This document shows, one piece after another, positions 1-64,000 of a stretch of 64,000 nucleotides of DNA (position 1 is its first letter; the number at the start of each line of letters is the position of its first letter). The notes below the pieces were generated by a model. It saw only the letters and a list, made by a program, of their open reading frames with translations. It was not told where the DNA came from and did not search any database. The DNA comes from an uncultured Gemmatimonadota bacterium (GTDB lineage Bacteria > Gemmatimonadota > Gemmatimonadetes > Palauibacterales > Palauibacteraceae). The DNA lies in assembly GCA_964465015.1 (NCBI GenBank), contig CAYXHP010000148.1, forward strand, positions 2,072 through 66,071, read 5' to 3'. The translations under genes and the position numbers were made by a program.

Positions 1-566
1 AGCGCGTCCTGGACGCCCTCCGAGGGCTCGACGGGGCGCGTGACATCCCGCTCCAGCGCCTCGCGAGGCACAGGGAAGCCCTCCCGGTGCAGGTGGGCCA
101 GGAAGGCGTCCCACAGCGTCGGGCCCGCCAGGCGGCGCTCCAGCCGCGCGCGGGCCTCGCTCCCTTCCGGATAGCGCTCCAGGATCAGGGGCCGCTTGAG
201 CCCGAGCGCGAACTCGAGCTCCCGGAACTGGAACGACTCCAGCCCGCTGGCCTGGTCCAGCCGGTCCCGGAAGGTGAGGAACTCGCGCGGGGTCATCGTC
301 TCCAGGATGTCGATCTGTCCCACCATGACCTTGAGGATGGTGAGGATCCGCTTCATGGCGTGGAGCGCCACGGGCAGGTCGTCGCGGTCCAGGATCGCCC
401 GCACGTAGTCCAGCTCGTGCAGCACCTCCTTGAACCACAGCTCGTACACCTGGTGGATGACGATGAACAACATCTCGTCGTGCTCCCCGGCCCGCAGGCG
501 CTGCAGCGAGAGGAGCTCGTCCAGGTGCAGGTAGTCGGCGTAGGTCAGGTAGCGTTCCGGCTCCAC
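1..566 (-). CDS. kynA: Tryptophan 2,3-dioxygenase, N-terminal part. The gene runs off the window start. GTG start at 566..564, 1 nt after the stop of the upstream gene.
   Basis: Reverse-strand translation gives VEPERYLTYADYLHLDELLSLQRLRAGEHDEMLFIVIHQVYELWFKEVLHEL...TMTPREFLTFRDRLDQASGLESFQFRELEFALGLK. This matches the conserved HDEMLFI.QHQ..ELW and TP.EF..FRD..SGFQS.QFR..E blocks of bacterial tryptophan 2,3-dioxygenase. The + strand ORFs here (87..740 and others) are low-complexity antisense frames. Confidence 0.85.
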   Translation of the reverse strand, partial: MEPERYLTYADYLHLDELLSLQRLRAGEHDEMLFIVIHQVYELWFKEVLHELDYVRAILDRDDLPVALHAMKRILTILKVMVGQIDILETMTPREFLTFRDRLDQASGLESFQFRELEFALGLKRPLILERYPEGSEARARLERRLAGPTLWDAFLAHLHREGFPVPREALERDVTRPVEPSEGVQDA

Positions 567-567
567 G

Positions 568-2847
568 TCAGTAGCCCCATTCGAAGCGAGGCGTGTAGTC
601 GTCCAGCGTCGAGTACGGCTTCGGCCACGGCAGGTCGTAGCCGAGCGCGTACGCGGCGTGGCGCGTCCAGTAAGGCTCCCACAGGTGGGCCCGGGCCAGG
701 CAGCACAGGTCCGCCCGGCCGGCGGCCAGGATCGTGTTGACGTCCATGTAGGAGGAGATGTTGCCCACCGCCATGGTGTGGATGCCGACCTCGTGCCGGA
801 TCCGGTCGGCGAAGGGCGTCTGGAACTGGCGCCCGTAGCGAGGCTTCTGCCATGGCACCGTCTGGCCGGCCGAGACGTCCACGATGTCGCCGCCCGCCTC
901 CGCGACCCGGCGTGCCACCTCCACCGCGTCGTCGGCGGTCATCCCCCCCGGGGCCCAGTCCACCGCGGAGATCCGGACCGAGATCGGCCGCTCCTCGGGC
1001 CACACCGCCCGCACGGCGCTCAGCACCTCGAGCGGGTAGCGCATCCGGTTCTCGAGCTCGCCCCCGTACTCGTCCTCGCGCTCGTTGGTGAGGGGGGAGA
1101 TGAAGCTGGCCAGGAGGTAGCCGTGCGCGAAGTGGATCTCTAGGAGGTCGAAGCCGGCCTCCACGGCCATCTCGGCCGCGCGGACGTACTCGCGCAGCAC
1201 CCGGTCCATGTCGGCTCGGTCCATGGGTCGGGGGACCGGATTCTCGGGCTTCCAGGGAAGGGGAGACGGGGCCAGCACCTCCCAGCCGTCCTCCTCCAGC
1301 GGCTCCACGTCCCCTTCCCAGGAGAGCTTCGTCGCGCCCTTGCGGCCCGCGTGCCCGAGCTGGAGGCCGATCCTGGCCGAGCTCCGGTCGTGCACGAAGT
1401 CGACGATCCGCTTCCACGCGGGAACGTGCTCGGGGAGGTACATGCCCGTGCACCCCGGCGAGATCCGTCCCTGGGCGCTGACGTTCGTCATCTCGCTCAT
1501 CACGAGGCCCGCGCCGCCCACCGCCCGGCTCCCCAGGTGCACCAGGTGCCAGTCGTCGGGTGTCCCGTCCACGGCCGAGTACTGGCACATGGCCGACACG
1601 ACCACGCGGTTCTCGAGCACGAGACCTCGAAGCCGGAACGGGGTGAACATCGGCGGGGGCGGCGGATCCGTCCGGATGGCGACGCCCGACTGCTCCGCGG
1701 CCCGGCCGGCGAACCAGCGGTCCACATCCGCGGTGAATGTCGGGTCGCGCATCCGCAGGTCCTCGTGCGTGATGCGGAGGCTCCGGGTGAGGAGCCCGAA
1801 AGCGAACTGGAGCGGCTCGTCGTCCATGTAGCGCTCGGTGCCCTCGAACCATTCCAGGCTGGCGCGGGCGGCGCGCTGCAGGCTCTCGACGTCGGGCCGC
1901 CGCGCCTCCTCGTAGGCCGGGAGCGCACGGCACGGCTGGTTCCCGTGCGCGGTCAGCGCATCCCGGAGCGCGATGGCATCGATCATGGCGATGCGCGTAC
2001 CCGAGCCCACCGAGAAGTGGGCGGTGTGCGCCGCGTCCCCGATGAGCACCGTGTTCCCGTGCCACCATCGACCGGTGCGCAGGGTCGGAAAGTGCCGCCA
2101 GATGGAGCGGTTCCGGATGAGCGGGTGCCCCTCGAGCTCCTCCTCGAACAGGTCGGCGCAGAAGGCGGCGGCCGCCTCTTCGTCGTCCTCCGGCAGGCCC
2201 GTGGCCGCCCACGTCTCATCGCGCGCCTCGACGATGAAGGTCGAGTGCGCCTTCCCGTCCCTGGTCGGCTCGTACTGGTAGGCGTGCACGCGCCACAGTC
2301 CGTGCCGGTCCTCGCGGAAGTAGAACGTGAAGGCCCGGAAGGGACGCGTCGTGCCGAGCCACACGAAGCGGTTGGGCCGGAGGTCGATGGTCGGCTGGTA
2401 ACGCTCCGGGTGGAGCCCGCGGACCGTGCTGTTCACCCCGTCGGCCGCCACGAGGAGGTCGGCCTCCTCCCACGGCGAGAGATCGGTGACGTCGACGCCG
2501 TGCCGGAGGTCCACGCCCAGCTCGCGAGCCCGGGCCGAGAGGATCTCGAGCAGGGTCGAGCGGGCGAGGCCCGAGAAGCCGTGTCCGGTGGAGCGCAGGC
2601 ACGCCCCCCGGTAGTGGATGTCGATGTCGTCCCAGTGGTGGAAGTGGCGGGTGATCTCCGCGTAGCTGGTCGGGTCGGCGGCGGCGATCTCCTCCAGCGT
2701 GGCATCCGAGAACACGACCCCGAAGCCGTAGGTGGCGCCGGGCGGGTTGCGCTCCAGCACCGTGACCTCGTGCGTCTCGTCCTGGAGCCGCATGAGGATG
2801 GAGAAGAAGAGCCCGGCGGGCCCGCCCCCGACGCAGACGATCCTCAC
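568..2847 (-). CDS. Bifunctional flavoprotein with an N-terminal FAD-dependent aromatic monooxygenase domain and a C-terminal Old Yellow Enzyme-type FMN reductase. Family of 2-aminobenzoyl-CoA monooxygenase/reductase and salicylyl-CoA 5-hydroxylase. GTG start at 2847..2845.
   Basis: The N-terminal part reads [15 protein letters not shown] (GxGxxG Rossmann) ...[16 protein letters not shown]. The C-terminal part reads [13 protein letters not shown]...[32 protein letters not shown]...VRISAVDW, an OYE TIM-barrel. It is about 760 aa. The 1252-aa ORF on the track is this gene plus upstream out-of-frame junk. GTGA overlap with the upstream ACAD stop. Confidence 0.85.
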
Positions 2848-4154
2848 GCCGGCTCCCCGGCCGCGGCGCCGCCGGCGCGCGGGCTCACCCGTTTGGCCCC
2901 GGTACCGTCCGGGCCCGTCTCCTCGGCCCCGCCGCCACGCCGGGTCGCCTCCACCAGGTGGCCCGCGATGATGAGGCGCTGGATCTCCGTGGTCCCCTCG
3001 TAGATCCGTAGCGCCCGCACCGACCGGTACAGCCGGTCCACCGGGTGGTCGGCCAGGACGCCGCGCCCTCCCAGGATCTGGACGGCTTCGTCCACGATCC
3101 TCTGCGCCGCCTCGGTCGCGTGCGCCTTGGCCATGGCCGACTCGACCGTGGTCCGCTCGGCGCCGCCGTCCCGCTCCCACGCGGCCCGGTAGGTGAGGAG
3201 ACGCGCGGCCGTCAGCTCGGTGGACATGCGGGCGAGCTTGTCCTGGACGAGCTGGAAATCGGCCAGCGGTCGACCGAACTGGCGGCGGGAGACGGCGTGG
3301 AAGAGGGCTTCCCCCAGCGCCCGTGCCGCCATGCCGCAGGCGGCGGCCGCCACCGTGGGTCGAAGCCGGTCCAACGTGGCGAGGCCGATCCCGAGCCCCC
3401 GGCCCTCCTCGCCGATGCGGGCCGCGGCCGGGACCCGGCAGCCGTCGAGCTCGATCTCGCCGAGCGGGTGAGGGGAGGAGAGGACCTGCGGCCCGGCGAA
3501 CCGGAGGCCGGGGGCCCCGGCCGGGACCACGAAGGCCGACACGCCCCGCCGCCCCGCCCCCGGGTCCGTGGCCGCGAACACCACGTAGAAGTCCGCGATC
3601 CCCGCGTTCGAGATGAACGCCTTGCGGCCGTCCAGGACGTAGTCGTCCCCGTCGCGAACGGCCCGCGTGGTCAGCGAGGCCACGTCGGACCCCGCCTCCG
3701 GCTCGGTCATGGCGAAGGCGCCCATGGCCCGCCCCCGCACCGCCGGTCCCAGCCACCGCTGGCGCGGCTCGCACTCGCCGGCCAGCACCAGGGGAGTCGC
3801 GGCCAGTCCCTGGAGGGCGAACACCGCGTCGGCGAGCGGGGAGGCGCCGGCGAGCGCCTCGCGCACGAGGCAGCAGGCCCGGAAATCCTGCGCCGCGATC
3901 GGACCCAGCCAGCCCCCGTCGCCGAGGAGCTCGAGCAGGTCGCGGGCCTCGCGGCGCGCCGCCGCGTCGTCGGCCGGCTCGGGCCTCGACGCGATCTCGC
4001 GCGCGCACATCCTTGATGCCTTCCCGGCCAGCTCGAGGTGACGCTTCTCCAGGAAGGCGCGTACCGGGGATGGGTCGGGGATCGCCGTTTCGCTCCCGAT
4101 GCCGGTGCCCCCTCCCACGTTCGCCGGCCGGCCGCGGAGCTTGTCGTCGGTCAT
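2844..4154 (-). CDS. Acyl-CoA dehydrogenase
   Basis: Motifs [23 protein letters not shown] and [16 protein letters not shown]. The true ATG is at 4154..4152 (MTDDKLRG...) and overlaps the stop of the upstream hydratase as ATGA. The track ORF extends upstream as Arg/Pro junk. Confidence 0.85.
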
Positions 4155-4981
4155 TCGAACCGCGTCTCCCGCTTCTCCACGAAGGCCTCGTAGGACTCGC
4201 GGAAGTTGGGATTCTGCATGCACACGGCCTGGACCTTGGCCTCCGCTTCGAGCGCGCTGTCCAGGTCCAGGATCGCTTCCCGGTTGAGCGCGTCCTTGGT
4301 GACCTCGAGGGCGAAGGAGGGCCCACGGGCGAGCTTCTCGGCCAGCTCGCGCGCTTCGCCGACCACCCGGTCGGCCGGGACGACGCGGTTGTAGAGGCCG
4401 ATGCGGTGCGCCTCGGCGGCGTCGATGAAATCGCCGGTCATGAGGAGCTCGGTGGCCCGGCCCAGGCCCACGATCCGCGGCAGGAGCCACGAGGCGCCCA
4501 TGTCGGCCCCGGAGAGCCCAACCCGGGTGAACAGGAAGGCGATCTTCGCGGTCTCGGACGCGATGCGGAGGTCGCACGCCGACGCGATGACCGCCCCGGC
4601 CCCGGCCACGGTCCCGTTCAGGGCGGCCACGACCGGCCGCCGGCAGGCCCGGATCGAGCCGATGAGGTCGCAGGTGAGGCGCGTGAAGGCGAGGAGGCCC
4701 TGGAAGTCACGCTCGAACAGGCGTCCGATGATGTCCTCCACGTCCCCTCCGGAGCAGAAGCCCCGGCCGCGGCCGGTGAGGAGGACGGACCGCACGCCGG
4801 GCTCCGTGTCCAGCGCCCGGAAGGCGTCCCGCAGCTCCTCGTACACCTCGAACGTGAGGGCGTTGAGCCGCTCGGGGCGATTCAGCGTGATCGTGGCCAC
4901 CGAGGTGGCCTCGTCGTGCTCGTACAGGAAGGACGTGGGTTCGATGGGCATCCGGCTCTCCGGTTCAGGATCCGTCCCCAT
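4151..4981 (-). CDS. Enoyl-CoA hydratase/isomerase (crotonase fold). Alternative start at 4951 (MPIEPTSF...).
   Basis: [12 protein letters not shown]...[12 protein letters not shown] (oxyanion-hole motif) ...[12 protein letters not shown]...[17 protein letters not shown]. Confidence 0.85.
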
Positions 4982-5420
4982 GGGTGGTCCGGGGCGGTGG
5001 CGCGGTGGCGGCTTCCCCGGGCGGCAGCACGGCGGTGGCCTCGATCTCGATCACCGCTCCCTCGTCGACGAGGCCGGTGACCTCCACCACGGCCATGGCC
5101 GGGTAGTGCCGGCCCATGAGCTCGCGCCACGTGGCTCCGAGCGGCCCGAGGGAGGCCCGGTATTCGTCGAGGTCCGTCACGTAGACGGTCATGCGTCCGA
5201 TGTGGGTCGGCCCTCCGCCGGCCTCGCCGACGACCGCCAGGACGTGGGACAGGGCACCGCGAAACTGGGCGGCGAGCCCTTCGCCGCGGATGCGGCCGTC
5301 CGCATCCCGGTCCGTCTGTCCCGCCACGAACACGAGGCGTCCGCCCGCCGGGGCCACCAGACCGTTGTTCCAGCCGCGGGGCTCCCCGAGCGCCTCCGGG
5401 TTCACGATCCGGAAGCTCAC
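4965..5420 (-). CDS. ridA: RidA/YjgF/TdcF-family protein (reactive-intermediate enamine/imine deaminase). GTG start at 5420.
   Basis: VSFRIVNPEALGEPRGWNNGLVAPAGGRLVFVAGQTDRDADGRI...MTVYVTDLDEY...PAMAVVEVTGLVDEGAVIEIEATAVL. It has a ~19 aa Pro/Ala-rich C-terminal tail. GTGA overlap with the stop of the upstream SDR. Confidence 0.8.
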   Translation of the reverse strand: MSFRIVNPEALGEPRGWNNGLVAPAGGRLVFVAGQTDRDADGRIRGEGLAAQFRGALSHVLAVVGEAGGGPTHIGRMTVYVTDLDEYRASLGPLGATWRELMGRHYPAMAVVEVTGLVDEGAVIEIEATAVLPPGEAATAPPPRTTHGDGS

Positions 5421-6235
5421 GCGAGGAGCTCTCCGCCGTCCATCACGATCGCCTGGCCGTTGATGCCCCGGGCGCCCTCGCCGCACAGCCACAGCGCGGC
5501 GTCGGCCACCTCCTCCGGCTCGATGAGGCGGCCCTGGGGGTTCATGGCCACGATCGCCTGCATCGCCTCCTCCTGGGAACGTCCCGTCTTGAGGGCGACG
5601 TTTCGGGCCGAGGCCAACGTCATCTCCGTGCTCACGTAGCCCGGACACAGCGCGTTGACCGTGACGCCCCGGCCGGCCACCTCGGCGGCCGCGCAGCGCG
5701 CGAGGCCGAGCACCGCGTGCTTGGAAGCGGCGTACGCCGCGGTGTAGCGGGCCCCGGTCAGGCCGGCCACGGAGGCCACGTACACCAGCCGTCCCCAGCC
5801 GCGCTCGGCCATGGAGGGCAGGAAGGCCCGCGTGCACAGGAAGGAGCCGGTCGCGTTCACCTCCAGCACCCGGCGCCACTCCTCGAGCTCCAGGCTGCGG
5901 ATCGGCGCGGCGGAGGCGATCCCGGCGGCATGGACCAGGATGTCGGCCGGACCGAGCTCCGCCCCGGTTCTCTCGGCCAGGGCGCCGACCTGGACGGCGT
6001 CCGACACGTCGCACGGGACCGGGGTCGCGCGCCCCCCGGCGGCGCGGATCTCCTCCGCCACGGCCTCGATCTCGCTCGCGCTGCGGGCGCTCACCACGAC
6101 CGCCGCTCCCGCCGCGGCCAGCCGACGTGCGGCGGCCGCCCCGATCCCCCGTCCCCCACCGGTGACGACCGCGATGCGGCCCTCGAGCGGGGTGGCCGCG
6201 CCGCGGCCCGCTTCGGCGGCGCCACGGGCCGTCAC
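5417..6235 (-). CDS. SDR-family oxidoreductase (FabG-like), canonical active site. GTG start at 6235.
   Basis: Motifs RIAVVTGGGRGIGAA, NATGSF and YAASKHAV (YxxxK) ...CPGYVST. GTGA overlap with the creatininase-family stop. Confidence 0.85.
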   Translation of the reverse strand: MTARGAAEAGRGAATPLEGRIAVVTGGGRGIGAAAARRLAAAGAAVVVSARSASEIEAVAEEIRAAGGRATPVPCDVSDAVQVGALAERTGAELGPADILVHAAGIASAAPIRSLELEEWRRVLEVNATGSFLCTRAFLPSMAERGWGRLVYVASVAGLTGARYTAAYAASKHAVLGLARCAAAEVAGRGVTVNALCPGYVSTEMTLASARNVALKTGRSQEEAMQAIVAMNPQGRLIEPEEVADAALWLCGEGARGINGQAIVMDGGELLA

Positions 6236-7005
6236 GCCGTCCTCCCGGAGCGGCCGGGGAGCGCCTCCAGGACCGCCTCGGCCAGGATCTCGCCCAGGAC
6301 CCGGATCGTCTCGCTTCCCTCCCCGGCCGAGGCGTCGGCCGGGGAGCCGCAGTACGCCCGGTCCATGCCGGCCTCCTCGAAGCTGGTCTTCCCCTGCCCG
6401 ATGGCCGCGGAGAGCGAGACCGGGACCGGGGAGAGGCTCCGCCGCACCTCCTCGCGGACCAGCTCGGGACGGGCGGCCAGCACCACCGACGCCTCGAAGC
6501 GGCCCGCGTGGCACTCCCCGCTCCGGAACTCCTCCCCCAGGCGTTCGGCCCAGCGGCGCGTGGCGAGGTCGGGGAAGACCGGGACCAGGAGGCCCCGCGC
6601 CTCGATCTCCCGCGCCGCCTCGCGCAGCGAGCCCCGGTGCCCGGGATCCACGTGGGGGCTCGCCAGTCCCAGGCACCCGACCCCGTGCCGACCCAGGCTG
6701 GCGGCCACGTCCACCACGAGCGCGGTCACGGTCTCGGGACGCACGTCGATCGTCCCCGGGAAGGCGGCGGCGAAGCCCGCCGCCGTGTACGGAAGGGTGG
6801 GGAGGAGGAGCACCTCGAGGCCCCTGTCGGACAGGCGCCGGGCCGCGTCCGCGACCATGGCCTCCGCCATGATCCCGTCCGTGGCCAGGGGGAGGTGTGG
6901 TCCGTGCGCCTCGAGGGCGCCCACGGGGAGCAGGGCGACGGTGACCTCCGGGTCGAGCGACCCCAGCTCCTCCCAGGTGCACCCGGACAGCTCGCGTACG
7001 GCCAT
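6232..7005 (-). CDS. Creatininase / creatinine-amidohydrolase-family metal hydrolase. ATG at 7005; alternative GTG at 7053.
   Basis: ALLPVGALEAHGPHLPLATD...HGVGCLGLASPHVDPGHRG...ECHAGRFE. First gene of the minus-strand operon. Confidence 0.75.
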   Translation of the reverse strand: MAVRELSGCTWEELGSLDPEVTVALLPVGALEAHGPHLPLATDGIMAEAMVADAARRLSDRGLEVLLLPTLPYTAAGFAAAFPGTIDVRPETVTALVVDVAASLGRHGVGCLGLASPHVDPGHRGSLREAAREIEARGLLVPVFPDLATRRWAERLGEEFRSGECHAGRFEASVVLAARPELVREEVRRSLSPVPVSLSAAIGQGKTSFEEAGMDRAYCGSPADASAGEGSETIRVLGEILAEAVLEALPGRSGRTA

Positions 7006-7097
7006 GGTCCTCCGGTCGGGGGGAGCCTCCTGGACGGCCCACCGGGCCGCCACCGTCGAGTGTTGAGTAATGTTAGCGTGAGGGCGACATTCCGCAC
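7006..7097. promoter_or_regulatory. Divergent intergenic region with an AT-rich core (gagtgttgagtaatgttagcgtga) between the catabolic operon and the aryl-CoA ligase gene.
   Basis: It is 92 nt, the only AT-rich patch in a ~70% GC neighbourhood, and is flanked by divergent start codons. Confidence 0.4.
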
Positions 7098-8774
7098 ATG
7101 CCTCGATCCGAGACCGACGCGCTGGACGCCACCCGCTCCGTGGACGTGCCCTTGCGTCCGCCCGAGCGGTTCAACATCGCCGACTACTTCCTGGATGACC
7201 GCGTGCGGGAGGGCCTCGGCGAGCGCACCGCGCTGATCACCGACCGCGGAACCTACAGCTACGCGGACGTCCAGGCCCTGGCCAACCGCTTCGCCCACGT
7301 CCTGGTGCGGGCCGGCGTCGAGCCCGAGCAGCGCGTCCTCCTGGCGCTTCCAGACGGCGCCGAGCTCGTGGCGGCGCTGTTCGCCGTACTCAAGGTCGGG
7401 GCGGTGGCGGCGCTGGTGAATCCCGGGCTGTCGGCCGAGGAGATCGCGTACTTCCTGGGCTACACGCGGGCCGTGGTCCTGGTGACGCACGCCGGGAGCG
7501 TGGACACGTTCCGGGAAGCCCGCCGCCGCGCCCGGGCCGTCGACCCCGACTTCCTCAAGGAGGTGCTCGTCGTCGGGGACCCGGCCTTCGACGCGATCCT
7601 CGCGGAGATGCCCGACGCCTTCGAGAGCTTCCCCACCCACCGTGATGACGCGGCCATCTGGCTGTTCTCGGGCGGGACGACGGGGCGGCCCAAGGCCGCG
7701 GTCCAGACCCACACCTCCTACGCCAACGCTTCGGCCTGCTACGGCCGGCACGTGGTGGGCTACGGACCCGAAGACCTGACGATCTCGGTCCCCAAGCTCT
7801 ACTTCGGCTACGCGATGGGGGCCAACCTGTTCTTCCCGTTCGCCGTCGGCGCCACCTCCGTCCTGTTCCCCGAGCGCTGCACCTCGGAGCGGCTGTTCGA
7901 CCTCATCGAGCACCATCGGCCCACCGTGCTGGTGAACGTGCCCACCATGGTGAACCACCTGGTGAGCGACCCCGGCGCGCCCGGGCGCGATCTCTCCTCC
8001 CTCCGGGTTTCCACCTCGGCCGGCGAGGCGCTCCCGGTGGACCTCCACCGTCGCTGGGACGAGCTGTTCGGCGTCGAGCTCCTGGACGGTCTCGGCACGG
8101 CCGAGATGTGGCACATCTTCCTCTCGAACCGGCGGGGCGATGTCCGGCCGGGGACGTTGGGAAAGGCGGTGCCGGGCTACGAGATCCGCGTGTGCGACGA
8201 AGAAGGGCGGGAGCTGCCGGCGGGCGATACGGGGTGGCTGTGGGTGCGCGGAAACTCGCGCGCCATCGGCTACTGGCAGCGCATGGAGGAGTCCCGCCGC
8301 GCCTTCCGCGGCGAGTGGTACGCCTCCAGCGACATGGTCCGGCTGGACGAGGACGGCTACGTGGTCTACTGCGGACGCGGTGACGACATGCTCAAGGTCT
8401 CGGGAAAGTGGCTGTCCCCCAAGGAGGTGGAGGACTGCCTCGTGGAGCATTCCCGGGTGCGCGAGGCGGTGGTCGTCGGCGCGACGAACGCGGCGGGACT
8501 CACGAAGCCGTACGCGTTCGTGGTGCCGGCGCCGCCGGTCCCGGAGACCGAGGGCGGCGCGGCGGGATCCGGTGGGGGCCAGACCGGCGGGGCATCGGCG
8601 GCGGACTCGGCGACGGACCTCGCGGCCGTCCTGCAGGCCTGGGTGAAGGAGCGGCTCGCCCCCTACAAGTACCCGCGCCGCGTGCTCCTGGTGGACGACC
8701 TCCCCCGCACGCACCTGGGAAAGGTGGACCGGGGGGAGATGCGCCGGGTCGCCGAGGCGCTGGGCGAGGACTGA
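7098..8774 (+). CDS. AMP-forming aryl-CoA ligase of the benzoate-CoA ligase / 2-aminobenzoate-CoA ligase family
   Basis: Motifs NIADYFLDDRVREGLGERTALI, LFSGGTTGRPKAAVQTH, YFGYAMGAN, GDMLKVSGKWLSPKEVE and YKYPRRV...LPRTHLGK. Confidence 0.85.
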   Translation: MPRSETDALDATRSVDVPLRPPERFNIADYFLDDRVREGLGERTALITDRGTYSYADVQALANRFAHVLVRAGVEPEQRVLLALPDGAELVAALFAVLKVGAVAALVNPGLSAEEIAYFLGYTRAVVLVTHAGSVDTFREARRRARAVDPDFLKEVLVVGDPAFDAILAEMPDAFESFPTHRDDAAIWLFSGGTTGRPKAAVQTHTSYANASACYGRHVVGYGPEDLTISVPKLYFGYAMGANLFFPFAVGATSVLFPERCTSERLFDLIEHHRPTVLVNVPTMVNHLVSDPGAPGRDLSSLRVSTSAGEALPVDLHRRWDELFGVELLDGLGTAEMWHIFLSNRRGDVRPGTLGKAVPGYEIRVCDEEGRELPAGDTGWLWVRGNSRAIGYWQRMEESRRAFRGEWYASSDMVRLDEDGYVVYCGRGDDMLKVSGKWLSPKEVEDCLVEHSRVREAVVVGATNAAGLTKPYAFVVPAPPVPETEGGAAGSGGGQTGGASAADSATDLAAVLQAWVKERLAPYKYPRRVLLVDDLPRTHLGKVDRGEMRRVAEALGED

Positions 8775-8828
8775 CGGCCCCCGGGCGGTTGACGGCCGCG
8801 GCGCCGGGGGCAGGCGCCCGCAGGGTCC

Positions 8829-8852
8829 GGTGCCCGGCGATCGCCGGGCACC
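8829..8852. terminator. Perfect 24-nt palindrome (GGTGCCCGGCGATCGCCGGGCACC) between convergent genes. A second GC hairpin lies at about 8776..8815.
   Basis: Read directly from the sequence. It sits between the ligase stop (8774) and the ilvE stop (8872). Confidence 0.5.
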
Positions 8853-8871
8853 ATGGGGGCGATTGGCGGCC

Positions 8872-9822
8872 CTATGCGGCTCCGACCAGCTCCCGCACCG
8901 GCGTCATCCCGCCGTGGGCGTCGGGGACCTCCCCGTGCACGACGCCCATGAAGCGCCGCTGGATCTCGCGGGTCACCGGACCCATGCTCCCCGCACCGAT
9001 CTCGATCCGGTCCACGCTGCGGACCGGCGTCACCTCCGCGGCGGTTCCGGTGAAGAAGAGCTCGTCGGCCGAGTAGAGGGTCTCGCGTGGGACCGGGCCC
9101 TCCCGCACCGGGATGCCGAGGTCGTCCGCCAGCGTGAGGATGGCGTCCCGGGTGATGCCCCGGAGCGAGGTGCCGTCCAGCGCCGGCGTGACGAGGGTTC
9201 CGTTCCGCACCAGGAACAGGTTCTGGCCGCTCCCCTCGCTCACCAGTCCGCCCGGCCCGAGCGCGATCCCCTCCGAGAAGCCGTTGGCGATCGCCTCGAG
9301 CTTGATGAGGGTGGCGTTGGTGTAGTGACCGGCGGCCTTGGCGGCCGAGGGGAAGGTGTTGGGAGCCGGCCGGTGCCAGCTCGACACGCACACGTCGACC
9401 CCGCGCTCCAGAGCTCCCTCGCCCAGGTAGGTCCCCCACGGCCACACGGGGATCCACGTCTCGATGGGGCTGGCGCGCGTGTCGAGTCCGGCCGCCCCGT
9501 ACCCCCGGAGCACCATGGGCCGGATGTAGCAGGAGGCGAGGCCGTTGCGGGCCACCACCGCGCCGCACGCCTCCTCGAGTGTCCCGGGCGGGTGCTCGGG
9601 CGCCATGTGATAGACCCGGGCCGAGTCGTACAGGCGGCGAATGTGCTCGGGGAGGCGGAAGATGGCCGGGCCGTCCGCGGTCTCGTAGCAGCGGATTCCC
9701 TCGAACACGGAGGCTCCGAACTGCACGGCGCTCGACAGCAGGTGGACGGTGGCGTCCTCCCAGCGGACGAACTCACCATCCTTCCACATCCACTCGGTCT
9801 CGGTGAACTGCGACGCAGGCAT
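8872..9822 (-). CDS. ilvE: Branched-chain amino acid aminotransferase. Probable start at 9789 (MWKDGEFV...).
   Basis: WMWKDGEFVRWEDATVHLLSSAVQFGASVFEGIRCY...GAAKAAGHYTNATL...LFFTGTAAEVTPV. Confidence 0.85.
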   Translation of the reverse strand: MPASQFTETEWMWKDGEFVRWEDATVHLLSSAVQFGASVFEGIRCYETADGPAIFRLPEHIRRLYDSARVYHMAPEHPPGTLEEACGAVVARNGLASCYIRPMVLRGYGAAGLDTRASPIETWIPVWPWGTYLGEGALERGVDVCVSSWHRPAPNTFPSAAKAAGHYTNATLIKLEAIANGFSEGIALGPGGLVSEGSGQNLFLVRNGTLVTPALDGTSLRGITRDAILTLADDLGIPVREGPVPRETLYSADELFFTGTAAEVTPVRSVDRIEIGAGSMGPVTREIQRRFMGVVHGEVPDAHGGMTPVRELVGAA

Positions 9823-9860
9823 CGTGTCTCTCCGCTCGGTCGTGGCCGCCCGACGGCGGC

Positions 9861-10637
9861 CTATAGAAGGGACCGGATCCAGCCGCCGTCCACGGCGATC
9901 GAGCTCCCGGTGATGTAGGAAGCCCGCTCCGAGGCCAGGAAGGCGACCAGCGCCGCCAGCTCGCGCGGCTCACCGATTCGGCCCATGGGGATCTCGCGGT
10001 TCCAGTGCTCGAACGCATCCTCCGCCCCGTCCGATGTACCGGCCAGCTCCTCCAGGCGCGCCGTGCGCGTGTAGCCGGGCATCACGTTGTTCACCGTGAT
10101 CCCCTGCGCCGCCACGTCGTTGGCCAGCGTGCGCGCCAGCCCGGTCACCGCGGCCCGCAGGCTGTTGGACAGGATGAGGTTCTGGACCGGTTGCTTCACC
10201 GCGATGGACGTGATGGTGACGATCCGACCCCAGCGTCGCCCCTTCATGTCCGGGAGGACGCGCCGAACCATCTCGACCACGCTCTCGAGCAGGAGCCGCT
10301 CGGCGGCGCGCCACGTCTCGAGGTCGTGGGTCTCGAACGACCCGGCGGGGGGGCCGCCCGTGTTCGTGACCAGGATCTCCACCGGTCCGAAGGCCCGTTC
10401 GGCCCCCGAGACCGCCGCGTCGATGCCCGTGGTGGTGGAGAGATCGGCGGCCACGGCGGCCACCTCGGCACCCGTCTCGGAGGCGATCGCCGCCCGGGCC
10501 TCCTCCAGCCGCTCCTCCCCGCGGGCGCACAGCACCACCCGCGCGCCCTCGGCCGCCAGCTCGGCCGCCACCGCCCGGCCCAGGCCGCTGCTCGACCCGC
10601 CCACGAGCGCCACCCGTCCGGTCAGTCCCAGGTCCAT
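9861..10637 (-). CDS. SDR-fold oxidoreductase with a non-canonical active site
   Basis: It has the VALVGGSSSGLGRA Rossmann motif and NTGG. The YxxxK position reads S-N-S-L-R (ITSIAVKQPVQNLILSNSLRAAV), so the catalytic Tyr/Lys appear replaced by Ser/Arg. Confidence 0.75.
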   Translation of the reverse strand: MDLGLTGRVALVGGSSSGLGRAVAAELAAEGARVVLCARGEERLEEARAAIASETGAEVAAVAADLSTTTGIDAAVSGAERAFGPVEILVTNTGGPPAGSFETHDLETWRAAERLLLESVVEMVRRVLPDMKGRRWGRIVTITSIAVKQPVQNLILSNSLRAAVTGLARTLANDVAAQGITVNNVMPGYTRTARLEELAGTSDGAEDAFEHWNREIPMGRIGEPRELAALVAFLASERASYITGSSIAVDGGWIRSLL

Positions 10638-10657
10638 CGCTCCTCCCCGGTGCTCGA

Positions 10658-11035
10658 TCAGTCCTCGTCGTGGAAGTAGTCGTCGGTCCCGTCCAGCCAG
10701 TCCTGCCTGGGTGGACTGAACACGTCCACGTCCAGCGTGTCCTCGAGTGCCTCGGCGCGGTGGGGCAGGTGCGAGGGGATGTGCAGCACCTCACCCGACC
10801 GGACTACGACCTCCTCCTCACCGTCCTCGCCGAGCCAGAAGTGGAGCGCGCCCTCCAGAATGTAGGTGAGTTGCTCGTTGTCGTGGGAGTGCTTCGGGAC
10901 GATGGCGCCGCGGTCCAGGTAGACCTGGGCGAGCATCATGCGCTCGCCGGTCACCAGCCGCCGGCTGATCACGTCCGTGACCGGCTCCCGGGCCATGTCG
11001 TCCCAGCGGAAATGCCGGGCCTTCGCCTCGTTCAT
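10658..11035 (-). CDS. Cupin-domain protein
   Basis: IVPKHSHDNEQLTYILEG...GEVLHIPSHLPHRAEA, a two-His cupin motif pair. Confidence 0.7.
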   Translation of the reverse strand: MNEAKARHFRWDDMAREPVTDVISRRLVTGERMMLAQVYLDRGAIVPKHSHDNEQLTYILEGALHFWLGEDGEEEVVVRSGEVLHIPSHLPHRAEALEDTLDVDVFSPPRQDWLDGTDDYFHDED

Positions 11036-11196
11036 GTCGTGGCTCCTCGCGTGGGTGGACTCCAGCTCAATGGGCGGCCGGAGGGGTCGTCGGGCAAGGG
11101 AGGAGCCGTGCGACAGGCGCCCGGGCCGGCGCGGTCCACCCGTCGGCTCGGAACGATGGCCCTATGGCCCTCGCCGGTCGGGGTGCGGGGGGGCGC

Positions 11197-11997
11197 TCAG
11201 GTCGAGTCGCTCTCCTCCCAGTATCGGGTGCTCGTGGCGGGAGCCCAGCGGGCGGGATCGAACAGGGCGGGGTCCAGAGTGTCCGGGGCCCGGATGTCCG
11301 AGTACTCCTCGGTCTGGAACAGCCGGCCGTCCACCCGCAGGTCCAGGTGCGTCTCTACCCAGCCGTCGCCGAGGGGCTGCCAACCGCCGATCGTCGCGTC
11401 CAGGAGCCTTCCGTCGCCGAGAGGCTGGATGTCGCGCACCGCCAGGAGCCGGTCCGCGTCGACCCAGAACTGGGGGGACGTCGTGTCCCCCGCCGCGGCT
11501 CCCACGATCCACACCGGACGGCCCTCGAGCGTGTCCCGCCGGGCCAAGGACAGGTCGATCCCCAGGCTGTCCAGCACGTGGGCCGAGCGCTCGACCGGCT
11601 GCAGGTAGACATCCGAGAGCAGCACGGCGAGCGGATTGGTGTCGGAGGCCGAGTCTGCCAGCTGGCCGGACCTGAACCCGTACCGCTGGCCGTCCACGTA
11701 GAGAACCCCGTTGCCCTCGGCCAGGGGCTCCATGTCGATGCGGAGCTTCCCGAGCGCCAGCGCCTCGTGCCAGAGCGTCGTGTCCTGGACCCCGGGCTTC
11801 GGGTATCGGATGGTCCGCTGCGTGAACGTCACGTAGGGAGGCCAGTGCCCCTGGTAGAGGTCGTGCATGGCCTGGAGCACCTCGTGGCCGCTGCGGAAGC
11901 TCCGGCCGGGGGGCGACCCGTCATCCGAGCCGCAGGCCGAGGTCACGGCGAGCGCGGCGGCGACGAGGACGGACGCGGCGGCGGCGGGACGATGCAT
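11197..11997 (-). CDS. Hypothetical lipoprotein
   Basis: Signal peptide followed by LAVTSAC|GSDD (lipobox-like). No recognisable catalytic motif. Confidence 0.55.
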   Translation of the reverse strand: MHRPAAAASVLVAAALAVTSACGSDDGSPPGRSFRSGHEVLQAMHDLYQGHWPPYVTFTQRTIRYPKPGVQDTTLWHEALALGKLRIDMEPLAEGNGVLYVDGQRYGFRSGQLADSASDTNPLAVLLSDVYLQPVERSAHVLDSLGIDLSLARRDTLEGRPVWIVGAAAGDTTSPQFWVDADRLLAVRDIQPLGDGRLLDATIGGWQPLGDGWVETHLDLRVDGRLFQTEEYSDIRAPDTLDPALFDPARWAPATSTRYWEESDST

Positions 11998-12287
11998 CGG
12001 TGCCTCTCGGGCTCGGGGGCCGGGGGACGGCGTCCGGATCCCGGCATCCTAAGTCCCGGGCTCTCCGTGTCAATCGTCCGCGAGTCCGGGTCGGCGGATG
12101 GAGAGGTCGATGGGGTCGATTTTTCCCGGGGTCGGGGAATGGGAGGGCGGGCCGATCGGGCGCCGCGCGCGGAAGCGACGTGGCAAGGGGGCTGGACGGC
12201 CCGGATCCCCGTGCTAGATTTCCGCGCTCGATCCGCGCGGGCCCCGCTCCGGGAGCCCCTGTCTTCTCTTTCAGGAGACGACCTCCC

Positions 12288-12995
12288 ATGAAGGCCAGTG
12301 ACATCCGCCGCGGGCACGTGTTGCTCGTGGACGGCGCGCCGTGTCGGGTGATGGAGTTCCAGCACCGCACGCCCGGCAACCTGCGCGCCTTCGTCCAGGT
12401 CCGGCTGCGGGGCCTGCTCTCGGGGAAGAGCTTCGACCAGCGGTTCAGCGCCACGCAGTCGGTCCAGGAAGTGCGGGTGGAATCCCGTCCGATGCAGGCG
12501 CTCTACCGCGACGCGGCCGGACTGCACGCCATGGACTCGGGGACGTACGAGGAGCACGTGCTCGACGACGAGACCGTGGGTGAACTGGGCAGCTGGCTGG
12601 AGCCCGGCGCCATGTTCTCGGTGGAGTGGCTGGAGGGGCGGGCGATCGGGGTCGAGCCTCCCGCCGCGGTGGAGGCGCAGGTGGTGGAGACCGCGCCCGT
12701 GGTCCGCGGGGCTACCAAGACGGCGAGCACCAAGCCGGCCCGGCTGGACAACGGGGCCACGGTGCAGGTGCCGGAGTTCGTCGGGGTGGGGGACCGCATC
12801 CGGGCCCGACCCCTGGACGGCACCTACCTGGAGCGCGCCTGGCGGGGGCCCACATACCGGTATGATCTCGTGCGAGCAGTGTCGCCGCGCCCGACGCCGT
12901 CCAGTGTCGGGATGTGCACTTTTTGCAGGTACGTGGACCGACCTCGGCCCCCCGGGTGGATGTGCACTGCGGACGATGTCCCTATCTTAGTCTAA
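12288..12995 (+). CDS. efp: Elongation factor P with an atypical ~50 aa C-terminal extension. The canonical end would be near 12850.
   Basis: MKASDIRRGHVLLVDGAPCRVMEFQHRTPGNLRAFVQVRLRGLLSGKSFDQRF...VQVPEFVGVGDRIRARPLDGTYLERA. An RBS (AGGAGA) lies 10 nt upstream. The in-frame stop is only at 12993..12995. Confidence 0.85.
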   Translation: MKASDIRRGHVLLVDGAPCRVMEFQHRTPGNLRAFVQVRLRGLLSGKSFDQRFSATQSVQEVRVESRPMQALYRDAAGLHAMDSGTYEEHVLDDETVGELGSWLEPGAMFSVEWLEGRAIGVEPPAAVEAQVVETAPVVRGATKTASTKPARLDNGATVQVPEFVGVGDRIRARPLDGTYLERAWRGPTYRYDLVRAVSPRPTPSSVGMCTFCRYVDRPRPPGWMCTADDVPILV

Positions 12996-13199
12996 TGACA
13001 CCAACGGGTTGAGGTCGACGGAAACTCACCCGGACAACCGCTGCCGATCCCCGGCACGTTGGCTGCACGGGCAGACGGTAGTTCAGGGGAACGGGCGCTT
13101 CCCGGCCGACGGGTCGGGGAACCCTCGCGACGGGGGCCGGAAGCCCAATCGGGCGGCCGGCCCCCGTCTGCTTGCACCGTGCTTCCCTCGCTTCCCGCT

Positions 13200-14945
13200 T
13201 CAGCCGGCGCTGTCCGCGCCGGTGTCCTGGCCTCCCCCCGTGACCTTCAGGTCCGCCGTCCGGCGGAACGTGGGCGGCCGACGTACCTTGGTGGCCTGCT
13301 CGAACGCGTATGCCAGCTTGAGGAGTGTGGGCTCGCTCCAGGCCCGGCCCACGAACGAGAAGCCGACCGGCAGCCCGAAGACGTAGCCGGCGGGCACCGT
13401 GATGTGGGGGTAGCCGGCCACAGCGGCGGGCGAGGTGAAGCTCCCGCCGGCGCCGACGTCGCCGTTCACGAGGTCGATCAGCCATGGCGGGCCGGACGTC
13501 GGGGCCACCAGCGCGTCGAGCCGGTGCGCGTCCATGACCTTGTCGATTCCCTCGGTCCGGGTGAGCCGGTGGTTCTTCTCGAGCGCCTTGCGGTAGGCGG
13601 CCTCGGTGAGTGGCCCCTTCTTCTGGGCTTGCAGCATGATGTCCTGGCCGAAGTAGGGCATCTCGCGGCCGGCGTGGGCCCGGTTGAAGGCGATCACGTC
13701 GGCCAGCGAGCGCACCGGCGCGCCCGGCCCGAGCTCCGTCAGGTACTTGTCGAGGTCCGCCTTGAACTCGTACAGGAGGACGTCGAACTCGGAGTCTCCC
13801 CACTTTCCGGCCGTGGCGATGTCGGCGGGGTCGACGAGCACCGCGCCCGCGTTCTTCAGGACCCGCAGCGCGTTCTCGGCGATCGCGTCGGCGTGGGGGT
13901 TGTAGCCGAAGTAGTGGCTCCGGGCCACGCCGATGCGGGCGCCCTTCAGCCCGGCGGGATCGAGGAAGCGCGTGTAGTCCTTCTCTACGTGGCCGCCGGC
14001 CGCCGCCGTGGCCGGGTCCCGGGGGTCGGGCCCCGCCATGGCGCCGAGCAGGAGGGCCGCGTCCCTCACCGTCCGCGCCATCGGCCCGGCCGTGTCCTGG
14101 CTGTGGGCGATGGGGACGATCCCGGCGCGGCTCACCAGCCCGAGCGTGGGCTTGATCCCGACCAGGGAGCTGGCGTTGGAGGGACAGGTCACCGACCCAT
14201 CGGTCTCGGTCCCGACCGCGACCGTGCAGAAGCTGGCCGAGGCGGCGGCCCCCGATCCCGAGCTCGAGCCGCACGGGGTGCGATCGATGGCGTACGGGTT
14301 CCGGCCCTGTCCCCCGCGGCCGCTCCATCCGCTCGAGGAATGGGAGGAGCGGAAGTTGGCCCACTCGCTGAGGTTGGTCTTCCCGAGCAGGATGGCGCCC
14401 GCGTCCCGCAGGCGCGCAGCCAGGTGGGCATCGCGCGGGACCTTCGCCCCGACCAGCGCCAGGGAGCCCGCCGCGCTCTCCATGCGATCGTCCGTGGCGA
14501 TGTTGTCCTTGAGGAGCACCGGGATCCCGTGCAGCGGCCCCCTCGCCCCCTTCGACTTGCGCTCGGCATCCAGCCGGTCGGCGATGTCGAGCGCTGCGGG
14601 ATTGGTCTGCAGCACCTGCGCCAGACGGGGGCCCTTCCCGTCCAGGGCGTCGATGCGCTCGAGGTAGGCCTCCGTGAGACCGCGCGCCGTGAGGCTCCCT
14701 TCCTCCATGCGCTTTTGGAGGTCGGTGATCGTCGCCTCCTCGTACTCGAAGGCCGGGATGTCGAAATCGGCCTCGCCGCCCTCCCCGCGCCGGGCGTCGC
14801 TCCGCTCCGCGTCCTGTCCGGCACAGGCCAGGGCGGCCGGTCCGGCGGCCACGGCCAGCCCTCCCACCGCCGCGTCGCGGAGGAAGTGCCGGCGGGTCAG
14901 CGGTCTCGAAGGCGTAGCCTCGACCTCGGGACGATGGTCTCCCAT
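13200..14945 (-). CDS. Amidase (amidase-signature family), Tat-secreted
   Basis: ATG at 14945 (MGDHRPEV...). It has an SRPLTRRHFLRDAAVGG twin-arginine motif and the GSSSGSGAA (GGSSGG-type) signature. The 777-aa and 727-aa ORFs on the track here are junk frames. Confidence 0.85.
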   Translation of the reverse strand: MGDHRPEVEATPSRPLTRRHFLRDAAVGGLAVAAGPAALACAGQDAERSDARRGEGGEADFDIPAFEYEEATITDLQKRMEEGSLTARGLTEAYLERIDALDGKGPRLAQVLQTNPAALDIADRLDAERKSKGARGPLHGIPVLLKDNIATDDRMESAAGSLALVGAKVPRDAHLAARLRDAGAILLGKTNLSEWANFRSSHSSSGWSGRGGQGRNPYAIDRTPCGSSSGSGAAASASFCTVAVGTETDGSVTCPSNASSLVGIKPTLGLVSRAGIVPIAHSQDTAGPMARTVRDAALLLGAMAGPDPRDPATAAAGGHVEKDYTRFLDPAGLKGARIGVARSHYFGYNPHADAIAENALRVLKNAGAVLVDPADIATAGKWGDSEFDVLLYEFKADLDKYLTELGPGAPVRSLADVIAFNRAHAGREMPYFGQDIMLQAQKKGPLTEAAYRKALEKNHRLTRTEGIDKVMDAHRLDALVAPTSGPPWLIDLVNGDVGAGGSFTSPAAVAGYPHITVPAGYVFGLPVGFSFVGRAWSEPTLLKLAYAFEQATKVRRPPTFRRTADLKVTGGGQDTGADSAG

Positions 14946-15229
14946 GACGTGGCTCCTTTTCGAAGAAGGGGAGGGTCGGCGCGCTCCCCGGCGCGCCCGG
15001 CCATGTTCGGTCGCGCGGGCGGGGTGCCGCAACCCGAACGCCCGCCCCGGGCACCGGAGCCGCGACCGGCCGGAGCCTCCGCGGGGTCGGCGCCGCGATG
15101 GAGAGGCCCGGCCCCGGTCCCGTCGCCGCGACGCGGGAGCGGCTCTGCCCGCCCGGACCGTTCCAACCTGCCCGGCCCGGCGCGTGTCCCATGCACGTAT
15201 GAGCGAGCCATCGGTGGCCGGCTGAAGCG

Positions 15230-15853
15230 GTGGAGTCCGTGATGCGTCCCGGGCGCGGGATGACGGGATCGGGCGACGCGTCCGGCTCCCCGGTTGACCC
15301 GGGGAGCGGCGGCACCCCGGCCTCGGGAGCCGCTTCGCGGCCGGGACGACCGGCCGGGCAGCGGGAGTCCCGGGAGGCGCGCTTCGAGCGCCTCTACCGG
15401 GAGAGCTCGGGGCGCGTGTACGGCCTGTGCCTCCGCATGTGCGGCGACCCCGCCCTCGCGGAGGAGATCGCCCAGGAGGCCTTCGTGAAGGCCTGGGAGA
15501 AGCTGGACACGTTCCGCGGCGAGGCCCGCATCACGACCTGGATGCACCGGCTCACCGTGAACGTGGCCCTGAACACGCTGCGCGGCCGCAAGCGCCGCCC
15601 CGCCACCGGCGAGGACCCGGAGGTGCTCGAGCGGCTGGGCGGCGGCACGGAGGACGGGGCGCCGGTGGACCGGATCGCGCTGGAGCGGGCGGTTCGGCAG
15701 CTGCCCGAGCGGGCCCGGATGGTGTTCGCGCTCTATGACGTGGAAGGATATCCGCAGGAGGAGATCGCCGAGATGATGGGCACGAGCGTAGGGACGGTGA
15801 AGTCTCAGCTGCACCGCGCCCGCCAGCTTCTGCGCGAGGAGCTCCGGGCGTGA
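15230..15853 (+). CDS. ECF (sigma-70 family) RNA polymerase sigma factor. The N-terminal start is uncertain; alternatives are at 15242 and 15260.
   Basis: ERLYRESSGRVYGLCLRMCGD...VKAWEKLDTFRGEARITTWMHRLTVNVALN...GYPQEEIAEMMGTSVGTVKSQLHRAR (regions 2 and 4). Confidence 0.85.
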   Translation: MESVMRPGRGMTGSGDASGSPVDPGSGGTPASGAASRPGRPAGQRESREARFERLYRESSGRVYGLCLRMCGDPALAEEIAQEAFVKAWEKLDTFRGEARITTWMHRLTVNVALNTLRGRKRRPATGEDPEVLERLGGGTEDGAPVDRIALERAVRQLPERARMVFALYDVEGYPQEEIAEMMGTSVGTVKSQLHRARQLLREELRA

Positions 15854-16659
15854 ACGCGCACCCGCACGAGGAGCGCGTGCACGACTACGTGGACGGGCTC
15901 CTGGCGGCCACCTACCGCGAGAAGGTCGAGGCCCATCTGGCGAGCTGCGCCACGTGCCGCGCCGAGGTGGAGTCGATTCGGCGCCTGATCGCGGCCGCGG
16001 CCGCGCTCCCGCGGAGCGTCGAGCCGCCCGCGTCGCTGTGGCGCGCCGTGGCCGCGCGGACCGTCGAGCGCGGAGAGGTCGCGGTCGGGGCGACCGGGCC
16101 TTCGCAGGGCGTGCGGCCGGCGGAGGTCGCGCCCCGTCGGGCCCGCGGGAGGGTGTTGTGGCTGGGCGCGCGCACGCTGCGCTCGGTGCGCTGGGAGCTG
16201 GCCGCGGCGGCCGCGGTCCTGGTGGCGCTGTCGTCCGTCGTGACCGCGGTGGTCGTGCGGGACGGCACCGGTGGCCCGGCCGGCGGCGACGCCCCGAGCC
16301 TGGCCGTCGGTGGCCCCAACGTCGGCGCGACGGAGGTCCCGGCCGCCGGGAACCCGACCGCTCCGGTGGCCGGGAACGCGACCGGGCCCGCGGCGGTCAC
16401 CGCGGCCTCTCTGGTCGAGTCCGCGTACGAGCCCACGGTGGCCCGGCTGCGAGCGGAGCTGGCCGCGCGGCGGTCCGAGCTCTCGCCGGCGACGATCGCC
16501 GTGGTGGACTCGAACCTCCAGGTGATCGACCGGGCTATCGCGGCGACGCGGGCCGCGCTGGCGGCCGACCCGAGCAGCCGGCCGGCGGCGAGCCTGCTGG
16601 CGACGATGTATCGCAAGAAGATCGGAGTGCTGGAGCAGACGCTCCGGCTCGGAACCTGA
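15850..16659 (+). CDS. Anti-sigma factor with a Zn-finger (HxxxCxxC) and a single transmembrane helix
   Basis: GTG start overlapping the sigma stop (GTGA). HLASCATCRAE motif. TM helix WELAAAAAVLVALSSVVTAVVV. Confidence 0.7.
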   Translation: MNAHPHEERVHDYVDGLLAATYREKVEAHLASCATCRAEVESIRRLIAAAAALPRSVEPPASLWRAVAARTVERGEVAVGATGPSQGVRPAEVAPRRARGRVLWLGARTLRSVRWELAAAAAVLVALSSVVTAVVVRDGTGGPAGGDAPSLAVGGPNVGATEVPAAGNPTAPVAGNATGPAAVTAASLVESAYEPTVARLRAELAARRSELSPATIAVVDSNLQVIDRAIAATRAALAADPSSRPAASLLATMYRKKIGVLEQTLRLGT

Positions 16660-16676
16660 GAAAGGGACGCGCTCGC

Positions 16677-17552
16677 ATGAGAGCCTCGTGGGATGGAACA
16701 AGGTCGGTGGCGCTCCTGGCGCTCCTCACCGGCGCGGCTGTGGCGGGCCCGGCGGCGGCCCAGGAAGCCGGCTCGCTGTCGCGCACCGTGTCTCAGAACG
16801 GCCTGGTGTCGATCTCGGCCCGCGCCGATCGGCTGGTGGTGACCGGCGAGGACGGTGACCGGGTGACGGTGCGGGGCGGCTCCGAGGAGCTCCGGGGACT
16901 TCGGCTCGAGGGCGGCGGGAACCGGGTGACGGTGCGCGGGACGAGCTCCGACGGCGAGCTGGACATCTCGGTGCCGAAGGGCGTGGACGTGACGATCCAG
17001 GGCCGGAGCGACGTGACGGTGCGGGGCGTGAACGGCAGCGTCGAGATCGAGACGTCCAGCGGTGACATCGACGTCCACGGGGACCCGCGCCGCCTGAGCA
17101 TCGAGGGCCTGTCCGGAAACGTGGAGGTCGACGGCTCGCCGCCCAACCTGCGTGTCAACACGGTCTCCGGCGACATCACGGTCGGGAGCGCCACGGGCTA
17201 CGTGGATCTCTCCACCTCGTCCGGCGACATCGAGGTGGGGGGCGAGAAGGTGAGCCATGGGCGTTTCGCGACCGCGTCCGGGGACATCGTCTTCCGAGCC
17301 CGCCCGACTCCGTCGGCGACCCTGTCCTTCCAGACCGCCTCGGGGGACGTGACGCTGGAGCTGCCCGGCGACGTCGGCGCCACGTTCGACGTGACCACGG
17401 TGGGAGGCGACCTCGTGAGCGATCGTCGGGCCACGCTGCTCGGCAGTCAGCACTTCGGTGGGGGGCGTCAGTACCGGCTTTCAGTGGGGGACGGCTCCGT
17501 GCGGGTCACAGTGGAGGCGGTGGGCGGAACGGTTCGGATCGGCCGGCCCTGA
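16677..17552 (+). CDS. DUF4097-family putative adhesin / beta-helix protein, secreted
   Basis: Signal peptide. Repeated blocks DVTVRG / GDIDV / GNVEVDG / GDITVGS typical of DUF4097 (YvlB-like). Confidence 0.7.
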   Translation: MRASWDGTRSVALLALLTGAAVAGPAAAQEAGSLSRTVSQNGLVSISARADRLVVTGEDGDRVTVRGGSEELRGLRLEGGGNRVTVRGTSSDGELDISVPKGVDVTIQGRSDVTVRGVNGSVEIETSSGDIDVHGDPRRLSIEGLSGNVEVDGSPPNLRVNTVSGDITVGSATGYVDLSTSSGDIEVGGEKVSHGRFATASGDIVFRARPTPSATLSFQTASGDVTLELPGDVGATFDVTTVGGDLVSDRRATLLGSQHFGGGRQYRLSVGDGSVRVTVEAVGGTVRIGRP

Positions 17553-17588
17553 GCGGCCGGCGCACGAAGAACAGCGGGAGGTAGGGAG

Positions 17589-18491
17589 ATGTGCGATCGT
17601 CGTGGAGGACCGGAAGAGGGATCGTCGGCCTGGAGCCGGATCCGGGGGATCCGTGCCCGGGCGCCGCTGGCTCGCCTGGCCCCGGCGCTCATGTCCGCCG
17701 CGCTCCTTGCGCTGACGGTCCCGGGCCTCCGGGCCCAGGGCAGCCAGACCGCAGCCGACCAGGATTGGTGCCGGGAGGCCATGGGCGGCCACGACCAGGC
17801 GAGGCGCTACTGCGAGGTGCGCGACATGAGCTTCGCGGCGCCCTCGGGAGGCCTCGACGTCGACGCCCGGCCCAACGGTGCCATCGAGGTGCGGGCCGGA
17901 TCGGGTAGCCAGGTCCGGGTGCTGGCGCGCGTGATGACCCATGCCCGGTCCGCCGATGCGGCCCACGACCTGGCGAGTCGGGTCAGCGTGTCCACCGAGG
18001 ACGGCCGCGTGCGGGCCACGGGGCCCGACACGGACGGGGAGGGCGACACCTGGTGGTCGGTGAGCTTCCGGATCACGGCGCCCGCCTCGACCGACCTGTC
18101 GCTACGCGCCATGAACGGGGGCATCACGGCGCACGGGATGACAGGCCGTACGCGCTTCCACACGCTGAACGGCGGCGTGCATCTGGAGGATATGGCCGGC
18201 GACGTGAGCGGCTCCACCACGAACGGGGGCCTGCACGTCGTCCTGTCGGGGAAGCGCTGGGCGGGGCAGGGGCTCGATGCCCAGACCACCAACGGCGGGA
18301 TCGATCTCACCATCCCCGACGGCTACGCCGCGCACCTGGTGACCTCGACGGTGAACGGCGGACTGAACGTGGACTTCCCGATCACCGTACAGGGCCGGAT
18401 CGGCCGCGAGCTCTCCACGGACCTGGGAGGCGGTGGCCCCACGATCCGCGTGGTGACGACCAACGGAGGCGTGGACCTCCACCGCCGCTAG
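17589..18491 (+). CDS. Second DUF4097-like secreted protein, a paralogous architecture. Alternative start at 17691.
   Basis: Signal peptide ALLALTVPGLRAQG. Repeats NGGITAHG / NGGVHLED / NGGLHVVL / NGGIDLTI / NGGLNVDF / NGGVDLH. Confidence 0.65.
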   Translation: MCDRRGGPEEGSSAWSRIRGIRARAPLARLAPALMSAALLALTVPGLRAQGSQTAADQDWCREAMGGHDQARRYCEVRDMSFAAPSGGLDVDARPNGAIEVRAGSGSQVRVLARVMTHARSADAAHDLASRVSVSTEDGRVRATGPDTDGEGDTWWSVSFRITAPASTDLSLRAMNGGITAHGMTGRTRFHTLNGGVHLEDMAGDVSGSTTNGGLHVVLSGKRWAGQGLDAQTTNGGIDLTIPDGYAAHLVTSTVNGGLNVDFPITVQGRIGRELSTDLGGGGPTIRVVTTNGGVDLHRR

Positions 18492-18643
18492 CCCGCAGCG
18501 GGGGGGAGCCCCGCCGCCCACCGTCCCTCGGTGGGGCCGGCGGAGCTCCCGTCGTCCGACCCGCTTCTCCTCCCGTTCGTCCCGCCCCGCCGGCCGCCCG
18601 ACGCGACGTTGCAACCTACCCCGCCCGGCTCGCGTCCAAGGGG

Positions 18644-21454
18644 ATGAACGGACGCCACGCCACCCGACCCGAGGCCGCGGAGCCCGCCATGGACCAGAGC
18701 CTCGACCGCGGTCGCCGAGCGGCCCTCGCGCTCGCGTTGGTGACCGGCGCGGGGCTGGCCTCTCCCGGGACGGGTCTCCTGGCACAGGCGGCGGGCGATG
18801 GCGCGCACGCGGCCTCCGCCGGCTCCTCTTCGCACATGGCCGAGCGGCCGCGGGTGCGAGCGGTCCGCCTCCGCACCCCGATCCAGCTGGACGGCCGGCT
18901 GGACGAAGCGGTGTGGCGAACGGCGCCGGCGGCCGCCGGGTTCCGTCAGACGGAGCCCGACCCCGGGAGCCCCGCCACCGAGCGCACCGAGGTCCGGTTC
19001 GCCTATGACGGACGGGCGCTCTACATCGGGGCGCGCATGTACGATTCGCTCGGCGCGGCCGGGGTGCGGACGCGGCTGGTCCGACGGGACGCGGACGCCG
19101 AGAGCGACGAGCTCTCCATCATCTTCGACACTTTCCATGACCACCTGGGGCGGACGGAGTTCGACGTGAACCCGTCCGACGTGCGCGGAGACGCCATCGG
19201 GCTGGGAGGAAGCAACCCGGACGCCTCCTGGGACCCGGTGTGGAAGGCGGCCACCGCCATCGATTCCCTGGGCTGGACGGCTGAGCTCCGGATTCCGTTT
19301 TCCCAGCTCCAGTTCCCGCCCGACTCCGTGGAGACCTGGGGCCTCCAGATCCTGCGCAGCATGAGCCGGGTGCAGGAGCGAGCGGAATGGGCCTACTGGC
19401 CGGTCGACCAGGTGGGAGGGCCCTCCCGCTTCGGGCACCTCTCAGACCTGCGGCCGCCCCGGACCCGCCGGGTCCTGGAAGCTATGCCCTACGCCGTCGT
19501 CAGCTCGGCCAACCAGCCCATCGACGCGGCCGACCCGCTGGCCCGGGCGCACGCCATGACGTACCGGGTCGGGGGCGACCTGGACTACCAGCTCGGCTCC
19601 AGCCTATCGCTCTCGGCCACCTTCAACCCCGACTTCGGGCAGGTGGAGGTGGACCCGGCGGTGGTGAACCTGAGCGCGTTCGAGACCTTCTATCCGGAGA
19701 AGCGTCCCTTCTTCGTCGAGGGCTCCGACCTGTTCAGCTTCGGCGGCTTCAACTGCTACTTCTGCAGCAACGTCTCCAGCCTGGACCTGTTCCACTCGCG
19801 CCGGATCGGTCGCAGCCCGCAGGGGGCTTCGCTGGCGACGGACGCGGGGGCCTACGCCTCTGTGCCGGACAATACGTCGATCCTGGGAGCGGTGAAGCTG
19901 ACGGGACGGCAGGCGGGGGGACTGTCGGTCGGCGTGCTGGATGCGGTCACGGCCCGGGAGCGGGCCACGGTCGTCTCGGACGGCGGTCGCCGGTTCCAGC
20001 AGACGGTCGAGCCGGCCACCAACTACTTCGTGGGCCGGGCCAAGCACGACTTCGACGACGGGAACCTGGTCGTGGGCGGGATCTTCACCTCCGTGCTGCG
20101 CGGCACCACCGACCCGGGGCTCGAGGAGCTGCTGCCACGCCACGCCGAGACGGCCGGGCTGGACGGCCAGGCCTGGTGGGGAGGGAAGACGTACCGGCTC
20201 CGGGCCCAGGTGGCGGCCAGCGGCGTGTGGGGGGACAGCGCCGCCATCCGGCGCGAGCAGGAGTCGAGCGCCCGGTATTTCCAGAGGCCGGACCGGCACC
20301 GCGGCGGGAACGGGCTGTTCTCGGACGCGTTCGACCCGGCCGCGACCTCGCTGCGCGGGTGGGCGGGACACGTGCGGGTGGCCAAGGAGTCGGGAAGCTG
20401 GCTGTGGGAGGCCGCGCTCAACGTGAGGAGCCCGGGCTTCGAGTCCAACGACCTCGGCTTCCTCACGCAGGCGGACTACTGGTGGATGAACGCCAACCTG
20501 TTCCGCCAGTTCACGCGGCCGACATCGTGGTACCGATCCCTCCGGCTCATCGCCGGCGGGCAACAGCAGATCGACTTCGACGGCGACCTGACCTATCGGG
20601 ACGTGCACGCCTACGCCGGGATCACCCTCCCGAACTACTGGGGCCTCAGCGCGTTCGTGATCCGCGGCACCTCGGCGCTCGATCCGACGATCACCCGTGG
20701 CGGCCCGGTGGTCCGGATCCCCGGCTTCACCTACTACAGCTTCGATCTCTCCACGGACTCGAGAAGGGCTCTGGTCGCGGAACTGTCGACCAACGTGACG
20801 GACCGGGACGTCGCCCCGACCGCCTATCGCGCCTCGCTCTCGCTCCGCTTCAAACCGGTCTCCAACCTCTCCCTCTCGGCCGGTCCGGCCTACCAGCGCG
20901 GGACTTCCGACCACCAGTACGTGACCGCCGTCGAGGATCCCACCGCGACCTCCTTCTACGGAGAGCGCTACGTGTTCGCCGACCTCCGGCAGAGTCAGAT
21001 CTCGATGGAGACGCGGGCCAGCGTGACCTTCACGCCCGACCTGTCGCTGGAGGTCTACCTGCAGCCGCTGGTCTCCAGCAACCGGTTCTCGGCTTTCAAG
21101 GAGTTCGCCGTACCCCGGAAGGGACGGACGCTGGTGTACGGCCGCGACGTGGGGACCGTCTCGGTAGCCGGCGCCGGCAGCGCCCGCGAGTACACGGTCG
21201 ATCCCGACGGCGCCGGCCCGGCCGCCCCCTTCTCGTTCGCCGACCCGAACTTCACCTTCCACTCCCTTCGCGCAAACGCGGTGCTGCGGTGGCAGTTCCG
21301 GCCCGGCTCCACGCTCTTCCTGGTCTGGACCCAGGACCGGAGCGGCGAGGTCCCGACCGGGAGCCTGGCGCTCGGACGCGACGTGGGGAGGATCTTCGAC
21401 CGCCCCCCCGCGGACACGTTCCTCGCCAAGGTCAGCTGGTGGACGACCTTCTGA
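18644..21454 (+). CDS. Large DUF5916-family outer-membrane protein with a carbohydrate-binding-like N-terminal domain
   Basis: Tat/Sec-like leader DRGRRAALALALVTGAGLASPG. It is ~936 aa and ends ...FLAKVSWWTTF, a C-terminal aromatic typical of OM beta-barrels. The track ORF 18053..21454 includes upstream junk. Confidence 0.7.
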   Translation: MNGRHATRPEAAEPAMDQSLDRGRRAALALALVTGAGLASPGTGLLAQAAGDGAHAASAGSSSHMAERPRVRAVRLRTPIQLDGRLDEAVWRTAPAAAGFRQTEPDPGSPATERTEVRFAYDGRALYIGARMYDSLGAAGVRTRLVRRDADAESDELSIIFDTFHDHLGRTEFDVNPSDVRGDAIGLGGSNPDASWDPVWKAATAIDSLGWTAELRIPFSQLQFPPDSVETWGLQILRSMSRVQERAEWAYWPVDQVGGPSRFGHLSDLRPPRTRRVLEAMPYAVVSSANQPIDAADPLARAHAMTYRVGGDLDYQLGSSLSLSATFNPDFGQVEVDPAVVNLSAFETFYPEKRPFFVEGSDLFSFGGFNCYFCSNVSSLDLFHSRRIGRSPQGASLATDAGAYASVPDNTSILGAVKLTGRQAGGLSVGVLDAVTARERATVVSDGGRRFQQTVEPATNYFVGRAKHDFDDGNLVVGGIFTSVLRGTTDPGLEELLPRHAETAGLDGQAWWGGKTYRLRAQVAASGVWGDSAAIRREQESSARYFQRPDRHRGGNGLFSDAFDPAATSLRGWAGHVRVAKESGSWLWEAALNVRSPGFESNDLGFLTQADYWWMNANLFRQFTRPTSWYRSLRLIAGGQQQIDFDGDLTYRDVHAYAGITLPNYWGLSAFVIRGTSALDPTITRGGPVVRIPGFTYYSFDLSTDSRRALVAELSTNVTDRDVAPTAYRASLSLRFKPVSNLSLSAGPAYQRGTSDHQYVTAVEDPTATSFYGERYVFADLRQSQISMETRASVTFTPDLSLEVYLQPLVSSNRFSAFKEFAVPRKGRTLVYGRDVGTVSVAGAGSAREYTVDPDGAGPAAPFSFADPNFTFHSLRANAVLRWQFRPGSTLFLVWTQDRSGEVPTGSLALGRDVGRIFDRPPADTFLAKVSWWTTF

Positions 21455-21591
21455 TCCTGCAACTCGTCGACCCATACCCGCCGTTGACCGATCCGCGGCT
21501 GTCCAGGGAGGCGCGGCGTCGGACATCCTGAGGCCCCGCCGGGGCGACGGGCGCCCCGGACGTCGTCCGTCCCGGGCCGGAGCCGCGTCCC

Positions 21592-22173
21592 ATGGCATCT
21601 CTCGCCGCCCTCCTCGTCGCCTTCCCCCTCGCTGTCGCGCCGTTCGGACCGCCTCCCGCGCCGGGAGACGCGCCGGCGGGCCCACCCGAAGCGGTTCCCG
21701 TCGCGTTCACCGGCACCCTCTCCGACACCGTGGCCGCGGCGTGTGCCACGCCGGAGCGGCGGCAGTTCGATTTCTGGCTCGGGCGTTGGACCGTGGTCGA
21801 CACGGCCGGCCGAGAGCTGGGCCGGAGCGAGATCACGCGCGTGTCGGGTGGCTGCGGCATTCTCGAGCACTGGAGCGGCTCGGACGGGGTAGGCGGACGG
21901 AGCCTCAACGGCTACGATCCGCAGACCGGGAAGTGGAGGCAACTGTGGGTCGGCGAGGGAGGTCTGCTCTTGCGTCTCGAAGGCAGCCTGCGCGGCCGCT
22001 CCATGGTCCTGTCCGGCGGCCACCGGAGCCGGTCGGGCGCGATGGTCCTGGACCGGATCACCTGGACGCCGCGCCCCGGCGGCGAGGTGCGCCAGCTCTG
22101 GGAGATGTCGCGCGACGGCGGCAAGAGCTGGACGACCGCCTTCGACGGCCTCTACCGTCCGTCGAGCTCCTGA
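21592..22173 (+). CDS. Hypothetical secreted protein
   Basis: Signal peptide MASLAALLVAFPLAVAPFG. It contains the block RRQFDFWLGRWTV. No assigned family. Confidence 0.5.
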   Translation: MASLAALLVAFPLAVAPFGPPPAPGDAPAGPPEAVPVAFTGTLSDTVAAACATPERRQFDFWLGRWTVVDTAGRELGRSEITRVSGGCGILEHWSGSDGVGGRSLNGYDPQTGKWRQLWVGEGGLLLRLEGSLRGRSMVLSGGHRSRSGAMVLDRITWTPRPGGEVRQLWEMSRDGGKSWTTAFDGLYRPSSS

Positions 22174-22454
22174 TCGGGGCGGCCTAGGGAGGCCCGCCTT
22201 GCGGTGAGGCGGATCCACCGGAGCAGCCGGCGGATCGCCGGGCGGCCCGGGCCCCGGGGACGCGGTCCGGCGATCGAGGTCCGTCTTCGCGAGGCGTCGG
22301 TTCCGTGACGCAGCCCGTCCCCGTAGGCCGCCGGCGGGGCCGGCCCGCGAGGGGCTGGCGGCGGGAGGGCGACGACGAGTATCGTCGGGTGTCGCCGGCC
22401 CGGCCCGCCGAGCGGGCCCGGAGCCGTCCCGGAGCATCCGATCGGAAGGCGCCG

Positions 22455-23609
22455 ATGTTCGCGGGTTCTCGAGGGCCGAGTCCTCCCTCCGGCAGGTCGC
22501 CCGACCGCACCGAAGACTCCCGACGACCCCTGGGCTGGATCCTGCTGGTCGTGGCCGGCGCCACCGCGCTCGGCCTCGTCGCGACCGTCCAGGCCTACTT
22601 CGGCATGCCGTCCTCGGAGCCGATGTCGTTCTGGGAGATGACCAAGTACTGGCTCCCGGACTACTACCTTTGGGCCGCGCTCGCGCCACTCATCCTGTGG
22701 CTGGGCCGCCGCTTCCCGATCGAGCGTCGGGGCTGGGCGCGGCACCTGGCGCTCCACGTGGCCGCCGCCACCGTGCTCCTGCAGGTCGAACTGCTGGTAT
22801 CCTGCGCCGTGATCTCGGTCATCGCCTCGATCCCGGAGCGCTACGACGGCTTCTGGGACTACTACCGCACGGTGGCCCGCGGCTACTTCCTGTGGGGGCT
22901 GATCATCTACCTGCTCATCCTGGCGGCGGGCCAGGCGTACCAGAACGCGCGCCGCCTGCGAGCCCAGGAGGTCGAGGCCGCCGACCTGAGAGGGCGCGTG
23001 GTCGAGGCGCAGCTTCGCGCCCTGAAGATGCAGCTCCACCCGCATTTCCTGTTCAACACCCTCAACTCGATCGGGGCCCTGGTCCGCACCGGTGAGCGGG
23101 AGCGGGCCCTCGGGATGCTGGCCGGACTGGGCGACCTCCTCCGCTACTCGCTCGAGAACGAGGAGCGCCAGGAGGTGCCCCTGCAGGAGGAGATCGAGTT
23201 CCTACGCCGCTATCTCGAGGTCGAGCAGATGCGTTTCTCGGACCGTCTCCAGGTCGAGTTCCGGGTCGAGGAGGAGGCGCTGCTGGCCTCCGTGCCGAAC
23301 ATGATCCTCCAGCCCCTGGTCGAGAACGCGATCCGTCACGGGGTCAGTCCCCACGGCGGCCAGCGCCGGGTGCGGGTGGGGGCCAGCCGCCGGGACGGGC
23401 AGCTGCAGCTGGAGGTCCAGGACGACGGACCGCAGCCCCCGCCGGGCTGGCGTCCGGACGAGAGCTCGGGTGTCGGCCTCCGGAACGTGCGCGAGCGGCT
23501 GGCCCGAATGTACGGCTCCTCCGGCGAGCTGCGCGTGAGACCGGGTTCCACGGCCGGCGTGGTCTCGACGGTCGAGCTTCCGTGGAAGCGCTGGAAGGAG
23601 GCTCCATGA
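22455..23609 (+). CDS. LytS/YehU-type sensor histidine kinase (5TM N-terminal domain plus His_kinase)
   Basis: Multiple TM helices, then LHPHFLFNTLNSIGALV (H-box of the LytS family) and GVGLRNVRERL. Confidence 0.8.
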   Translation: MFAGSRGPSPPSGRSPDRTEDSRRPLGWILLVVAGATALGLVATVQAYFGMPSSEPMSFWEMTKYWLPDYYLWAALAPLILWLGRRFPIERRGWARHLALHVAAATVLLQVELLVSCAVISVIASIPERYDGFWDYYRTVARGYFLWGLIIYLLILAAGQAYQNARRLRAQEVEAADLRGRVVEAQLRALKMQLHPHFLFNTLNSIGALVRTGERERALGMLAGLGDLLRYSLENEERQEVPLQEEIEFLRRYLEVEQMRFSDRLQVEFRVEEEALLASVPNMILQPLVENAIRHGVSPHGGQRRVRVGASRRDGQLQLEVQDDGPQPPPGWRPDESSGVGLRNVRERLARMYGSSGELRVRPGSTAGVVSTVELPWKRWKEAP

Positions 23610-24421
23610 AGCCCATCCGCACCCTGATCGTGGATGACGAGCCGCTCGCGCGCGAAGGTCTTCGGGTGCTCCTGGAACGCGATCCCGTGATCGAGCTGGT
23701 AGGCGAGTGCCGCGACGGGAGTGAGGCGCTGACCTGCATCGGCGACCTGGAGCCGGACCTGGTGTTCCTGGACGTCGAGATGCCGGAGATGGACGGCTTC
23801 GACGTGCTGGAGGCGCTGTCGGAGGGAGGCTCACTCCTGCCCACCATCGTGTTCGTGACGGCGTACGACCAGTACGCCCTGCGCGCCTTCGAGGTGCACG
23901 CCCTGGACTACCTGCTCAAGCCGTTCGACGACGAGCGGTTCGAGCGCGCCCTGGAGCGTGCCAAGCTCGAGGTCTCCCGCCGCCAGGCCGCCGCCGTCGC
24001 CTCGCGCATCGAGGCCCTGCTGAGCGACCGGCGGGAGGACCGCGGGGCCGCGACCCGTAGCGCGGCGGCCGACGGCGCCGAGGCGCCGGTGCAGCGCTTC
24101 GTCGTGCGCTCGTCGGGACGCATCCACTTCGTGGACGTGGGCGAGGTGGATTGGATCGAGGCGGCGGGCGATTACGTGCGGCTCCACACGGGCGAGCGCT
24201 CGCACCTCATGCGCGAGACGATGAAGCAGCTCGAGGACCTCCTCGATCCGGACGTCTTCGTGCGCATCCACCGCTCGACCATCGTGCGGATCGGCTTCGT
24301 GAAGGAGATCCGCACGACGGCCACCGGGCAGTACGTGGTGCTCCTGGAAAACGGGACGAAGCGGAACCTGAGCCGCAGCGGGCGCCGCCGGCTGGAGGAG
24401 GTACTGGGCCGAACCCTCTGA
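23606..24421 (+). CDS. LytTR-family response regulator
   Basis: ATGA overlap with the kinase stop. Receiver domain IRTLIVDDEPLAREGL...LVFLDVEMPEMDG. The C-terminal part reads FVVRSSGRIHFVDVGEVDWIEAAGDYVRLHT...RIHRSTIV (LytTR). Confidence 0.85.
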   Translation: MKPIRTLIVDDEPLAREGLRVLLERDPVIELVGECRDGSEALTCIGDLEPDLVFLDVEMPEMDGFDVLEALSEGGSLLPTIVFVTAYDQYALRAFEVHALDYLLKPFDDERFERALERAKLEVSRRQAAAVASRIEALLSDRREDRGAATRSAAADGAEAPVQRFVVRSSGRIHFVDVGEVDWIEAAGDYVRLHTGERSHLMRETMKQLEDLLDPDVFVRIHRSTIVRIGFVKEIRTTATGQYVVLLENGTKRNLSRSGRRRLEEVLGRTL

Positions 24422-24438
24422 GCGAGGAGGTCGCCGCT

Positions 24439-25470
24439 CTAGGCGGCCGTCCGCTCCCGATCCGGCCGGGTGGACGCGCGCCTCCGACGCGGCTCCGGGC
24501 TCGAGCGCTGCGTGCGGCCGAGACGGGCCAGGCCCCTCAGCCCCACCACTCCGGTGGCCAGTCCGAGCACCGGCGGCACCTGCACGGCCTGAAGCACGAG
24601 GCCCGCGAGCACGGCCGAGGACGGATCCACCCCGAACGGTGCCAACCCCGCCACGAGCGATACCTGGAAGATCCCCACGTTGGCCGGAGTGAGTCGTAGA
24701 GCGCCTCCCAGGTTGGCGGCCAGCAGCGCGACCAGGGCCGCGTCGGGACCCGATGCGACGTGGGTGGCGGAGAGCACCAGCCAGTAGGTGCCCCACTGGG
24801 CGGCCCAGTTGACCAGCGCCAGCACGACGGCCTCGGCGAACGGTCGCCGTCCCACGATCCGGACTCCGTCCACCATCGCCTCGGGCACGTGCCGCCGCAG
24901 CCGCTCGGCCACCTTCGGTCGTCGCAGCACCAGGACCAGGAGCGCGCCGGTCGCCACGACCGCGACCCCGGCCAGGCCGGCCCGTTCCGGCAGGGAGGGC
25001 AAGGGGAGGAAGAGCGAGGCGCACGCCACCACGATCCCGAGCGCGACCAGCTCGGACAGCCGCACCGTGGCGACCGAGATCGCCGTGAGGCCCACCGGCA
25101 GTCCCTCGCGCGCCAGCGCCTGCACGCGGGCCGCCTCGCCGACGAGGGAGACGGAGACGTCGGACACCGCCGATCCCAGGAGGTTGGCGCGCTGCACCGG
25201 GAGCCAGCGCGCCCCGGTGGACGGGCGCAGCAGGCGCTGCCAGGCCCAGCCTTTGGCCACCAGTGACAGCAGGTTGACGACCAGCGCCGCGACCAGGAGC
25301 CGAGGATCGGTGGCCATCAGGGCCGCACCGGCCTCGCCCCAGGGGAAGTGGAGGGCCACCCGAACCGCGAGCGCGCCGAGCCCGGCCAGGAGCAGGACGC
25401 GAAGGGCACGCCGCCACCCGCGGCGGACCGTTCCATCCCCGGAGTCCGGGGGCGCGCCTCGGCGGCTCAC
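24439..25470 (-). CDS. Integral membrane protein of the lysylphosphatidylglycerol-synthase TM-region / flippase-like family (UPF0104)
   Basis: About 8 predicted TM helices. GTG start overlapping the stop of the upstream deacetylase. Confidence 0.6.
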   Translation of the reverse strand: MSRRGAPPDSGDGTVRRGWRRALRVLLLAGLGALAVRVALHFPWGEAGAALMATDPRLLVAALVVNLLSLVAKGWAWQRLLRPSTGARWLPVQRANLLGSAVSDVSVSLVGEAARVQALAREGLPVGLTAISVATVRLSELVALGIVVACASLFLPLPSLPERAGLAGVAVVATGALLVLVLRRPKVAERLRRHVPEAMVDGVRIVGRRPFAEAVVLALVNWAAQWGTYWLVLSATHVASGPDAALVALLAANLGGALRLTPANVGIFQVSLVAGLAPFGVDPSSAVLAGLVLQAVQVPPVLGLATGVVGLRGLARLGRTQRSSPEPRRRRASTRPDRERTAA

Positions 25471-26169
25471 CGCAGCAGCTCGGCGAGGGGATGGACGGCG
25501 TAGCCCGCTGCGGACAGGTCGGCCAGGATTCCCGGGAGCGCCTCGGCCGTCTGGGTCCGATCGCCGTCCGGGTCGTATCCGTCGCCGTCATGGAGGAGCA
25601 GGATCGTCCCGGGCTTCACGCGGCGCCGCACCCGGCGCCGAATCTCCTCGGCCCCGGGCCGATCCGTGTCCCACACCCCCACGCTCCACCCCACCAGGGG
25701 ACAACCCAGTCCGCGCAGCGTCCGATCCACGAAGGGGTTCCGGTGTCCGTGGGGCGCCCTGAACGCCACCGGCGCGACGCCCGCGGCGTCCTCGACGGCC
25801 CGGTGTCCCGACTCGATCTCCTCCCGGACGGCAGCTGGTCCCATGAGGGTGAGCTTGCGGTGCGAGAAGGTGTGGCTCCCGACCAGGTGGCCGCCCGCGG
25901 CCACCTCCCTCGCCAGGTCCGGGAAGGCCTGGGCGTGCCGTCCGACCAGGAAGAAGGCGGCCGGGGCACCAGCCGCCGCCAGCGCGTCCAGGACGGCGGG
26001 AGTGGTGGCGCGGTTCGGGCCATCGTCGAAGGTGAGGTAGACCCGCCGTCCGTCCGCGGGGCCCCGTCCGAGGACGGGCCCGAACAGTCGGGCGTTGGGG
26101 AGGAGCGCGCCCGCCGCCAGGCTCCCCGCGCCCGCCAGGCCGACCGCGCCGGCCACGAGGCCGATCATG
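25467..26169 (-). CDS. Polysaccharide deacetylase (NodB homology / CE4)
   Basis: ATG at 26169 (MIGLVAGAV...). VYLTFDDGPN...FFLVGRH...GHLVGSHTFSHRKL...RAPHGHRNP...LLHDG. ATGA overlap with the GT4 stop. Confidence 0.8.
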
Positions 26170-27280
26170 CCAGCACCCGACGGTAGATGCCGAGTACCCG
26201 GGCCGCGACGTCGGGCCAGGCGAACTCGCAGGCATGGTCCAGCGCCCGCGAGCGCATCCGCGCCCGGCGATGCGCGTCGCCCAACAGGTCGAGGATGGCC
26301 TCGGCCCAGGCGCCCGGATCGGCCGGCTCCAGGAGGTGGCCGGCCCCCGAGCCGCCGAGGACGAACCGGTGTCCGGCCAGGTCCGAGGCCACCACCGGGG
26401 CTCCGCAGGCCATCGCCTCGAGCAGCGTGATGCCGAAGGAGGCGCGCCGGGTGGGGGCCAGGTAGAGATCGCACGTGCCGTAGTATTCCGGCCTCTCCTC
26501 GTACACCAGCCCCACGAACCGGACGCCGTCGGCCAGCGGGGCCGCCTGCCGCTCGTAGTGGGCCCGGAGCGGTCCGTCTCCGACCACGGTCAGCGTGGCG
26601 CCCGGATAGGCTTCGATGACGGCCGGCATCGCCGTCAGCAGCGTCTCGAGGCCGTTGCGCGGGTCGAGTCGTCCCAGGAAGAGGAGACGCGGCGGATCCC
26701 CGGGGCCGAGCGGACCCGGATGGCGGCCGTTGGGATGGAAATACCCGACGTCGACGCCGTTCGGCACCACGTCGAACTCGGCCGCGAAGTAGCGCGACAG
26801 CGCCTCGACCACCGTCGGGCTCACCGCGATGCGCGCCGCCATGCTCGCCAACCGGCGCTGGAGCGGCGCCTGGAACACGCGGTAGCCCACCGAGCGCGGA
26901 AACCAGGAGTGGAAGGTGCTGACCACGGGGAGCCCCAGGTCGTCGGCGGCCGTCTGGCCCACGAGCCCGAGCGTCGGGGCCAGCGGGCCGTGCAGGTGGA
27001 CCAGGTCGATGGCCTCTTCCCGGAACAGGCGCCGGAGCCCGGCCCGGAGGCGCCAGCCGATGGCCACCCGGGCGAAGGCTCCGTTGCTGAACACCACCTG
27101 GCTCCGGCCCACGCGGCGGACGCCGGTCTCGTCCGGGTCCTGGCCGGTCATGCGGGCGGTGACGATGAGGGCTTCGTGGCCCAGTCGACCGAGCTCGCGC
27201 TGTAGCGCCTGCACGTGCTCGGTGACCCCCCCGAGGTGGGGATGGTAGTATTCGGTGACCAGCGCGACGCGCATGCGTGT
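26165..27280 (-). CDS. GT4-family glycosyltransferase (PimA/MshA-like, retaining). Alternative start at 27292.
   Basis: MRVALVTEYYHPHLGGVTEHV...LLFLGRLDPRNGLETLL...LEAMACGAPVVASDLAGH. Confidence 0.8.
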   Translation of the reverse strand, partial: TRMRVALVTEYYHPHLGGVTEHVQALQRELGRLGHEALIVTARMTGQDPDETGVRRVGRSQVVFSNGAFARVAIGWRLRAGLRRLFREEAIDLVHLHGPLAPTLGLVGQTAADDLGLPVVSTFHSWFPRSVGYRVFQAPLQRRLASMAARIAVSPTVVEALSRYFAAEFDVVPNGVDVGYFHPNGRHPGPLGPGDPPRLLFLGRLDPRNGLETLLTAMPAVIEAYPGATLTVVGDGPLRAHYERQAAPLADGVRFVGLVYEERPEYYGTCDLYLAPTRRASFGITLLEAMACGAPVVASDLAGHRFVLGGSGAGHLLEPADPGAWAEAILDLLGDAHRRARMRSRALDHACEFAWPDVAARVLGIYRRVLA

Positions 27281-27548
27281 CCCCATCTCGCGGACCGCCG
27301 GGGCGGGCATCGCCCTGCGCGAGACGGGATCTCCGGCCCGCGCACTCCACGGCGTCCGGGCCGCGGCAGCGACGATTACAGTTGTAGACGGTACTCGTTT
27401 ACCCGTGCGCGAGCGCGAGTTCCATGTCGGGTTCGGGCCCGAGGGCGTGGGCGGACGGCGCCGGGCGGGTCGTCCCCTTACCTTCCACGTTCGGGCGCCC
27501 TCTGACGCGGGGTGATTCGCCGACGCACGAGCCGGACGGGAGGGCGAC

Positions 27549-30074
27549 ATGACGGGGCGATCGGGGAGCGAGGAAGGCCGCCCTGGCTTGCGCTCCCTCG
27601 CGAGCGCGGTGCGCGGCATCGTGGTCCTGGCGGCCGTCGTCCTGGCGACGGGGCCGGTCGTGGCGCAGGGGACCGGGACCCCGGGAGCGGGGGTCCCCGA
27701 CTGGCGCGTCAACCAGGCCTTCCAGCGCTCGCACGATTTCGACCTCCTGCACCAGGACATCGCCCTTCGGTCGTTCGACTGGGATTCCACCTCCCTGGCC
27801 GGCCGCGTGGAGACGACCCTGCGCGCCCTGCGACCCGGTTTCGACTCGGTCGTGCTCGATGCTGGATCGGGCCTGCGGGTGAAGAGGGTGTGGACGCCGG
27901 ACGGCGACTCGCTGCGCTGGACCCACACCGGTGACACGCTGGTCGTGTTCCCGTCCGAGCCGCTCGGCTTCGGGGACACGCTGCGGTTCCGGGTCGACTA
28001 CCGGGCCACGGTGCGGAGCGGACACGGGCTCACCTTCCTCGACAGCGCCGCCGACCATCCGCGTCAGATCTGGAGCCAGGGGGAATCCCACAACAACCAC
28101 CTGTGGTTCCCGACGTACGACTTCCCCGACGACAAGATGACGTGGACGCTCGCTGCCACCGTCCCGGACGGGTTCACGGCGGTTTCGAACGGCCGCGAGC
28201 TGGGGGATCGCGACGAGGGCGATGGAACGCACACGGTGACCTGGAGCGAGCCGCATCCCGCGTCCACCTACCTCGTGTCGCTGGTGGTCTCGCGGCTCGT
28301 TCGACTGCGGGACGACTGGAGGGGGACGCCGGTCGACTACTACGTGTACGCGTCCGACACGACGGCGGGTCGCCGGCTGTTCCGCGTCACGCCCGACATG
28401 ATCGAGGCGTACTCGCGGCTCACCGGAATCCCGTACCCGTGGTCCAAGTACGCACAGATCACGGTGGCCGACTTCTTCGGGGGCATGGAGAACGTCACGG
28501 CCACGACCCTGGTGGACTGGCTCCCGGACGAGCGCGCCTACCGCGACGACCCCTGGTACCTCATCGACCTCATCCCGCACGAGCTCGCCCACATGTGGTT
28601 CGGCGACTACGTGACCACGGCGGACTGGGCCAATCTCTGGCTCAACGAGGGCTTCGCGGAGTTCATGCCGGGCCAGTACTGGGCGCGTGCGAGAGGGGAG
28701 GAGGCGGCGGAGACCTACTACCTGCACGAGTACGATGACTTCCTCCACGCGGACGCGCAGCGGCGCGTCCCGCTCGCCGCCCCCAGCTCCAACGTGATCT
28801 ACCCCAAGGGCGCCCTCGTCCTCCGCATGCTCGAGAAGCTGCTGGGTCCCGATCGCTTCTGGGCCTCGATTCACCGGTACCTGGCTCGACACGCCTACGG
28901 GAACGCGACCACCGAGGACCTGCGGCGCGCGATCCTGGCGGCCACCGGCCAGAACCTGGACTGGTTCTTCGACCAGTGGATCTACTCGGGCGGCTATCCC
29001 GAGCTCGCCGTCCGCGCGCACTGGGACTCCGCCGGCCGAAGCCTGGCGCTGGTGGTCCGGCAGCTGCAGGCCGACTCGGCCGATTCGACCCGGGCGCGGG
29101 TGACTCCGGCGGTCTTCCGGATGCCGGTCACGGTCCGGGTGTCCACCGCCGCCGGGCCCATCACCCGGCGTGTGGTCGTGGACCGGGCGGTGGACACGGT
29201 CCTCGTGCGACAGGTGATGGCCCGGCCGACGGCGGTCGTGTTCGACGACCGGGACGAGGTCGTGAAGCGTCTCGACTTCCCGCAGCCGACCTCGTGGCTG
29301 GCCACCGAGCTGGAGGGGAGCGGCGCGCTCTGGAACCGCCGGTGGGCGGCCGAGCGGCTCGGAGAGCGCACCGAGGACACGGCCGCGGCCTCGGCGCTGG
29401 CCACGACGCTCGCGGGGGGCGGACCGCCGGCCCTGCGGGCGGCGGCGGCCGGCGCGCTGTCGAGCTTTCCGGCCATCCGCGCGCTTCCCGCCCTCCGCGT
29501 GGCGCTGGGGGACAGCTCGGCCCGCGTCCGCACGGCCGCGGCCTCGGCACTCGCCGGCGTGGGCGGCACGGAGGCCGCCGGCCTGGCGCGGCACGCCTTC
29601 GAGACCGACTCGAGCTATCACGTGCGAGCGGCGGCGCTGGAGGCCTACGCCGCCATCGACTCCGCCGACTCCGTCGCCGTGCACCAGGCGCTGGGTCGGG
29701 GCCTCCACACGCCCTCGTATCGGGGCGCCATCGCCCAGGCGGCGATGATCGGCATCGTGGCCCGCAGGGACACGAGCTTCGTGAACGACCTGGAGGGGAT
29801 GCTCCCCCGGGACGAGCTGGCGGCGCAGGCGCTCGGGGCCCTGGGGGCGCGCGGGGACCGCCGGGCGCTCGGCGTGCTGGCCGTGCACCTCGAGGATCCC
29901 GACCGCGGCGTTCGGCGCGCCGTCCTGAGGGCGTTCGGCACCATCGTCCCGCCGGCTGCCGCCGTGGCGGCGCTGGAGTCGGTCCGGAACGGTCTCACCG
30001 ACCCGGACGTGGAGCGCGCGGTCGACGAGCTGGTCCGGCGGCTGCGAGCCCGGGGGGGGGACGCCGGTGGGTGA
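27549..30074 (+). CDS. M1-family zinc aminopeptidase (aminopeptidase N-like), secreted, with C-terminal HEAT-like repeats
   Basis: Signal peptide. GAMEN-like motif FFGGMEN. HELAHMWFGDYVT...WLNEGFAEF (HExxH..E). The C-terminal ~250 aa is Ala-rich and repeat-like. Confidence 0.85.
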   Translation: MTGRSGSEEGRPGLRSLASAVRGIVVLAAVVLATGPVVAQGTGTPGAGVPDWRVNQAFQRSHDFDLLHQDIALRSFDWDSTSLAGRVETTLRALRPGFDSVVLDAGSGLRVKRVWTPDGDSLRWTHTGDTLVVFPSEPLGFGDTLRFRVDYRATVRSGHGLTFLDSAADHPRQIWSQGESHNNHLWFPTYDFPDDKMTWTLAATVPDGFTAVSNGRELGDRDEGDGTHTVTWSEPHPASTYLVSLVVSRLVRLRDDWRGTPVDYYVYASDTTAGRRLFRVTPDMIEAYSRLTGIPYPWSKYAQITVADFFGGMENVTATTLVDWLPDERAYRDDPWYLIDLIPHELAHMWFGDYVTTADWANLWLNEGFAEFMPGQYWARARGEEAAETYYLHEYDDFLHADAQRRVPLAAPSSNVIYPKGALVLRMLEKLLGPDRFWASIHRYLARHAYGNATTEDLRRAILAATGQNLDWFFDQWIYSGGYPELAVRAHWDSAGRSLALVVRQLQADSADSTRARVTPAVFRMPVTVRVSTAAGPITRRVVVDRAVDTVLVRQVMARPTAVVFDDRDEVVKRLDFPQPTSWLATELEGSGALWNRRWAAERLGERTEDTAAASALATTLAGGGPPALRAAAAGALSSFPAIRALPALRVALGDSSARVRTAAASALAGVGGTEAAGLARHAFETDSSYHVRAAALEAYAAIDSADSVAVHQALGRGLHTPSYRGAIAQAAMIGIVARRDTSFVNDLEGMLPRDELAAQALGALGARGDRRALGVLAVHLEDPDRGVRRAVLRAFGTIVPPAAAVAALESVRNGLTDPDVERAVDELVRRLRARGGDAGG

Positions 30075-31596
30075 GCGGCCGATGCGGACCCGGGACGAAC
30101 GGAGGTGTGCTGGCAACCCGCGGCGGGCGGACCGCCGGACCGCCGGGTCCGCGGCGGCACATCCGGGGATCCATCGGCGGGCGGCGGTGCCGCCGTCCTT
30201 CGCCGGGGCGTCGGCGATCGCGACGCTGGTGATCCCGGCGGTGGCGCTCGCCACGGGCTGCGCGGGCGGAACGCCGCCGGGCGCCAGGCTGGACGTACCC
30301 CCAGGGACGCGGCCGACCCTGTCGGTCGGCGCGGTCAGCGGGGCCGGCTACCACAACGAGACGTCCGTGGCCATCGACCCGGTCCGGCACGGCGGCGTCA
30401 TCGCTTCGTGGCAGATCCCGGCCACCGTCGCCCGCTCCTCCGACGGGGGCGCGACGTGGAAGAGCGTGGCGTTGCCGGGCACCGACCGCTGGGAGCTGGC
30501 CGGAGACCCGGCCGTGACCTACGGCCCGGACGGGACGGCGTACGCGCTGTTCATCGCGTTCGATCGCCCGGACGACTACCGCTTCCTGGGGCGCGCCGCG
30601 CACCGGAACGGGATCTTCGTGAGTCGCTCCCCGGACGGCGGCCACGAGTGGAGCGATCCGGCCGCGGTGGTGGAGCATTCCGAGGAGCCCGGGATCCCGT
30701 TCGAGGACAAGCCGATGATGGCCGTGGACCGGTTCGGGGACTCGCCGTGGCACGGCCACCTGTACGTGGCGTGGACCCAGTTCCGGAAGGCGGCGTCGGG
30801 CATCCGCTTCGCCCGATCCACCGACGGCGGGAGCACCTTCAGTCGGCCGATCGAGATCAGCGACCGCGCCGGTTCGCCGCAGGACACGCTGGGCGCCGAC
30901 GAGGGGACCGACCTCGCCGTCGGGCCGGGCGGCACCGTGTACGTGGTGTGGAGCGATTCGACCGGACTCCTCCTCGACCGGTCGCACGACGGTGGCCGGA
31001 CCTTCGGGACCGACGTCCACATCCGCCGCACCGGTCCCATCGTGTTCGGCGTGCCCGGCGTGGCGCGCGCCAACGGCTACCCGTCCCTGGGGCTCGATCC
31101 CCGTACCGGCCGCCTGTACGTGACCTGGGTGGACCGCAGCGCCGGGGAGGCGGATGTCTACCTGGTGACTTCGTCCGACCGCGGATACAGCTGGTCCGAG
31201 CCGATCCGGGTGAGCGGAGACCCGGTCGGCTCGGGCATCGACCACTTCTTCGCGTGGACGGCGGTGGATCCGGTCACCGGCCTGGTCGCGACCGGCTACT
31301 ACCGGAGCGGGCCCGGCGGCGGGCGCTCCCCGAGGCTGCGGTACATGCTGGCCTGGTCCGGCGACGGCGGCCGGACTTTCACCCGGGCGCCCTGGGGCGC
31401 CACCGAGTTCCGACCCGGCGGGCAGTTCCTGGGAGATTACACCGGCGTGGACGCGAGTTCGGGCGTCGTCTACGGGGCCTGGACCGAGGTGCCGGGCCCG
31501 CACGGGGCCGCCCCGGCGGACACGGCCGCGGGCGGCGTGCGCGGCGGGATGCACCGGACCCTCGTGGTGGTCGGCAAGGCGAGCTTCGGCGGCTAG
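30067..31596 (+). CDS. BNR/Asp-box repeat (sialidase-like) lipoprotein. The likely true start is GTG 30187, which gives the leader PPSFAGASAIATLVIPAVALATGC.
   Basis: Six Asp-box motifs: SSDGGATW, SPDGGHEW, STDGGSTF, SHDGGRTF, SSDRGYSW and SGDGGRTF. Lipobox LATGC. Confidence 0.75.
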   Translation: MGERPMRTRDERRCAGNPRRADRRTAGSAAAHPGIHRRAAVPPSFAGASAIATLVIPAVALATGCAGGTPPGARLDVPPGTRPTLSVGAVSGAGYHNETSVAIDPVRHGGVIASWQIPATVARSSDGGATWKSVALPGTDRWELAGDPAVTYGPDGTAYALFIAFDRPDDYRFLGRAAHRNGIFVSRSPDGGHEWSDPAAVVEHSEEPGIPFEDKPMMAVDRFGDSPWHGHLYVAWTQFRKAASGIRFARSTDGGSTFSRPIEISDRAGSPQDTLGADEGTDLAVGPGGTVYVVWSDSTGLLLDRSHDGGRTFGTDVHIRRTGPIVFGVPGVARANGYPSLGLDPRTGRLYVTWVDRSAGEADVYLVTSSDRGYSWSEPIRVSGDPVGSGIDHFFAWTAVDPVTGLVATGYYRSGPGGGRSPRLRYMLAWSGDGGRTFTRAPWGATEFRPGGQFLGDYTGVDASSGVVYGAWTEVPGPHGAAPADTAAGGVRGGMHRTLVVVGKASFGG

Positions 31597-33902
31597 CTGA
31601 CGGCCGTCACGGTCGGCGTGTCGCCCGCCTCCGGCGTGCCGCCCTCGATCGGAAGGCTCCGGATCCTCCGCCCCGTCAGACGGGCCAGCGCGTTCGCGAG
31701 GGCGGGCGCGGCCGGGGGCAGACCGGGCTCTCCCAGGCCCGTCGGGTGCCGGTCCGTCTCGATGAAGTGGACATCGACGCGGCGCGGCGCCCGGTCGATG
31801 CGGAGGATCGGGTAGCGGTCGAAGTTCCCCTGCTCGACCGCGCCGTCGCGCACGGTGACCCGCTCGCCGAGCGCGGCCGAGAGTCCCTGGTGGATGGCCC
31901 CCTCGACCTGCGCCCGGCCGCCGTCCGGGTTCACGACCGGGCCCACATCGAGAGCGGCCACGACCCGCTCGATCCGGAAGCCGTCGGCGTGCCGCGAGAC
32001 CTCCACCACCTCGGCGGCATAGCCCAGGTGGTCGATCCCGCACGCCACCCCCATGGCGTGCCCGTCGGGCAGCGCCCGGCCCCAGCCGGCCTCCCGAGCC
32101 GCGCGTGACAGGACACCCCGGAGCTTGACTGGATCGGGCGGCGAGCGCGGATCCGAGGCGGGCGGCGTCGCCGGAGAGTCGGTGAGGAGGCGGAGCCGGT
32201 ACTCGACCGGGTCCAGGCCGGCGCGCGCGGCGAGCTCATCGATGAAGCACTCGCGCGCGAAGATGCCGTGCGTCGTGCTCACCGCGCGCCACCAGCCACG
32301 ATGCAGGCCGCACGGCAGGTAGCTGTACTCCTCCGAGCGATTCGGCACGCCGTACAGCATGTTGACCGTCCCCGCGCCCTCCGAGCGTCCCCAGGCCGCC
32401 GCGTCCACGGTGGATTCGTAGGTGCCGGATATGGCCGGCGTGGAGAAGCGGTGGCGCCACGCCGTGGGATACCCGTCCTCGCCCAGCACGGCGTCGAAAC
32501 GGTGGACGGCGGCCGGGCGGTAGAAATCGTGGCCCAGGTCGTCCTCGCGCGTCCACACCACCTTGACGGGCGCCCCGACCTCCCGGGCGATGAGGGCCGC
32601 CTCGACCGCGTAGTCGGCGTTGATGCGTCGCCCGTATCCTCCTCCGAGGAGCGGGATCGTGAGCTCGACGGTCGACGGGTCCACGCCCAGGACGCGCGCC
32701 GTGGCGGCGACGGCGGCCCCGGGGAACTGCGTGGGCGAGAGCAGGCGGACCGTCCGGCCATCCACCTCCGCCACGCTGGTCTGGGGCTCCATGGTCGCGT
32801 GGCTCAGGAACGGGAGCTCGTACGTGGCGGTGACCACGTCCGTGGGGACGGCCTCCCGGATGAGGGTGTCCGGGTCGCCGGTTCGGAGGACCGTGGCCGA
32901 GCCCGGGCCCGAGACGGCGCGACGCATGGCCGTCGAGAACGACTCGCTGGTGTCGGAGCCGTGCGGGCCCGGCTCCCATTTCACCTGCAGCGCATCCCGG
33001 CCACGGATCGCCGCCCAGCTGCTGTCGCCCACCACGGCGACGCCCGGGTGCACGTGCGAGCCCGCGTCCCCGCGGACGCGAACCACCTTCCGCACGCCCG
33101 GCACGCGCAGGGCGGCCGAGGCATCGTAGCTTCGGACGTCCCCCCCGTGCGCCGGCGTCCTGGCCACGGCGGCGTACAGCATCCCGGGCCAGCGGACATC
33201 GGAGCCGTACTCGGCCCGGCCGGTGACGATGTCGAGCGCGTCCACGCCGATGATCCGACGCCGGCCCAGGAGCCGCCACTCCTTGCGCGCCTTGGGCTTC
33301 GCGTCCGCCGGGACCGGGATCCGGGCGGCGTCCTCGCCCAGCTCGGCGTAGGACAGGGTCCGGTCCGAGGTCGGGTGCCGGACCCGCCCGTCGCGGGTCT
33401 CCAGCTCGCGCGCGTCGACCCCGAGGCGGGCGGCCGCCGCTGCCACGAGGACCGCCCGGGCTCCGGCCGCGGCGGTGCGGACGGGTTCCCAGGCGTTGAG
33501 CACGCTCGAGCTCCCGCCCGTCCCCTGGCTTCCGTAGCGCTTCTCGTCGGCGGGCGCCTGCTCCACCCGGACGCGGTCCCAGTCCAGGTCCAGCTCCTCG
33601 GCCACCAGGAGCGCGAGAGTGGTTCGCACGCCCTGGCCCATCTCGGACTTGGCGACGGTGATCGTGGCACTGTCGTCGGGGTGGATGCGGACCCAGGCGT
33701 TGGGCTCGAACACGGCCGGGGCCGCGGTCGCCGGGGCACGACCTCCCGCGAGCACGGTGGGTCCGGGAGTCGTGCTCGCCGGCTCCCCGCCGCAGCCCGG
33801 GACGTAGAGCGCCACCACGATGCCACCGCCGGCCGCCGCTCCCAGGCGGACGAACTGCCTGCGGGTGAGTCCGCTCCCGCCCTCCCTCGGCCCGCCGCTC
33901 AC
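31593..33902 (-). CDS. Molybdopterin-binding subunit of a xanthine-dehydrogenase-family (IorB-like aldehyde/isoquinoline oxidoreductase) enzyme, Tat-secreted
   Basis: GTG at 33902, overlapping the small-subunit stop. Twin-arginine leader [17 protein letters not shown]. About 769 aa. Confidence 0.8.
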
Positions 33903-34369
33903 GATCGGTCTCCCCCGGTGGAGAGCTCGGCCGCTCGCCGCACGGCCCGGCGGATCCGCAGGTAGGTTCCGCAACGACACAGGTTGCCGCTCATGGCCCG
34001 ATCGATCTCGTCCTCGGTGGGCCGCGGCGAGCGGGCGAGCAGGGCGGCGGCGGTCATGATCTGGCCGGCCTGGCAGTAGCCGCACTGGGGGACGTTCTCT
34101 TCGAGCCAGGCGCGCTGCACCGGGTGCGAGCCGTCCTCGGAGAGACCCTCGATGGTCGTCACCGCCCGCCCGGCCACGGCGGACACGGGGGTGACGCAGG
34201 ACCGCACCGCCCGGCCGTCCACGTGCACCGTGCAGGCGCCGCACTGCGCGATGCCGCAGCCGAACTTGGTCCCGGTGAGGCCGACCGCCTCGCGCAACGC
34301 CCACAGGAGAGGCATCTCATCGGGGACCTCGAGATCGTGCCTGGTGCCGTTGATCTGGAGCTGGATCAT
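33899..34369 (-). CDS. [2Fe-2S]-binding small subunit (IorA-like)
   Basis: [15 protein letters not shown]...[20 protein letters not shown]...[11 protein letters not shown]...GNLCRCGTY (two Fe-S motifs). Confidence 0.85.
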
Positions 34370-34549
34370 GCCCGCCTCCGCCGTCCCGCGGGTGGACCGC
34401 GCCTTAGCGACACGGAAATGTATGCCGGCCCGGGGCGGCGAGCCATTGTGGGGTCGGCCCATCCGTCCTAGGGTGCGCACGGAGCGCGAGCCCCCTGCAG
34501 GCGCGGCTGCGCCCGCTCCTTCAACGACCCGTCGAACCCGGGGGATCCC

Positions 34550-35728
34550 ATGCCGAGTCCGTACGCCGACGCCTTCTCGCTTCCAGCGGGACTCCACTAT
34601 CTGAATGCAGCCTACATGACGCCGCTCCCGCGGGCGGTGGAGCAGGCGGGCCTGGAGGGCATCGGGCACGAGAAGGTGCCCACCACGCTGGGGGCGGAGG
34701 ACTTCTTCAGGGACTCCGACCGCATCCGCGCGGCCTTCTCGGTCCTCGTGGGTAGCGGCGATCCGGGCCGGGTCGCGGTGGTCCCGTCGGTCTCCTACGC
34801 GGCGGCCGTCGTGGCCCGGAACCTGGACCTCGAGGCGGGTCGCACCGTCGTCCTGGTCGAGGGACAGTTCCCGAGCCACGTGTACGCCTGGCGCGAGCTG
34901 GCGCGGCGAACGGGAGCCGAGCTCCTTACGGTGCCGCGGCCGACGGCCGCGGGGGGAGGGGGGCTGCGGTCCGACGCCCGGGAGTGGTCGGACCGGATCC
35001 TCGAGGCCATCGATGAGCGAACCGACCTCGTGGCGCTCCCGCACGCGCACTGGGCCGACGGCACGCTCTTCGATCTCGAGGCGGCGGGCGCCCGGGCGCG
35101 CGAGGTCGGGGCGGCCCTGGTGGTGGACGGCACGCAGACGGTGGGCGCCCATCCCTTCGACGTGGAGCGCATCCGTCCCGATGCCCTCATGTGCGCCGGT
35201 TACAAGTGGCTGCTGGGGCCCTACGGCCTCGGCGTGCTGTGGCTGGGCGACCGGTTCGCCGACGCGAGGCCGATCGAGGAGACCTGGATGGGCCGCGAGG
35301 GGAGCGAGGAGTTCGGCGACCTGGTCGACTACCGCGACGAGTACCGCGCCGATGCGAGCCGGCTCGACGCGGGCGGACACTCGAGCTTCATCCTGGCACC
35401 CATGCTGGCCGCCGCCCTCGAGCTCCTCGGAGCGTGGGGCGTGGAGCGCGTGGCCGGGCATTGTGCTCCCCTGACATCGCGGGCGGCTGCCGGTGCGGCC
35501 GAGCTGGGCTGCACGGTGGAGGCCGACGAGGGCAGGTGCGCGAACATCGTGGGGTTGCGGCTCCCGCCGGGCTGGGATGCCGACCGGGTGCAGCGGCGGC
35601 TCGCGGAGCGGAACGTGTCCGTCTCCCGCCGCGGCGACGGCCTGAGGGTCTCCCCGCACCTCTACAACGACGAGGCCGATGTGGACGCCCTCCTCTCGGC
35701 CCTCGTGTCGGAGTCCGGCGCCGGCTGA
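34550..35728 (+). CDS. Class V aminotransferase (cysteine-desulfurase / isopenicillin-N-epimerase-like PLP enzyme)
   Basis: [13 protein letters not shown]...[15 protein letters not shown]...[17 protein letters not shown] (PLP-Lys in GYKW). Confidence 0.75.
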
Positions 35729-35946
35729 CGCCGTCCTCGCCGCCCGCCGGCGGCGCCCGCTCGCCGTTGGCTCCAGCCGCGCGTGCCGGACGACCCCCTG
35801 AATCTTTCCAGGCGCCGGTCTCGTAGAGCGATGCATCGGGGCGGGAGGCTCGCGAAGGCTCCCGCCGGGGTGGCGCCCGGGCCCGCGTGCGCCGCTCCGC
35901 AGGCACCCCCCGGGGTGCGGGACGCGCGGGTCGGGGGATCGGCACC

Positions 35947-37038
35947 ATGAAGCGACGGACCGGGTTCATTCTCGGCGGCCTCGCCGTCCTGACGGCGGGC
36001 GGCGTGGTGGCTGCGCTGGCCTCGGAGGGGGGCGGCGACGGCACCGCCGGCCTCGTGACCGTGGCTCGGACCAACATCGTCGAGAAGGCGCTGGCCGTCG
36101 GGACCATCGATCCCGACGTCGAGGTGGACGTCAAGTCCCAGCTGGCGGGCGTCGTCCAGAAGCTCTTCGCCGACGTCGGCGACCGGGTGAAGGCCGGCAC
36201 GCCCCTGCTCGAGATCCGCCCCAACCCCACTCCGCTGGAGCTCGTGGAGGCCCGCCGTCAGGTCGAGATCGACTCGGTCACGCAGGACCAGGCTCGCCGG
36301 GACTTCGAGCGTCTGCGGCCGCTCGAGAAGCAGCAGTACATCACCACCGAGGAGTTCGAGAGCGCCCAGCAGAAGTACGAGCAGTCGAAGCTCACCCTGC
36401 AGCTCTCGCGGGAGCGTCTCGCACTCCTCGAGAAGGGGCGCGTGAAGAGCCGTGCCGGTGACGTGGAGACGGTGGTTCGGGCGCCGATCGACGGCATCGT
36501 GCTCACCAAGAGCGTCGAGATCGGGGATCCTGTCGTGCCGCTCACCACCTACCAGGAAGGCACGGCGGTCATGACCATGGCCTCCATGAAGAGCCTCCTG
36601 TTCCGCGGCACGGTCGACGAGATCGACGTGGGCAAGCTGCGCGAGGGCATGAAGGCGGACATCAAGGTGGGGGCCCTGCCCGACGCGCACGTGACGGGCA
36701 CGGTGACCAAGATCTTCCCCAAGGGGAAGAAGGAGGAGAACGCCACCGTCTTCCCGGTCGAGATCGCGCTCGGCCCGGATGGCGCCGCGCACCTGCGGGC
36801 GGGCTACTCGGCCAACGCGGAGATCATCGTGGCGCGGCGCGACAGCGTGCTGGCCATCCCCGAGCGCGTGGTGACCTTCGACGGCGACACGGCCTGGGTC
36901 ACCGTGCAGCTCGCCGACGGCCAGACCGAGAAGCGCGTCATCCAGACCGGGCTCAGCGACGCCGTGCAGATCGAGGTGCTCTCGGGACTCTCCGAGGGTG
37001 ACCGGGTCCGAGAGAAGCCCACCCGCAAGATCGAGTAA
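35947..37038 (+). CDS. Periplasmic adaptor / membrane-fusion protein (HlyD/MacA family)
   Basis: N-terminal TM anchor, a coiled-coil segment ([14 protein letters not shown]...[18 protein letters not shown]) and a beta-barrel C-terminal part. Confidence 0.8.
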
Positions 37039-37043
37039 AGCTC

Positions 37044-38276
37044 GTGCGGCTCGGCGCTCTCCTTCACGACCTCGTCTGGGACCTGGGCCACCAGCGGCTC
37101 CGGACCTCGCTCACCGTGCTCGGCATCGCGTGGGGCACGGTTTCGGTGGTCGTCCTCCTGGCCTTCGGGGTGGGGCTGGAGCGGCAGACGATCAAGCGAT
37201 TCCACGGCCTGGGCGACCGGATCGTGCTCCTGTTCGGCGGGCGTACCACCAAGCCGTGGGAAGGCTTCCCGGACGGGCGCACGATCCACCTGCGCGAGGA
37301 GGACGTCGGGGTCCTCCAGAAGCAGATCCCCGACATCGTCGAGATCAGTCCCGAGTACAGCAACCGGGACCTCCCCGTGCACATCGGACGGCACTCCGCC
37401 AATCCGAACATCACCGGCGTCTATCCCGTGTACAGCCGGCTGCGCAACGTGATTCCGGCGCCGGGCGGACGCTTCATCGACGAGCTCGACGAGGCCCAGC
37501 GGCGCCGGGTGGCGGTGCTCGGGAACGGGCTCGACTCCCTGCTGTTCGGGGACGAGCCGGCCGTGGGCCGGCAGGTGTACGTGGGAGACACGCCGTTCAC
37601 CGTGATCGGCGTCATGATGCCCAAGCAGCAGAACTCGTCGTACAACCAGCGCGACAAGGACCGGATCTTCATACCGGCCAGCACGCACCGGGCCGTGATC
37701 GGAAACCAGTACATCTCCAACATGGTGTACCGGACGCGCGATCCGCGGATCACCAAGGGCGTCCAGAAGCGCGTCTACGAGATCCTGGGGCGGAAGTACA
37801 AGTTCGACCCCTCCGACAAGGATGCCCTCCAGGTGTGGGACACCAGCTACTGGGAAACCCAGTTCTCGTACCTGTTCCTGGGCTTCAACATGTTCTTCGC
37901 GATCGTGGGCTGCTTCACGCTCAGCGTGGGCGGCGTCGGGGTGGCCAACATCATGTACATCGTGGTACGCGAACGTACGCGTGAGATCGGGATCCGCCGC
38001 TCGGTCGGAGCCCGCTCGCGAGACATCCTGGGGGCCTTCTTCGCCGAGACCTTCGCCATTGTCGGGCTGGGAGCCCTGGCGGGGCTCGTCCTGTCGGTGG
38101 GCATCGTGAAGCTCCTCGGCTTCGTGCCCATGCAGGAGTTCGTCGGCACCCCGGTGATCTCGGGACCGGTCCTCGCCATCACGGTGGCGCTTCTCGGGCT
38201 CATCGGCTTCGTGGCCGGGCTGTTCCCAGCCCGGCGCGCGGCCGCCCTGGATCCCGTCGATTGCCTGCGCACGTGA
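37044..38276 (+). CDS. ABC-transporter permease with FtsX-like fold and a MacB-type periplasmic domain
   Basis: N-terminal TM helix, ~230 aa periplasmic domain, then three C-terminal TM helices including IVRERTREIGIRRSVGARSRDI. Confidence 0.8.
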   Translation: MRLGALLHDLVWDLGHQRLRTSLTVLGIAWGTVSVVVLLAFGVGLERQTIKRFHGLGDRIVLLFGGRTTKPWEGFPDGRTIHLREEDVGVLQKQIPDIVEISPEYSNRDLPVHIGRHSANPNITGVYPVYSRLRNVIPAPGGRFIDELDEAQRRRVAVLGNGLDSLLFGDEPAVGRQVYVGDTPFTVIGVMMPKQQNSSYNQRDKDRIFIPASTHRAVIGNQYISNMVYRTRDPRITKGVQKRVYEILGRKYKFDPSDKDALQVWDTSYWETQFSYLFLGFNMFFAIVGCFTLSVGGVGVANIMYIVVRERTREIGIRRSVGARSRDILGAFFAETFAIVGLGALAGLVLSVGIVKLLGFVPMQEFVGTPVISGPVLAITVALLGLIGFVAGLFPARRAAALDPVDCLRT

Positions 38277-38359
38277 GCGTGCACCGCCGCCGCTCGCCCG
38301 CCGCCGAGCGCGGGGATAGCGCGCGCGGGGGCCGGACGGCCCGCACGGAGGCCTGAGCC

Positions 38360-39604
38360 ATGTGGCGCATCCTGCTCGAGGAGTTCTGGGGCGATCTCAA
38401 GGCGCAGAAGACGCGCGCCCTGCTCACCGGCTTCGCGGTCGTGTGGGGAAGCATGTCCGTCGTGCTACTCCTCGCCTTCGGGGACGGTCTGAAGCACGAG
38501 CTCACGACCGGTCTCCTGAACGCCGGCGAGAAGATCTTCATGATCTGGGGCGGCACTACGAGCGAGCCCTACCAGGGGCTGCCCCGGGGACGATCCATCC
38601 ACCTCTCGGAGGATGATCTCACCCTCCTGCAGCGGTCCATCCCCGCGATCGACATGGTGAGTCCCTCCTATGGAAAGAACAGCACCAGCCTGAAGGCCAA
38701 CGGCGTGCGGACCAACACCTACATGGAGGGTGTGTACCCCGCCTTCGGCGACCTTCGGCACATGTTCCCCGCTTCGGGGGGCCGCTTCATCGACGCCAAG
38801 GACGAGCAGGAGCGGCGGCGGTCGCTCTTCCTCGGTGACTCGATCGCGGCCCGGCTCTTCCCCGAGGGGCACCCGGTGGGAAAGACGGTGGTCCTGGATG
38901 ACCTGCCGTTCACGGTCGTGGGGGTGATGGAGTCCAAGTTCCAGGACAGCCAGAACAACGGTCCCGATGCGGAGCGGGCCATCATACCCGCTTCCACCTT
39001 CCGCTCCATCTACGGGAACCGTTACGTGAACCACCTCATCGTCCACCCGAGAGACGTGAACGACGCCCCGAAGGTGAAGAAGGAGATCTACCGGGTGCTG
39101 GGCGAGCGCTACCGGTTCGCGGCCGGCGACGAGCACGCGCTCGGAATCTGGGACTTCATCGAAGACGAGAAGATGAACCGGACCATCGGGCTCGGGATCG
39201 AGATCTTCCTGGGCCTCGTGGGAGCCTTCACGCTCGTGGTGGCGGGAGTGGGGCTGGCCAACGTGATGGTCGTGGCCGTCCGCGAGCGGACGCCCGAGAT
39301 CGGGGTCAAGCTGGCCATCGGGGCCCGCAAGCGGCACATCGTGGCGCAGTTCGTGTTCGAGGCCCTGCTGCTGGCGCTGATGGGGGGTCTGCTCGGGCTC
39401 GGGATCGCGGCGCTGATCGTGGTCGGGGTGGACGCGGTACCGGCGGGGAGCGAGGCGATGGTCTACATCCTCAATCCGCGGCTATCCTGGCCCATCGCCT
39501 TCATCTCGGTCGGCATCCTGGTGACGGTGGGCCTGGTGGCCGGGATCCTCCCGGCGCGCCGGGCGGCGAAAGTGGACCCCGTGGAGTCGCTCCGCTACGA
39601 GTAG
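38360..39604 (+). CDS. Second FtsX/MacB-type permease, a paralogue of 37044..38276
   Basis: Same architecture. VRERTPEIGVKLAIGARKRHI motif. Confidence 0.8.
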   Translation: MWRILLEEFWGDLKAQKTRALLTGFAVVWGSMSVVLLLAFGDGLKHELTTGLLNAGEKIFMIWGGTTSEPYQGLPRGRSIHLSEDDLTLLQRSIPAIDMVSPSYGKNSTSLKANGVRTNTYMEGVYPAFGDLRHMFPASGGRFIDAKDEQERRRSLFLGDSIAARLFPEGHPVGKTVVLDDLPFTVVGVMESKFQDSQNNGPDAERAIIPASTFRSIYGNRYVNHLIVHPRDVNDAPKVKKEIYRVLGERYRFAAGDEHALGIWDFIEDEKMNRTIGLGIEIFLGLVGAFTLVVAGVGLANVMVVAVRERTPEIGVKLAIGARKRHIVAQFVFEALLLALMGGLLGLGIAALIVVGVDAVPAGSEAMVYILNPRLSWPIAFISVGILVTVGLVAGILPARRAAKVDPVESLRYE

Positions 39605-39616
39605 GTGAGGACGCGC

Positions 39617-39652
39617 GGCCGTGACCGGGAGGGTCTCCGCCCGGTCACGGCC
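39617..39652. terminator. 13-bp perfect inverted repeat (GGCCGTGACCGGG ...10 nt... CCCGGTCACGGCC) between convergent genes
   Basis: Read from the sequence. It sits between the stop of the permease (39604) and the stop of the minus-strand gene (39687). Confidence 0.45.
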
Positions 39653-39686
39653 GGCTCGGCCCGGGTAGACCGGGCCGGAACCACCG

Positions 39687-40088
39687 TCAGCGTGTCTTTC
39701 CGTTCACGGCCCGAACGACCTGGTCCACGTACTTGTCGAGTCCGGTCACCAGGTCGATCATGGCCGCCTTGCCTTCCGCCGCGCTCACGTCCCGGGCGAA
39801 GCGAAGCAGCACGTCGCGCACCGCCTGACGGGATGCGTCCGAGGCGGCCTCCTTCGTGGCGCGCGAGCTCCGGCTCGGCTTCCGCGCTTTCTTGCGGCGG
39901 CGGCCGCTGGTAGCCATGCGCCGCTTCACCTGCAGCGGATAGCGGGCGTGGAACTGGCGGAGGGTGAGGCCAGAGATCGACCCGTCGATCTTCCGAGCCT
40001 TCTCGTAGAGCGTCTCGTTGGAGACGCCGGCGTTCTTCTTGAGCTCCGCCTCCACCATCTGCATCACACTATCGATCGTCTTGGCCAT
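39687..40088 (-). CDS. Hypothetical small protein (133 aa) with a basic Arg/Lys/Ser-rich central segment
   Basis: ATG at 40088 (MAKTIDSVMQMVEAELKK...RRMATSGRRRKKARKPSRSSRATKEAASDASRQAVRDV...). High third-position GC. No family assigned. Confidence 0.5.
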   Translation of the reverse strand: MAKTIDSVMQMVEAELKKNAGVSNETLYEKARKIDGSISGLTLRQFHARYPLQVKRRMATSGRRRKKARKPSRSSRATKEAASDASRQAVRDVLLRFARDVSAAEGKAAMIDLVTGLDKYVDQVVRAVNGKTR

Positions 40089-40524
40089 AGCCGGCTCCAT
40101 GTTCGGCTGGATGTTCACTGTCGGGCCATAAGGTAAGGTATAGAAGATTCGACAATGGGGGATAGTCGCGCAATAGTGGAACCCCGGCATCGAGCGTGGG
40201 GACGCGGGGCTCGCCGGATGCCGCGGAGGCGCGCGCGGTGACTCGCCCGGGCTCGGAGTTGGCCGCATCGTGCCGGTCCACCCGGGCCTTGCTCTGCCGC
40301 GGATCGGTACGTAGCCTTGCACGGCTCCATCGCCGGTCGCCCGGTCGCGGTGTACCGGCGTTGCGACCCGTTCTTCATTCTCGAACGGACACTTCCTGTA
40401 CGACGAGCGGAGACGGGACCGGCGGCGCGGGAGGGAACGCCCCGTGCCGGCGTGTGCGCCAGGGCTCGATCGCGAAAGGGACGCGTCGAGGCCGGCGGAG
40501 GCCGCCCGGCGCTCACATTGATGG

Positions 40525-41610
40525 ATGAACGGCGATTTCATGAAAGATACCATGCGAGAGTTCCTTACCCGGCTGCTGGATGCTCACGGGCCGTCCGGCT
40601 TCGAAGCGGCGCCGGCGCGGGTGTGGCGCGAGGAGGCCGGCACGTTCGCCGACGACGTCTGGCTGGATGTGCACGGAAACAGCTTCGCAGCCGTGGGGGA
40701 TGAGGAAGCTCCACGGGTGATGGTGGCGGGCCACATCGACGAGATCGGCCTCATGGTCCACCACATCGATGACGACGGGTACGTGTACGTGCAGCCGGTC
40801 GGAGGCTGGGATCCGCAAGTGCTCGTGGGCCAGCGGGTCGCGATCCTCACCGGGGACGGCGAGGTGCCGGGTGTGATCGGCCGCAAGGCGATCCATCTCA
40901 TCGATCGGGAGGAGAGAGAGAAGGCGGTCAAGCTCAAGGACCTGTGGATCGACATCGGCGCCCGGGACGGCGACGAGGCCCGCGGCCGGATCGAGGTCGG
41001 AGACGTGGCCGTGCTGGCCAGCGACACCCTCGAGCTGGCCAACGACCGATTCGCCGCGAGGTCGATCGACGATCGCATCGGCGTCCTGGTGGCCCTCGAG
41101 GCGCTGCGCCGCGCCGCCGAGAAGGGGTTGTCCGTGCGCGCGGTGGCCGTGGCCACCACCCAGGAGGAGATCGGTTACCGTTCGGGCGGCGGCGCCGCTC
41201 CGAGCACGTACGACCTCGATCCCGTGGCCGCCCTGGCCGTGGACGTCACGCACGCCACCGACCACCCGTCGGTGGACCGCAAGGAGTTCGGCGACATCGA
41301 CCTCGGCGGCGGGCCGGTCCTGACGCGGGGCGCGGTGGTGAACCCGGTGCTCCTGCGACTCCTCAGGGAAGCGGCCGGGGAGGCCGGAATCGCGTTCCAG
41401 GTCCATGCGGCGCCCTCGGCGACGGGAACCGATGCCGACTCCATGTATACTGCCAGGTCGGGGGTGGCCACGGCGGTCGTGTCGGTGCCCAACCGCTACA
41501 TGCACAGCCCCAGCCAGCTCGTGGCGGCCTCCGATGTGGAGAAAGCAGCGGAGCTCATCGCCACGTTCCTGGCCAGGCTCACGGGCGAGGAGACCTATCT
41601 GCCCGACTAG
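40525..41610 (+). CDS. M42-family metallopeptidase (glutamyl aminopeptidase / FrvX-like)
   Basis: HIDEIGLMV...DDRIGV...TTQEEIGYRSGG...HSPSQ. Confidence 0.8.
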   Translation: MNGDFMKDTMREFLTRLLDAHGPSGFEAAPARVWREEAGTFADDVWLDVHGNSFAAVGDEEAPRVMVAGHIDEIGLMVHHIDDDGYVYVQPVGGWDPQVLVGQRVAILTGDGEVPGVIGRKAIHLIDREEREKAVKLKDLWIDIGARDGDEARGRIEVGDVAVLASDTLELANDRFAARSIDDRIGVLVALEALRRAAEKGLSVRAVAVATTQEEIGYRSGGGAAPSTYDLDPVAALAVDVTHATDHPSVDRKEFGDIDLGGGPVLTRGAVVNPVLLRLLREAAGEAGIAFQVHAAPSATGTDADSMYTARSGVATAVVSVPNRYMHSPSQLVAASDVEKAAELIATFLARLTGEETYLPD

Positions 41611-41642
41611 GGCGGTCGGGCGGTATTCCAGGAGGTAGACCG

Positions 41643-42341
41643 GTGGACGCGCAGGGCGAGGGACGCAACGGGCAGAAGCGACGACGACCGGCTTCACGAG
41701 CGGCGGAAGACTACCTGAAGGCGATCTACAGGCTGGAGAGCCATTCCAGTCCGGTGTCCACCTCCGATCTGGCGGACGAGCTGGGCAGGGCGGCGCCGTC
41801 GGTCACCAACATGGTCAAGGGACTGGCGGGCCGGGGCCTCGTCGAGCACGCCCTCTACCACGGCGTCCGGCTCACCCCGGAGGGCCGCGACCTCGCGTTG
41901 CGCATCCTCCGACGCCACCGCGTCATCGAATCCTACCTCATCGAGAAGCTCGGATACGCCTGGGACGGTGTCCACAGAGAGGCCGAGCGACTGGAGCACG
42001 CCGCGTCCGACGAGCTCATCGCGCGCATGGACGAAGCGCTGGGACAGCCGCACCACGATCCGCACGGCTCCCCGATCCCGGCGGCGGACGGGCAGATGGA
42101 GCGGCAGAGTTTCCGGCCCCTGCTCGAGGCCCCCAGGGACGAGCCGTTCGTGGTGGAGGAGGTGCTGGACCAGGAGCCGGCGCGCTTGCGCCGGGCCGGG
42201 GCCGTGGGTCTCTTTCCGGGCGCCCGGGTGACCGTCACCGGACGCGGCCGGGAAGAGGGCTCCCTGGAGGTGCTGGTCGACGGCCGGCGCCGGATCGTAG
42301 ACCGCGACGTCGCGGCCGCGGTGGGCGTTCGCCGGGCCTGA
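41643..42341 (+). CDS. DtxR/IdeR/MntR-family metal-dependent transcriptional repressor with a C-terminal FeoA/SH3-like domain
   Basis: GTG start. AEDYLKAIYRLESHS...TSDLADELGRAAPSVTNMVKGLAGRGLV (HTH)...HREAERLEHAASDEL...HGSPIP (metal site). Confidence 0.8.
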   Translation: MDAQGEGRNGQKRRRPASRAAEDYLKAIYRLESHSSPVSTSDLADELGRAAPSVTNMVKGLAGRGLVEHALYHGVRLTPEGRDLALRILRRHRVIESYLIEKLGYAWDGVHREAERLEHAASDELIARMDEALGQPHHDPHGSPIPAADGQMERQSFRPLLEAPRDEPFVVEEVLDQEPARLRRAGAVGLFPGARVTVTGRGREEGSLEVLVDGRRRIVDRDVAAAVGVRRA

Positions 42342-42398
42342 AGGGCCCACGCGCGCGCGGCGGCCGACGCGCGCCGCCACGACCTCGACTCGGAAGGG

Positions 42399-42647
42399 AT
42401 GATGGCCAGGAAGATCAGGGCGGACGGGGATGCCTGGAAGGTGCAGCTCAGCGCCCATCCTCCCGAGCCCGGTACGCAGGCGCTCCTCTTCTTCTGCGTG
42501 ACCACAGGGCAGCGTCCCTACCGGGTGGTGGAGGTGCCGGAGAGCCGGATCGGGGGACCGGAGGATCTGGAGAAGCTCCCCGAGCGCGACCTGGAGGAGC
42601 TGTTCCGGCAGAGCCGGTCGCTGGACTTCCCGCGCAGCTACGCGTGA
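42399..42647 (+). CDS. Hypothetical small protein (82 aa), translationally coupled (GTGA) to the downstream PHP gene
   Basis: Non-repetitive sequence with good codon bias. The 4-nt overlap with the next start supports expression. Confidence 0.45.
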   Translation: MMARKIRADGDAWKVQLSAHPPEPGTQALLFFCVTTGQRPYRVVEVPESRIGGPEDLEKLPERDLEELFRQSRSLDFPRSYA

Positions 42648-43516
42648 CGCCCGAGCCACGGAGATCGCCCCCGGCGCGCGTCGACCTCCATCTCCACAGC
42701 CTCGCCTCCGATGGAACCGAGGCACCCGCCGCGGTGGTACGAAGAGCGGCCGGGCTGGGATTGGCCGGGATCGCGCTGACCGATCACGACACCGTGGCCG
42801 GCGTGGAGGAGGCTGCGGCCGAGGCGGCTCGCCTGGGGCTCGAGTTTCTGGTCGGCGCCGAGCTCTCGGCCAACGAGCCCGGCCGGTCGATCCACCTCCT
42901 GGCCTACGGATTCGACCCTTCGGACCCGTCCCTGTCGGAGTACCTGGAGGCCTACCGGAGGGACCGCGTTCGCAGGGCCCGGGCCATCGTCCGAAGGCTG
43001 CAGGAGCTGGACGTGCCGCTGGCCTGGGAAGAGGTGGAGAGCCGCGCCGTGGGCGGCGTTCCGACGCGGGCTCACGTGGGACGCGCCCTGGTCGAGGAGG
43101 GGCTGGTTTCCGGCGAGCGGGCGGCGTTCCGGCTGTATCTCTCGCGCGGGAAGCCGGCCTTCGTCGAGAAGCGGCCCTCGCCGCCCGCGGAGGTGATCGA
43201 GCGGGTGCACGCGGCCGGGGGCGTGGTGCTGGTCGCCCATCCGGGTCGCGAGCACGGCCTGGACGATCTACGGCGCTGGCTGGCCCAGGGGCTGGACGGG
43301 GTGGAAGTGTTGCACCCCTCGCACGATGAGGGGATGCGGCGGACCCTGCGGGCGCTGGCGGAGGCGGAGGGGCTGCTCACCGGCGGGGGCTCGGACTGGC
43401 ACGGCCGGGACGGAGCGCACGCTCCCCAGCCGGGTTCCGAGGAGGTACCCCTCGCCTGGCTGGAGGCGATCCGCTCGCGGACCATGGAACAGCAGGGGAT
43501 GGACGGGCGAGCATGA
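42644..43516 (+). CDS. PHP-domain metal-dependent phosphoesterase (TrpH/YciV-like)
   Basis: VDLHLHSLASDGT...IALTDHDT... Confidence 0.8.
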   Translation: MTPEPRRSPPARVDLHLHSLASDGTEAPAAVVRRAAGLGLAGIALTDHDTVAGVEEAAAEAARLGLEFLVGAELSANEPGRSIHLLAYGFDPSDPSLSEYLEAYRRDRVRRARAIVRRLQELDVPLAWEEVESRAVGGVPTRAHVGRALVEEGLVSGERAAFRLYLSRGKPAFVEKRPSPPAEVIERVHAAGGVVLVAHPGREHGLDDLRRWLAQGLDGVEVLHPSHDEGMRRTLRALAEAEGLLTGGGSDWHGRDGAHAPQPGSEEVPLAWLEAIRSRTMEQQGMDGRA

Positions 43517-44478
43517 CGACGCACGATCACGACATGATCATCGTGGGCGCGGGCCCGGCGGGGCTGTGCGCCGCCCTCTATGCGGGACGCTCCGAGGTGG
43601 ATGCCGTGCTCCTGGAGCAGGGCGCTCCCGGCGGACAGCTCCTCCTCACCGAGCTGGTCGACGACTATCCCGGCCTCGAGGAGGTGGGCGGGATGGAGCT
43701 GGCGGAGCGCATGAGCGACCATGCGGCCAAGTTCGGCGTGGAGGCGACCTATGGCGTGGTCGAGTCCATCCGCCGGGACGCCGAGGGCCGATTTCTCGTC
43801 TCGGTGTCGGGCGGAGAGGTGTATCGCGCCCCCGCCGTCGTCCTCACCGCGGGAGGGACCCCGCGCCGGCTCGGCGTCTCCGGCGAGGAGGAATTCCGGG
43901 GCAGGGGGGTCAGCTACTGCGCCATCTGCGACGGCGCCTTCTTCAAGGGACAGACCATCGCCGTGATCGGTGGTGGCGACTCGGCCGTCGAGGAAGGCGA
44001 GTTTTTGACCCGCTATGCCGAGAAGGTCTACATCGTCCATCGCCGTGACGCCTTCCGGGCGCAGGCCGTCCTCCAGGACCGCCTGCTCAAGAACCCGCGC
44101 GTGGAGGTGATCTGGAACACGGTCGTCGAGGAGATCCGCGGGGACGATTCCGGCGTGACCTCCCTGGCCCTCCGGGACGTGGAGACCGAGGTTTCGACGG
44201 AACTCCCCGTGACGGGAGTGTTTATATTCATCGGGTTCGAGCCGAACACGACCGTGCTCGGCGAGCACGTCGAGCACGACGCGGGGGGCTACCTGCTCAC
44301 GGACCGGGACATGCGGACGTCGATCCCCGGACTGTTTGCGGCGGGCGATGTGCGCTCCCAGCTCGTCCGGCAGATCACGACGGCCGTGGGTGACGCCACC
44401 ACGGCGGTGTTCGCGGCCGAGAAGTACCTCGTGGATCAAGCCGAGCGGGAAGGCGCCGGGGCCGAAGCCCCGGTATGA
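43513..44478 (+). CDS. trxB: Thioredoxin-disulfide reductase
   Basis: MIIVGAGPAGLCAALYAGR...GVSYCAICDGAFF (CxxC)...IAVIGGGDSAVEEG...GLFAAGDV. Confidence 0.9.
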   Translation: MTTHDHDMIIVGAGPAGLCAALYAGRSEVDAVLLEQGAPGGQLLLTELVDDYPGLEEVGGMELAERMSDHAAKFGVEATYGVVESIRRDAEGRFLVSVSGGEVYRAPAVVLTAGGTPRRLGVSGEEEFRGRGVSYCAICDGAFFKGQTIAVIGGGDSAVEEGEFLTRYAEKVYIVHRRDAFRAQAVLQDRLLKNPRVEVIWNTVVEEIRGDDSGVTSLALRDVETEVSTELPVTGVFIFIGFEPNTTVLGEHVEHDAGGYLLTDRDMRTSIPGLFAAGDVRSQLVRQITTAVGDATTAVFAAEKYLVDQAEREGAGAEAPV

Positions 44479-44870
44479 ATCGACACACGGGCGGTGCGAG
44501 CATGGATGCGACGGTACGATCGGGACAGGACGAGGGCCTCGGGATCACGCTGTCGGAGCTGGCGGCGGAAGAGGTCCGGAACTTCATGGCCGAGGAAGAG
44601 ATGACCGGGGAGTCCGCCGGGCTGCGCGTGAGCGTGGTTCCGGGCGGGTGCTCGGGCTTCGAGTACGCCCTCAACATCGAGCCCGAGGCCCGCGAGGACG
44701 ACTTCGTCATCGGGAGCCACGGCGTGCGCCTGTTCGTGGATCCCTTCTCCGCCCAGTATCTGGAGGGCGTGGCGATCGACTACAAGCGCACCTTCCAGGG
44801 CTCCGGGTTCACGTTCGACAACCCCAACGCCACGGGCGGTTGCGGCTGCGGGAGCTCCTTCGCGGTCTGA
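44475..44870 (+). CDS. HesB/IscA/ErpA-family iron-sulfur cluster insertion protein
   Basis: GLRVSVVPGGCSGFEY...FDNPNATGGCGCGSSF. ATGA overlap with the trxB stop. Confidence 0.85.
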   Translation: MNRHTGGASMDATVRSGQDEGLGITLSELAAEEVRNFMAEEEMTGESAGLRVSVVPGGCSGFEYALNIEPEAREDDFVIGSHGVRLFVDPFSAQYLEGVAIDYKRTFQGSGFTFDNPNATGGCGCGSSFAV

Positions 44871-44898
44871 TCACGGCGGCGAGACCGGAGTCCCGGGC

Positions 44899-45561
44899 AT
44901 GACGGGGGCCGCGGACCCGGTGGAGGTCCGGCGCCTCGTGCTGGGACCCATTCAGGCCAACGGCTACCTGGTCCGCCGGCGTGGCGCCGACCGGGCGGTG
45001 GTGATCGATCCGGGTGCCGACCCGGAGGCCGTACTGGCGGCCCTGGGGGAGTGGGGCGCTGAGCCCGTGGCCATTCTCCTCACCCATGCCCACCTGGACC
45101 ACGTCGGCGGCGTCGCCGGGCTCCGGCGGCGCTTCGACATCCCGATCTACCTGCACCCGGCCGATCGGGGCCTTTACGACGCGGCGGTGGACCAGGGCCG
45201 CATGTTCGGGCTGGAGATCGATCCTCCCCCTGCGCCCGATCACGAGCTGGAGGATGGGGAGCAGCTGGAGCTGGCCGGCCTCGAGCTCGAGGTCAGGCAC
45301 GCTCCCGGCCACTCCCCGGGCGGGGTGGTGTTCGTGCTTCCCGGGCACGCCTTCGTGGGCGACTGTGTGTTCGCCGGCTCTGTGGGGCGGGTGGATCTGC
45401 CCGGCGGGGATGGGCCCACGCTGCTGCGCTCCATCCGGGAGCGGATCCTGTCCCTCCCGGAGGACACCATCCTGTGGTCGGGACACGGGGGCGAGACGAG
45501 CGTGGGGCGCGAGGCGCGGACCAACCCCTTCCTCACCGGCGCCTACGGATGGAGCGGATGA
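44899..45561 (+). CDS. MBL-fold metallo-hydrolase (glyoxalase II-like)
   Basis: ILLTHAHLDHVGG...HAPGHSPGG...GDCVF. Confidence 0.8.
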   Translation: MTGAADPVEVRRLVLGPIQANGYLVRRRGADRAVVIDPGADPEAVLAALGEWGAEPVAILLTHAHLDHVGGVAGLRRRFDIPIYLHPADRGLYDAAVDQGRMFGLEIDPPPAPDHELEDGEQLELAGLELEVRHAPGHSPGGVVFVLPGHAFVGDCVFAGSVGRVDLPGGDGPTLLRSIRERILSLPEDTILWSGHGGETSVGREARTNPFLTGAYGWSG

Positions 45562-45755
45562 GCGAGGCGCCGGCCGCGGCCCGGCTTCGAACCCCCATGG
45601 AGCCCCGGCGCGCTGCGGAGCCCGCGAGGGAGAGCGCCGCGCTGTCGCCCTGCCTGCGCTGCGGGACGGCGATCCCGGTCCGCCGCATGGGCTGCCGCGG
45701 AGGGCGCTGTCCCCACTGCGGTCACCCCTATCCCCACGGCGACTGCTCCGACTGA
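45558..45755 (+). CDS. Small Zn-ribbon protein (65 aa)
   Basis: ATGA-coupled to the MBL stop. CLRCG...(16 aa)...CPHCGHPYPHGDC gives four Cys in two CxxC pairs. Confidence 0.45.
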   Translation: MSEAPAAARLRTPMEPRRAAEPARESAALSPCLRCGTAIPVRRMGCRGGRCPHCGHPYPHGDCSD

Positions 45756-45756
45756 A

Positions 45757-46986
45757 ATGGACGAGGTGCGTGACGACGGCCAGCGGGCGGAAGGGCGGGA
45801 GACTCGCTCGCCGTCGCCCGAGGCGCTCGAGGGTGCGGCCGACGCGGCCGGACCCATGGAGCCGGGCGAGACGACCGTCGATCAGGCCCTCCGCCTCGCC
45901 GAGCTGCTCGGAGCCCTCGAGGAGGCCGGGGACGTGCTCGTCCTCACGCACGACAACCCGGACCCCGATGCCATCGCATCGGCGGCGGCGCTCGCCTTTC
46001 TGCTCCGGGAGGAGGCCGGCGTCACGACGACACTGGCCTTCGGAGGGATCGTCGGGCGCGCCGAGAACCGGGCGTTGATCGCGGAGCTGGGCGTCGACTT
46101 CCATCGCATGGGCATCCTGGAGGTCGCTCCGGGCACGGCCGTGGCGCTGGTGGACACACAACCGAGGACCGGGAACAACTCGCTCCCCGAGGGGCGGATC
46201 GCCTCCATCGTGATCGACCACCACCCGGTGCGGCCGGAGGCGGCGGCCACGACCTTCTCCGATGTCCGGCCGGCGTACGGGGCCAGCTGCTCGATCCTGG
46301 TGGAATACCTGCGCGCGGCGGGACTCGAGCCCGAGCGCCCGCTGGCCACGGCGCTGTTCTACGGGATCCAGTCGGAGACGATGGACCTGGGCCGCGAGGT
46401 CTCTGGCCCGGACGTGGAGGCGAGCCTGTACCTGTACCCGCGCTCCGACCCCGCGGCGATCTCGCGCATACGCCACGCCCGCGTGCCGCCCACCTACCTG
46501 CAGTCCGTACACGAGGCCATCGAGCGGGCCCGGCTGTACAACGGTGTCATGTGCGTCCCCATGGGGCGGCTCGACTACCCGGACCTGGGAGCCGAGCTGG
46601 CCGACATGTTCATGCGGGTGGACGGGGTGGAATGGACCATCGCCTCGGGACGCTACCACGATGAGCTCCTCCTCTCGGTGCGTACCTACGAGCAGCAGGC
46701 CCACGCCGGGGACATGGTTCGACGCGTGATACGCGACCGGGGCTCGGCCGGCGGCCACGGCATGCTGGCCGGGGCGCAGGTGCCGCTCCGGGGGCGGAGC
46801 GACGCCGAGGTGGATCAGCTGGTGGAGACCCTGTTCGAGGAGTTTCGGGCCGAGCTCGGCGTGGCGGACCGAGAAGCGCGCCCGATCATCGACGCCGACC
46901 TCTCGGCCATCCCGCCGGGCGAGGAGCCGGGGGGCGGGGAGCCGGCGGACGGTGGGCGCCGGGCCGCCCCCGAGCCCGGGGAATGA
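45757..46986 (+). CDS. DHH/DHHA1 phosphoesterase (NrnA-like)
   Basis: LVLTHDNPDPDAIASAAA...IVIDHHPV...GGHGMLAGAQ. Confidence 0.8.
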   Translation: MDEVRDDGQRAEGRETRSPSPEALEGAADAAGPMEPGETTVDQALRLAELLGALEEAGDVLVLTHDNPDPDAIASAAALAFLLREEAGVTTTLAFGGIVGRAENRALIAELGVDFHRMGILEVAPGTAVALVDTQPRTGNNSLPEGRIASIVIDHHPVRPEAAATTFSDVRPAYGASCSILVEYLRAAGLEPERPLATALFYGIQSETMDLGREVSGPDVEASLYLYPRSDPAAISRIRHARVPPTYLQSVHEAIERARLYNGVMCVPMGRLDYPDLGAELADMFMRVDGVEWTIASGRYHDELLLSVRTYEQQAHAGDMVRRVIRDRGSAGGHGMLAGAQVPLRGRSDAEVDQLVETLFEEFRAELGVADREARPIIDADLSAIPPGEEPGGGEPADGGRRAAPEPGE

Positions 46987-47594
46987 TCCGGATCGGCCTC
47001 ACGGGCACGCTCGGAGCCGGGAAGAGCACGGTCGGGAGGCTGTTCGAGCGGTGGGGGGCGTGGCGGGTCGACGCCGACGACCTGGCCCGGGAAGCCGTGG
47101 CTCCGGGCTCCAGGGCGCTGGCAGCGATCCGCGACCGGTTCGGTGACGATGTCCTGGCGGCCGACGGCGGCCTCGACCGGGCCGCCGTACGCCGGCGCGT
47201 ATTCGGCGCTCCCGCCGAGCGCGAAGCGCTGGAGGCGATCGTCCACCCGGCCGTCCAGGCGCTTCGCGCCCGGGAGCTGGACGCGGCGCGGCGCGCGGGC
47301 GCCGCCGTGCTGGTGGCCGAAATACCGCTCCTGTTCGAGACCGGTCTCCAGGACGACTACGACGTCGTGGTGGTCGTGGACGCTCCCGCCGAGCTCCGGC
47401 GCCGCCGCATCGAGGGCGAGCGCTCTCTCGCGCCGGGGAGCTTCGACGCCATCGAAGCCGCCCAGTGGCCCGCGGCCCGAAAGCGCGAGGCGGCCGACCT
47501 CGTGCTCGTGAACGATGGCGACCTGGCCACACTCGAGCGGCGCGCCCGGGCGGCGTGGGAGTCGATCACCGGCCGGGAGAACGACCGGGCATGA
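46983..47594 (+). CDS. coaE: Dephospho-CoA kinase
   Basis: MIRIGLTGTLGAGKSTVG...ATGA overlap on both sides. Confidence 0.9.
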   Translation: MIRIGLTGTLGAGKSTVGRLFERWGAWRVDADDLAREAVAPGSRALAAIRDRFGDDVLAADGGLDRAAVRRRVFGAPAEREALEAIVHPAVQALRARELDAARRAGAAVLVAEIPLLFETGLQDDYDVVVVVDAPAELRRRRIEGERSLAPGSFDAIEAAQWPAARKREAADLVLVNDGDLATLERRARAAWESITGRENDRA

Positions 47595-48277
47595 CGGCGC
47601 CGGGCGGCGGCGACGCGACCGAGTCCGGCACGTGGGCGGTCGATCTCCACATGCACACGCGTGCATCGCGCGATTGCACCACCGAGCCGCGCGCGCTCCT
47701 GGAACGGGCGCGGGCCATCGGACTGGACCGGATCGCGATCACGGACCACGACCGGATCGAGGGAGCGCTCGAGGCGCGCGACCTCGATCCGCAGCGCGTG
47801 ATCGTGGGCGAGGAGGTGCGAACCTCCGAGGGCCTCGACCTCATCGGCCTCTTCCTGGAACGGTGGATCGAGCCGGGAGGCGACTTCCGCCGCGTGTCCG
47901 AAGCCATCCGCGCCCAGGGCGGGGTGGTCTACCTGCCCCATCCCTTCGACGCCCGTCGGGGCACGGACGAGGAGTTCCTGGAGTCCGTGGCCGACTGCGT
48001 GGACGCCGTGGAGGCGTTCAACGCCCGCTGTCACGACCCGACCGCCAACGACCGGGCTCGGGCCTGGGGGGAGATCCGGGGGCTCCCCCTCGGTGCGGGC
48101 AGCGACGCGCACACCCTGGCGGAGCTGGGGAGGGGGCGCGTCCACCTGCCCCCCTTCAAAAGCCCGAACGAGTTCCTGCGCGCGCTGGCCCGAGGACGGA
48201 TCGAGGGCCACACCTCCGGCCGCTGGGTGCACCTGGCGTCCACCTGGGCCAAACTGCGCGGCCAGCTGCCTCTCTGA
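47591..48277 (+). CDS. PHP-domain metallohydrolase, second copy
   Basis: AVDLHMHTRASRDC...IAITDHD... Confidence 0.75.
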   Translation: MTAPGGGDATESGTWAVDLHMHTRASRDCTTEPRALLERARAIGLDRIAITDHDRIEGALEARDLDPQRVIVGEEVRTSEGLDLIGLFLERWIEPGGDFRRVSEAIRAQGGVVYLPHPFDARRGTDEEFLESVADCVDAVEAFNARCHDPTANDRARAWGEIRGLPLGAGSDAHTLAELGRGRVHLPPFKSPNEFLRALARGRIEGHTSGRWVHLASTWAKLRGQLPL

Positions 48278-48290
48278 CGTACCAGATTCC

Positions 48291-48320
48291 TTGACGTGCC
48301 GGACGAACGCGGGCTAGGGT
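48291..48320 (+). promoter_or_regulatory. Candidate sigma-70-like promoter: TTGACG, 18-nt spacer, TAGGGT
   Basis: Read from the sequence ~120 nt upstream of the transporter start. Confidence 0.3.
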
Positions 48321-48440
48321 CCCCGACCGATGGCCGGGGAGCGGGCGGCGCCATGGGTCGGTGGCGACCCGGGACGTGCGCCGCCCGCCGCCCGTCCATC
48401 CGAAGACCCGGGAGCCTCGTCTGAGAGCCGGAGGACGCCG

Positions 48441-50051
48441 TTGAGCGTCGAGACACACCAGCAGGAGCAGTGGGGAACGCGCATCGGACTCATCCTGGCC
48501 ATGGCGGGGAACGCCGTGGGGCTGGGAAACTTTCTCCGTTTCCCGGTACAGGCCGCCCAGAACGGCGGCGGCACCTTCATGATCCCCTACTTCGTGTCGT
48601 TCCTGGTCCTGGGCATTCCGCTCATGTGGATCGAGTGGACGATCGGACGCTTCGGGGGAAAGTTCGGTCACGGTAGCCTGCCCGGCATGTTCGACGAGCT
48701 CACCGACCGGAAGAAGCCGTGGGCCAAGTACCTGGGCGTGCTCGGCCTGGTCACGCCCCTGGTGGTGTTCATCTACTACACCTACGTGGTCTCGTGGATG
48801 CTGGGGTTCAGCTTCTTCAGCGCCACCGGGGGATATTTCGGCCTGGGTCAGGTCGGCCAGATGCGCCACTACCTGTACTCCTTCCAGAACATCTTCGACT
48901 CCTCGATGCACGGGGGCTGGCTGGCGCTGCTGTTCTTCATCCTCACCCTCCTCTTCCTGGGCTGGGTACTGTCACGCGGAATCAGCGGCGGTATCGAGAA
49001 GCTGGCCCTCATCGGGATGCCGCTGTTGTTCATCTTCGCCCTCGTTCTCATGGTGCGGGTCCTCACCCTGCCGGCCGTGAAAGCCTCCCCGGCCCAGGGG
49101 CTCAACTTCATCTGGAATCCGCACTGGACCAGCCTCTCCGACCCCAAGGTGTGGCTGGCCGCGGCGGGACAGATGTTCTTCACACTCTCACTGGGGGCGG
49201 GACAGATCCACGCCTACGCGTCGTATCTGGACGCGCACGAGGACGTGACCCTCACCGGGTTGTCCACCGCGGCCACGAACGAGTTCGCCGAGGTCGTGCT
49301 CGGGGGCACGATCGCGATCACCGCGGCCGTGGTGTTCTTCGGGGTGAGCGGCGCCGTATCGATCGCGAAGGGGGGCACGTTCGATCTGGGGATCGTGGCC
49401 ATGGGCGTGGTCTTCCAGGGCCTTCCGGGGCCGCAGATCTGGGGGCAGGTATTCGGCGTGCTTTGGTTCTTCCTGCTGTTCATCGCCGGGATCACCTCCT
49501 GCGTGGCCCTGGCCACCCCCACGATCAGCTTTCTGCAGGAGGAGTTCGCGTGGACGCGCCGGCGCGCCTCGTACGGTGTCATGGGTGTGGCGCTCCTCCT
49601 GGGGCTGACACACGTCGTCTTCTATCAGCACGGCTTCATGTCCGAGTGGGACTACTGGGCGGGCACCTTCGGCCTGGTGGTGCTGGCCACGATCGAGATC
49701 TTCCTGTTCTCGTTCGGGTTCGGCATCGATCGCGGCTGGGAGGAGATGCACCACGGGGCGGACCTCAGGGTGCCGGCCCTGTTCAAGCCGATCATGAAGT
49801 GGGTCACGCCGGCGTTCCTGGTGCTTCTGTTCGCGTGGTGGGGGTGGAGCGAGGCCATACCGACCTTCCTCATGCACGGGGTTTCCAACCCGGCCGACAT
49901 CCCCTACCGGTGGGCCAGCCGCGGACTCATCGTGATGCTGGGCCTCGTGGGACTGTGGCTCATCCGGGTGGCGTGGCGCAGGAAGGCGGCTCGGGCCGCC
50001 GGCACCGGAGGCGCCCCGGGCGAGGCCGGGCCGGCCGCGTCGGCTCGATAG
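48441..50051 (+). CDS. Sodium-dependent transporter of the neurotransmitter:sodium symporter (NSS/SNF) family. Probable TTG start at 48441 with GGAGGA 6 nt upstream.
   Basis: EQWGTRIGLILAMAGNAVGLGNFLRFP...GGGTFMIPYF...about 12 TM helices. The track ORF begins at 48330 with low-complexity junk. Confidence 0.8.
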   Translation: MSVETHQQEQWGTRIGLILAMAGNAVGLGNFLRFPVQAAQNGGGTFMIPYFVSFLVLGIPLMWIEWTIGRFGGKFGHGSLPGMFDELTDRKKPWAKYLGVLGLVTPLVVFIYYTYVVSWMLGFSFFSATGGYFGLGQVGQMRHYLYSFQNIFDSSMHGGWLALLFFILTLLFLGWVLSRGISGGIEKLALIGMPLLFIFALVLMVRVLTLPAVKASPAQGLNFIWNPHWTSLSDPKVWLAAAGQMFFTLSLGAGQIHAYASYLDAHEDVTLTGLSTAATNEFAEVVLGGTIAITAAVVFFGVSGAVSIAKGGTFDLGIVAMGVVFQGLPGPQIWGQVFGVLWFFLLFIAGITSCVALATPTISFLQEEFAWTRRRASYGVMGVALLLGLTHVVFYQHGFMSEWDYWAGTFGLVVLATIEIFLFSFGFGIDRGWEEMHHGADLRVPALFKPIMKWVTPAFLVLLFAWWGWSEAIPTFLMHGVSNPADIPYRWASRGLIVMLGLVGLWLIRVAWRRKAARAAGTGGAPGEAGPAASAR

Positions 50052-50066
50052 AGGAGGCGAGGGACG

Positions 50067-50264
50067 ATGCAGAACGGAGGGCTGACCGGATTCGCGGCCG
50101 TGTTCATGGCCGTCAGCATGGGATCGGTGACGATCCTCATGGTGTGGTGCTTCTACCGCATCCTCACCCAGCCCGACTCGTCGGGCCCGGTCGGGGGGGA
50201 CCGGCCGGAGGGCGCGGGTGGGGAGGGCACGCCCGGGCCGAGCCGGGAAGCGGGGAACCTGTGA
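50067..50264 (+). CDS. Small membrane protein (65 aa) immediately downstream of the NSS transporter
   Basis: One TM helix (FAAVFMAVSMGSVTILMVWCFY) followed by a Gly/Pro-rich tail. Its position resembles the small subunits found after some Na+-symporters. Confidence 0.4.
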   Translation: MQNGGLTGFAAVFMAVSMGSVTILMVWCFYRILTQPDSSGPVGGDRPEGAGGEGTPGPSREAGNL

Positions 50265-50286
50265 GGTCGGTCCCCGGGGTTCGGTC

Positions 50287-51327
50287 GTGACCGCGGCGCG
50301 CGGATCCGGCGACAGGCCGGTGAGCCGCCCTGGGCCCGAGCGCCGCGAGGCGCTGGTCGGGCTCCGGGATGTGCTCGAGCGCTGCCACAGGGTGGCGCTC
50401 ACCACCCATGTGAACGCGGACGGGGACGGCGCGGGGAGCGAGGTGGCGGCGGCGCTGTATCTGGAGGAGAGGGGACTCGAGGTCGCGATCGTGAACCCGA
50501 CGCCCTTTCCGCCCATGTTCGAGTTCCTCCTGGACGGCCGGAAGACCTGGACGCCCGAGCGGGAGGAGGGACGCCGGGCGCTCGAGGACGCCGACGCCAT
50601 CCTCATCCTCGACACCTCGGAGGCGTCGCGCATCGGCTCGGTGGCCGAGCGGATCGATGGCCTCAGGGTGCTGGTGATCGATCACCATCCGCCTACGCCG
50701 CGCGCCCTCGGCGAAACGGTGGTGCTCGATCCGACGGCCTGCGCCACCGGCGAGCTGGTCTACGACCTCCTCGCGCTGGAGGGTCGGCGTCCGAACGTCG
50801 CCCAGGCGCGCGCGCTCTACGTGGCGATCGTCACGGACACGGGTTCCTTCCGGTTCGGCAACACCACGCCCCGCGCTCACGCCATCGCCGCCGAGCTGCT
50901 CCGGGCCGGCGTAGACGTCGAGGGCATGTTCCGCCGGCTGTTCGCGCGCTACACGGAGTCGGGCCTCGAGCTCCTGAAGAGGACGCTGGCGACGCTCCAG
51001 GTGGATCGAGAGCACGCCATCGCGTGGGTGACGTTGCGCGACGTGGATGTCCAGGACACGGGCGCGGACGCCGAGGACCGTGAGGGCCTGGTGGAGTATC
51101 CGCGGCGACTGGACGGGGTCGAGGTGGCGATCCTGTTCCGGGAGCTCGCCGATGGCCGGACCAAGATCTCCGTGCGATCCAACGGCCGGGTGGACGTGGC
51201 GGAGGTGGCGCGGGACTTCGGCGGAGGAGGACACCCGCAGGCGGCCGGAGCCCTCGTGGCCGAGCCGCTGGACGTCACCCGGCGCCGGGTGGTCGAGCGG
51301 GTGCGTCGCGCCGTGGAGGAAGCCTGA
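50287..51327 (+). CDS. DHH/DHHA1 bifunctional oligoribonuclease / pAp-phosphatase (NrnA-like), second paralogue
   Basis: GTG start. VALTTHVNADGDGAGSE...LVIDHHPP...FGGGGHPQAAGA. Confidence 0.8.
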   Translation: MTAARGSGDRPVSRPGPERREALVGLRDVLERCHRVALTTHVNADGDGAGSEVAAALYLEERGLEVAIVNPTPFPPMFEFLLDGRKTWTPEREEGRRALEDADAILILDTSEASRIGSVAERIDGLRVLVIDHHPPTPRALGETVVLDPTACATGELVYDLLALEGRRPNVAQARALYVAIVTDTGSFRFGNTTPRAHAIAAELLRAGVDVEGMFRRLFARYTESGLELLKRTLATLQVDREHAIAWVTLRDVDVQDTGADAEDREGLVEYPRRLDGVEVAILFRELADGRTKISVRSNGRVDVAEVARDFGGGGHPQAAGALVAEPLDVTRRRVVERVRRAVEEA

Positions 51328-51395
51328 GCGCGGCCGACGCGGACCGGGCCGCGCCCTGCGCGGAGTCGTCCGCCCGGGGCGGCGCCCCGGACGAG

Positions 51396-51902
51396 GTGCC
51401 GGGCCGCTCGGGAGACGTGACCGGCGATCTGCCCGAACCGGTTCCAGCTCCGGTGGCTCGCCGGCTCGTGCAGGTCGCCAGCCGGGTCGCTCCGCCGGTG
51501 ATCGAGGAGATCTGGATCTTCCCCCCTCTGCCGGACCTGGAGGAATCCTCCGAATTCGTCGTCTTCACCCGCCGGGAAGAGGATGGCCGCCTTCGCCTCT
51601 ACACGGCGCGGCCACGAGCCCGAGCGGCGGACCCGGACGCGGAGGAGGTCACGGCGCACGGGGCCGTCCCACCGGACCGGGTGCCTCGCCTCCTCGCACG
51701 CTTCCAGCGACGCGTCGGGACCGAGCACGAGCCCGTGCACGTGGCGCTGGGCGGCTCGGAACGGCGGTGGCGCGCCCTCGTCCGACTCGCCTTCCCGGAG
51801 GTGGCCGAGGGGGATGCGCCCGTCGGAGAGGCGGCGGAACCGGGCGCCGGCCCCCGCTCCGCGGCCGGCGCGGACGTTGATGGGGGCGGCACGAATCCTT
51901 AG
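51396..51902 (+). CDS. Hypothetical protein
   Basis: Non-repetitive sequence with >80% GC at third codon positions. No family recognised. Confidence 0.4.
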   Translation: MPGRSGDVTGDLPEPVPAPVARRLVQVASRVAPPVIEEIWIFPPLPDLEESSEFVVFTRREEDGRLRLYTARPRARAADPDAEEVTAHGAVPPDRVPRLLARFQRRVGTEHEPVHVALGGSERRWRALVRLAFPEVAEGDAPVGEAAEPGAGPRSAAGADVDGGGTNP

Positions 51903-51978
51903 CTTCATCGCGATCGTGGCGGGCCGTCCGCGGACGGCTCCGGACGGTGAACGCGAGCGATGGCGGCGGCGGCGATCC

Positions 51979-52431
51979 GTGGGTGAGGGTGAGGCACAAA
52001 GGCGACCGGCCGAGGAGCTCGAAGCGGAGCTCCGCGAGGCCCTCGAGGCCGACGGGCACCGTTTCACGGCACAGCGCGCGGCCGTGTACGACGTGTTGGA
52101 CGGCTCCCTCTCGCACCCCACCGCGGACGAGATCTTCACGTCCGTGCGCGAGCGGCTCCCCGACATCAGCCTGGCCACGGTCTACAAGGCGCTCGAGGCC
52201 TTCGTGAGCTGCGGCCTGGCGAGAAAGCTCACCCTCGGAGACGGCCCCGCTCGCTACGATGGTCGTACGGACGAGCACGAGCACGTGCGCTGTCTGAGTT
52301 GCGGCCGGGTGTCCGATGTGGACGATGTCAGCCTCGCCTCCTGGGTCGATTCCGTGGCGAGGAAGACGGACTTCCGAATCGTCAACTACCGCCTGGAGCT
52401 CCTGGGACACTGCTCGATCTGTCGAGGCTGA
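51979..52431 (+). CDS. Fur-family transcriptional regulator
   Basis: GTG start. HPTADEIFTSVRERLPDISLATVYKAL...GRTDEHEHVRCLSCGRV...GHCSICRG. Confidence 0.75.
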   Translation: MGEGEAQRRPAEELEAELREALEADGHRFTAQRAAVYDVLDGSLSHPTADEIFTSVRERLPDISLATVYKALEAFVSCGLARKLTLGDGPARYDGRTDEHEHVRCLSCGRVSDVDDVSLASWVDSVARKTDFRIVNYRLELLGHCSICRG

Positions 52432-52579
52432 CGCCCGGGTCCGAGCCGACGATCGAGCGCCCGGGCCCGATCCGCGCGCCACGCCGGTGCCGCCGCCCTC
52501 CACGGTCACGATCCGGAGCGAGGGGCGTCGTGCGCGCCGCTCGCGCTCCCGCACCCACCACGCCTGACCGGAGGATCCA

Positions 52580-53143
52580 GTGCCGTTCGAAGCGGTGAGT
52601 TTCGTCCCATCGCGGATGTTCCTTACGTCCGGCGTGGGGATCCACAGGGAGCGACTCTCCTCGTTCGAGATGGCCCTTCGGGATGCACGGATCGCCCGCT
52701 ACAACCTGGTCGGGGTCTCCTCCATCTTCCCTCCCCATTGCGAAATGGTGGACGTGGAGGAGGGGCTCGATCGACTCCAGCCGGGACAGATCGTGTTCTC
52801 CGTCATGGCTCGCTCCGAGACCAACGAGCCCAGCCGCCTCATCGCCTCGAGCATCGGCCTGGCGATCCCCAAGAACCCGGAGCAGTTCGGGTATCTCTCC
52901 GAGCACCACAGCTACGGTGAGACGGCCGGCCACGCCGGGAATTACGCGGAGGACCTCGCCGCCAGCATGCTCGCCACCGTGCTCGGGATACCGTTCGACC
53001 CCGACGCCGCCTGGGACGAGCAGCGCCAGGTTTGGAGCCTCTCCGACCAGATCGTGAGGACCACGAACATCACGGCGGCGGTCGAGGGCCCGGACGATGG
53101 GCGCTGGGCGACCGTCGTCTCGGCCGCCATCTTCTGTGGCTGA
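52580..53143 (+). CDS. pdaD: Pyruvoyl-dependent arginine decarboxylase (archaeal/chlamydial PdaD/AaxB type)
   Basis: NLVGVSSIFPP contains the Ser-Ser self-cleavage site that generates the pyruvoyl group. About 187 aa. Confidence 0.75.
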   Translation: MPFEAVSFVPSRMFLTSGVGIHRERLSSFEMALRDARIARYNLVGVSSIFPPHCEMVDVEEGLDRLQPGQIVFSVMARSETNEPSRLIASSIGLAIPKNPEQFGYLSEHHSYGETAGHAGNYAEDLAASMLATVLGIPFDPDAAWDEQRQVWSLSDQIVRTTNITAAVEGPDDGRWATVVSAAIFCG

Positions 53144-53146
53144 TCG

Positions 53147-54121
53147 TTGACCTCGGCCCGCTGTCCCTTCCCCGTGGAGCTCTCCGGCCTGTCGTGGACC
53201 ACGGGAGAGAACTTCATGGGCCACGGGGCCGATGCTCCCGATTGGAACGCCGCGCGCGCCGTGGTCCTGCCGGTACCCTACGAGGCCACGACCAGCTACG
53301 GGGCCGGGACGAAGGAGGGTCCGGGGGCGATCCTGTCCGCGTCCCGCTACGTGGAGCTGTACGACGAGGAGCTGGACGCCGAGCCGTGGAAGGCCGGGAT
53401 CTGCACGCTTCCCTACCTGGAGCTTCCCGGCTCGGGTCCCGAGGAGGCGGTGCGGACGCTGCGGGAGGCGTACACCCGTCTCCTGGGCGTATCCGCGGAC
53501 CGCTTCGTCGTCATGCTCGGCGGCGAACACTCGATCACGAGCGCCCCGGTGCACGCCTGGCTGGATCGGCTGGGCGGAGAGCTGTCGGTCCTGCAGCTCG
53601 ATGCCCATTCCGACCTGCGGGAGAGCTACCACGACACGCCGTGGAGCCACGCGTGCGTGATGCGGCGCGTGCTGGACCGGACCTCGCGGATCACGGCCGT
53701 CGGCATCCGGTCGCTCACGGGGGAGGAGCGCCGGCTCATCCGGGACGTGGGAATCACCACGATCTTCGCCGAGGAACTGCGGGACGATGGCTGGGTCGAG
53801 CGGGCGCTGGACAGTCTCGGGCCCAACGTGTACGTGACGTTCGATGTCGACTTCTTCGACCCCGCGCTCCTGCCGGCCACGGGAACGCCCGAGCCGGGAG
53901 GCGGGAGCTGGTGGGATGCGCTGGACCTGCTGCGGGCCGTATTCCGGGAGCGGAACGTCGTCGGCGCCGACATCGTCGAGCTCGCGCCCGGGCTCGGCTC
54001 GCACTCCTCCGGCGTGGTGGCCGCGAAGCTGGCCTACAAGATGATCGGCTACCGCTTCCCGGAGGCCGGGGCCGCCGTGACGGCAGACGCCGAGGGAGCT
54101 CCCCCGGCGGGCACGGATTGA
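53147..54121 (+). CDS. speB: Agmatinase (arginase-fold ureohydrolase)
   Basis: MLGGEHSIT...LDAHSDL...VTFDVDFFDPA...GGGSWWD...VGADIVELAP. Confidence 0.8.
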   Translation: MTSARCPFPVELSGLSWTTGENFMGHGADAPDWNAARAVVLPVPYEATTSYGAGTKEGPGAILSASRYVELYDEELDAEPWKAGICTLPYLELPGSGPEEAVRTLREAYTRLLGVSADRFVVMLGGEHSITSAPVHAWLDRLGGELSVLQLDAHSDLRESYHDTPWSHACVMRRVLDRTSRITAVGIRSLTGEERRLIRDVGITTIFAEELRDDGWVERALDSLGPNVYVTFDVDFFDPALLPATGTPEPGGGSWWDALDLLRAVFRERNVVGADIVELAPGLGSHSSGVVAAKLAYKMIGYRFPEAGAAVTADAEGAPPAGTD

Positions 54122-54134
54122 GCCGGCGGCGTCC

Positions 54135-54863
54135 ATGAGTCTCGGCATCTTCGTCGCCTTCCTGGCCGGGATCCTCTCCTTCCTCTCGCCCTGCGTCCTG
54201 CCGCTCGTACCGTCCTACCTGTCCTTCGTGGCGGGCGTCGGAATGGAGGAGCTCGAGAACGGCAGCGGCGAGGTCCGCCGGACGGCCTTCGTGCACGCCC
54301 TCCTGTTCGTGGCCGGCTTCAGCCTGGTGTTCATGGGCCTGGGCGCCTCGGCCAGCGTGTTCGGTCACGTTCTGCACGACTACCAGCGGTGGATCGCGCG
54401 CATCGGGGGCGCTCTGGTGATCCTGTTCGGCCTCCACCTCCTCGGGATCACGCCCCTCCGTCCTCTCCTGCGCGAGAAGCGCGTGCAGCTGCGCAGCCGT
54501 CCGGTCGGGATGCTGGGGGCGGTGGTCGTGGGCGTGACCTTCGGTGCCGGCTGGACGCCGTGCATCGGACCGGTGCTGGGAGGGATCCTGACCTACGCGG
54601 CCACGCAGGAGAAGCTGGCCGAGGGCGTGGGGCTCCTGGCGGTCTACTCCGCCGGCCTGGCGCTTCCGTTCCTCGCGGCGGCGGCGGCGCTGTCGCGGTT
54701 CCTCACCGTGTTCCGCCGCTTCCGGCGTTACATCCCCTGGGTGGAGCGGGTGAGCGGCGTCCTGCTGGTGGCCGTGGGAGTCCTGCTCGTGAGTGGGAAG
54801 TTCACGGTGCTCGCGTCGTGGGCGACGCGCTTCACGCCCGACTTCCTGCTGCGGAGGCTTTGA
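54135..54863 (+). CDS. ccdA: Cytochrome c-type biogenesis thiol:disulfide transporter CcdA (DsbD-core family)
   Basis: SPCVLPLVPSYLSFVAG...WTPCIGPVLGGIL. Confidence 0.85.
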   Translation: MSLGIFVAFLAGILSFLSPCVLPLVPSYLSFVAGVGMEELENGSGEVRRTAFVHALLFVAGFSLVFMGLGASASVFGHVLHDYQRWIARIGGALVILFGLHLLGITPLRPLLREKRVQLRSRPVGMLGAVVVGVTFGAGWTPCIGPVLGGILTYAATQEKLAEGVGLLAVYSAGLALPFLAAAAALSRFLTVFRRFRRYIPWVERVSGVLLVAVGVLLVSGKFTVLASWATRFTPDFLLRRL

Positions 54864-54905
54864 GGTCCGACCCACGCGCCTCCGGCGGCGGCCGGATCTC
54901 CGCCG

Positions 54906-55280
54906 TCAGCCGCAGGCCTCGTGTAGGGCGGCGTGGAGCTGCCCGCCGGTGAGGGGCTTGATCAGGTAGGCCGACGCTCCCGCCCCGAGGCAGTCCCGCT
55001 TCGTCTTCTCGTCGTTCTCTCCCGTGAGAACCACCAGCGCCGAGCTGGGGGCCGCTTTCCGGAGGCGCTCTATGAGCTCGGGGCCGGACAGGTCGGGCAG
55101 GCCGATGTCGGCCACGATGGCGGCGGGCGCGGCGTCCTCCGTGAGCCGCTGGAGCGCCTCCGCGCCGCTGCCGGCGACCTCCACCGACAGCCCGCGCGCG
55201 CCGAGCACCACCTGGAATGCGCTCCGCAGGCCCTCGTCGTCCTCGATCAGGAGAATGCGAGCCGCGTCCGGGAGCGGCAT
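54906..55280 (-). CDS. Stand-alone response-regulator receiver domain (CheY-like)
   Basis: ARILLIEDDEGLRSAF...IVADIGLPDLSG...AYLIKP. Confidence 0.75.
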   Translation of the reverse strand: MPLPDAARILLIEDDEGLRSAFQVVLGARGLSVEVAGSGAEALQRLTEDAAPAAIVADIGLPDLSGPELIERLRKAAPSSALVVLTGENDEKTKRDCLGAGASAYLIKPLTGGQLHAALHEACG

Positions 55281-55482
55281 GGATCAGCCCTCTCGCGCCG
55301 GGCGATCCCCGGCGGCGGCAGCGTCCGGCCACGCCGGCGCTGTCCGGTACCGGAGCCGCGTGGCATCCGAACGGGCGGATTCGGGAATCGAGGGAACGGC
55401 CGGCAACGGAAAGTCCTCTACGATGCCCTCGTTCAGAGGTGGGAGCCCCGTCGTCGGGCCCCCGATTTCGCGAAGCGACAGA

Positions 55483-57414
55483 CTACCCGTCGGCAGAAGC
55501 TCCGGCAAGAGATCCCGGGCCGCGGTACGACTCGAGCTCCTCGGCCAGCAGCTGGCGTTTGAGCAGGCGCGCGTATACGCCGTCGCGGGCCAGCAGCTCC
55601 CCGTGGGTCCCTTCCTCGACCAGCTCGCCGCCTTCCAGCACCAGGATGCGGTCGGCCTCCCGGACGGCGGAGACGCGGTGGGAGATGATCAGGGCCGTAC
55701 GCTGGCGGAGATAGCCGCGCAGGCCCGCGAGAATGGCCTTCTCCGTGACGGTGTCCACCGCGGACAGCGCATCGTCGAGCACGAGAATGGGAGCGTCGCG
55801 GAGAAGCGCCCGCGCCAGCGTGGCTCGCTGCTTCTGCCCGCCGGAGAGATTGACGCCGCGCTCCCCGATCCGGGTTTCGATCCCCTCGGGGAGGATCGCC
55901 AGCGTCTCGCGCAGCTGAGCGATCTCGAGCGCGCGCTCGAGGTCGGCCTCGGTGGGGACTCCGTTCCCGGTGGACGGATCTCCGTCCGCGTTCGGGCCCG
56001 CTCCGTCCGCCCCGAGACCCGAGCCGGCCTTCGGGGACCCGTCCGTCGAGGCTCCGGCCCGGCCCGCCGCCCCCGGCGACGGGGGCTCGCCCGCCGCGTC
56101 CGGAGTCGGGAGGACCAGGTTCCGCCGCAGGCGCATGCTGAACAGGAACGGCTCCTGGGGCACGACCGAGATCGCGTCACGCAGGGTCGCGAGCGGGAGC
56201 TCACGGACCGGGATTCCGTCGATGAGCACCCGTCCCGCGGTCGTGTCGTACAGGCGCGGAATGAGGCGGGCGAGCGTGGTCTTGCCGCTTCCCGTGCCGC
56301 CCACCAGGGCCACGGTTTCGCCCGGCTCGATGCGGAAGCTGACGTGGCTCAGAACGGCATGCTCGGTCCCGGGATACCGGAACGAGACGTCCTCGAACTC
56401 GACCCGGCCGCGGATCCTCTCGGGATTTCGCGGCTCGGCCGGGTCGGCGACGGCTGGTTCCGTGCCCAGGAGCTCGTTGATGCGGCCCATGGAGGCCGCC
56501 CCGCGCTGGAACAGGTTGGTGACCCAGCCCAGGGCGATCATCGGCCAGGTGAGGAGGACGAGGAGCGTGATGAACATGACGAAGTCCCCCAGGGTGATGA
56601 CGCCCCGCATCACCTGGAGACCCCCGTACCAGAGTACGATGACCGCGGCGAGACCCGCGAAGACGGTGAGCGCCGGATGGAAGGCGCCCCACACGCGCGC
56701 CAGGCTCATGTTGCGCTCCAGGTACTCCTCGTTGAAGCCGTCGAACTCCCGTCCCTGGGTCGCCTCCTGTCCGTACGCCTTCACGATCCGGATCCCGGCC
56801 AGGTTCTCCTGCACGAAGTTCGACAGCTCGCTGAACTGGGCCTGGATGCGCTCGAACCGCCGGTGGATCTCGCGGCCGAATCCGTACACCGCCGCGGGCA
56901 GGATCACCATCGGGAGCAGAGTGAGGACCGTGAGCTCCACGTCGGTCCGCAGCATGAGGACGAGCACCAGCACCGACATCGTGGCCGTGTTGACCAGGTA
57001 CATGATGGCGGGCCCGGCCACCTGCCGGACCGCCAGGACGTCGTTGGTGGCCCGGCTCATGAGATCCCCAGTCCGCCACTCGTCGTAGAATTGCGCCGGC
57101 AGGCGCAGGAGGTGGTCGAACAGGTCACCTCGGAGATCGCGCTCGAGCTTTCGGCTGATGCCGTTCAGCAGCTCCCGCTGGCCGTAGCGAGCCACGCCGC
57201 CCAGAAGCGCGGTCAGCACGATGAGCCCTGCGTACCGGAAGATCACGGAGCGGCTGAGCTCCGTCTGCATGGCGTCGATCGCGTACTTGAGGAGCAGGGG
57301 TGCGGCCACGCTGAACAGGTTGCTGACCACGACCAGCACCAGCCCGAGAAGAACGCCCCGCCAGTAGGGACGCAGGTACGGGACGAGGGTCCGCAGCTGC
57401 TTCACGCCCGGCAC
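55483..57414 (-). CDS. ABC exporter with fused permease and ATPase (MsbA/ABCB-type), carrying a ~55 aa low-complexity insertion in the nucleotide-binding domain
   Basis: Six-TM N-terminal half. Walker A GGTGSGKTTL, signature LSGGQKQR and Walker B ILVLDDALSAVD. Between them lies the insert PTPDAAGEPPSPGAAGRAGASTDGSPKAGSGLGADGAGPNADGDPSTGNGVPTE. GTG start. Confidence 0.8.
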   Translation of the reverse strand: MPGVKQLRTLVPYLRPYWRGVLLGLVLVVVSNLFSVAAPLLLKYAIDAMQTELSRSVIFRYAGLIVLTALLGGVARYGQRELLNGISRKLERDLRGDLFDHLLRLPAQFYDEWRTGDLMSRATNDVLAVRQVAGPAIMYLVNTATMSVLVLVLMLRTDVELTVLTLLPMVILPAAVYGFGREIHRRFERIQAQFSELSNFVQENLAGIRIVKAYGQEATQGREFDGFNEEYLERNMSLARVWGAFHPALTVFAGLAAVIVLWYGGLQVMRGVITLGDFVMFITLLVLLTWPMIALGWVTNLFQRGAASMGRINELLGTEPAVADPAEPRNPERIRGRVEFEDVSFRYPGTEHAVLSHVSFRIEPGETVALVGGTGSGKTTLARLIPRLYDTTAGRVLIDGIPVRELPLATLRDAISVVPQEPFLFSMRLRRNLVLPTPDAAGEPPSPGAAGRAGASTDGSPKAGSGLGADGAGPNADGDPSTGNGVPTEADLERALEIAQLRETLAILPEGIETRIGERGVNLSGGQKQRATLARALLRDAPILVLDDALSAVDTVTEKAILAGLRGYLRQRTALIISHRVSAVREADRILVLEGGELVEEGTHGELLARDGVYARLLKRQLLAEELESYRGPGSLAGASADG

Positions 57415-57723
57415 CTCGTGGCGCGCGGGCCCAAGAGGCGATCCCTACCACCGGGAGCGGCGATCGTGACGTGGACGGACACTCGCTCGTCTCTCATGGG
57501 TAACAGGAAACACCGCCGAAGCTACAAGGTTCGGAGTCTACCGCGCACGATCGACGACCTCAATCCGTTCCGAGGGAGCGGACCTCGTGACGCTGTGAGG
57601 AGTGCCGACCCTGCCGCTCACCCTGACGAGGACCGCGGCCGTCCCGCGGACCGGGACGGTCACACCCGGCACCGCGCCGGACCTCGCACTGGACCGCGAG
57701 CCCGAAACCGGTGAGAATCAGAG

Positions 57724-57933
57724 ATGGGTGACACGTTCACGGCGGCCGCGAGCGCCATCCTCGGGCGAATCATCGGCGGCGACAAGACCGGCACGTTCAT
57801 CGGGGCTGCCGTCGGGGCGGCGGTGGCCACCGCGATCGTGCTGGAAACGCAGGACATGGACGCGGTCCTTCCCGAGGGCTCCCACGTGACGATCCGGTCG
57901 CATGCGCCCCTGGAGGTGACGCCAGGCGGCTGA
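57724..57933 (+). CDS. Small glycine-zipper protein (69 aa), paralogous to the C-terminus of the next gene
   Basis: ILGRIIGGDKTGTFIGAAVGAAVATAIVLETQDMDAVLP closely matches residues ~235-285 of 57986..58882. Confidence 0.5.
   Translation: MGDTFTAAASAILGRIIGGDKTGTFIGAAVGAAVATAIVLETQDMDAVLPEGSHVTIRSHAPLEVTPGG
57756..57900 (+). repeat. Copy 1 of a ~145-nt diverged direct duplication. Copy 2 lies at about 58705..58850.
   Basis: The nucleotide strings atc(a/g)tcggcggc(g/a)acaagaccggcacgttcatcggggctgc(c/g)gtcggggcggcgg...atcgtgct...acgcaggac...gacgcggt are shared by both copies. Confidence 0.6.
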
Positions 57934-57985
57934 GAGGCGGCCTTTCCCCGCAAGTCGACGAGCTATCCAGACGAGGAGGTGGGCG

Positions 57986-58882
57986 ATGAAGGCGAGCACG
58001 GGCACGATCGGATGGGCTTTGGCCGTATCGGTGGGTCTCCTGGCGGCCGCCTGTGGTGGCAAGTCTCCCAAGGAAGCGGTGGCCGACAGCGCGGCTGCGG
58101 CCGCCGAGGCTCCGGCCGAGCAGCCGAACGCCCAGACGCCGGCGGCCGCACCCGTCGGGCAGGCCGCTCCCGAGACGAAGACCCCGCCGGTCGAGCGGAA
58201 GTCCGCGCCCAGCAAGCCAGCGCAGAGGGCTCCCTCGACGACCGGTTCTACGTCCGGGGCGGCCACGCCTGCGAAGGAGGCCACCGGAGCCGGCACCGCG
58301 ACGGGGAGCGGCGCGGCGTCGACGCCGGAGACAGCGGCGCCCGCCTACGTCGAGCTCGACGTCGCCACGGGCACGCGGATCCACGGGACGCTGGACAAGA
58401 AGCTCTCCACCCAGATCAGCAAGGTCGGCGAGCCGTTCACCCTTACGGTCTCGGACCCGATCTCCGTGGCCGGCCGCGTCGCCATCCCGAGGGGGGCCAA
58501 GGTGGACGGCAAGGTGACCGCCGTGCAGAAGTCGGGAGGCGCGGGCCAGACCGCCGTGCTCAAGGTCGATTTCCCTAGCGTGACGGTCGGCGGCAGGTCC
58601 TATCCGATCTCCGCGGACCTGGCCGAGGCCAGCCCGCAGAAGAAGTCCCGGACCAGTACCGGGCAGGCGGCGGCCGAGGTCGGCGCCGGCGCGGTGGCCG
58701 GGGCGTTGCTCGGCCGGATCGTCGGCGGCAACAAGACCGGCACGTTCATCGGGGCTGCGGTCGGGGCGGCGGCCGGGACGGCCATCGTGCTCGGGACGCA
58801 GGACGTCGACGCGGTGCTCCCGGCAGGGTCCCCCATGACGCTGGTGCTGAAGGAGCCTGTGACGGTGCGCCGGCCGCGCTGA
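57986..58882 (+). CDS. Lipoprotein with an Ala/Pro-rich linker and a C-terminal glycine-zipper (2TM, Rick_17kDa_Anti / YMGG-like) module
   Basis: Lipobox LLAAAC|GGK. Low-complexity segment AAAAAEAPAEQPNAQTPAAAP...LLGRIVGGNKTGTFIGAAVGAAAGTAIVLGTQDVDAVLP. Confidence 0.7.
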   Translation: MKASTGTIGWALAVSVGLLAAACGGKSPKEAVADSAAAAAEAPAEQPNAQTPAAAPVGQAAPETKTPPVERKSAPSKPAQRAPSTTGSTSGAATPAKEATGAGTATGSGAASTPETAAPAYVELDVATGTRIHGTLDKKLSTQISKVGEPFTLTVSDPISVAGRVAIPRGAKVDGKVTAVQKSGGAGQTAVLKVDFPSVTVGGRSYPISADLAEASPQKKSRTSTGQAAAEVGAGAVAGALLGRIVGGNKTGTFIGAAVGAAAGTAIVLGTQDVDAVLPAGSPMTLVLKEPVTVRRPR

Positions 58883-59109
58883 GCCGGACCTGCCCGACCG
58901 AGGCGGAGGATCGGTGAGAGGGCCGCGGCGGGCGCGGGATTCCGTTCGCGGCCCTGAGCGAGGATCGTGACCCTCCGGGGGCCGTCTTCACCCCCGCAGC
59001 TCCCCGCTTTCGGCGCCGACCGTGCCGGATTGTCGGCAGGGCCGCCGTCCGCGTAGCTTGGCGACCGGATGGCGCGGGCGGAACGGAGCGGCGAGGGGCG
59101 GAGGCGGTC

Positions 59110-60600
59110 ATGGTCGACGCACAGCGGGGACCCGCGTCTCCGCCGCCGCTGGAGGATGGCGGCGGAGACGCGGAAAGCCACTCGAGTCCCACGGAGGCCG
59201 TGAACCCGCGCACGGCCGGGATCGACCGTGCCGGGCCCGCCGAGATCGTCCGCCTCATCCAGGCCGAGGACCGCCTCGTACCCACCGCCGTACAGGCCGA
59301 AGGCGCCGTCATCGCCGCGCTCATCGAGGAGGTGACCGGCCGTCTCAGGGGCGGGGGACGGCTCATCTACGTGGGAGCCGGCACCAGCGGTCGCCTCGGG
59401 GTCCTGGACGCGGCCGAGTGTCCGCCCACGTTCGGCACCGAGCCCGGCACGGTGATCGGCCTCATCGCCGGCGGCCCCGGGGCCCTGGTCCGCAGCCGCG
59501 AGGGCGCCGAGGACGACCGCGAGGCGGGGATCGCCGACGTCCGCGCCATCGACGTCGGACCCAGAGACTTCGTGCTCGGGATCGCCACCTCGGGCACGAC
59601 GCCCTACGTGCGTGCCGCGGTCCTCGAGGCCGCGGCCCGGGGTGCCGGCACCGGCTTCCTGAGCTGCTCGCCGCCGCCCGAGGACGTGCGCCGGGCCGCC
59701 GCGCACGTGATCACGCCCATCGTGGGCCCGGAGGTCGTGGCCGGCTCCACCCGGATGAAGGCCGGGACCGCCACCAAGCTCGTCCTCAACACGCTCTCCA
59801 CGGGGGTGATGATCGGGCTGGGCAAGGTGTACGGGAACCTGATGGTCGACCTGCGTGCCGGCAGCCGGAAGCTGGTGCGCCGCAGCCTCTCGATCCTGCA
59901 CCGAGTCTGTGGCTTGCAGGCACGGGAAGCGCGGCCGCTCCTCGTGGCGGCCGGGGGCTCGGTGAAGACCGCCATCGCCATGCATGAGCTCGGCGCGAGC
60001 CGCGCGATGGCCGAACGCCTCCTCGACGCCTGCGAGGGCCGCCTCGCGGACGTCGTCGAGCGCTTCGCGGGGGCGGAGCACCTTCCGTACTATGCCTGCT
60101 ATCCGGCGGACGTGGAGCCCGCCGAGATCTCCCGTCTGCTGGAGGAGCTGGCGCGGGGTCCGGAACGCTTGCGGGCCGCCTGCGAGGCGCACGCGGGCCG
60201 GGACGAGCGATCTCCGCCCCGGGGCTGGTCGCCCGCCCAGCACCTCGCGCACCTGCTGCAGGCGGAGCGCGAGGCGTATCGGCCCCGGCTCGAGCGGCTG
60301 ATCGAGACGGCGCAGGCGCCGGGCGGCCCCGGCTCTCCGCCCGCGTTCGAGGATTGGCCGCCCGATCCCGATCCGCCGGTGCGAGGGAAGTCGGTCCCGG
60401 AGCTCCTCCTCGAGGTCGCCGCCGAGCGCGGCCGCACGACCGATCTCCTGGCCGAGGCTCCGGCGGCCGCCTGGAGCGCGGCGGGCACGCTGGATGGCGA
60501 TCGGATCGCCCTCCACCAGCTCGTCCGGGCCGTGACGCAGCACGACCGGGCGCACGCGGACCGGATCCGCGAGCGCATCCACCCCGACCTCCTGGCTTGA
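59110..60600 (+). CDS. murQ: N-acetylmuramic acid 6-phosphate etherase (MurQ, SIS domain) fused to a C-terminal DinB_2/YfiT-like helical-bundle domain
   Basis: MurQ region: IDRAGPAEIVRLIQAEDRLVPTAVQ...RLIYVGAGTSGRLGVLDAAECPPTFG...TRMKAGTATKLVLN. C-terminal ~190 aa: WSPAQHLAHLLQAEREAY...ALHQLVRAVTQHDRAHADRI, a His-rich DinB-like motif. Confidence 0.75.
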   Translation: MVDAQRGPASPPPLEDGGGDAESHSSPTEAVNPRTAGIDRAGPAEIVRLIQAEDRLVPTAVQAEGAVIAALIEEVTGRLRGGGRLIYVGAGTSGRLGVLDAAECPPTFGTEPGTVIGLIAGGPGALVRSREGAEDDREAGIADVRAIDVGPRDFVLGIATSGTTPYVRAAVLEAAARGAGTGFLSCSPPPEDVRRAAAHVITPIVGPEVVAGSTRMKAGTATKLVLNTLSTGVMIGLGKVYGNLMVDLRAGSRKLVRRSLSILHRVCGLQAREARPLLVAAGGSVKTAIAMHELGASRAMAERLLDACEGRLADVVERFAGAEHLPYYACYPADVEPAEISRLLEELARGPERLRAACEAHAGRDERSPPRGWSPAQHLAHLLQAEREAYRPRLERLIETAQAPGGPGSPPAFEDWPPDPDPPVRGKSVPELLLEVAAERGRTTDLLAEAPAAAWSAAGTLDGDRIALHQLVRAVTQHDRAHADRIRERIHPDLLA

Positions 60601-61745
60601 CCAGCATCGTGCCGATCTTCGCGGGGATCATGTCGGGGACTTCGCTGGACGGCGTCGACGTCGCCCTCGTGCGGATGACGGGCCGGAACGAGCGTCCGGA
60701 CGAGACGGAGATGGTGGGTTTCGAGAGCTTTCCCTACGAGGACGATCTGCGCGCCCGCTTGCTCCACGCCTGCCACGAGGGTCGGGCCGCGGATCTCTGC
60801 CGCCTGGACTTCGAGCTCGGACGTCGATTCGCCACCGCGCTGGGGCGGGCGCTCGAGGCCGGGGGGCTGGTCGCGGCGGACGTGGCCGCGGTGGGTTCGG
60901 CCGGACAGACCGTGTGGCACGAGCCCCCCGAGGCCGGGCGACCCGGGAGCACGCTGCAGCTGGGCGAGGGCGCCGTGATCGCCGAGGAGACCGGCATCGC
61001 GGTCATCGAGGACTTCCGGGTGCGCGACGTGGCGGCCGGTGGGCATGGCGCGCCGATCTCGGCCTACTTCGACTGGCTGCTCCTCTCCTCCCCGGACGCC
61101 GGCCGCGCCATTCTCAACCTGGGCGGCATGGGGAACCTGACCGCGCTGCCGCCGCTCGGGTCGGCGGCGGCGCCGGTGGCCTTCGACACCGGCCCCGGAG
61201 TGGTGCTGCTGGACGCGGCTGCCGGTCGGGCGACGGAGGGACGGTTGCGCTTCGACCGGGACGGGCGCCTGGCCGCGGCCGGGCGGGTGCTCCCGGAGGT
61301 GGTCGACGAGTGGCTGTCGGACGCCTTCTTCGGGGAGCCACCCCCGAGGACGACCGGCCGGGAGCGCTTCGGATCTCGGCGTCTGGAGCCGTGGCTGGAG
61401 ACGCGTCTCGCGGCGGGCGATGCCGCCGAGGACCTCCTGGCCAGCCTCACGGAGGTGACGGCGCGCGCCGCCGCGGAGTCGTTGCGCTGGATTCCGTTCG
61501 AGATTGATGAGCTCTACCTGTGCGGCGGAGGGGGCCGGAATCCAGAGCTCGCCCGCCGTATCGCCGACCGGGTGGCGCCGCGCCCGGTGCGTCCACTCGA
61601 GGCACTCGGCTGGGACGGAGACGCTCGCGAGGCGGCCGCCTTCGCGCTCCTCGCCCGCCAGCATGTCCTCGGGCACCCGGCCGGCGCCCCGTGGGCGACC
61701 GGCGCGCGCGGCGCCCGGATCCTGGGCAAACGAGTGCCGGTGTGA
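60597..61745 (+). CDS. anmK: Anhydro-N-acetylmuramic acid kinase. TTG at 60597 overlaps the murQ stop; alternative ATG at 60630.
   Basis: IFAGIMSGTSLDGVDVALV...IEDFRVRDVAAGGHGAPIS...YLCGGGGRNPEL. Confidence 0.8.
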   Translation: MTSIVPIFAGIMSGTSLDGVDVALVRMTGRNERPDETEMVGFESFPYEDDLRARLLHACHEGRAADLCRLDFELGRRFATALGRALEAGGLVAADVAAVGSAGQTVWHEPPEAGRPGSTLQLGEGAVIAEETGIAVIEDFRVRDVAAGGHGAPISAYFDWLLLSSPDAGRAILNLGGMGNLTALPPLGSAAAPVAFDTGPGVVLLDAAAGRATEGRLRFDRDGRLAAAGRVLPEVVDEWLSDAFFGEPPPRTTGRERFGSRRLEPWLETRLAAGDAAEDLLASLTEVTARAAAESLRWIPFEIDELYLCGGGGRNPELARRIADRVAPRPVRPLEALGWDGDAREAAAFALLARQHVLGHPAGAPWATGARGARILGKRVPV

Positions 61746-63355
61746 CGGAGCCGGCCCGCCTCCTCCTCCATGCCATCCGCCTGGACGGGCCGGATCCGGA
61801 CAACGAGGCGGAGAGGGCCCTCGAGGCGGCGGCCGAGGGCGTGGGCGGCTTCCTCCTGTTCGGCGGCACCCGGGCCGGGGTGCCGGCGCTCGTGGCGGAG
61901 CTTCGCCAGGTGGCCGGTCGGCCCCTGTGGGTGGCGGCCGACCTGGAGCGTGGGGCCGGGCAGCAGGTGAGTGGCGCGTCCACCCTCCCGCCTCCGGCCG
62001 CCCTCGCGTCGCACCCGCGAGCGGAGGAGGCCGTGCGGCTGGCAGCGCGCCTGACCGCCCTGGAGGCGCGGGCCCTCGGAATCAACTGGGTGCTGGCTCC
62101 GGTCCTCGACCTGGATGTGGAGCCGCGGAACCCGATCGTGCAGACGCGAGCGTTCGGCTCCGATCCGGTGCGGGTCGCCGCGCTGGGCCTCGAATGGGTA
62201 CGCGCCTGCCAGGCGGTGGGTGTCGCGGCCTGCGCCAAGCACTTCCCAGGCCACGGGCGTACCGTGGGCGACTCCCACGCCGAGCTTCCCGTCGTGGGCG
62301 ACTCTCGGGCGGAGCTGGAGCGGGACCTGGTGCCGTTCCGGGCCGTGGCGGGGGAGGTCGCGTCCGTCATGACGGCCCACGTCGCGTACCCGGCGCTCGG
62401 CTGCGAGGGACCCGCGACGCTGAGCCGGCAGGTGCTCGAGGGTGTGCTGCGCCGGGAGCTCGGCTTTGGGGGGCTGGTGGTGACCGATGCCCTCGTCATG
62501 GCCGGCCTGGCCGGGGCGGACGACGCCGGCGCCGCCGCCGAGGGCTGGAGGGCCGTGCGGGCCCTGCGCGCCGGCTGTGACCTCCTGCTGTATCCGTCCG
62601 ACGCCCGTCTCACCGCGCGGACGGTCGGTCAGGCCGCGGCCGCCGATCCGGCCCTGGCCGGTCGCCTCGAGGCGGCGGCGGAGCGGAGCGCGGCGGCGCT
62701 GGTGACGTACGGTTCCGTGCCGGGCCCCGGATCGCTCGACGGGGCCGCGGGCGACCCGGAGGTGCTCCCGCCCTTCGATCCGGAGGGCGAGGCCCTCACC
62801 CGGCTGGCGGCGGCCTGTATCCGGCCGATCGGGCCGAGGGCGCCCGAGCGGGTCGACGCGTGGCTGGCCGCGACGGGCGGACGGGTCCGGGTGGGGGTGG
62901 TCTCCGACGACGGGCCCGCCGGGGCGCCGGCGCTGGGCGAGGCCTTCGCCGCGGAGCTCGGCCGCCGCGGGTTCGAGGTGGAGCGAGTCGGCGGGCTCGC
63001 CGGCGCCGGGGCGGAGTCCGCCCGCGCAGAGCTCCGGGCTGCGCGTGGAGTCGCCGCGGTGCACCGGGGAGCACGGAGCGAAGGCGCCGGCTCCGATGGG
63101 GTCGCCCCCCTGCTCATCCTCATCGAAGCTACGCCACGGGCCTGGAAGGGAAGGGCCGGACTCTCGGAAGAAGCCCGGCGCCGGCTCCAGGCGGCGGGGC
63201 GCGGGCGGGCTCCCGTCCTGGTGGTGGTCCTGGGCCATCCGCGGATCGCGGACGAGCTCGGGACCGCCGCCGTATGCGCGTGGGCCTCGGAGCCGGTCAT
63301 GGAGCGCGGGGCGGCAGCGTGGCTGGCGAGCCGTGCCGCCGGCCGGGGGAGCTGA
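61742..63355 (+). CDS. nagZ: Beta-N-acetylhexosaminidase (GH3, NagZ-like) with an extended C-terminal domain
   Basis: GTG overlapping the anmK stop (GTGA). GINWVLAPVLDLDVEPRNPIVQTRAFGSDP...CAKHFPGHGRTVGDSH...VMTAHVAYPAL...VVTDAL. Confidence 0.8.
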   Translation: MTEPARLLLHAIRLDGPDPDNEAERALEAAAEGVGGFLLFGGTRAGVPALVAELRQVAGRPLWVAADLERGAGQQVSGASTLPPPAALASHPRAEEAVRLAARLTALEARALGINWVLAPVLDLDVEPRNPIVQTRAFGSDPVRVAALGLEWVRACQAVGVAACAKHFPGHGRTVGDSHAELPVVGDSRAELERDLVPFRAVAGEVASVMTAHVAYPALGCEGPATLSRQVLEGVLRRELGFGGLVVTDALVMAGLAGADDAGAAAEGWRAVRALRAGCDLLLYPSDARLTARTVGQAAAADPALAGRLEAAAERSAAALVTYGSVPGPGSLDGAAGDPEVLPPFDPEGEALTRLAAACIRPIGPRAPERVDAWLAATGGRVRVGVVSDDGPAGAPALGEAFAAELGRRGFEVERVGGLAGAGAESARAELRAARGVAAVHRGARSEGAGSDGVAPLLILIEATPRAWKGRAGLSEEARRRLQAAGRGRAPVLVVVLGHPRIADELGTAAVCAWASEPVMERGAAAWLASRAAGRGS

Positions 63356-63472
63356 GGAGCGTTGCGATCGAACGCGGGCACGCCGCGGCGCTTCGGGCGT
63401 GAGAATCCCGCCGACCCTAGCTTGGGGCCCGGATTCGTAGGTGCCGTAGCTGCCCACGCGGACGGGAGGACG

Positions 63473-64000
63473 ATGAGCGGATCGGAGAGTCGGGGCCGGT
63501 GGGTACGGGAGGTCGCTCGGGGACTTCCCGGAGTCGGGGCGGCGCGCGGAGCGGTGCGTCGGGTGACGCTGGGCGCCGCCGTGGTCCTGGCGGCGAGCGC
63601 CGCCGGCTGCGCCACCGGCCGTGGTGCGGCGGCTCCGGGTCTGCCGCCGATACCGCGCGTCACGGGTCCCCTCGCGCTCCGCGTCGCGTACCCGGACTCG
63701 CTGGCCCGTATCGCCGTACGGGACTCGAACTTCCTGTTCGGCTCCACCGGCTCCGGGGACGTCGAGCTGACGATCGATGGGACGCCGGTCCCGGTCGAGC
63801 CGAACGGGGCGTTCCTGGCCTGGCTCCCCGTGCCGGCATCGGCCGCCGGCGACACGGCCCGGTACGAGCTCGTGGCCCATCGGGGTACGAGCGTCGATAC
63901 CCTGGTCTGGCCCGTACTCCTTCCTCGCGAGCCCTTCCGTGGCGTGGGCCCGGCCTGGATCGACACGACCACGCTGGTCGGCACCTCCGAGCGCTGGGCC
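63473..64000 (+). CDS. Hypothetical lipoprotein, 5' part (the gene continues beyond the window end)
   Basis: ATG at 63473. Leader VTLGAAVVLAASAAGC|ATG (lipobox). Open to the end of the window, so it is absent from the ORF track. Confidence 0.5.
   Translation, partial: MSGSESRGRWVREVARGLPGVGAARGAVRRVTLGAAVVLAASAAGCATGRGAAAPGLPPIPRVTGPLALRVAYPDSLARIAVRDSNFLFGSTGSGDVELTIDGTPVPVEPNGAFLAWLPVPASAAGDTARYELVAHRGTSVDTLVWPVLLPREPFRGVGPAWIDTTTLVGTSERWA

What the first reader, a model, noticed from the sequence alone, without database searches (positions are those of the whole stretch)
12288..12995. EF-P with an Asn at the modification-loop tip and a ~50-residue C-terminal extension encoded by low-GC DNA
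Aligning the beta3-beta4 loop (FQHRTPGNLRAF) with K34-type (KPGKGQAF) and R32-type (KSGRNAA) EF-Ps puts Asn at the tip position. This suggests an unmodified EF-P subtype, with no EpmA/EarP-like gene nearby. After the canonical end (...TYLERA), the frame stays open for ~48 more codons through DNA of clearly lower GC (cacataccggtatgatctcgtgcgag...). It stops only at 12993..12995 TAA. That is either a real appended tail or an indel/frameshift that removed the natural stop. A +2 frame stop (gta tga) lies at ~12879..12884 (reading gcg cgc ctg ... ccg gta tga).
Basis: seen in the sequence. Interest (0 to 1): 0.5.

Follow-up and report, generated by a model that had tools for sequence, protein, structure and literature searches.

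The report
Asn-type EF-P with stop-loss tail
This is an ordinary translation factor gene (EF-P) of a known but uncharacterised class with asparagine at its active loop tip, and its extra 51-residue tail is most likely former untranslated DNA read through after this lineage lost the stop codon.

Summary
Both observations are real. The ORF 12288..12995 encodes 235 aa. Residues 1-184 are a complete three-domain EF-P, and Asn31 aligns without gaps onto the modified Lys of solved EF-Ps.

The Asn tip is not new. Volkwein et al. 2019 catalogued P32/N34 EF-Ps as 2.2% of EF-Ps, with function untested. The loop HRTPGNLRAF is identical in all the related EF-P loci I fetched from GTDB genomes (80) and in the near relatives from metagenomes, spanning Gemmatimonadales, Acidobacteriota, Opitutaceae and other groups.

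The tail is private to this lineage. Every related ORF that is complete in its contig is 184-188 aa. The two nearest orthologues (78-80% identity) read GCC TGA where the window reads GCC TGG. Gapped alignment suggests a 15-19 nt deletion that fused TG to a conserved GCGGGGGCC motif.

The tail looks like non-coding DNA:
- GC3 is 0.73 against 0.94 in the core.
- Its codon-adaptation value equals off-frame sequence.
- It has no meaningful homologue among 1.84 billion proteins.
- AlphaFold2 pLDDT is below 50.
- It overlaps a terminator-like hairpin and T-run.

A 51-codon open run after stop loss is expected by chance about one time in three. A second assembly that differs by 4 SNPs keeps the same allele, so a plain assembly error is unlikely.

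No EpmA/B/C, EarP or DHS gene lies in the 64 kb. Low interest.

The parts
12273..12277 (+). Shine-Dalgarno-like AGGAG, 10 nt upstream of the efp ATG
   Evidence: Read directly from the sequence. All orthologues start MKA[ST]DIRRG at the same ATG.
12288..12839 (+). efp core: 184 codons encoding a complete three-domain EF-P that ends ...GTYLERA
   Evidence: Pfam EFP_N, EFP and Elong-fact-P_C. NCBIfam PRK00529 scores 185 bits against a cut-off of 161. It is 78-80% identical to 184-aa orthologues. pLDDT is about 90. GC3 is 0.94 and the CAI-like value is 0.80.
12363..12392 (+). Codons for the beta3-beta4 loop decapeptide HRTPGNLRAF. The Asn31 codon AAC at 12378..12380 occupies the position of the modified Lys34 of E. 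coli EF-P.
   Evidence: Gapless alignment to solved EF-Ps. The decapeptide is identical in the 80 GTDB loci and in the near relatives from metagenomes that reach it. The loop lies between strands 17-27 and 35-42 in the model.
12840..12842 (+). TGG (Trp185) at the position of the ancestral TGA stop codon
   Evidence: L001 reads GAG CGC GCC TGA and L086 reads GAG AGG GCC TGA. Gapped alignment favours a 19-nt deletion relative to L001, or 15-nt relative to L086: TG[A...]GCGGGGGCC.
12840..12995 (+). 51-codon read-through tail plus TAA stop: former 3' untranslated region, now in frame
   Evidence: GC3 is 0.725. The CAI-like value is 0.365, lower than all 345 genic 51-codon windows of this contig and equal to the off-frame median of 0.36. 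A search of 1.84 billion proteins gave no hit below E of about 1e-4. pLDDT is below 50 for residues 187-235. No complete orthologue ORF carries it.
12890..12924 (+). Terminator-like element inside the tail: an 8-bp hairpin (CCCGACGC / GTGTCGGG), then ATGTGCAC, then TTTTT
   Evidence: RNA fold and terminator scan. In L001 the homologous GGGTGTGCATTCTTTTC is the 3' arm and U-tract of a more canonical hairpin terminator about 30-60 nt after the stop. The assignment as a terminator is inferred, not shown.
13129..13168 (.). Strong GC-rich hairpin between the convergent efp and amidase genes, probably a bidirectional terminator
   Evidence: Inverted repeat with 18-nt arms. The fold of 13075..13185 gives -70.9 kcal/mol with z = -4.5. 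An equivalent hairpin with different sequence occurs in L001, z = -3.6.

Best explanation
The gene is efp of an uncultured Gemmatimonadales bacterium. Its first 184 codons encode a complete EF-P of the known Pro32/Asn34 ('Asn-type') class with the loop HRTPGNLRAF. [quoted passage not shown] That step is inferred from the family and was not tested here.

The 51-residue tail is not part of the protein's design. In this lineage the ancestral TGA directly after Ala184 was destroyed. The most likely cause is a 15-19 nt deletion that joined TG to the G of a conserved 3'-UTR motif GCGGGGGCC. A simple A-to-G change is the alternative. The frame now runs through the former 3' UTR, including a terminator-like hairpin and T-run, until the first chance in-frame stop at 12993.

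If translated, the tail is a disordered appendage that is neutral or mildly harmful. EF-P function resides in the core.
For: - All homologues with complete ORFs are 184-188 aa. They end ...YLERA(K) in the near relatives, and in equivalent C-termini such as ...YLGRA or ...YLSRA in the distant ones. Of the 120 best of 1,300 hits, only the window's own protein covers the tail. The 80 GTDB loci and the metagenome loci agree.
- The nearest orthologues have TGA at the exact codon that is TGG here.
- Gapped alignment recovers a shared GCGGGGGCC(C) motif immediately after the junction. A shared 10-mer arises in 1.6% of shuffles.
- Relative to L001, the tail region differs by indels that are not multiples of three.
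- The tail has non-coding composition: GC3 0.725 against 0.94, and a CAI-like value of 0.365 against 0.80. This is below all 345 genic windows and equal to off-frame sequence.
- The tail alone has no credible homologue among 1.84e9 representative proteins.
- AlphaFold2 gives pLDDT below 50 for residues 187-235, while the core is at about 90.
- A 51-codon open run is expected in about 33% of such stop losses.
- A second assembly (Logan, SRR8556254) differs by 4 SNPs in 4,275 bp. Two of them are synonymous changes in efp. It carries the same TGG and the same tail.
Against: - No read-level data could be inspected. Both assemblies might draw on the same or related read sets.
- The junction lies next to a G5 run.
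- No closer relative than 80% protein identity exists in the collections searched, so the event cannot be dated and the deletion cannot be told from a substitution with certainty.
- Nothing here shows whether the tail is actually translated, or whether the mRNA ends before the TAA.
Confidence: 0.8

Rival explanations
1. Sequencing or consensus artefact of a metagenome-assembled genome. The real genome has the stop after Ala184 and the tail does not exist.
For: The source is evidently an uncultured-organism assembly; all relatives are MAGs. The junction TGGCGGGGGCC abuts a G-run. The protein is a singleton cluster.
Against: An independently built contig (Logan, SRR8556254) differs from the window at 4 positions yet has the identical TGG and tail. 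A 15-19 nt deletion or a base substitution is not a typical homopolymer error.
Confidence: 0.1
2. The tail is a real, selected C-terminal addition that gives this EF-P a new property. Examples would be an extra ribosome or RNA contact from a basic tail, or self-regulation through its own PPG stall motif at residues 221-223.
For: The frame is open for 51 codons. The tail has net charge of about +3 and contains RPRPPG. Two haplotypes keep it.
Against: - It is unique among all homologues examined.
- It has non-coding codon usage, no homologues and no confident structure.
- It overlaps 3'-UTR elements conserved as non-coding in the sister species.
- The open frame is expected by chance.
Confidence: 0.03
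3. efp is beginning to decay as a pseudogene because another EF-P or EfpL paralogue elsewhere in the genome carries the function.
For: Stop loss is a common first lesion. About 11% of bacteria carry two efp copies (PMC11388002).
Against: The 184-codon core is intact and keeps every column that is invariant in the family alignments. It has gene-like GC3 and CAI. The two SNPs between haplotypes in efp are synonymous. There is no second efp in the 64 kb.
Confidence: 0.05

Closest known systems
Pro32/Asn34 ('Asn-type') EF-Ps catalogued by Volkwein et al. 2019 (PMC6544042), e.g. Opitutus terrae WP_012375392.1 and Acidobacterium capsulatum WP_015897933.1
   Same: Pro two residues before an Asn at the loop tip in a gapless seven-residue loop. 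No EpmA, EpmC, EarP or YmfI. The same phyla (Acidobacteriota, Verrucomicrobiota) share the identical HRTPGNLRAF loop with this gene.
   Different: This copy has a private 51-residue read-through tail. The four Asn-type example genomes I could read in that dataset are DHS-positive, whereas no DHS gene lies in this 64 kb and the rest of the genome is unknown. Gemmatimonadetes were not in that dataset.
Canonical Lys-type EF-P (E. coli K34 with EpmA/B/C; solved structures 1yby, 3tre, 6rk3, 3a5z, 6enj)
   Same: Three-domain architecture, length of the core, loop length and Pro-Gly before the tip.
   Different: The loop is RTPGNLR instead of VKPGKGx: Asn replaces Lys, Leu replaces the conserved Gly, and Arg flanks both sides. 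K34N was inactive in E. coli EF-P (PMC6544042), so this class must work through a different loop chemistry or an unknown modification.
EfpL/YeiP and the PGKGP subfamily (EF-Ps known to work unmodified)
   Same: Possible function without a known modification enzyme.
   Different: The NCBIfam EfpL models score 100 and 90 bits against cut-offs of 216 and 264. There is no loop extension and no Arg tip. There is no PGKGP motif.
Stop-codon-loss (non-stop) extensions into the 3' UTR, a common class of mutation
   Same: The stop codon is destroyed and the frame continues to the next chance stop. The tail has non-coding composition and no homologues.
   Different: Nothing notable. It happens to affect a universally conserved translation factor.

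Membership tests
Bacterial elongation factor P (EF-P; PRK00529 / TIGR00038) | Three domains: KOW-like EFP_N, OB EFP, Elong-fact-P_C | tested here: met
   Pfam E-values are 1.6e-17, 1.1e-09 and 2e-18, covering residues 2-183. Solved EF-Ps match at E = 2e-32.
Bacterial elongation factor P (EF-P; PRK00529 / TIGR00038) | Score above the curated NCBIfam cut-off | tested here: met
   PRK00529 (subfamily) scores 185 bits against 161. The TIGR00038 equivalog scores 183.9 against 185.8, just below its cut-off.
Bacterial elongation factor P (EF-P; PRK00529 / TIGR00038) | Protein of about 185 aa that ends shortly after the last strand of domain III | tested here: not met
   The ORF is 235 aa. All complete orthologue ORFs are 184-188 aa. 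The deviation is explained by loss of the stop codon.
Bacterial elongation factor P (EF-P; PRK00529 / TIGR00038) | Rescue of polyproline-stalled ribosomes | not testable with these tools
   This needs a genetic or biochemical assay.
Pro32/Asn34 EF-P class (Volkwein et al. 2019) | Asn at the loop-tip position and Pro at -2 in a gapless alignment with E. coli-type EF-P | tested here: met
   TPGNL aligns on KPGKG without gaps. Asn31 is central in the modelled loop.
Pro32/Asn34 EF-P class (Volkwein et al. 2019) | Genome lacks EpmA/EpmC/EarP/YmfI but has a DHS-like gene (the co-occurrence reported for this class) | tested here: inconclusive
   Pfam scans of about 55 genes found no tRNA-synt_2/EpmA, EpmC, EarP or DS domain in the 64 kb. 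No such gene recurs beside efp in the related loci. The whole genome is not available.
EfpL / YeiP | Score above the EfpL equivalog cut-off; extended loop with an Arg tip | tested here: not met
   PRK04542 scores 100 bits against 216, and TIGR02178 scores 90 against 264. The loop has canonical length and an Asn tip.
PGKGP unmodified EF-P subfamily | Palindromic Pro-Gly-Lys-Gly-Pro loop | tested here: not met
   The loop is Thr-Pro-Gly-Asn-Leu-Arg.

The most novel reading that the evidence does not exclude
The decapeptide HRTPGNLRAF is identical in every fetched EF-P of this class, from several phyla, while the rest of the protein falls to about 38% identity. The motif was one of the two search patterns, so this sample is partly biased. 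One reading is that this constraint marks a mechanism not yet described. It could be an undiscovered modification of Asn31 or a flanking Arg by an unlinked enzyme. It could instead be a modification-free mode in which Arg27 and Arg33 replace the long modified Lys. This window would then be one more member of an uncharacterised EF-P activation class. Separately, and much less likely (about 3%), the tail with its own PPG motif could make EF-P synthesis depend on EF-P activity.
Probability: 0.2. Interest if true: 0.6.

Novelty: new member of a known kind. Interest (0 to 1): 0.15.

Why it matters
It matters little on its own. The tail is a private stop-loss read-through and should not be annotated or interpreted as a new EF-P domain.

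The gene adds Gemmatimonadales to the phyla that carry the Asn-type EF-P, whose loop is extremely conserved. How that class is activated is still unknown. A 2026 review states that about half of bacterial EF-P types fall outside the known modification classes (PMC13602936). That open question belongs to the whole class, not to this locus.

Tried and rejected
- Rfam scan of 11500..14000 at E <= 1 found nothing, so the low-GC stretch hides no known RNA.
- The tail alone against 1.84e9 proteins gave only three marginal, multi-stretch hits at E of about 1e-4, none of them an EF-P.
- I looked for a conserved neighbour of Asn-type efp that could be a modifying enzyme. All-against-all clustering of ORFs in the flanks of 82 loci found no gene shared across phyla. 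The recurrent neighbours are proline dehydrogenase, a xylose-isomerase-like TIM barrel, DUF72, nitroreductase, glyoxalase, a PALP enzyme, a PBP and a histidine kinase.
- Pfam annotation of the window found no EpmA/B/C, EarP or DHS. The two SDRs (5420..6235, 9861..10637) share only the ubiquitous SDR fold with YmfI. The GT4 glycosyltransferase (26168..27979) sits in an envelope cluster.
- A metagenome scan for closer relatives, or for any contig encoding the tail, found none. The best hit was 78% identical and the tail pattern GWMCTADD had no EF-P hit.
- My first impression that the loop is two residues longer than in E. coli was wrong. It came from anchoring on the wrong 'EF', and the alignment is gapless.
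- The supplement of PMC11388002 is not held.

Full report
**What is in the sequence.** The ORF on the + strand runs from ATG 12288 to TAA 12993..12995 and encodes 235 aa. An AGGAG lies 10 nt upstream of the ATG. Pfam finds the three EF-P domains over residues 2-183. NCBIfam's EF-P subfamily model PRK00529 scores 185 bits against a cut-off of 161. The EfpL/YeiP models score far below their cut-offs. No second efp-like sequence lies in the window.

**The loop.** HMMER alignments to solved EF-Ps (1yby, 3tre, 6rk3, 6rji) are gapless through the beta3-beta4 loop. EFQHRTPGNLRAFV pairs with EFQHVKPGKGAAFV, so Asn31 sits on the modified Lys and Pro29 on Pro32. In an AlphaFold2 model with core pLDDT of about 90, the loop 28-34 connects strands 17-27 and 35-42, with Asn31 in the middle.

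The Asn tip is not new. Volkwein et al. 2019 (PMC6544042) found Asn at this position in 2.23% of 1,166 EF-Ps, always with Pro32. They showed that K34N inactivates E. coli EF-P. They also noted a deoxyhypusine-synthase-like gene in such genomes. In their Dataset S1 the Asn-type rows I could read are Opitutus, Methylacidiphilum, Acidobacterium and Isosphaera. All four are EpmA-, EpmC-, EarP-, YmfI- and DHS+. Sieber et al. 2024 also list Asn among the tip residues. A 2026 review still regards about half of EF-P types as having unknown modification status.

**How widespread the loop is.** They come from Gemmatimonadales, Acidobacteriota (Terriglobia, Blastocatellia, Thermoanaerobaculia), Opitutaceae and other Verrucomicrobiota, Sumerlaeaceae, Phycisphaeraceae and Bacteroidia. 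All carry HRTPGNLRAF unchanged, while overall identity to the query falls to about 38%. Part of this uniformity is by construction, because HRTPGNLRA was one of the two search patterns. The metagenome loci were found through other peptides. There, the near relatives again have this loop, and a more distant group has ITPGRWKAM instead.

**The tail is private to this lineage.** Among the 120 best of 1,300 homologues, only the window's own protein (P0001) covers 100% of the query. All others cover 78%. Every related ORF that is complete in its contig, from GTDB or metagenomes, is 184-188 aa. The near relatives end ...YLERA or ...YLERAK, and the distant ones have equivalent endings such as ...YLGRA or ...YLSRA.

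The two nearest orthologues are P0002 (80% identity) and P0003 (78%). They read GAG CGC GCC TGA and GAG AGG GCC TGA where the window reads GAG CGC GCC TGG.

A gapped alignment places a 19-nt gap relative to L001, or a 15-nt gap relative to L086, directly after TG. It then recovers a shared GCGGGGGCC(C) motif. A shared 10-mer arises in only 1.6% of shuffles. The stop was therefore most likely removed by a small deletion that fused TG to G. A plain A-to-G transition cannot be excluded. Further along, the tail region differs from L001 by indels of 4 and 22 nt, which is how non-coding DNA evolves.

**The tail looks like non-coding DNA.**
- GC1/2/3 is flat at 0.59/0.63/0.73, against 0.75/0.48/0.94 in the core.
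- A codon-adaptation index built from the window's own genes gives 0.80 for the core and 0.365 for the tail. None of 345 genic 51-codon windows is that low, and the off-frame median is 0.36.
- The tail alone, searched against 1.84 billion representative proteins, gave three marginal hits at E of about 1e-4 and no EF-P.
- AlphaFold2 gives pLDDT below 50 for residues 187-235.
- With the local composition, a stop-free run of 51 codons occurs in about 33% of trials, so the open frame carries no information.

**What the tail DNA was before.** In the sister species (L001) the stop is followed by two hairpins, the second ending in AUUCUUUUC. This looks like an intrinsic terminator.

The window keeps the homologous GGGATGTGCACTTTTT. 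It has an 8-bp hairpin at 12890..12911, followed by a T5 run at 12920..12924. These folds do not differ from shuffles in energy (z of about 0.2-0.5), so the terminator assignment is an inference.

A much stronger hairpin at 13129..13168 lies between efp and the convergent amidase gene. It has z = -4.5, and an equivalent hairpin occurs in L001. It is the likely shared terminator.

If transcripts end at the T-run, the extended ORF would have no stop codon on the mRNA. This is speculation and needs 3'-end mapping.

**Artefact or real allele.** The same 235-aa product is encoded on a Logan contig assembled from SRR8556254. That contig differs from the window at 4 of 4,275 positions. Two of the differences are synonymous changes within efp. 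It has the identical TGG and tail. This argues against a one-off assembly error. I could not inspect reads, and the two assemblies may derive from related samples, so I keep about 10% for an artefact.

**Modification enzymes.** I called about 57 genes by GC3 and scanned nearly all of them with Pfam. Synteny with L001 covers the four genes between 7098 and 11035, which I did not scan here. There is no EpmA (tRNA-synt_2), EpmB, EpmC, EarP or DS domain.

Nearby genes are a Pfam-less 266-aa lipoprotein-like ORF (divergent), an amidase (convergent), and an ECF sigma / anti-sigma / DUF4097 cluster. A pyruvoyl arginine decarboxylase and an agmatinase (52580..54121) show a putrescine route about 40 kb away, but this is not evidence of EF-P modification.

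Across 82 loci no neighbour is conserved between phyla. 'No modifier nearby' is confirmed. 'Unmodified' is not.

**Verdict.** The Asn-type loop places the gene in a known, functionally uncharacterised EF-P class. The C-terminal extension is best explained as a lineage-specific stop-codon loss that reads into the 3' UTR (confidence about 0.8). It is not a new EF-P architecture. Interest is low. The only open question of substance is how Asn-type EF-Ps are activated, and that belongs to the whole class and was already posed in the literature.

Noticed in passing
window 13084..13118: A 35-nt block, CAGGGGAACGGGCGCTTCCCGGCCGACGGGTCGGG, lies in the efp-amidase intergenic region. It is nearly identical in the sister species L001, although the surrounding spacer has diverged. 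It is unique in the window, and nowhere else among the fetched loci did the gapped pattern match apart from L005, which is the window's own locus. Rfam finds nothing. Its function is unknown.
   Followed up: partly
window 12910..12920 and 12958..12968: An exact 11-nt direct repeat, GGATGTGCACT, occurs twice 48 nt apart inside the read-through tail. It produces the repeated peptide M-C-T. One copy is conserved in L001 as GGGTGTGCATT. It could be a protein-binding site or chance.
   Followed up: partly
L094..L102 (metagenome contigs), EF-P loop: A different EF-P family, about 39% identical, has the loop ITPGRWKAM. It combines Pro at -2 with Arg at the tip, a combination reported as rare (2.3% of Arg-type EF-Ps in PMC6544042).
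   Followed up: no
window 52580..54121: Adjacent genes for a pyruvoyl-dependent arginine decarboxylase (PF01862) and an arginase-family agmatinase (PF00491), giving an arginine-to-putrescine route. No deoxyhypusine or homospermidine synthase lies next to them.
   Followed up: partly
window 11197..11997 (- strand): A 266-aa ORF with a lipoprotein-like N-terminus (…AVTSACGSDDG) and no Pfam family. It is conserved as the divergent upstream neighbour of efp in L001 and L002.
   Followed up: no
window 12948..12956 (tail residues 221-223): The read-through tail contains RPRPPGW. This includes a Pro-Pro-Gly motif, the kind of sequence whose translation normally depends on EF-P itself.
   Followed up: no
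P0038, P0058, P0059, P0087, P0102, P0104, P0105: Several database EF-Ps of this family are listed as 195-222 aa because of N-terminal extensions. These do not align with each other and look like mis-called start codons.
   Followed up: no

Follow-up and report, generated by a model that had tools for sequence, protein, structure and literature searches.

The logic of a synthase, a deacetylase, and a flippase acting together has already been demonstrated experimentally twice, for HexSDF and GpgSDF. The gpgSDF genes direct formation of GlcNAc-PG and then GlcN-PG, and they are sufficient in E. coli (PMC12713373). The product of the hexSDF genes is an aminohexosyl glycolipid, whose N-acetyl form builds up in the hexD mutant; HexD was first proposed to act outside the cell (PMC10128005). 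GpgF and HexF have a proposed role as flippases (PMC12713373, PMC10128005). In this study, a three-gene module of an uncultured Gemmatimonadota bacterium was analyzed within a stretch of 64,000 nucleotides, referred to as the window. Judged by the NCBIfam GpgS model and the domain descriptions in the two papers, the window module is orthologous to neither system. Genes for a glycosyltransferase, a deacetylase, and an MprF/UPF0104 protein, which define the SDF class, were found in this order in one operon. With moderate confidence, the module was judged to be a self-contained operon of the synthase-deacetylase-flippase ("SDF") kind, whose product would be a cationic or zwitterionic aminoglycolipid.

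Gene organization of the locus

The SDF-like triad occupied positions 24439–27274 on the minus strand and encoded a GT4 enzyme of 369 aa, a NodB/CE4 deacetylase of 233 aa, and a UPF0104/LPG_synthase_TM protein of 343 aa. Gene coordinates were obtained from a GC3 frame plot with ORF and start analysis.

26165–27274, minus strand: GT4 glycosyltransferase, first gene, predicted lipid HexNAc transferase ("S"); from Pfam, NCBIfam, PDB profile, AF2, Foldseek, motif and clade analysis
25467–26168, minus strand: CE4/NodB-type de-N-acetylase, second gene, predicted "D"; from Pfam, NCBIfam, PDB, motifs, and topology
24439–25470, minus strand: UPF0104/LPG_synthase_TM polytopic membrane protein, third gene, predicted translocase "F"; from Pfam, AF2, fold match, and homologues
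27275–27548, no strand: intergenic region of 274 bp between the GT4 start and a divergent M1-peptidase gene, presumed operon promoter region
22305–23609, plus strand: PF06580 His_kinase/HATPase sensor; from Pfam
23606 (probable ATG)–24421, plus strand: Response_reg and LytTR regulator; from Pfam

At the GT4/CE4 junction (GCATGA), the CE4 ATG overlapped the GT4 TGA (ATGA); at the CE4/TM junction (CGGTGA), the GTG of the TM gene overlapped the CE4 TGA (GTGA). The ORF, start, and Pfam analysis confirmed the three minus-strand genes with ATGA/GTGA overlaps given in a preliminary description of the locus. The GT4 end at 27280 in that description was about 6 nt off, and the ATG was placed at 27274 by agreement with the family N-terminus MR[IV]ALVTEYY. 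The NCBI call for this gene was a protein of 381 aa with its start at 27310. A promoter/terminator scan of the 274-bp region gave no sigma-70-like site, which is uninformative for Gemmatimonadota.

The LytS/LytTR pair was convergent with the triad, with stop codons 17 bp apart, so the pair and the triad are not divergently transcribed and have no promoter region in common. Response regulator and histidine kinase genes adjoined the triad only in L004–L007, where GT4 identity was ≥75%; they were absent beside it from the other 78 loci of the GTDB scan (L008–L085), and the census of downstream neighbours (113 loci) showed no recurrence of LytS-type pairs. Since the adjacency is lineage-specific and the genes are convergent, it gives no evidence for regulation. 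The module had been described as sitting beside this pair on the opposite strand; the adjacency held, and the association with the module was limited to L004–L007.

The neighbour census covered, by Pfam, a single ORF per side within 1.5 kb at about 120 loci, with the 25 commonest families listed. No recurrent extra partner gene was found among these single flanking ORFs. DedA/VTT or PAP2 genes were neighbours in a few relatives, and Wzi-like genes lay beside CE4-less relatives.

Conservation of the triad

The GT4 motifs were present in at least 452 GTDB species genomes; the analysis covered the best 80 of these, almost all of them Gemmatimonadota MAGs. The CE4 gene was directly downstream of the GT4 gene at 75 of 77 GTDB loci. 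The intact triad was found at 66 of the 72 evaluable species-level GTDB loci, and the adjacent flippase gene was missing at 6 of the 72. The 45 distant metagenome loci comprised 33 with the triad and 2 with a CE4–TM fusion (35/45 intact) as well as 6 with GT and TM genes; 4 of the 45 had no recognised deacetylase nearby. The co-conservation in relatives that the preliminary description had set as a check was borne out in both collections, with GT4 identity falling as low as 33%. The start codon was at the −4 position at 55/77 GT–CE junctions and 52/71 CE–TM junctions. The overlapping starts and stops, together with the CE4–TM fusions described below, argue for one shared pathway.

GT4 glycosyltransferase

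The first gene product matched PF13439 Glyco_transf_4 (E 1.8e-26), PF00534 Glycos_transf_1 (8e-31), and PF13692 (7e-35). Its AF2 model had a pLDDT of 92 and matched more than 400 PDB GT-B structures at E ≤ 0.001. On sequence and model, the protein is assigned to CAZy GT4 as a retaining-type enzyme with a GT-B fold of two Rossmann-like domains. PimA was the closest solved or characterised homologue, with 30% identity over the full length. The PDB profile search gave 232 bits (E 7e-68, residues 1–366 on 5–367), and PimA 2GEJ was rank 1 in the Foldseek search with a TM-score of 0.82. The JGI name for the gene was "phosphatidylinositol alpha-mannosyltransferase". The enzyme had previously been called PimA/MshA/PIG-A-like; the likeness to PimA stood, with PimA far closer than MshA or PIG-A, and PimA's own K/E pair was missing.

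The GT4 signature set is His/Lys/Glu...Glu (EX7E; PimA H118, K202, E274, and E282), and its Lys and Glu are kept in the UDP-GlcNAc users MshA and WbnH (PMC4506291). In PimA, E274 is rated absolutely critical and K202 contacts the beta-phosphate (PMC9202250, PMC9883506). Only H122 and E286 of this set were present in the window GT4. N207 occupied the PimA K202 position and A278 the E274 position, and every member of the window GT4 clade carried N at the first of these positions and A or some other small residue at the second. These replacements across the clade are consistent with a changed donor. Among 119 GT4 sequences, the combination N+E did not occur and K+A occurred once. The two positions shift together, which looks like coordinated remodelling and not decay. 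G15-G16, H122, R202, D204, R206, and E286 were near-invariant, with about 70 invariant columns among 26 orthologues. A clade-specific Arg, R261, was present beside the nucleotide site in 28 of 33 sequences and could compensate for the missing Lys. The activity or mechanism of a GT4 without the two signature residues may be atypical.

In PimA, PI binding and catalysis depend critically on Y9, N63, R68, H118, R196, E199, and R201 (PMC9202250). This acceptor-side set was conserved in the window GT4 clade, and an Arg-rich helix (residues 75–85) was located at the place of the PimA membrane-binding helix. The neighbour-joining tree separated the 33 GT4s with N and a small residue from the K/E clade of 80 that contained PimA, which places the window clade as a sister clade to mycobacterial PimA. 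The guanine contact D253 of PimA was rejected as a marker of nucleotide specificity; the position varied even inside the K/E clade and was uninformative.

CE4 deacetylase

The second gene product matched PF01522 Polysacc_deac_1 (8e-31). The best NCBIfam match was NodB at 146 bits, and PDB CE4 matches reached 110 bits. The motifs TFDDG(46), HTFSH(99), RAPHG(137), and LLLHD(190) were kept in 75/75 orthologues, and MT1 (TFDD), MT2 (H[ST]xxH), MT3 (RxPxG), and MT5 (LxH) were recognised. MT4 (DxxDW) had diverged, with WDTDR in the window versus DPDDW in the best PDB match.

A hydrophobic anchor was formed by residues 1–23. The number of K/R around this N-terminal helix was 0.05 before and 3.25 after (74/76 orthologues). 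Single-ORF CE4–UPF0104 fusions were found in L097, L159, L119, and L158, in the order K/R-rich N-terminus, two TM helices, CE4 domain, and flippase domain. From the charge distribution and the fusion proteins, the CE4 catalytic domain is predicted to be cytoplasmic, so that deacetylation probably precedes flipping. Four further apparent long CE4–TM fusions (P0170, P0143, P0176, and P0172) were discarded as truncations or out-of-frame N-terminal extensions. In two distant lineages, L087 and L167, the CE4 slot was occupied by a YdjC deacetylase of unrelated fold. This non-orthologous displacement supports the logic of HexNAc transfer followed by deacetylation.

UPF0104 flippase-like protein

The third gene product matched PF03706 LPG_synthase_TM (1.2e-33), and its AF2 model had a pLDDT of 87. 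The fold search returned six PDB matches at E ≤ 0.001, all of them MprF structures (TMq 0.54–0.60). A sequence-profile search of the PDB with the TM family gave spurious histone matches only. From the model, the protein is predicted to have the MprF flippase-domain fold and to be the translocase ("F") of the module.

Proposed pathway and alternative explanations

In the proposed pathway, the peripheral GT4 would act at the cytoplasmic face and add an N-acetylhexosamine to a hydroxyl in the head group of a membrane phospholipid; the sugar would most likely be GlcNAc, with UDP-GlcNAc as donor. The best candidate acceptors would be phosphatidylglycerol and phosphatidylinositol. The membrane-anchored CE4 enzyme, with its catalytic domain in the cytoplasm, would then deacetylate the sugar, leaving a HexN-lipid. 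The MprF-flippase-like UPF0104 protein would carry this lipid to the periplasmic leaflet, and the net negative surface charge would drop. The order of transfer, de-N-acetylation, and translocation suggested in the preliminary description fits the predicted cytoplasmic CE4 domain. Several points speak against the SDF reading: the nearest characterised relative, PimA, uses GDP-mannose and is no HexNAc transferase, two GT4 signature residues are missing, the score on the GpgS model is low (85.7 bits, cutoff 480), and some loci have no adjacent flippase gene (6 of 72) or no recognised deacetylase nearby (4 of 45). Among the lipids of cultured Gemmatimonadota are PG and, as a major component, an unidentified aminolipid (PMC7844134, PMC11651109). 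These lipids lend weak support to the SDF reading, and the "aminolipid" seen on TLC of the isolates could equally be ornithine lipid. A hopanoid acceptor, by analogy with HpnI/K/L, was considered and set aside: the YdjC, UPF0104, and HpnN-like MMPL proteins of CE4-less relatives scored far under the Hpn cutoffs, and a survey of hopanoid producers did not mention Gemmatimonadota.

A GPI-like variant is conceivable but doubtful. A PimA-derived GT4 with K→N, E→A, and the new Arg would put GlcNAc on PI or another inositol phospholipid, the NodB-fold enzyme would convert the product to GlcN-PI, and the MprF-like protein would flip it. A literature search for PI synthesis in Gemmatimonadota found nothing. 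Circumstantial hints at an inositol lipid were a PIP-synthase-like neighbour of the module at locus L136 and, at L087, a PAP2 protein resembling IPC synthase.

The same logic of transfer, deacylation, and flipping would hold for an Arn/NaxD/Lgm-like carrier route, which was considered rather unlikely. Here the GT would put HexNAc on polyprenyl phosphate, the CE4 enzyme would deacylate it at the cytoplasmic side of the membrane, the flippase would expose it, and a separate periplasmic GT-C would move the amino sugar to lipid A, LPS, or another envelope polymer. The ArnC, ArnD, ArnE/F, and ArnT sequence is a precedent with a CE4 enzyme (PMC12690121), the host is a diderm, and the occasional DedA/VTT or PAP2 neighbours would suit such a route. 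However, the GT is a PimA-like retaining GT4 with phospholipid head-group residues and not an ArnC/DPM1-like GT2, the TM protein has the MprF phospholipid-flippase fold and not that of an ArnE/F-type SMR, and no ArnT-like GT-C was among the 25 commonest families of the flanking-ORF census (~120 loci, ≤1.5 kb). The invariable absence of the K202 and E274 equivalents in the clade raises the question of whether the GT4 lacks classical transferase activity. It would then be a lipid- or nucleotide-binding scaffold or have another activity, with the CE4 enzyme and flippase using a substrate from elsewhere. This is quite unlikely in view of the near-invariant residues and about 70 invariant columns, the possible compensation by R261 (28/33), and the joint change of K and E, which is unlike decay. 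Alternatively, the GT4 could be a true PimA, with GDP-mannose as donor and phosphatidylinositol mannoside as product, and the CE4 and TM genes would be functionally unrelated neighbours. The full-length PimA match and the JGI annotation favour this, but other residues stand in place of the mannose-binding Glu and the beta-phosphate Lys, the N-type clade lies apart from the K/E clade of PimA, and the gene overlaps and CE4–TM fusions favour one pathway. The operon of PIP synthase, PIM acyltransferase, and pimA was seen in the Tsukamurella control; it was absent from the window and from the flanking-ORF census (~120 loci), a comparison with a thin control of two informative K/E-type metagenome contigs and one actinobacterial operon. 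A true PimA was considered very unlikely.

Poly- and oligosaccharides are the classical substrates of CE4 enzymes, NodB is the best NCBIfam match, and Wzi-like genes adjoin CE4-less relatives. These points would agree with an exopolysaccharide of PNAG/chitin-oligomer type, in which the GT would build a HexNAc oligomer or primer, the CE4 enzyme would partly deacetylate it, and the TM protein would aid export. Against this, genes for a processive GT2 synthase, Wzx/Wzy, an ABC exporter, or OPX/PCP were absent beside the module in both the window and the neighbour census. The GT is PimA-like, interfacial, and non-processive, and the predicted location of the CE4 domain is the cytoplasm. Such a product is highly improbable, and the deacetylated polysaccharide primer offered earlier as an alternative found no support. 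A soluble low-molecular-weight GlcN conjugate, as made by MshA/MshB (mycothiol) or BshA/BshB (bacillithiol), would share the order of GT and deacetylase, and the GT4 showed weak NCBIfam similarity, at 87 bits with MshA and 71 bits with BshA. The respective cutoffs of 462 and 274 are far above these scores, and a Cys ligase is missing. The deacetylase has a membrane anchor and, in certain lineages, is part of one protein with a polytopic membrane domain, and the obligate partner has a lipid-flippase fold. A soluble product is scarcely credible.

Significance

Gemmatimonadota is an abundant and poorly cultured soil phylum. If true, the SDF reading would add a third version of the synthase-deacetylase-flippase route, phylogenetically very widespread, for making cationic or zwitterionic membrane lipids, with a bearing on resistance to cationic antimicrobials. 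It would supply candidate genes for an aminoglycolipid of the phylum, which may or may not match the unidentified "aminolipid" of the isolates. The conserved GT4 clade without the Lys and first Glu is a test case for the need of both residues in retaining GT-B catalysis. The CE4–flippase fusions and the charge-based topology address the side of deacetylation, a question left open by HexSDF and GpgSDF. The GPI-like variant, if true, would mean that Gemmatimonadota and other diderm phyla widely make a GlcN-inositol lipid not yet described, by way of a mechanistically atypical retaining GT4 class without the canonical Lys/Glu pair. It would be a bacterial counterpart of the first GPI-anchor steps.

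Comparison with known systems

GpgSDF of Pseudomonas aeruginosa (PA14_56030–56050, glucosaminyl-phosphatidylglycerol; PMC12713373) and the window share the S-D-F order, a GT4 synthase, and a UPF0104/COG0392 flippase-like protein. Cytoplasmic deacetylation before flipping is proposed for both, and the GpgSDF product cuts anionic membrane charge. The window GT4 is no equivalog of GpgS: it scored 85.7 bits over its full length on the equivalog model NF053787, under the cutoff of 480, and is much nearer to PimA. GpgD is of COG3233 type without TM helices, whereas the window deacetylase is an N-terminally anchored CE4/NodB protein.

HexSDF of Clostridioides difficile (aminohexosyl-hexosyl-diradylglycerol; PMC10128005) has the same S-D-F order, a CE4-family HexD, an MprF-like HexF, and an adjacent two-component system. 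HexS is annotated as MGDG-synthase-type with a glycolipid acceptor, whereas the window GT4 is PimA-like. Regulation of hexSDF by HexRK has been demonstrated; the LytS/LytTR pair of the window runs convergently to the triad and lies next to it only where relatives share ≥75% identity.

PimA (GDP-Man:phosphatidylinositol alpha-mannosyltransferase; PDB 2GEJ/4N9W) resembles the window GT4 in fold, acceptor-side residues, and basic membrane helix. The window clade differs by K202→N, E274→A, and the gain of an Arg at the K256 position. The operon partners of PimA are PIP synthase and PIM acyltransferase, and those of the window GT4 are a deacetylase and a flippase-like protein. The Arn system (ArnC, the CE4 deformylase ArnD, ArnE/F, and ArnT; PMC12690121) also involves transfer of a sugar to a membrane lipid, cytoplasmic N-deacylation by a CE4-family enzyme, and a flip, as proposed for the window. 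It differs in its undecaprenyl phosphate carrier, GT2 transferase, SMR-type flippase, and final GT-C transfer to lipid A, none of which was seen in the window. In GPI initiation (PIG-A/PIG-L) and mycothiol synthesis (MshA/MshB), a GT4 adds GlcNAc and de-N-acetylation follows, similar to the route proposed here; the GPI route uses PI as acceptor and includes a flip of the product. The PIG-L and MshB deacetylases have the LmbE fold and the PIG-A and MshA GT4s keep the Lys and Glu, whereas the window deacetylase has the NodB fold and the Lys and Glu of its GT4 are replaced.

Gene structure of the triad and flanking genes

The GC content of the window was 72%, and the triad was resolved by a GC3 frame plot and ORF analysis. 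All three genes are located on the minus strand:

26165..27274, minus strand, GT4 glycosyltransferase, 369 aa, start in agreement with the family N-terminus
25467..26168, minus strand, CE4 deacetylase, 233 aa
24439..25470, minus strand, membrane protein (LPG_synthase_TM, formerly UPF0104), 343 aa

The triad junctions read GCATGA and CGGTGA, so the start codon of each downstream gene lies within a 4-nt overlap with the stop of the gene before it. Pfam assigned Glyco_transf_4/Glycos_transf_1, Polysacc_deac_1, and LPG_synthase_TM with E-values of 1e-26 to 1e-35. These results bear out the three overlapping minus-strand genes of the preliminary description, whose operon coordinates were accurate overall and a few bases wrong at the 5' end. 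The public NCBI call of the GT4 (database protein P0001) has 381 aa and begins at an ATG 36 nt upstream (window 27274-27310); the family alignment backed the 369-aa start, MRVALVTEYY. In several database homologues of the membrane protein (P0143, P0172, and P0176), the N-terminus is lengthened by a long stretch that is out of frame. For this operon, miscalled start sites appear to be common in high-GC MAGs.

A LytS-type histidine kinase (PF06580 and HATPase) and a Response_reg and LytTR regulator were identified by Pfam on the plus strand at 22305-24421, opposite the triad as first described. The pair is ATGA-coupled: the regulator ATG at 23606, preceded by GGAGG, overlaps the kinase TGA at 23607-23609. 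It is convergent with the triad, and the stop codons are 17 bp apart. The pair and a DUF5916/CBM9 protein upstream of it (18053-21454) form a block kept only in the closest relatives, loci L004-L007. An M1 peptidase with HEAT repeats (27549-30074, plus strand) is followed, with an 8-nt overlap, by a BNR/sialidase-like repeat protein (30067-31596, plus strand). Since the called gene in L004 is a single 881-aa product with M1, HEAT, and faint BNR matches, some genomes may have the two genes fused or frameshifted.

Lineage and active site of the glycosyltransferase

All NCBIfam matches of the GT4 were below threshold: 87 bits for MshA, 85.7 bits for GpgS (cutoff 480), and 71 bits for BshA. A profile of 26 orthologues searched against the PDB matched mycobacterial PimA best, over the full length (232 bits, E 7e-68); the next matches reached at most 118 bits. 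The AlphaFold model (pLDDT 92) gave PimA 2GEJ as the top Foldseek match, with a TM-score of 0.82 and 30% identity.

The active-site signature of GT4 enzymes consists of four residues, which in PimA are H118, K202, E274, and E282 (PMC4506291, PMC9883506, PMC9202250). Alignment to PimA showed that the window protein departs from it at two positions, with Asn for K202 (PRNG vs PRKG) and Ala for E274 (RASFG vs GESFG). A search of 1.84 billion cluster representatives yielded 119 full-length relatives for tabulation, in which the two positions covary almost perfectly. Lys with Glu occurred in 80 of the 119, and Asn with a small or other non-Glu residue in 33 (Ala 22, Gly 3, Ser 3, Val 2, and Pro, His, or a gap 1 each). 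Asn with Glu was found in none of the 119, and Lys with Ala in one. In a neighbour-joining tree, these N-type sequences clustered apart from the K/E clade that includes PimA. At the PimA K256 position, Arg was present in 28/33 N-type sequences and Leu in 56/80 of the K/E clade.

Mutagenesis has shown that Y9, N63, R68, H118, R196, E199, and R201 are the critical acceptor-side residues of PimA (PMC9202250). All seven are retained in the window GT4, and an Arg-rich helix (R75, R77, R81, R82, and R85) lies where PimA has its membrane-binding helix. On this reading, the GT4 would still be a membrane enzyme that acts on head groups of the phospholipid type, and its donor-sugar and leaving-group environment would have been remodelled.

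Conservation of the module

The nearest homologues were proteins of Gemmatimonadales and Gemmatimonadota MAGs. GTDB was scanned with each species represented by one genome, and relatives that carry the two family motifs were found in at least 452 species genomes. Among the best 80 of these (52-77% identity), 77 loci could be evaluated for the CE4 gene, and in 75 of the 77 it lay immediately downstream of the GT4 in the same orientation. The UPF0104 gene came next in 66 of 72. A start codon stood at the -4 overlap position in 55/77 GT-CE and 52/71 CE-TM junctions, figures that are somewhat favourable because the start nearest the stop was counted. In L002 and L019 (OY970192.1, a 5.4 Mb Gemmatimonadales chromosome), an M16 peptidase gene follows the GT4 and CE4 genes in place of the UPF0104 gene.

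The LytTR regulator and kinase adjoined the triad only in the four closest loci (at least 75% identity). In about 120 loci, one ORF on either flank of the module was picked for a Pfam census, and no extra partner recurred; the other window genes (M1 peptidase, BNR protein, DUF5916/CBM9 protein, molybdopterin oxidoreductase, and MacB-type pump) are unrelated to the triad. The triad thus behaves as a module of its own.

For a metagenome scan, 27 diverse N-type sequences served as seeds and gave 80 loci; with two additional contigs, 82 GT4s were available. All 82 were of the RN/A(S)...E type and 33-59% identical to the window protein. Context was counted in those 45 loci whose downstream sequence reached 2 kb or more. 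The order GT-CE4-TM was found in 33/45. In two (L097, 6999-8861; L159, 6168-8861), from different samples, the GT gene was followed by a single-ORF CE4-UPF0104 fusion, which also occurred on two truncated contigs (L119 and L158). GT-TM was found in six, with a YdjC-family deacetylase after the TM gene in L087 and L167. GT-CE4 accounted for two, and in another two the GT stood alone with a partner gene close by on the opposite strand. The YdjC protein matched chitin disaccharide deacetylase and HpnK models. Two unrelated folds in the deacetylase slot, together with the gene fusion, provide strong comparative evidence that the GT product would carry an N-acetyl group and that the three proteins share one pathway. 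Deacetylase and flippase partners were absent beside the K/E-type controls, a small sample of two metagenome contigs and one Tsukamurella operon (PIP synthase, PIM acyltransferase, and pimA).

Deacetylase and flippase-like protein

The best NCBIfam model for the CE4 protein was NodB (146 bits), and solved CE4 enzymes scored up to 110 bits. The window protein and all 75 full-length orthologues carry the catalytic motifs TFDDG, HTFSH, RAPHG, and LLLHD. The N-terminus is a hydrophobic helix with essentially nothing ahead of it. The mean K/R count of the orthologues was 0.05 ahead of the helix and 3.25 in the segment from the helix to the catalytic domain, an asymmetry seen in 74/76. The fusion proteins begin with a K/R-rich N-terminus followed by two TM helices, after which come the CE4 domain and then the UPF0104 domain. 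By this charge distribution and the positive-inside rule, the CE4 domain is predicted to be cytoplasmic in both the anchored and fused architectures. NodB and ArnD are CE4 enzymes of the cytoplasmic face, in agreement with this location. The window UPF0104 protein has a K/R-rich N-tail. Its AlphaFold-type model (pLDDT 87) gave six PDB matches at E <= 0.001, all of them MprF structures (TMq 0.54-0.60, probability 1.0).

Donor, acceptor, and function

It is only from its deacetylase partner that the GT4 is assigned a probable HexNAc donor. On the acceptor side, the conserved PimA residues R68, N63, and Y9 suggest a phosphodiester-linked polyol head group. Cultured Gemmatimonadota have PG as a major lipid, and also a major unidentified aminolipid (PMC7844134, PMC11651109). 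In locus L136, a truncated CDP-alcohol phosphatidyltransferase gene (3-650, minus strand) is divergent from the adjoining triad; its product scored 125 bits with an archaetidylinositol-phosphate synthase model, 99 bits with PIP synthase, and 31 bits with PgsA. No other neighbour of this kind was found in the 1.7 Mb of loci examined. The sole match of the PAP2 protein in L087 was a weak one to phosphoinositol-dihydroceramide synthase (53 bits). These neighbours are leads that hint at inositol lipids.

Five variants without CE4 (L087, L088, L094, L154, and L167) have an N-type GT4 and UPF0104 pair. Its neighbours are a YdjC deacetylase, an outer-membrane protein of Wzi-like type, an MMPL transporter that resembles HpnN/BstA and has a sterol-sensing domain, a PAP2 protein, and a SurA-like protein. 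As a lead, the Wzi-like and MMPL neighbours suggest that in these lineages a lipid is exported onward to the outer membrane, and the gene group may serve lipid export from the inner to the outer membrane.

The triad most likely serves to make a HexN-modified membrane lipid and to translocate it, and this function is fairly probable. The candidate glucosaminyl-lipid pathway of the preliminary description is supported in its core, and the co-conservation proposed as a check on it was found across relatives. A carrier-lipid route for envelope modification is unlikely. The GT4 might also be without classical activity; this is improbable. That it is a true PimA, its closest match in profile and fold, is a little less probable still, and it groups outside the PimA clade. 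Polysaccharide and thiol pathways are each very improbable, and the MshA match was below threshold. The family breadth, coordinated Lys/Glu loss, topology-informative fusions, and possible inositol-lipid link make the module a worthwhile experimental target.

Comparison with known systems

Two characterised systems have the same synthase-deacetylase-flippase gene order as the triad. In P. aeruginosa gpgSDF, the synthase is a GT4, the deacetylase is of COG3233, and the third protein belongs to UPF0104; the system makes first GlcNAc-PG and then GlcN-PG and is sufficient for both in E. coli (PMC12713373); its GT4 and UPF0104 part types are common to the triad. In C. difficile hexSDF, a GT resembling MGDG synthase is combined with a CE4 and an MprF-like protein, and the product is an aminohexosyl glycolipid required for daptomycin and bacitracin resistance (PMC10128005); here the CE4 part type is shared. 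Another analogue in mechanism is the Arn pathway, which runs from ArnC through the CE4 deformylase ArnD to ArnE/F (PMC12690121). The triad GT4 belongs to a different, uncharacterised lineage from the Gpg and Hex synthases, so the module is not counted as a member of either system. The type of pathway is already known, and the triad can be classed as a variant outside both named systems.

Follow-up and report, generated by a model that had tools for sequence, protein, structure and literature searches.

The locus analyzed here raises the question of whether a Fur-family regulator, encoded directly upstream of a putative pyruvoyl-dependent arginine decarboxylase (PdaD) and agmatinase (SpeB), governs putrescine synthesis in Gemmatimonadota and, if it does, which signal it would sense. 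All positions refer to the window, the whole 64-kb stretch of DNA that was analyzed, which comes from a soil-type member of that phylum. The genes for the regulator, PdaD, SpeB and a CcdA-like protein all lie on the same strand.

Identity of the decarboxylase and the agmatinase

The pdaD gene (GTG 52580..53143, + strand), which is preceded by a GGAGGA Shine-Dalgarno sequence at 52570-52575, encodes a proenzyme of 187 residues that matches PF01862 (193.7 bits, E 2.5e-57; cutoff 22.7), passes TIGR00286 (115.1; cutoff 106.95) and narrowly misses NF009064 (205.7; cutoff 207). A sequence-only reading of the locus had named the product a PdaD-type enzyme with a self-processing Ser-Ser site, and alignment bears this out: the two serines of the motif G-V-S47-S48-I-F-P-P (codons at 52718-52723) align with Ser52-Ser53 of the M. 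jannaschii pyruvoyl arginine decarboxylase PvlArgDC (1n2m/2qqd), and N42 and E108 align with its Asn47 and Glu109, the processing and catalytic residues that were mutated in PDB entries 2QQD and 2QQC. All four residues (N42, S47, S48 and E108) are invariant in 13 diverse sequences (A2) and in 36 Gemmatimonadota sequences (A3). Self-cleavage is predicted at Ser47|Ser48, which would split the protein into a beta chain (residues 1-47) and an alpha chain (residues 48-187). Asp35 of the M. jannaschii enzyme, which we take to be the acidic residue that binds the substrate guanidinium group, is matched by Glu30 in the window protein, by Glu in 36/36 Gemmatimonadota sequences and by Gln in a Nitrososphaerales sequence; the exchange of Asp35 for Glu30 is a conservative substitution. 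The AF2 model of PdaD (pLDDT 87.8, pTM 0.83) was compared with solved structures using Foldseek, and all 12 matches at E<=0.001 were to M. jannaschii PvlArgDC (best E 1.7e-15; TM 0.82-0.92 when normalised to the target), the next match following at E 0.036.

The speB reading frame opens directly past the pdaD stop codon, and we place its start at TTG 53147, 3 nt downstream, as the sequence-only reading had done (TTG 53147..54121, + strand, 324 residues). Alternative starts are GTG 53174 and ATG 53216, the latter chosen by the automatic caller on the public contig. The block upstream of ATG 53216 (W..x.NF[L/M]G) is kept as protein in 11 speB orthologues, the Met of ATG 53216 is Leu in the more distant of them (the three closest have NFMG or NYMG), and L002 and L003 carry GTG in place of the window's TTG; given this N-terminal conservation and the GTG codons, the 3-nt junction is the better reading. 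In all orthologues pdaD and speB either abut closely or overlap. The product matches PF00491 (216.1 bits), passes the agmatinase equivalog model TIGR01230 (216.9; cutoff 174.3) and falls below the cutoffs of the arginase, formimidoylglutamase and PRK02190 models. Its closest PDB relatives are the agmatinases 3pzl, 3lhl and 1wog, and the binuclear-Mn motifs (GGxH, DAHxD and DxDxxDP) are present as GGEH128S (GGEHS from residue 125), D152-A-H154-S-D156 and D233-V-D235-FFDP, which align with those of 3pzl and 3lhl.

Judged by homology, conserved residues and fold, PdaD is very probably a PdaD-type pyruvoyl arginine decarboxylase and SpeB an agmatinase, and the simplest reading of the two proteins would be the route from arginine through agmatine to putrescine that had been proposed for them. 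The pairing is, however, too common to be remarkable in bacteria, which the sequence-only reading had said typically use PLP-dependent SpeA or AdiA. Homologues of PdaD number more than 7,800, relatives including those in Gemmatimonadota are already correctly named in databases, and the gene adjoins speB in Zixibacteria, Ignavibacteria, Latescibacteria and Chloroflexota, as published for the last of these (PMC13625781); that bacterial arginine decarboxylases come in four folds is textbook knowledge (PMC8503589). A Pfam scan of the ~38 ORFs of the 64-kb window detected none of speA, adiA, speC, speE, speD, hss and speY.

A probable PerR-type regulator upstream of pdaD

The Fur-family gene lies at GTG 51979..52431 on the + strand and is separated from pdaD by a 148-nt gap (52432..52579), coordinates that the sequence-only reading had given correctly. 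Its product matches PF01475 (96 bits, E 2.2e-27). The start is uncertain: NCBI and Logan give 150 residues from 51979, JGI gives 183 residues from ATG 51880, with an in-frame GTG at 51915 as a further candidate. Among NCBIfam models PerR scores highest, though below cutoff (NF052545, 117.8 against 180; NF047406, 72.9 against 200), and scores against the Fur equivalog models are far under theirs. Of the structures in the PDB, B. subtilis PerR (2fe3) comes nearest at 97.4 bits, the best Fur scoring 70.7.

The ligand residues point the same way. H46, D94, H100, H102 and D113 correspond to H37, D85, H91, H93 and D104 of B. subtilis PerR, and two CxxC motifs (C105/C108 and C145/C148) correspond to its Cys4 zinc site (C96, C99, C136 and C139); the PerR ligands and both CxxC motifs are kept in 30/30 aligned Gemmatimonadota homologues. 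Asp104 is diagnostic of PerR, being replaced by Glu in Fur proteins (PMC4866751). Asp occupies both O-donor positions in the window protein and its 30 orthologues, and Glu occupies both only in the proteins that fill the same slot in L028 and L029, which are of the classical Fur type (best PDB matches Campylobacter or Magnetospirillum Fur). We conclude from these comparisons that the regulator is probably of the PerR rather than the Fur type, and because the curated PerR equivalog cutoffs were missed, we call it PerR-like rather than PerR.

Searches for a matching operator were negative. Neither the PerR box TTATAATNATTATAA nor the canonical Fur box had a match anywhere in the window at <=3 mismatches, although the operator of this 72% GC phylum may differ from both consensus sequences, which makes these nulls weak and hardly informative. 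The same holds for 52432..52579, where the sequence-only reading had suggested looking for a Fur box: neither box occurs there. Of the metal-linked Fur control that it had proposed, the upstream Fur-family member stands, but the protein carries PerR ligands and is PerR-like, not a classical iron Fur, and the gap holds neither box. A literature search on PerR control of polyamine genes returned nothing specific.

Gene order and transcription of the cluster

Directly upstream of the regulator gene, tblastn places a conserved ORF, hyp168 (51396..51902, + strand), which is found at the matching position in L002-L009, L026, L028, L031 and L032. Its 16 homologues are confined to Gemmatimonadota and are all unnamed or labeled hypothetical; it has no Pfam or NCBIfam match, and its AF2 model (pLDDT 74.9) has no significant PDB fold match. 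At the other end, a ccdA-like gene for a DsbD_TM thiol-disulfide transporter (54135..54863, + strand; PF02683, 67.4 bits) begins 13 nt past speB. It is the last same-strand gene of the cluster and converges with a response-regulator gene on the - strand (54906..55280). The order hyp168, Fur-family gene, pdaD, speB, ccdA recurs in Gemmatimonadota: ccdA directly follows speB in L002-L004, L006-L009 and L026, a PLD gene is inserted between the two in L029, and the order regulator-pdaD-speB is kept in 11/11 Gemmatimonadota loci with pdaD, even where the upstream or downstream neighbors differ.

This conservation extends beyond the cluster to the whole block SNF-DHH-hyp-Fur-...-ccdA-ABC, whose synteny within the phylum means that the adjacency of regulator and pdaD may be inherited rather than functional. 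Two loci bear on this directly. L031 has the regulator and speB without pdaD and ccdA, and in L032 ccdA directly follows the regulator, pdaD and speB being absent; the regulator is thus not dedicated to pdaD.

A first, generic search of 51200-55400 for promoters and terminators returned nothing, including no terminator in the spacer between regulator and pdaD. A looser scan for TTGnnn-N16-18-TAnnnT then found a sigma-70-like motif, TTGATG-N17-TAGCTT, upstream of the regulator on the + strand (-35 at 51877-51882, -10 at 51900-51905), overlapping the last codons and stop of hyp168. The pattern TTGnnn-N17/18-TAnnnT occupies the corresponding position ahead of the Fur-family gene in 11/14 loci and is clearly intergenic in L005-L008, and the regulator-pdaD spacers contain it in 0/12 loci. 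The motif is short, its count in the window (8) is close to the chance expectation (7.1), and its -35 element, both in the window and in the nearest relatives, shares nucleotides with the hyp168 codons for the conserved C-terminal 'DVDGG'. Aligning the regions upstream of the regulator revealed no palindrome or operator common to them, the -35/-10 elements being all that they share.

The 148-nt spacer itself (52432..52579, + strand) contains an imperfect palindrome at 52436-52469 in addition to the GGAGGA of pdaD. In orthologues the spacer ranges from 3 nt (L028) through 48 nt (L005) to about 171 nt, with 139-171 nt in many loci, and does not align; the spacers hold GC-rich palindromes that differ locally between loci, and those of L009 and L005 have hairpins with T-rich sequences that could terminate transcription. 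The idea that the window's spacer holds a riboswitch or structured leader RNA was rejected: no Rfam family reached its gathering score anywhere in the window, 51850-52700 had no match even at E<=10, and the spacer folds no better than its shuffles (z = +1.15).

The presence of the motif upstream of the regulator in 11/14 loci and in none of the 12 spacers suggests that regulator and pdaD are co-transcribed, and we infer that the chances are about even that regulator, pdaD, speB and ccdA share a transcript made mainly from that motif. With neither box nor promoter in the gap, and the only promoter-like element upstream of the regulator, any link between regulator and enzymes would run through co-transcription or autoregulation rather than through an operator in the gap.

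It is nevertheless quite possible that the Fur-family adjacency is positional only, with pdaD-speB(-ccdA) served by its own promoter of an unrecognized type and the regulator's targets lying elsewhere. The phylum-wide synteny, the retention of the regulator in L031 and L032, the long palindrome-bearing spacers with terminator-like hairpins in L005 and L009, and the failure of the Fur- and PerR-box scans to find an operator would all be expected if this were so. The distribution of the promoter-like motif would not, nor would the 3-nt regulator-pdaD junction of L028, nor the fact that in L028 and L029 the slot still holds a Fur-family gene even as a different subtype, only 28-34% identical.

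Proposed function of the cluster and alternatives

The best explanation overall, and one that we think likely, is that the four same-strand genes for the PerR-like regulator, PdaD, SpeB and CcdA form one cluster. The PdaD proenzyme would cleave itself between Ser47 and Ser48, converting Ser48 into the pyruvoyl cofactor, and would then decarboxylate arginine to agmatine. SpeB, translationally coupled to PdaD through the 3-nt junction, would be a ureohydrolase with a binuclear Mn center, splitting agmatine into putrescine and urea, the standard biosynthetic route. The regulator, for its part, would sense peroxide by Fe-mediated histidine oxidation. PerR and Fur usually autoregulate, and if this regulator does so, putrescine synthesis and CcdA would rise alongside it under oxidative stress. 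That the regulator actually controls pdaD-speB is doubtful; such control of polyamine synthesis is plausible but unproven, as there is no Fur or PerR box and the regulator persists in L031, which lacks pdaD, and in L032, which lacks both pdaD and speB. A broader proposal is unlikely to hold: that in Gemmatimonadota a PerR-type sensor heads an operon coupling putrescine synthesis by pdaD-speB with the CcdA thiol-reductant exporter, and that in some lineages a classical Fur took over the slot and changed the input from peroxide to iron. If a PerR-headed operon were true, this Gram-negative phylum would have an oxidative-stress response in which peroxide directly induces polyamine production as one branch.

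The fate of agmatine is a separate matter. In Thermus thermophilus and Thermococcus kodakarensis putrescine is bypassed via N1-aminopropylagmatine. By analogy, agmatine from PdaD might be aminopropylated by a SpeE-type enzyme whose gene lies elsewhere, and SpeB might act mainly on N1-aminopropylagmatine, freeing spermidine, or SpeB might hydrolyze guanidino-homospermidine in a SpeY route; we regard either as rather improbable here. Most species with only an arginine decarboxylase are reported to have aminopropyltransferases that make N1-aminopropylagmatine, which may be the default route (PMC11107197), and a speY-speB-pyruvoyl decarboxylase cluster in Caldilinea uses agmatine directly (PMC13625781). 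However, speE, speD, speY (DHS) and hss are absent from the 64-kb window and the flanks examined, and SpeB passes the agmatinase equivalog model, although the agmatinase and N1-aminopropylagmatine activities could coexist.

Less probable still is that the regulator acts as a Fur, sensing iron or another metal, and ties putrescine to metal status, for example as the diamine precursor of a siderophore. Its membership of the Fur family, the classical Fur proteins in the slot of L028 and L029, and the JGI name 'Fe2+ or Zn2+ uptake regulation protein' on some homologues are set against the Asp85/Asp104 ligands of PerR in the window protein and 30 orthologues, the lack of any Fur box in the window at <=3 mismatches, and a Pfam scan of the window in which no siderophore-synthetase or iron-uptake genes were found near the cluster. 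An AaxABC-like role in acid resistance or arginine:agmatine exchange in place of polyamine synthesis, suggested by the membership of chlamydial AaxB in the same enzyme family (PMC2720952), is highly improbable and was rejected, as neither an arginine:agmatine antiporter nor a porin is encoded next to pdaD and the coupled agmatinase would consume the agmatine.

Our preferred reading, a PerR-like regulator clustered with pdaD, speB and ccdA, carries little enzymological weight, as both enzymes, their pathway and their presence in bacteria were already established; a pdaD-speB pair for making putrescine from arginine is ordinary and already annotated in databases. What is mildly new is that the pair stands behind, and is probably co-transcribed with, a PerR-like member of the Fur family and not a classical iron Fur. 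Gemmatimonadota are an abundant but poorly studied soil phylum, for whose physiology the result has modest value: it indicates that a pyruvoyl arginine decarboxylase with an agmatinase is the common Gemmatimonadota route to agmatine and putrescine, and a cluster led by a PerR-like (in some lineages Fur-like) regulator offers a testable hypothesis that would tie polyamine synthesis to oxidative or metal stress. A literature search on pyruvoyl arginine decarboxylases in Gemmatimonadetes returned nothing specific.

Comparison with known systems

The closest solved relative of the regulator is B. subtilis PerR (PDB 2FE3 and 3F8N; 97 bits, 39% identity (A5)), with which it shares all five ligands and both CxxC motifs; it differs in scoring under the NCBIfam PerR equivalog cutoffs and in the absence of the AT-rich PerR box from the window. 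The host is a high-GC Gram-negative, unlike B. subtilis, and in such bacteria OxyR is the usual peroxide sensor. To our knowledge, pdaD, speB and ccdA do not belong to the known PerR regulon.

PdaD shares PF01862 and its predicted fold (TM up to 0.92) with M. jannaschii PvlArgDC (MJ0316; PDB 1MT1, 1N2M, 2QQC and 2QQD) and with Thermococcus kodakarensis PdaD. As the equivalents of Asn47, Ser52-Ser53 and Glu109 are kept, a like mechanism is expected, in which serinolysis would generate the pyruvoyl cofactor. Identity to the M. jannaschii enzyme is ~30% over the N-terminal 105 aligned residues and 16-22% in structure-based alignments, and the window protein is ~20 residues longer than archaeal PvlArgDC, with an extra helix at ~145-155 and Glu30 at the position of the archaeal Asp35. 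Its gene also sits in a bacterial host and is coupled to speB, whereas archaea need agmatine also for the agmatidine of tRNA-Ile (PMC8503589).

Among bacterial systems, chlamydial AaxB (aaxABC) belongs to the same family of self-cleaving pyruvoyl decarboxylases (PMC2720952) but its cluster also encodes a porin and an antiporter serving agmatine export, whereas the partner of the window pdaD is an agmatinase and no antiporter is present. In Caldilinea aerophila the same two enzymes adjoin in a speY-speB-pylADC cluster (PMC13625781), from which the window differs in lacking speY. The PdaD-SpeB pairs of Zixibacteria, Ignavibacteria and Latescibacteria (L010, L016, L021 and L023) have PdaD proteins 55-58% identical to that of the window. 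Compared with these other bacterial pairs, only in Gemmatimonadota is the PdaD-SpeB pair flanked by a Fur-family gene upstream and ccdA downstream.

Organization of the pdaD-speB cluster

In a window whose G+C content is 67-77% (2-kb windows), the ORF listing and family searches define a series of same-strand genes on the plus strand: hyp168, a conserved ORF (51396..51902) without any Pfam or NCBIfam match; a Fur-family regulator gene (51979..52431; PF01475, 96 bits); pdaD, encoding a pyruvoyl-dependent arginine decarboxylase (ADC; 52580..53143; PF01862, 193.7 bits; TIGR00286, 115.1 vs 106.95; NF009064, 205.7 vs 207); speB, encoding an agmatinase (53147..54121; PF00491, 216.1 bits; agmatinase equivalog TIGR01230, 216.9 vs 174.3); and ccdA, encoding a CcdA-type DsbD_TM protein (54135..54863; PF02683). 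A response-regulator gene on the minus strand (54906..55280) is convergent with the cluster. The features named in the sequence-only reading were found, and its gap sizes are exact: 148 nt separate the regulator gene from pdaD, which has a GGAGGA Shine-Dalgarno sequence at 52570-52575, and TTG 53147 lies 3 nt beyond the stop codon of pdaD.

On the identical public contig the gene caller starts speB at ATG 53216 (301 aa), which is probably too short. The block W..x.NF[L/M]G, upstream of this ATG, is conserved at the protein level in 11 orthologues; the Met itself is Leu in more distant orthologues, the three closest having NFMG or NYMG, and the closest relatives carry GTG at the TTG position. 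Because of this conserved N-terminal block and the GTG, we accept the tight 3-nt junction and favour the TTG 53147 start (324 aa).

Every Gemmatimonadota locus examined has the ORF hyp168 directly before the Fur-family gene. A search of 5.8 billion proteins found only 16 homologues of it. It has two invariant blocks (WIFPPLP...EF...DGR.RLYT and HG.VP..R.PRLL.RF.RR), and its AF2 model (pLDDT 74.9) gave no significant match to PDB folds. Elsewhere in the window, a stop-free frame of ~1,290 codons (568..4437, minus strand) has its Oxidored_FMN and FAD_binding_3 matches confined to the C-terminal half (residues 658-1263) and overlaps an enoyl-CoA hydratase ORF (4151..5050); more than one gene may be present in it.

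PdaD and SpeB as a predicted route to putrescine

In an alignment with the M. jannaschii enzyme of known structure, N42, S47-S48 and E108 of PdaD match Asn47, Ser52-Ser53 and Glu109, the positions at which PDB 2QQD, 1N2M and 2QQC carry mutations. None of these residues varies across 13 aligned sequences from Gemmatimonadota, Zixibacteria, Ignavibacteria, Latescibacteria, Nitrososphaerales and M. jannaschii, nor among 36 Gemmatimonadota sequences. When the AlphaFold model (pLDDT 87.8, pTM 0.83) was searched against the PDB, all 12 matches at E≤0.001 were chains of the M. jannaschii pyruvoyl ADC, PvlArgDC (TM up to 0.92), the next match reaching only E 0.036. The PdaD assignment had been tied to conservation of the Ser-Ser site; since the site is conserved and the fold matches, it stands.

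SpeB has all three binuclear-Mn motifs (GGEHS, DAHSD and DVDFFDP), and its best solved relatives are agmatinases. The PdaD proenzyme is predicted, on the basis of homology, conserved residues and fold, to cleave itself at Ser47|Ser48 into a beta chain (residues 1-47) and a pyruvoyl-alpha chain (residues 48-187); the cleaved enzyme would make agmatine, which SpeB would hydrolyse to putrescine and urea. The proposed Arg -> agmatine -> putrescine pathway and its enzymes thus hold on family scores, conserved residues and fold. SpeB might instead use N1-aminopropylagmatine or a SpeY product, a reading with precedent in PMC11107197 and PMC13625781, against which stands its agmatinase equivalog score. 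A further alternative, considered very unlikely, would place PdaD in AaxB-like acid resistance. The suggested check for speA, adiA and speC was made on the ~38 window ORFs scanned, which include no further polyamine gene.

A PerR-like regulator, and a Fur-like gene in its slot at other loci

The top NCBIfam model for the regulator is a PerR equivalog (117.8 bits, under the 180 cutoff), and among solved structures B. subtilis PerR is the best match (97.4 bits; best Fur, 70.7). Residues H46, D94, H100, H102 and D113 correspond to PerR His37, Asp85, His91, His93 and Asp104. The protein also has both CxxC pairs, and ligands and pairs are kept in 30/30 aligned Gemmatimonadota homologues. This is the PerR ligand set; Fur proteins have Glu instead of Asp104, which has been proposed to determine H2O2 reactivity (PMC4866751). 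Because PerR is the best model and relative and the Asp at 104 is kept, we call the regulator PerR-like, and do not assign it to PerR proper, as the equivalog cutoff is missed and no box was found. A Fur-family gene does lie upstream on the same strand, as had been claimed, but its type is PerR-like; these ligands and the best relative make iron-Fur control of the cluster, suggested by family membership, an unlikely reading.

The same strand also carries redox and Fe-S genes a few kb upstream of the regulator: one for a Pyr_redox_2 protein resembling thioredoxin reductase (43330..44478) and one for an Fe-S assembly protein similar to IscA/ErpA (44394..44870), with genes for DHH and PHP proteins (45562..48277) after them.

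At two other Gemmatimonadota loci (L028:1952-2455 and L029:5403-5882), the gene in the slot before pdaD is only 28-34% identical to the window regulator, while PdaD is 64-66% identical. This slot gene is of the classical Fur type, with Glu at both O-donor positions (Asp/Asp in the window regulator) and Campylobacter and Magnetospirillum Fur as best PDB matches. Judged from sequence, two Fur-family subtypes, PerR-like and classical Fur-like, fill one pdaD-upstream slot in different Gemmatimonadota lineages. That a Fur-family gene is maintained there despite the change of subtype mildly favours a functional link.

Is the regulator linked to pdaD-speB?

The order hyp-Fur family-pdaD-speB recurs in 8/8 Gemmatimonadota genome loci of the first scan and in L026, L028 and L029 (the L028 contig stops within the ORF after pdaD). 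L028 has different upstream neighbours, including an ArgZ-like gene, and a regulator-pdaD gap of just 3 nt. The ArgZ-like C-terminal domains (L028:491-1591; arginine dihydrolase-like), two genes upstream of pdaD, represent a second arginine-metabolism gene at that locus.

The adjacency could be purely positional. Synteny within the phylum extends over the entire neighbourhood (SNF transporter, DHH phosphoesterase, hyp, regulator, ..., ccdA, ABC exporter), so the adjacency may be inherited; moreover, in a Ca. Palauibacter locus (L031:6001-7361) speB comes next after the regulator and both pdaD and ccdA are absent, and in CP070670.1 (L032:6001-7389) ccdA comes next and both pdaD and speB are absent. 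Searches for a Fur box, a PerR box or a shared palindrome found none, including in the 148-nt gap, where a search for a Fur box had been suggested. Against the positional reading stand the conserved order, the 3-nt gap of L028, a promoter motif found before the regulator but not in the spacers, and a window spacer in which no terminator was found, nor a known RNA family or an unusual structure.

The motif, TTGnnn-N17/18-TAnnnT, occurs upstream of the regulator gene in 11/14 loci (51877-51905, plus strand, in the window) and in 0/12 regulator-pdaD spacers. A point against the link is that, in the closest relatives, the -35 shares bases with codons conserved at the C-terminal end of hyp168. By itself the motif is weak evidence, the window holding 8 matches to TTGnnn-N16-18-TAnnnT where shuffling predicts 7.1 ± 2.3. 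Although this count equals the shuffle expectation, all eight (12073(-), 34446, 40289, 48291, 51877, 55508(-), 57563(-) and 59030) are found a short way before probable gene starts, and the pattern may be the phylum's promoter consensus. Several have a -10 of the form TAGnnT.

We suggest that the putative promoter before the regulator gene would drive transcription of regulator, pdaD, speB and ccdA and that, if the regulator autoregulates, the cluster would respond to peroxide. This regulatory hypothesis for a cluster headed by a PerR-like regulator is modest and testable, and we consider it unlikely to be correct. Of the sequence-only interpretation, the enzymes and pathway survive; the rarity is overstated, the regulator is PerR-like, and no operator was found in the gap.

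Distribution and comparison with known systems

The closest genomes are Gemmatimonadota/Gemmatimonadales MAGs (PdaD identity 67-95%). The rarity was overstated: PdaD has at least 7,867 homologues at E≤1e-5 (among 8,000 scored candidates), database entries for its relatives already read 'arginine decarboxylase, pyruvoyl-dependent [Gemmatimonadota bacterium]', and loci of Zixibacteria, Ignavibacteria and Latescibacteria have PdaD-SpeB pairs as well. When 52580..53143 was compared with archaeal loci (L011-L020 and L025; Nitrososphaerales and an unclassified Thermoproteota MAG), Gemmatimonadota PdaD was ~59% identical to that of soil ammonia-oxidising Nitrososphaerales and ~30% to the M. jannaschii enzyme, which may point to a subfamily common to bacteria and thaumarchaea, or to inter-domain transfer. 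Because homologues are plentiful and already named, and the literature holds precedents, an archaeal/chlamydial-type ADC in a bacterium is a known situation: bacterial ADCs derive from four folds, of which two are pyruvoyl-dependent (PMC8503589), chlamydial AaxB is a characterised bacterial member of the pyruvoyl ADCs (PMC2720952), and Caldilinea carries a speY-speB-pyruvoyl ADC cluster (PMC13625781).
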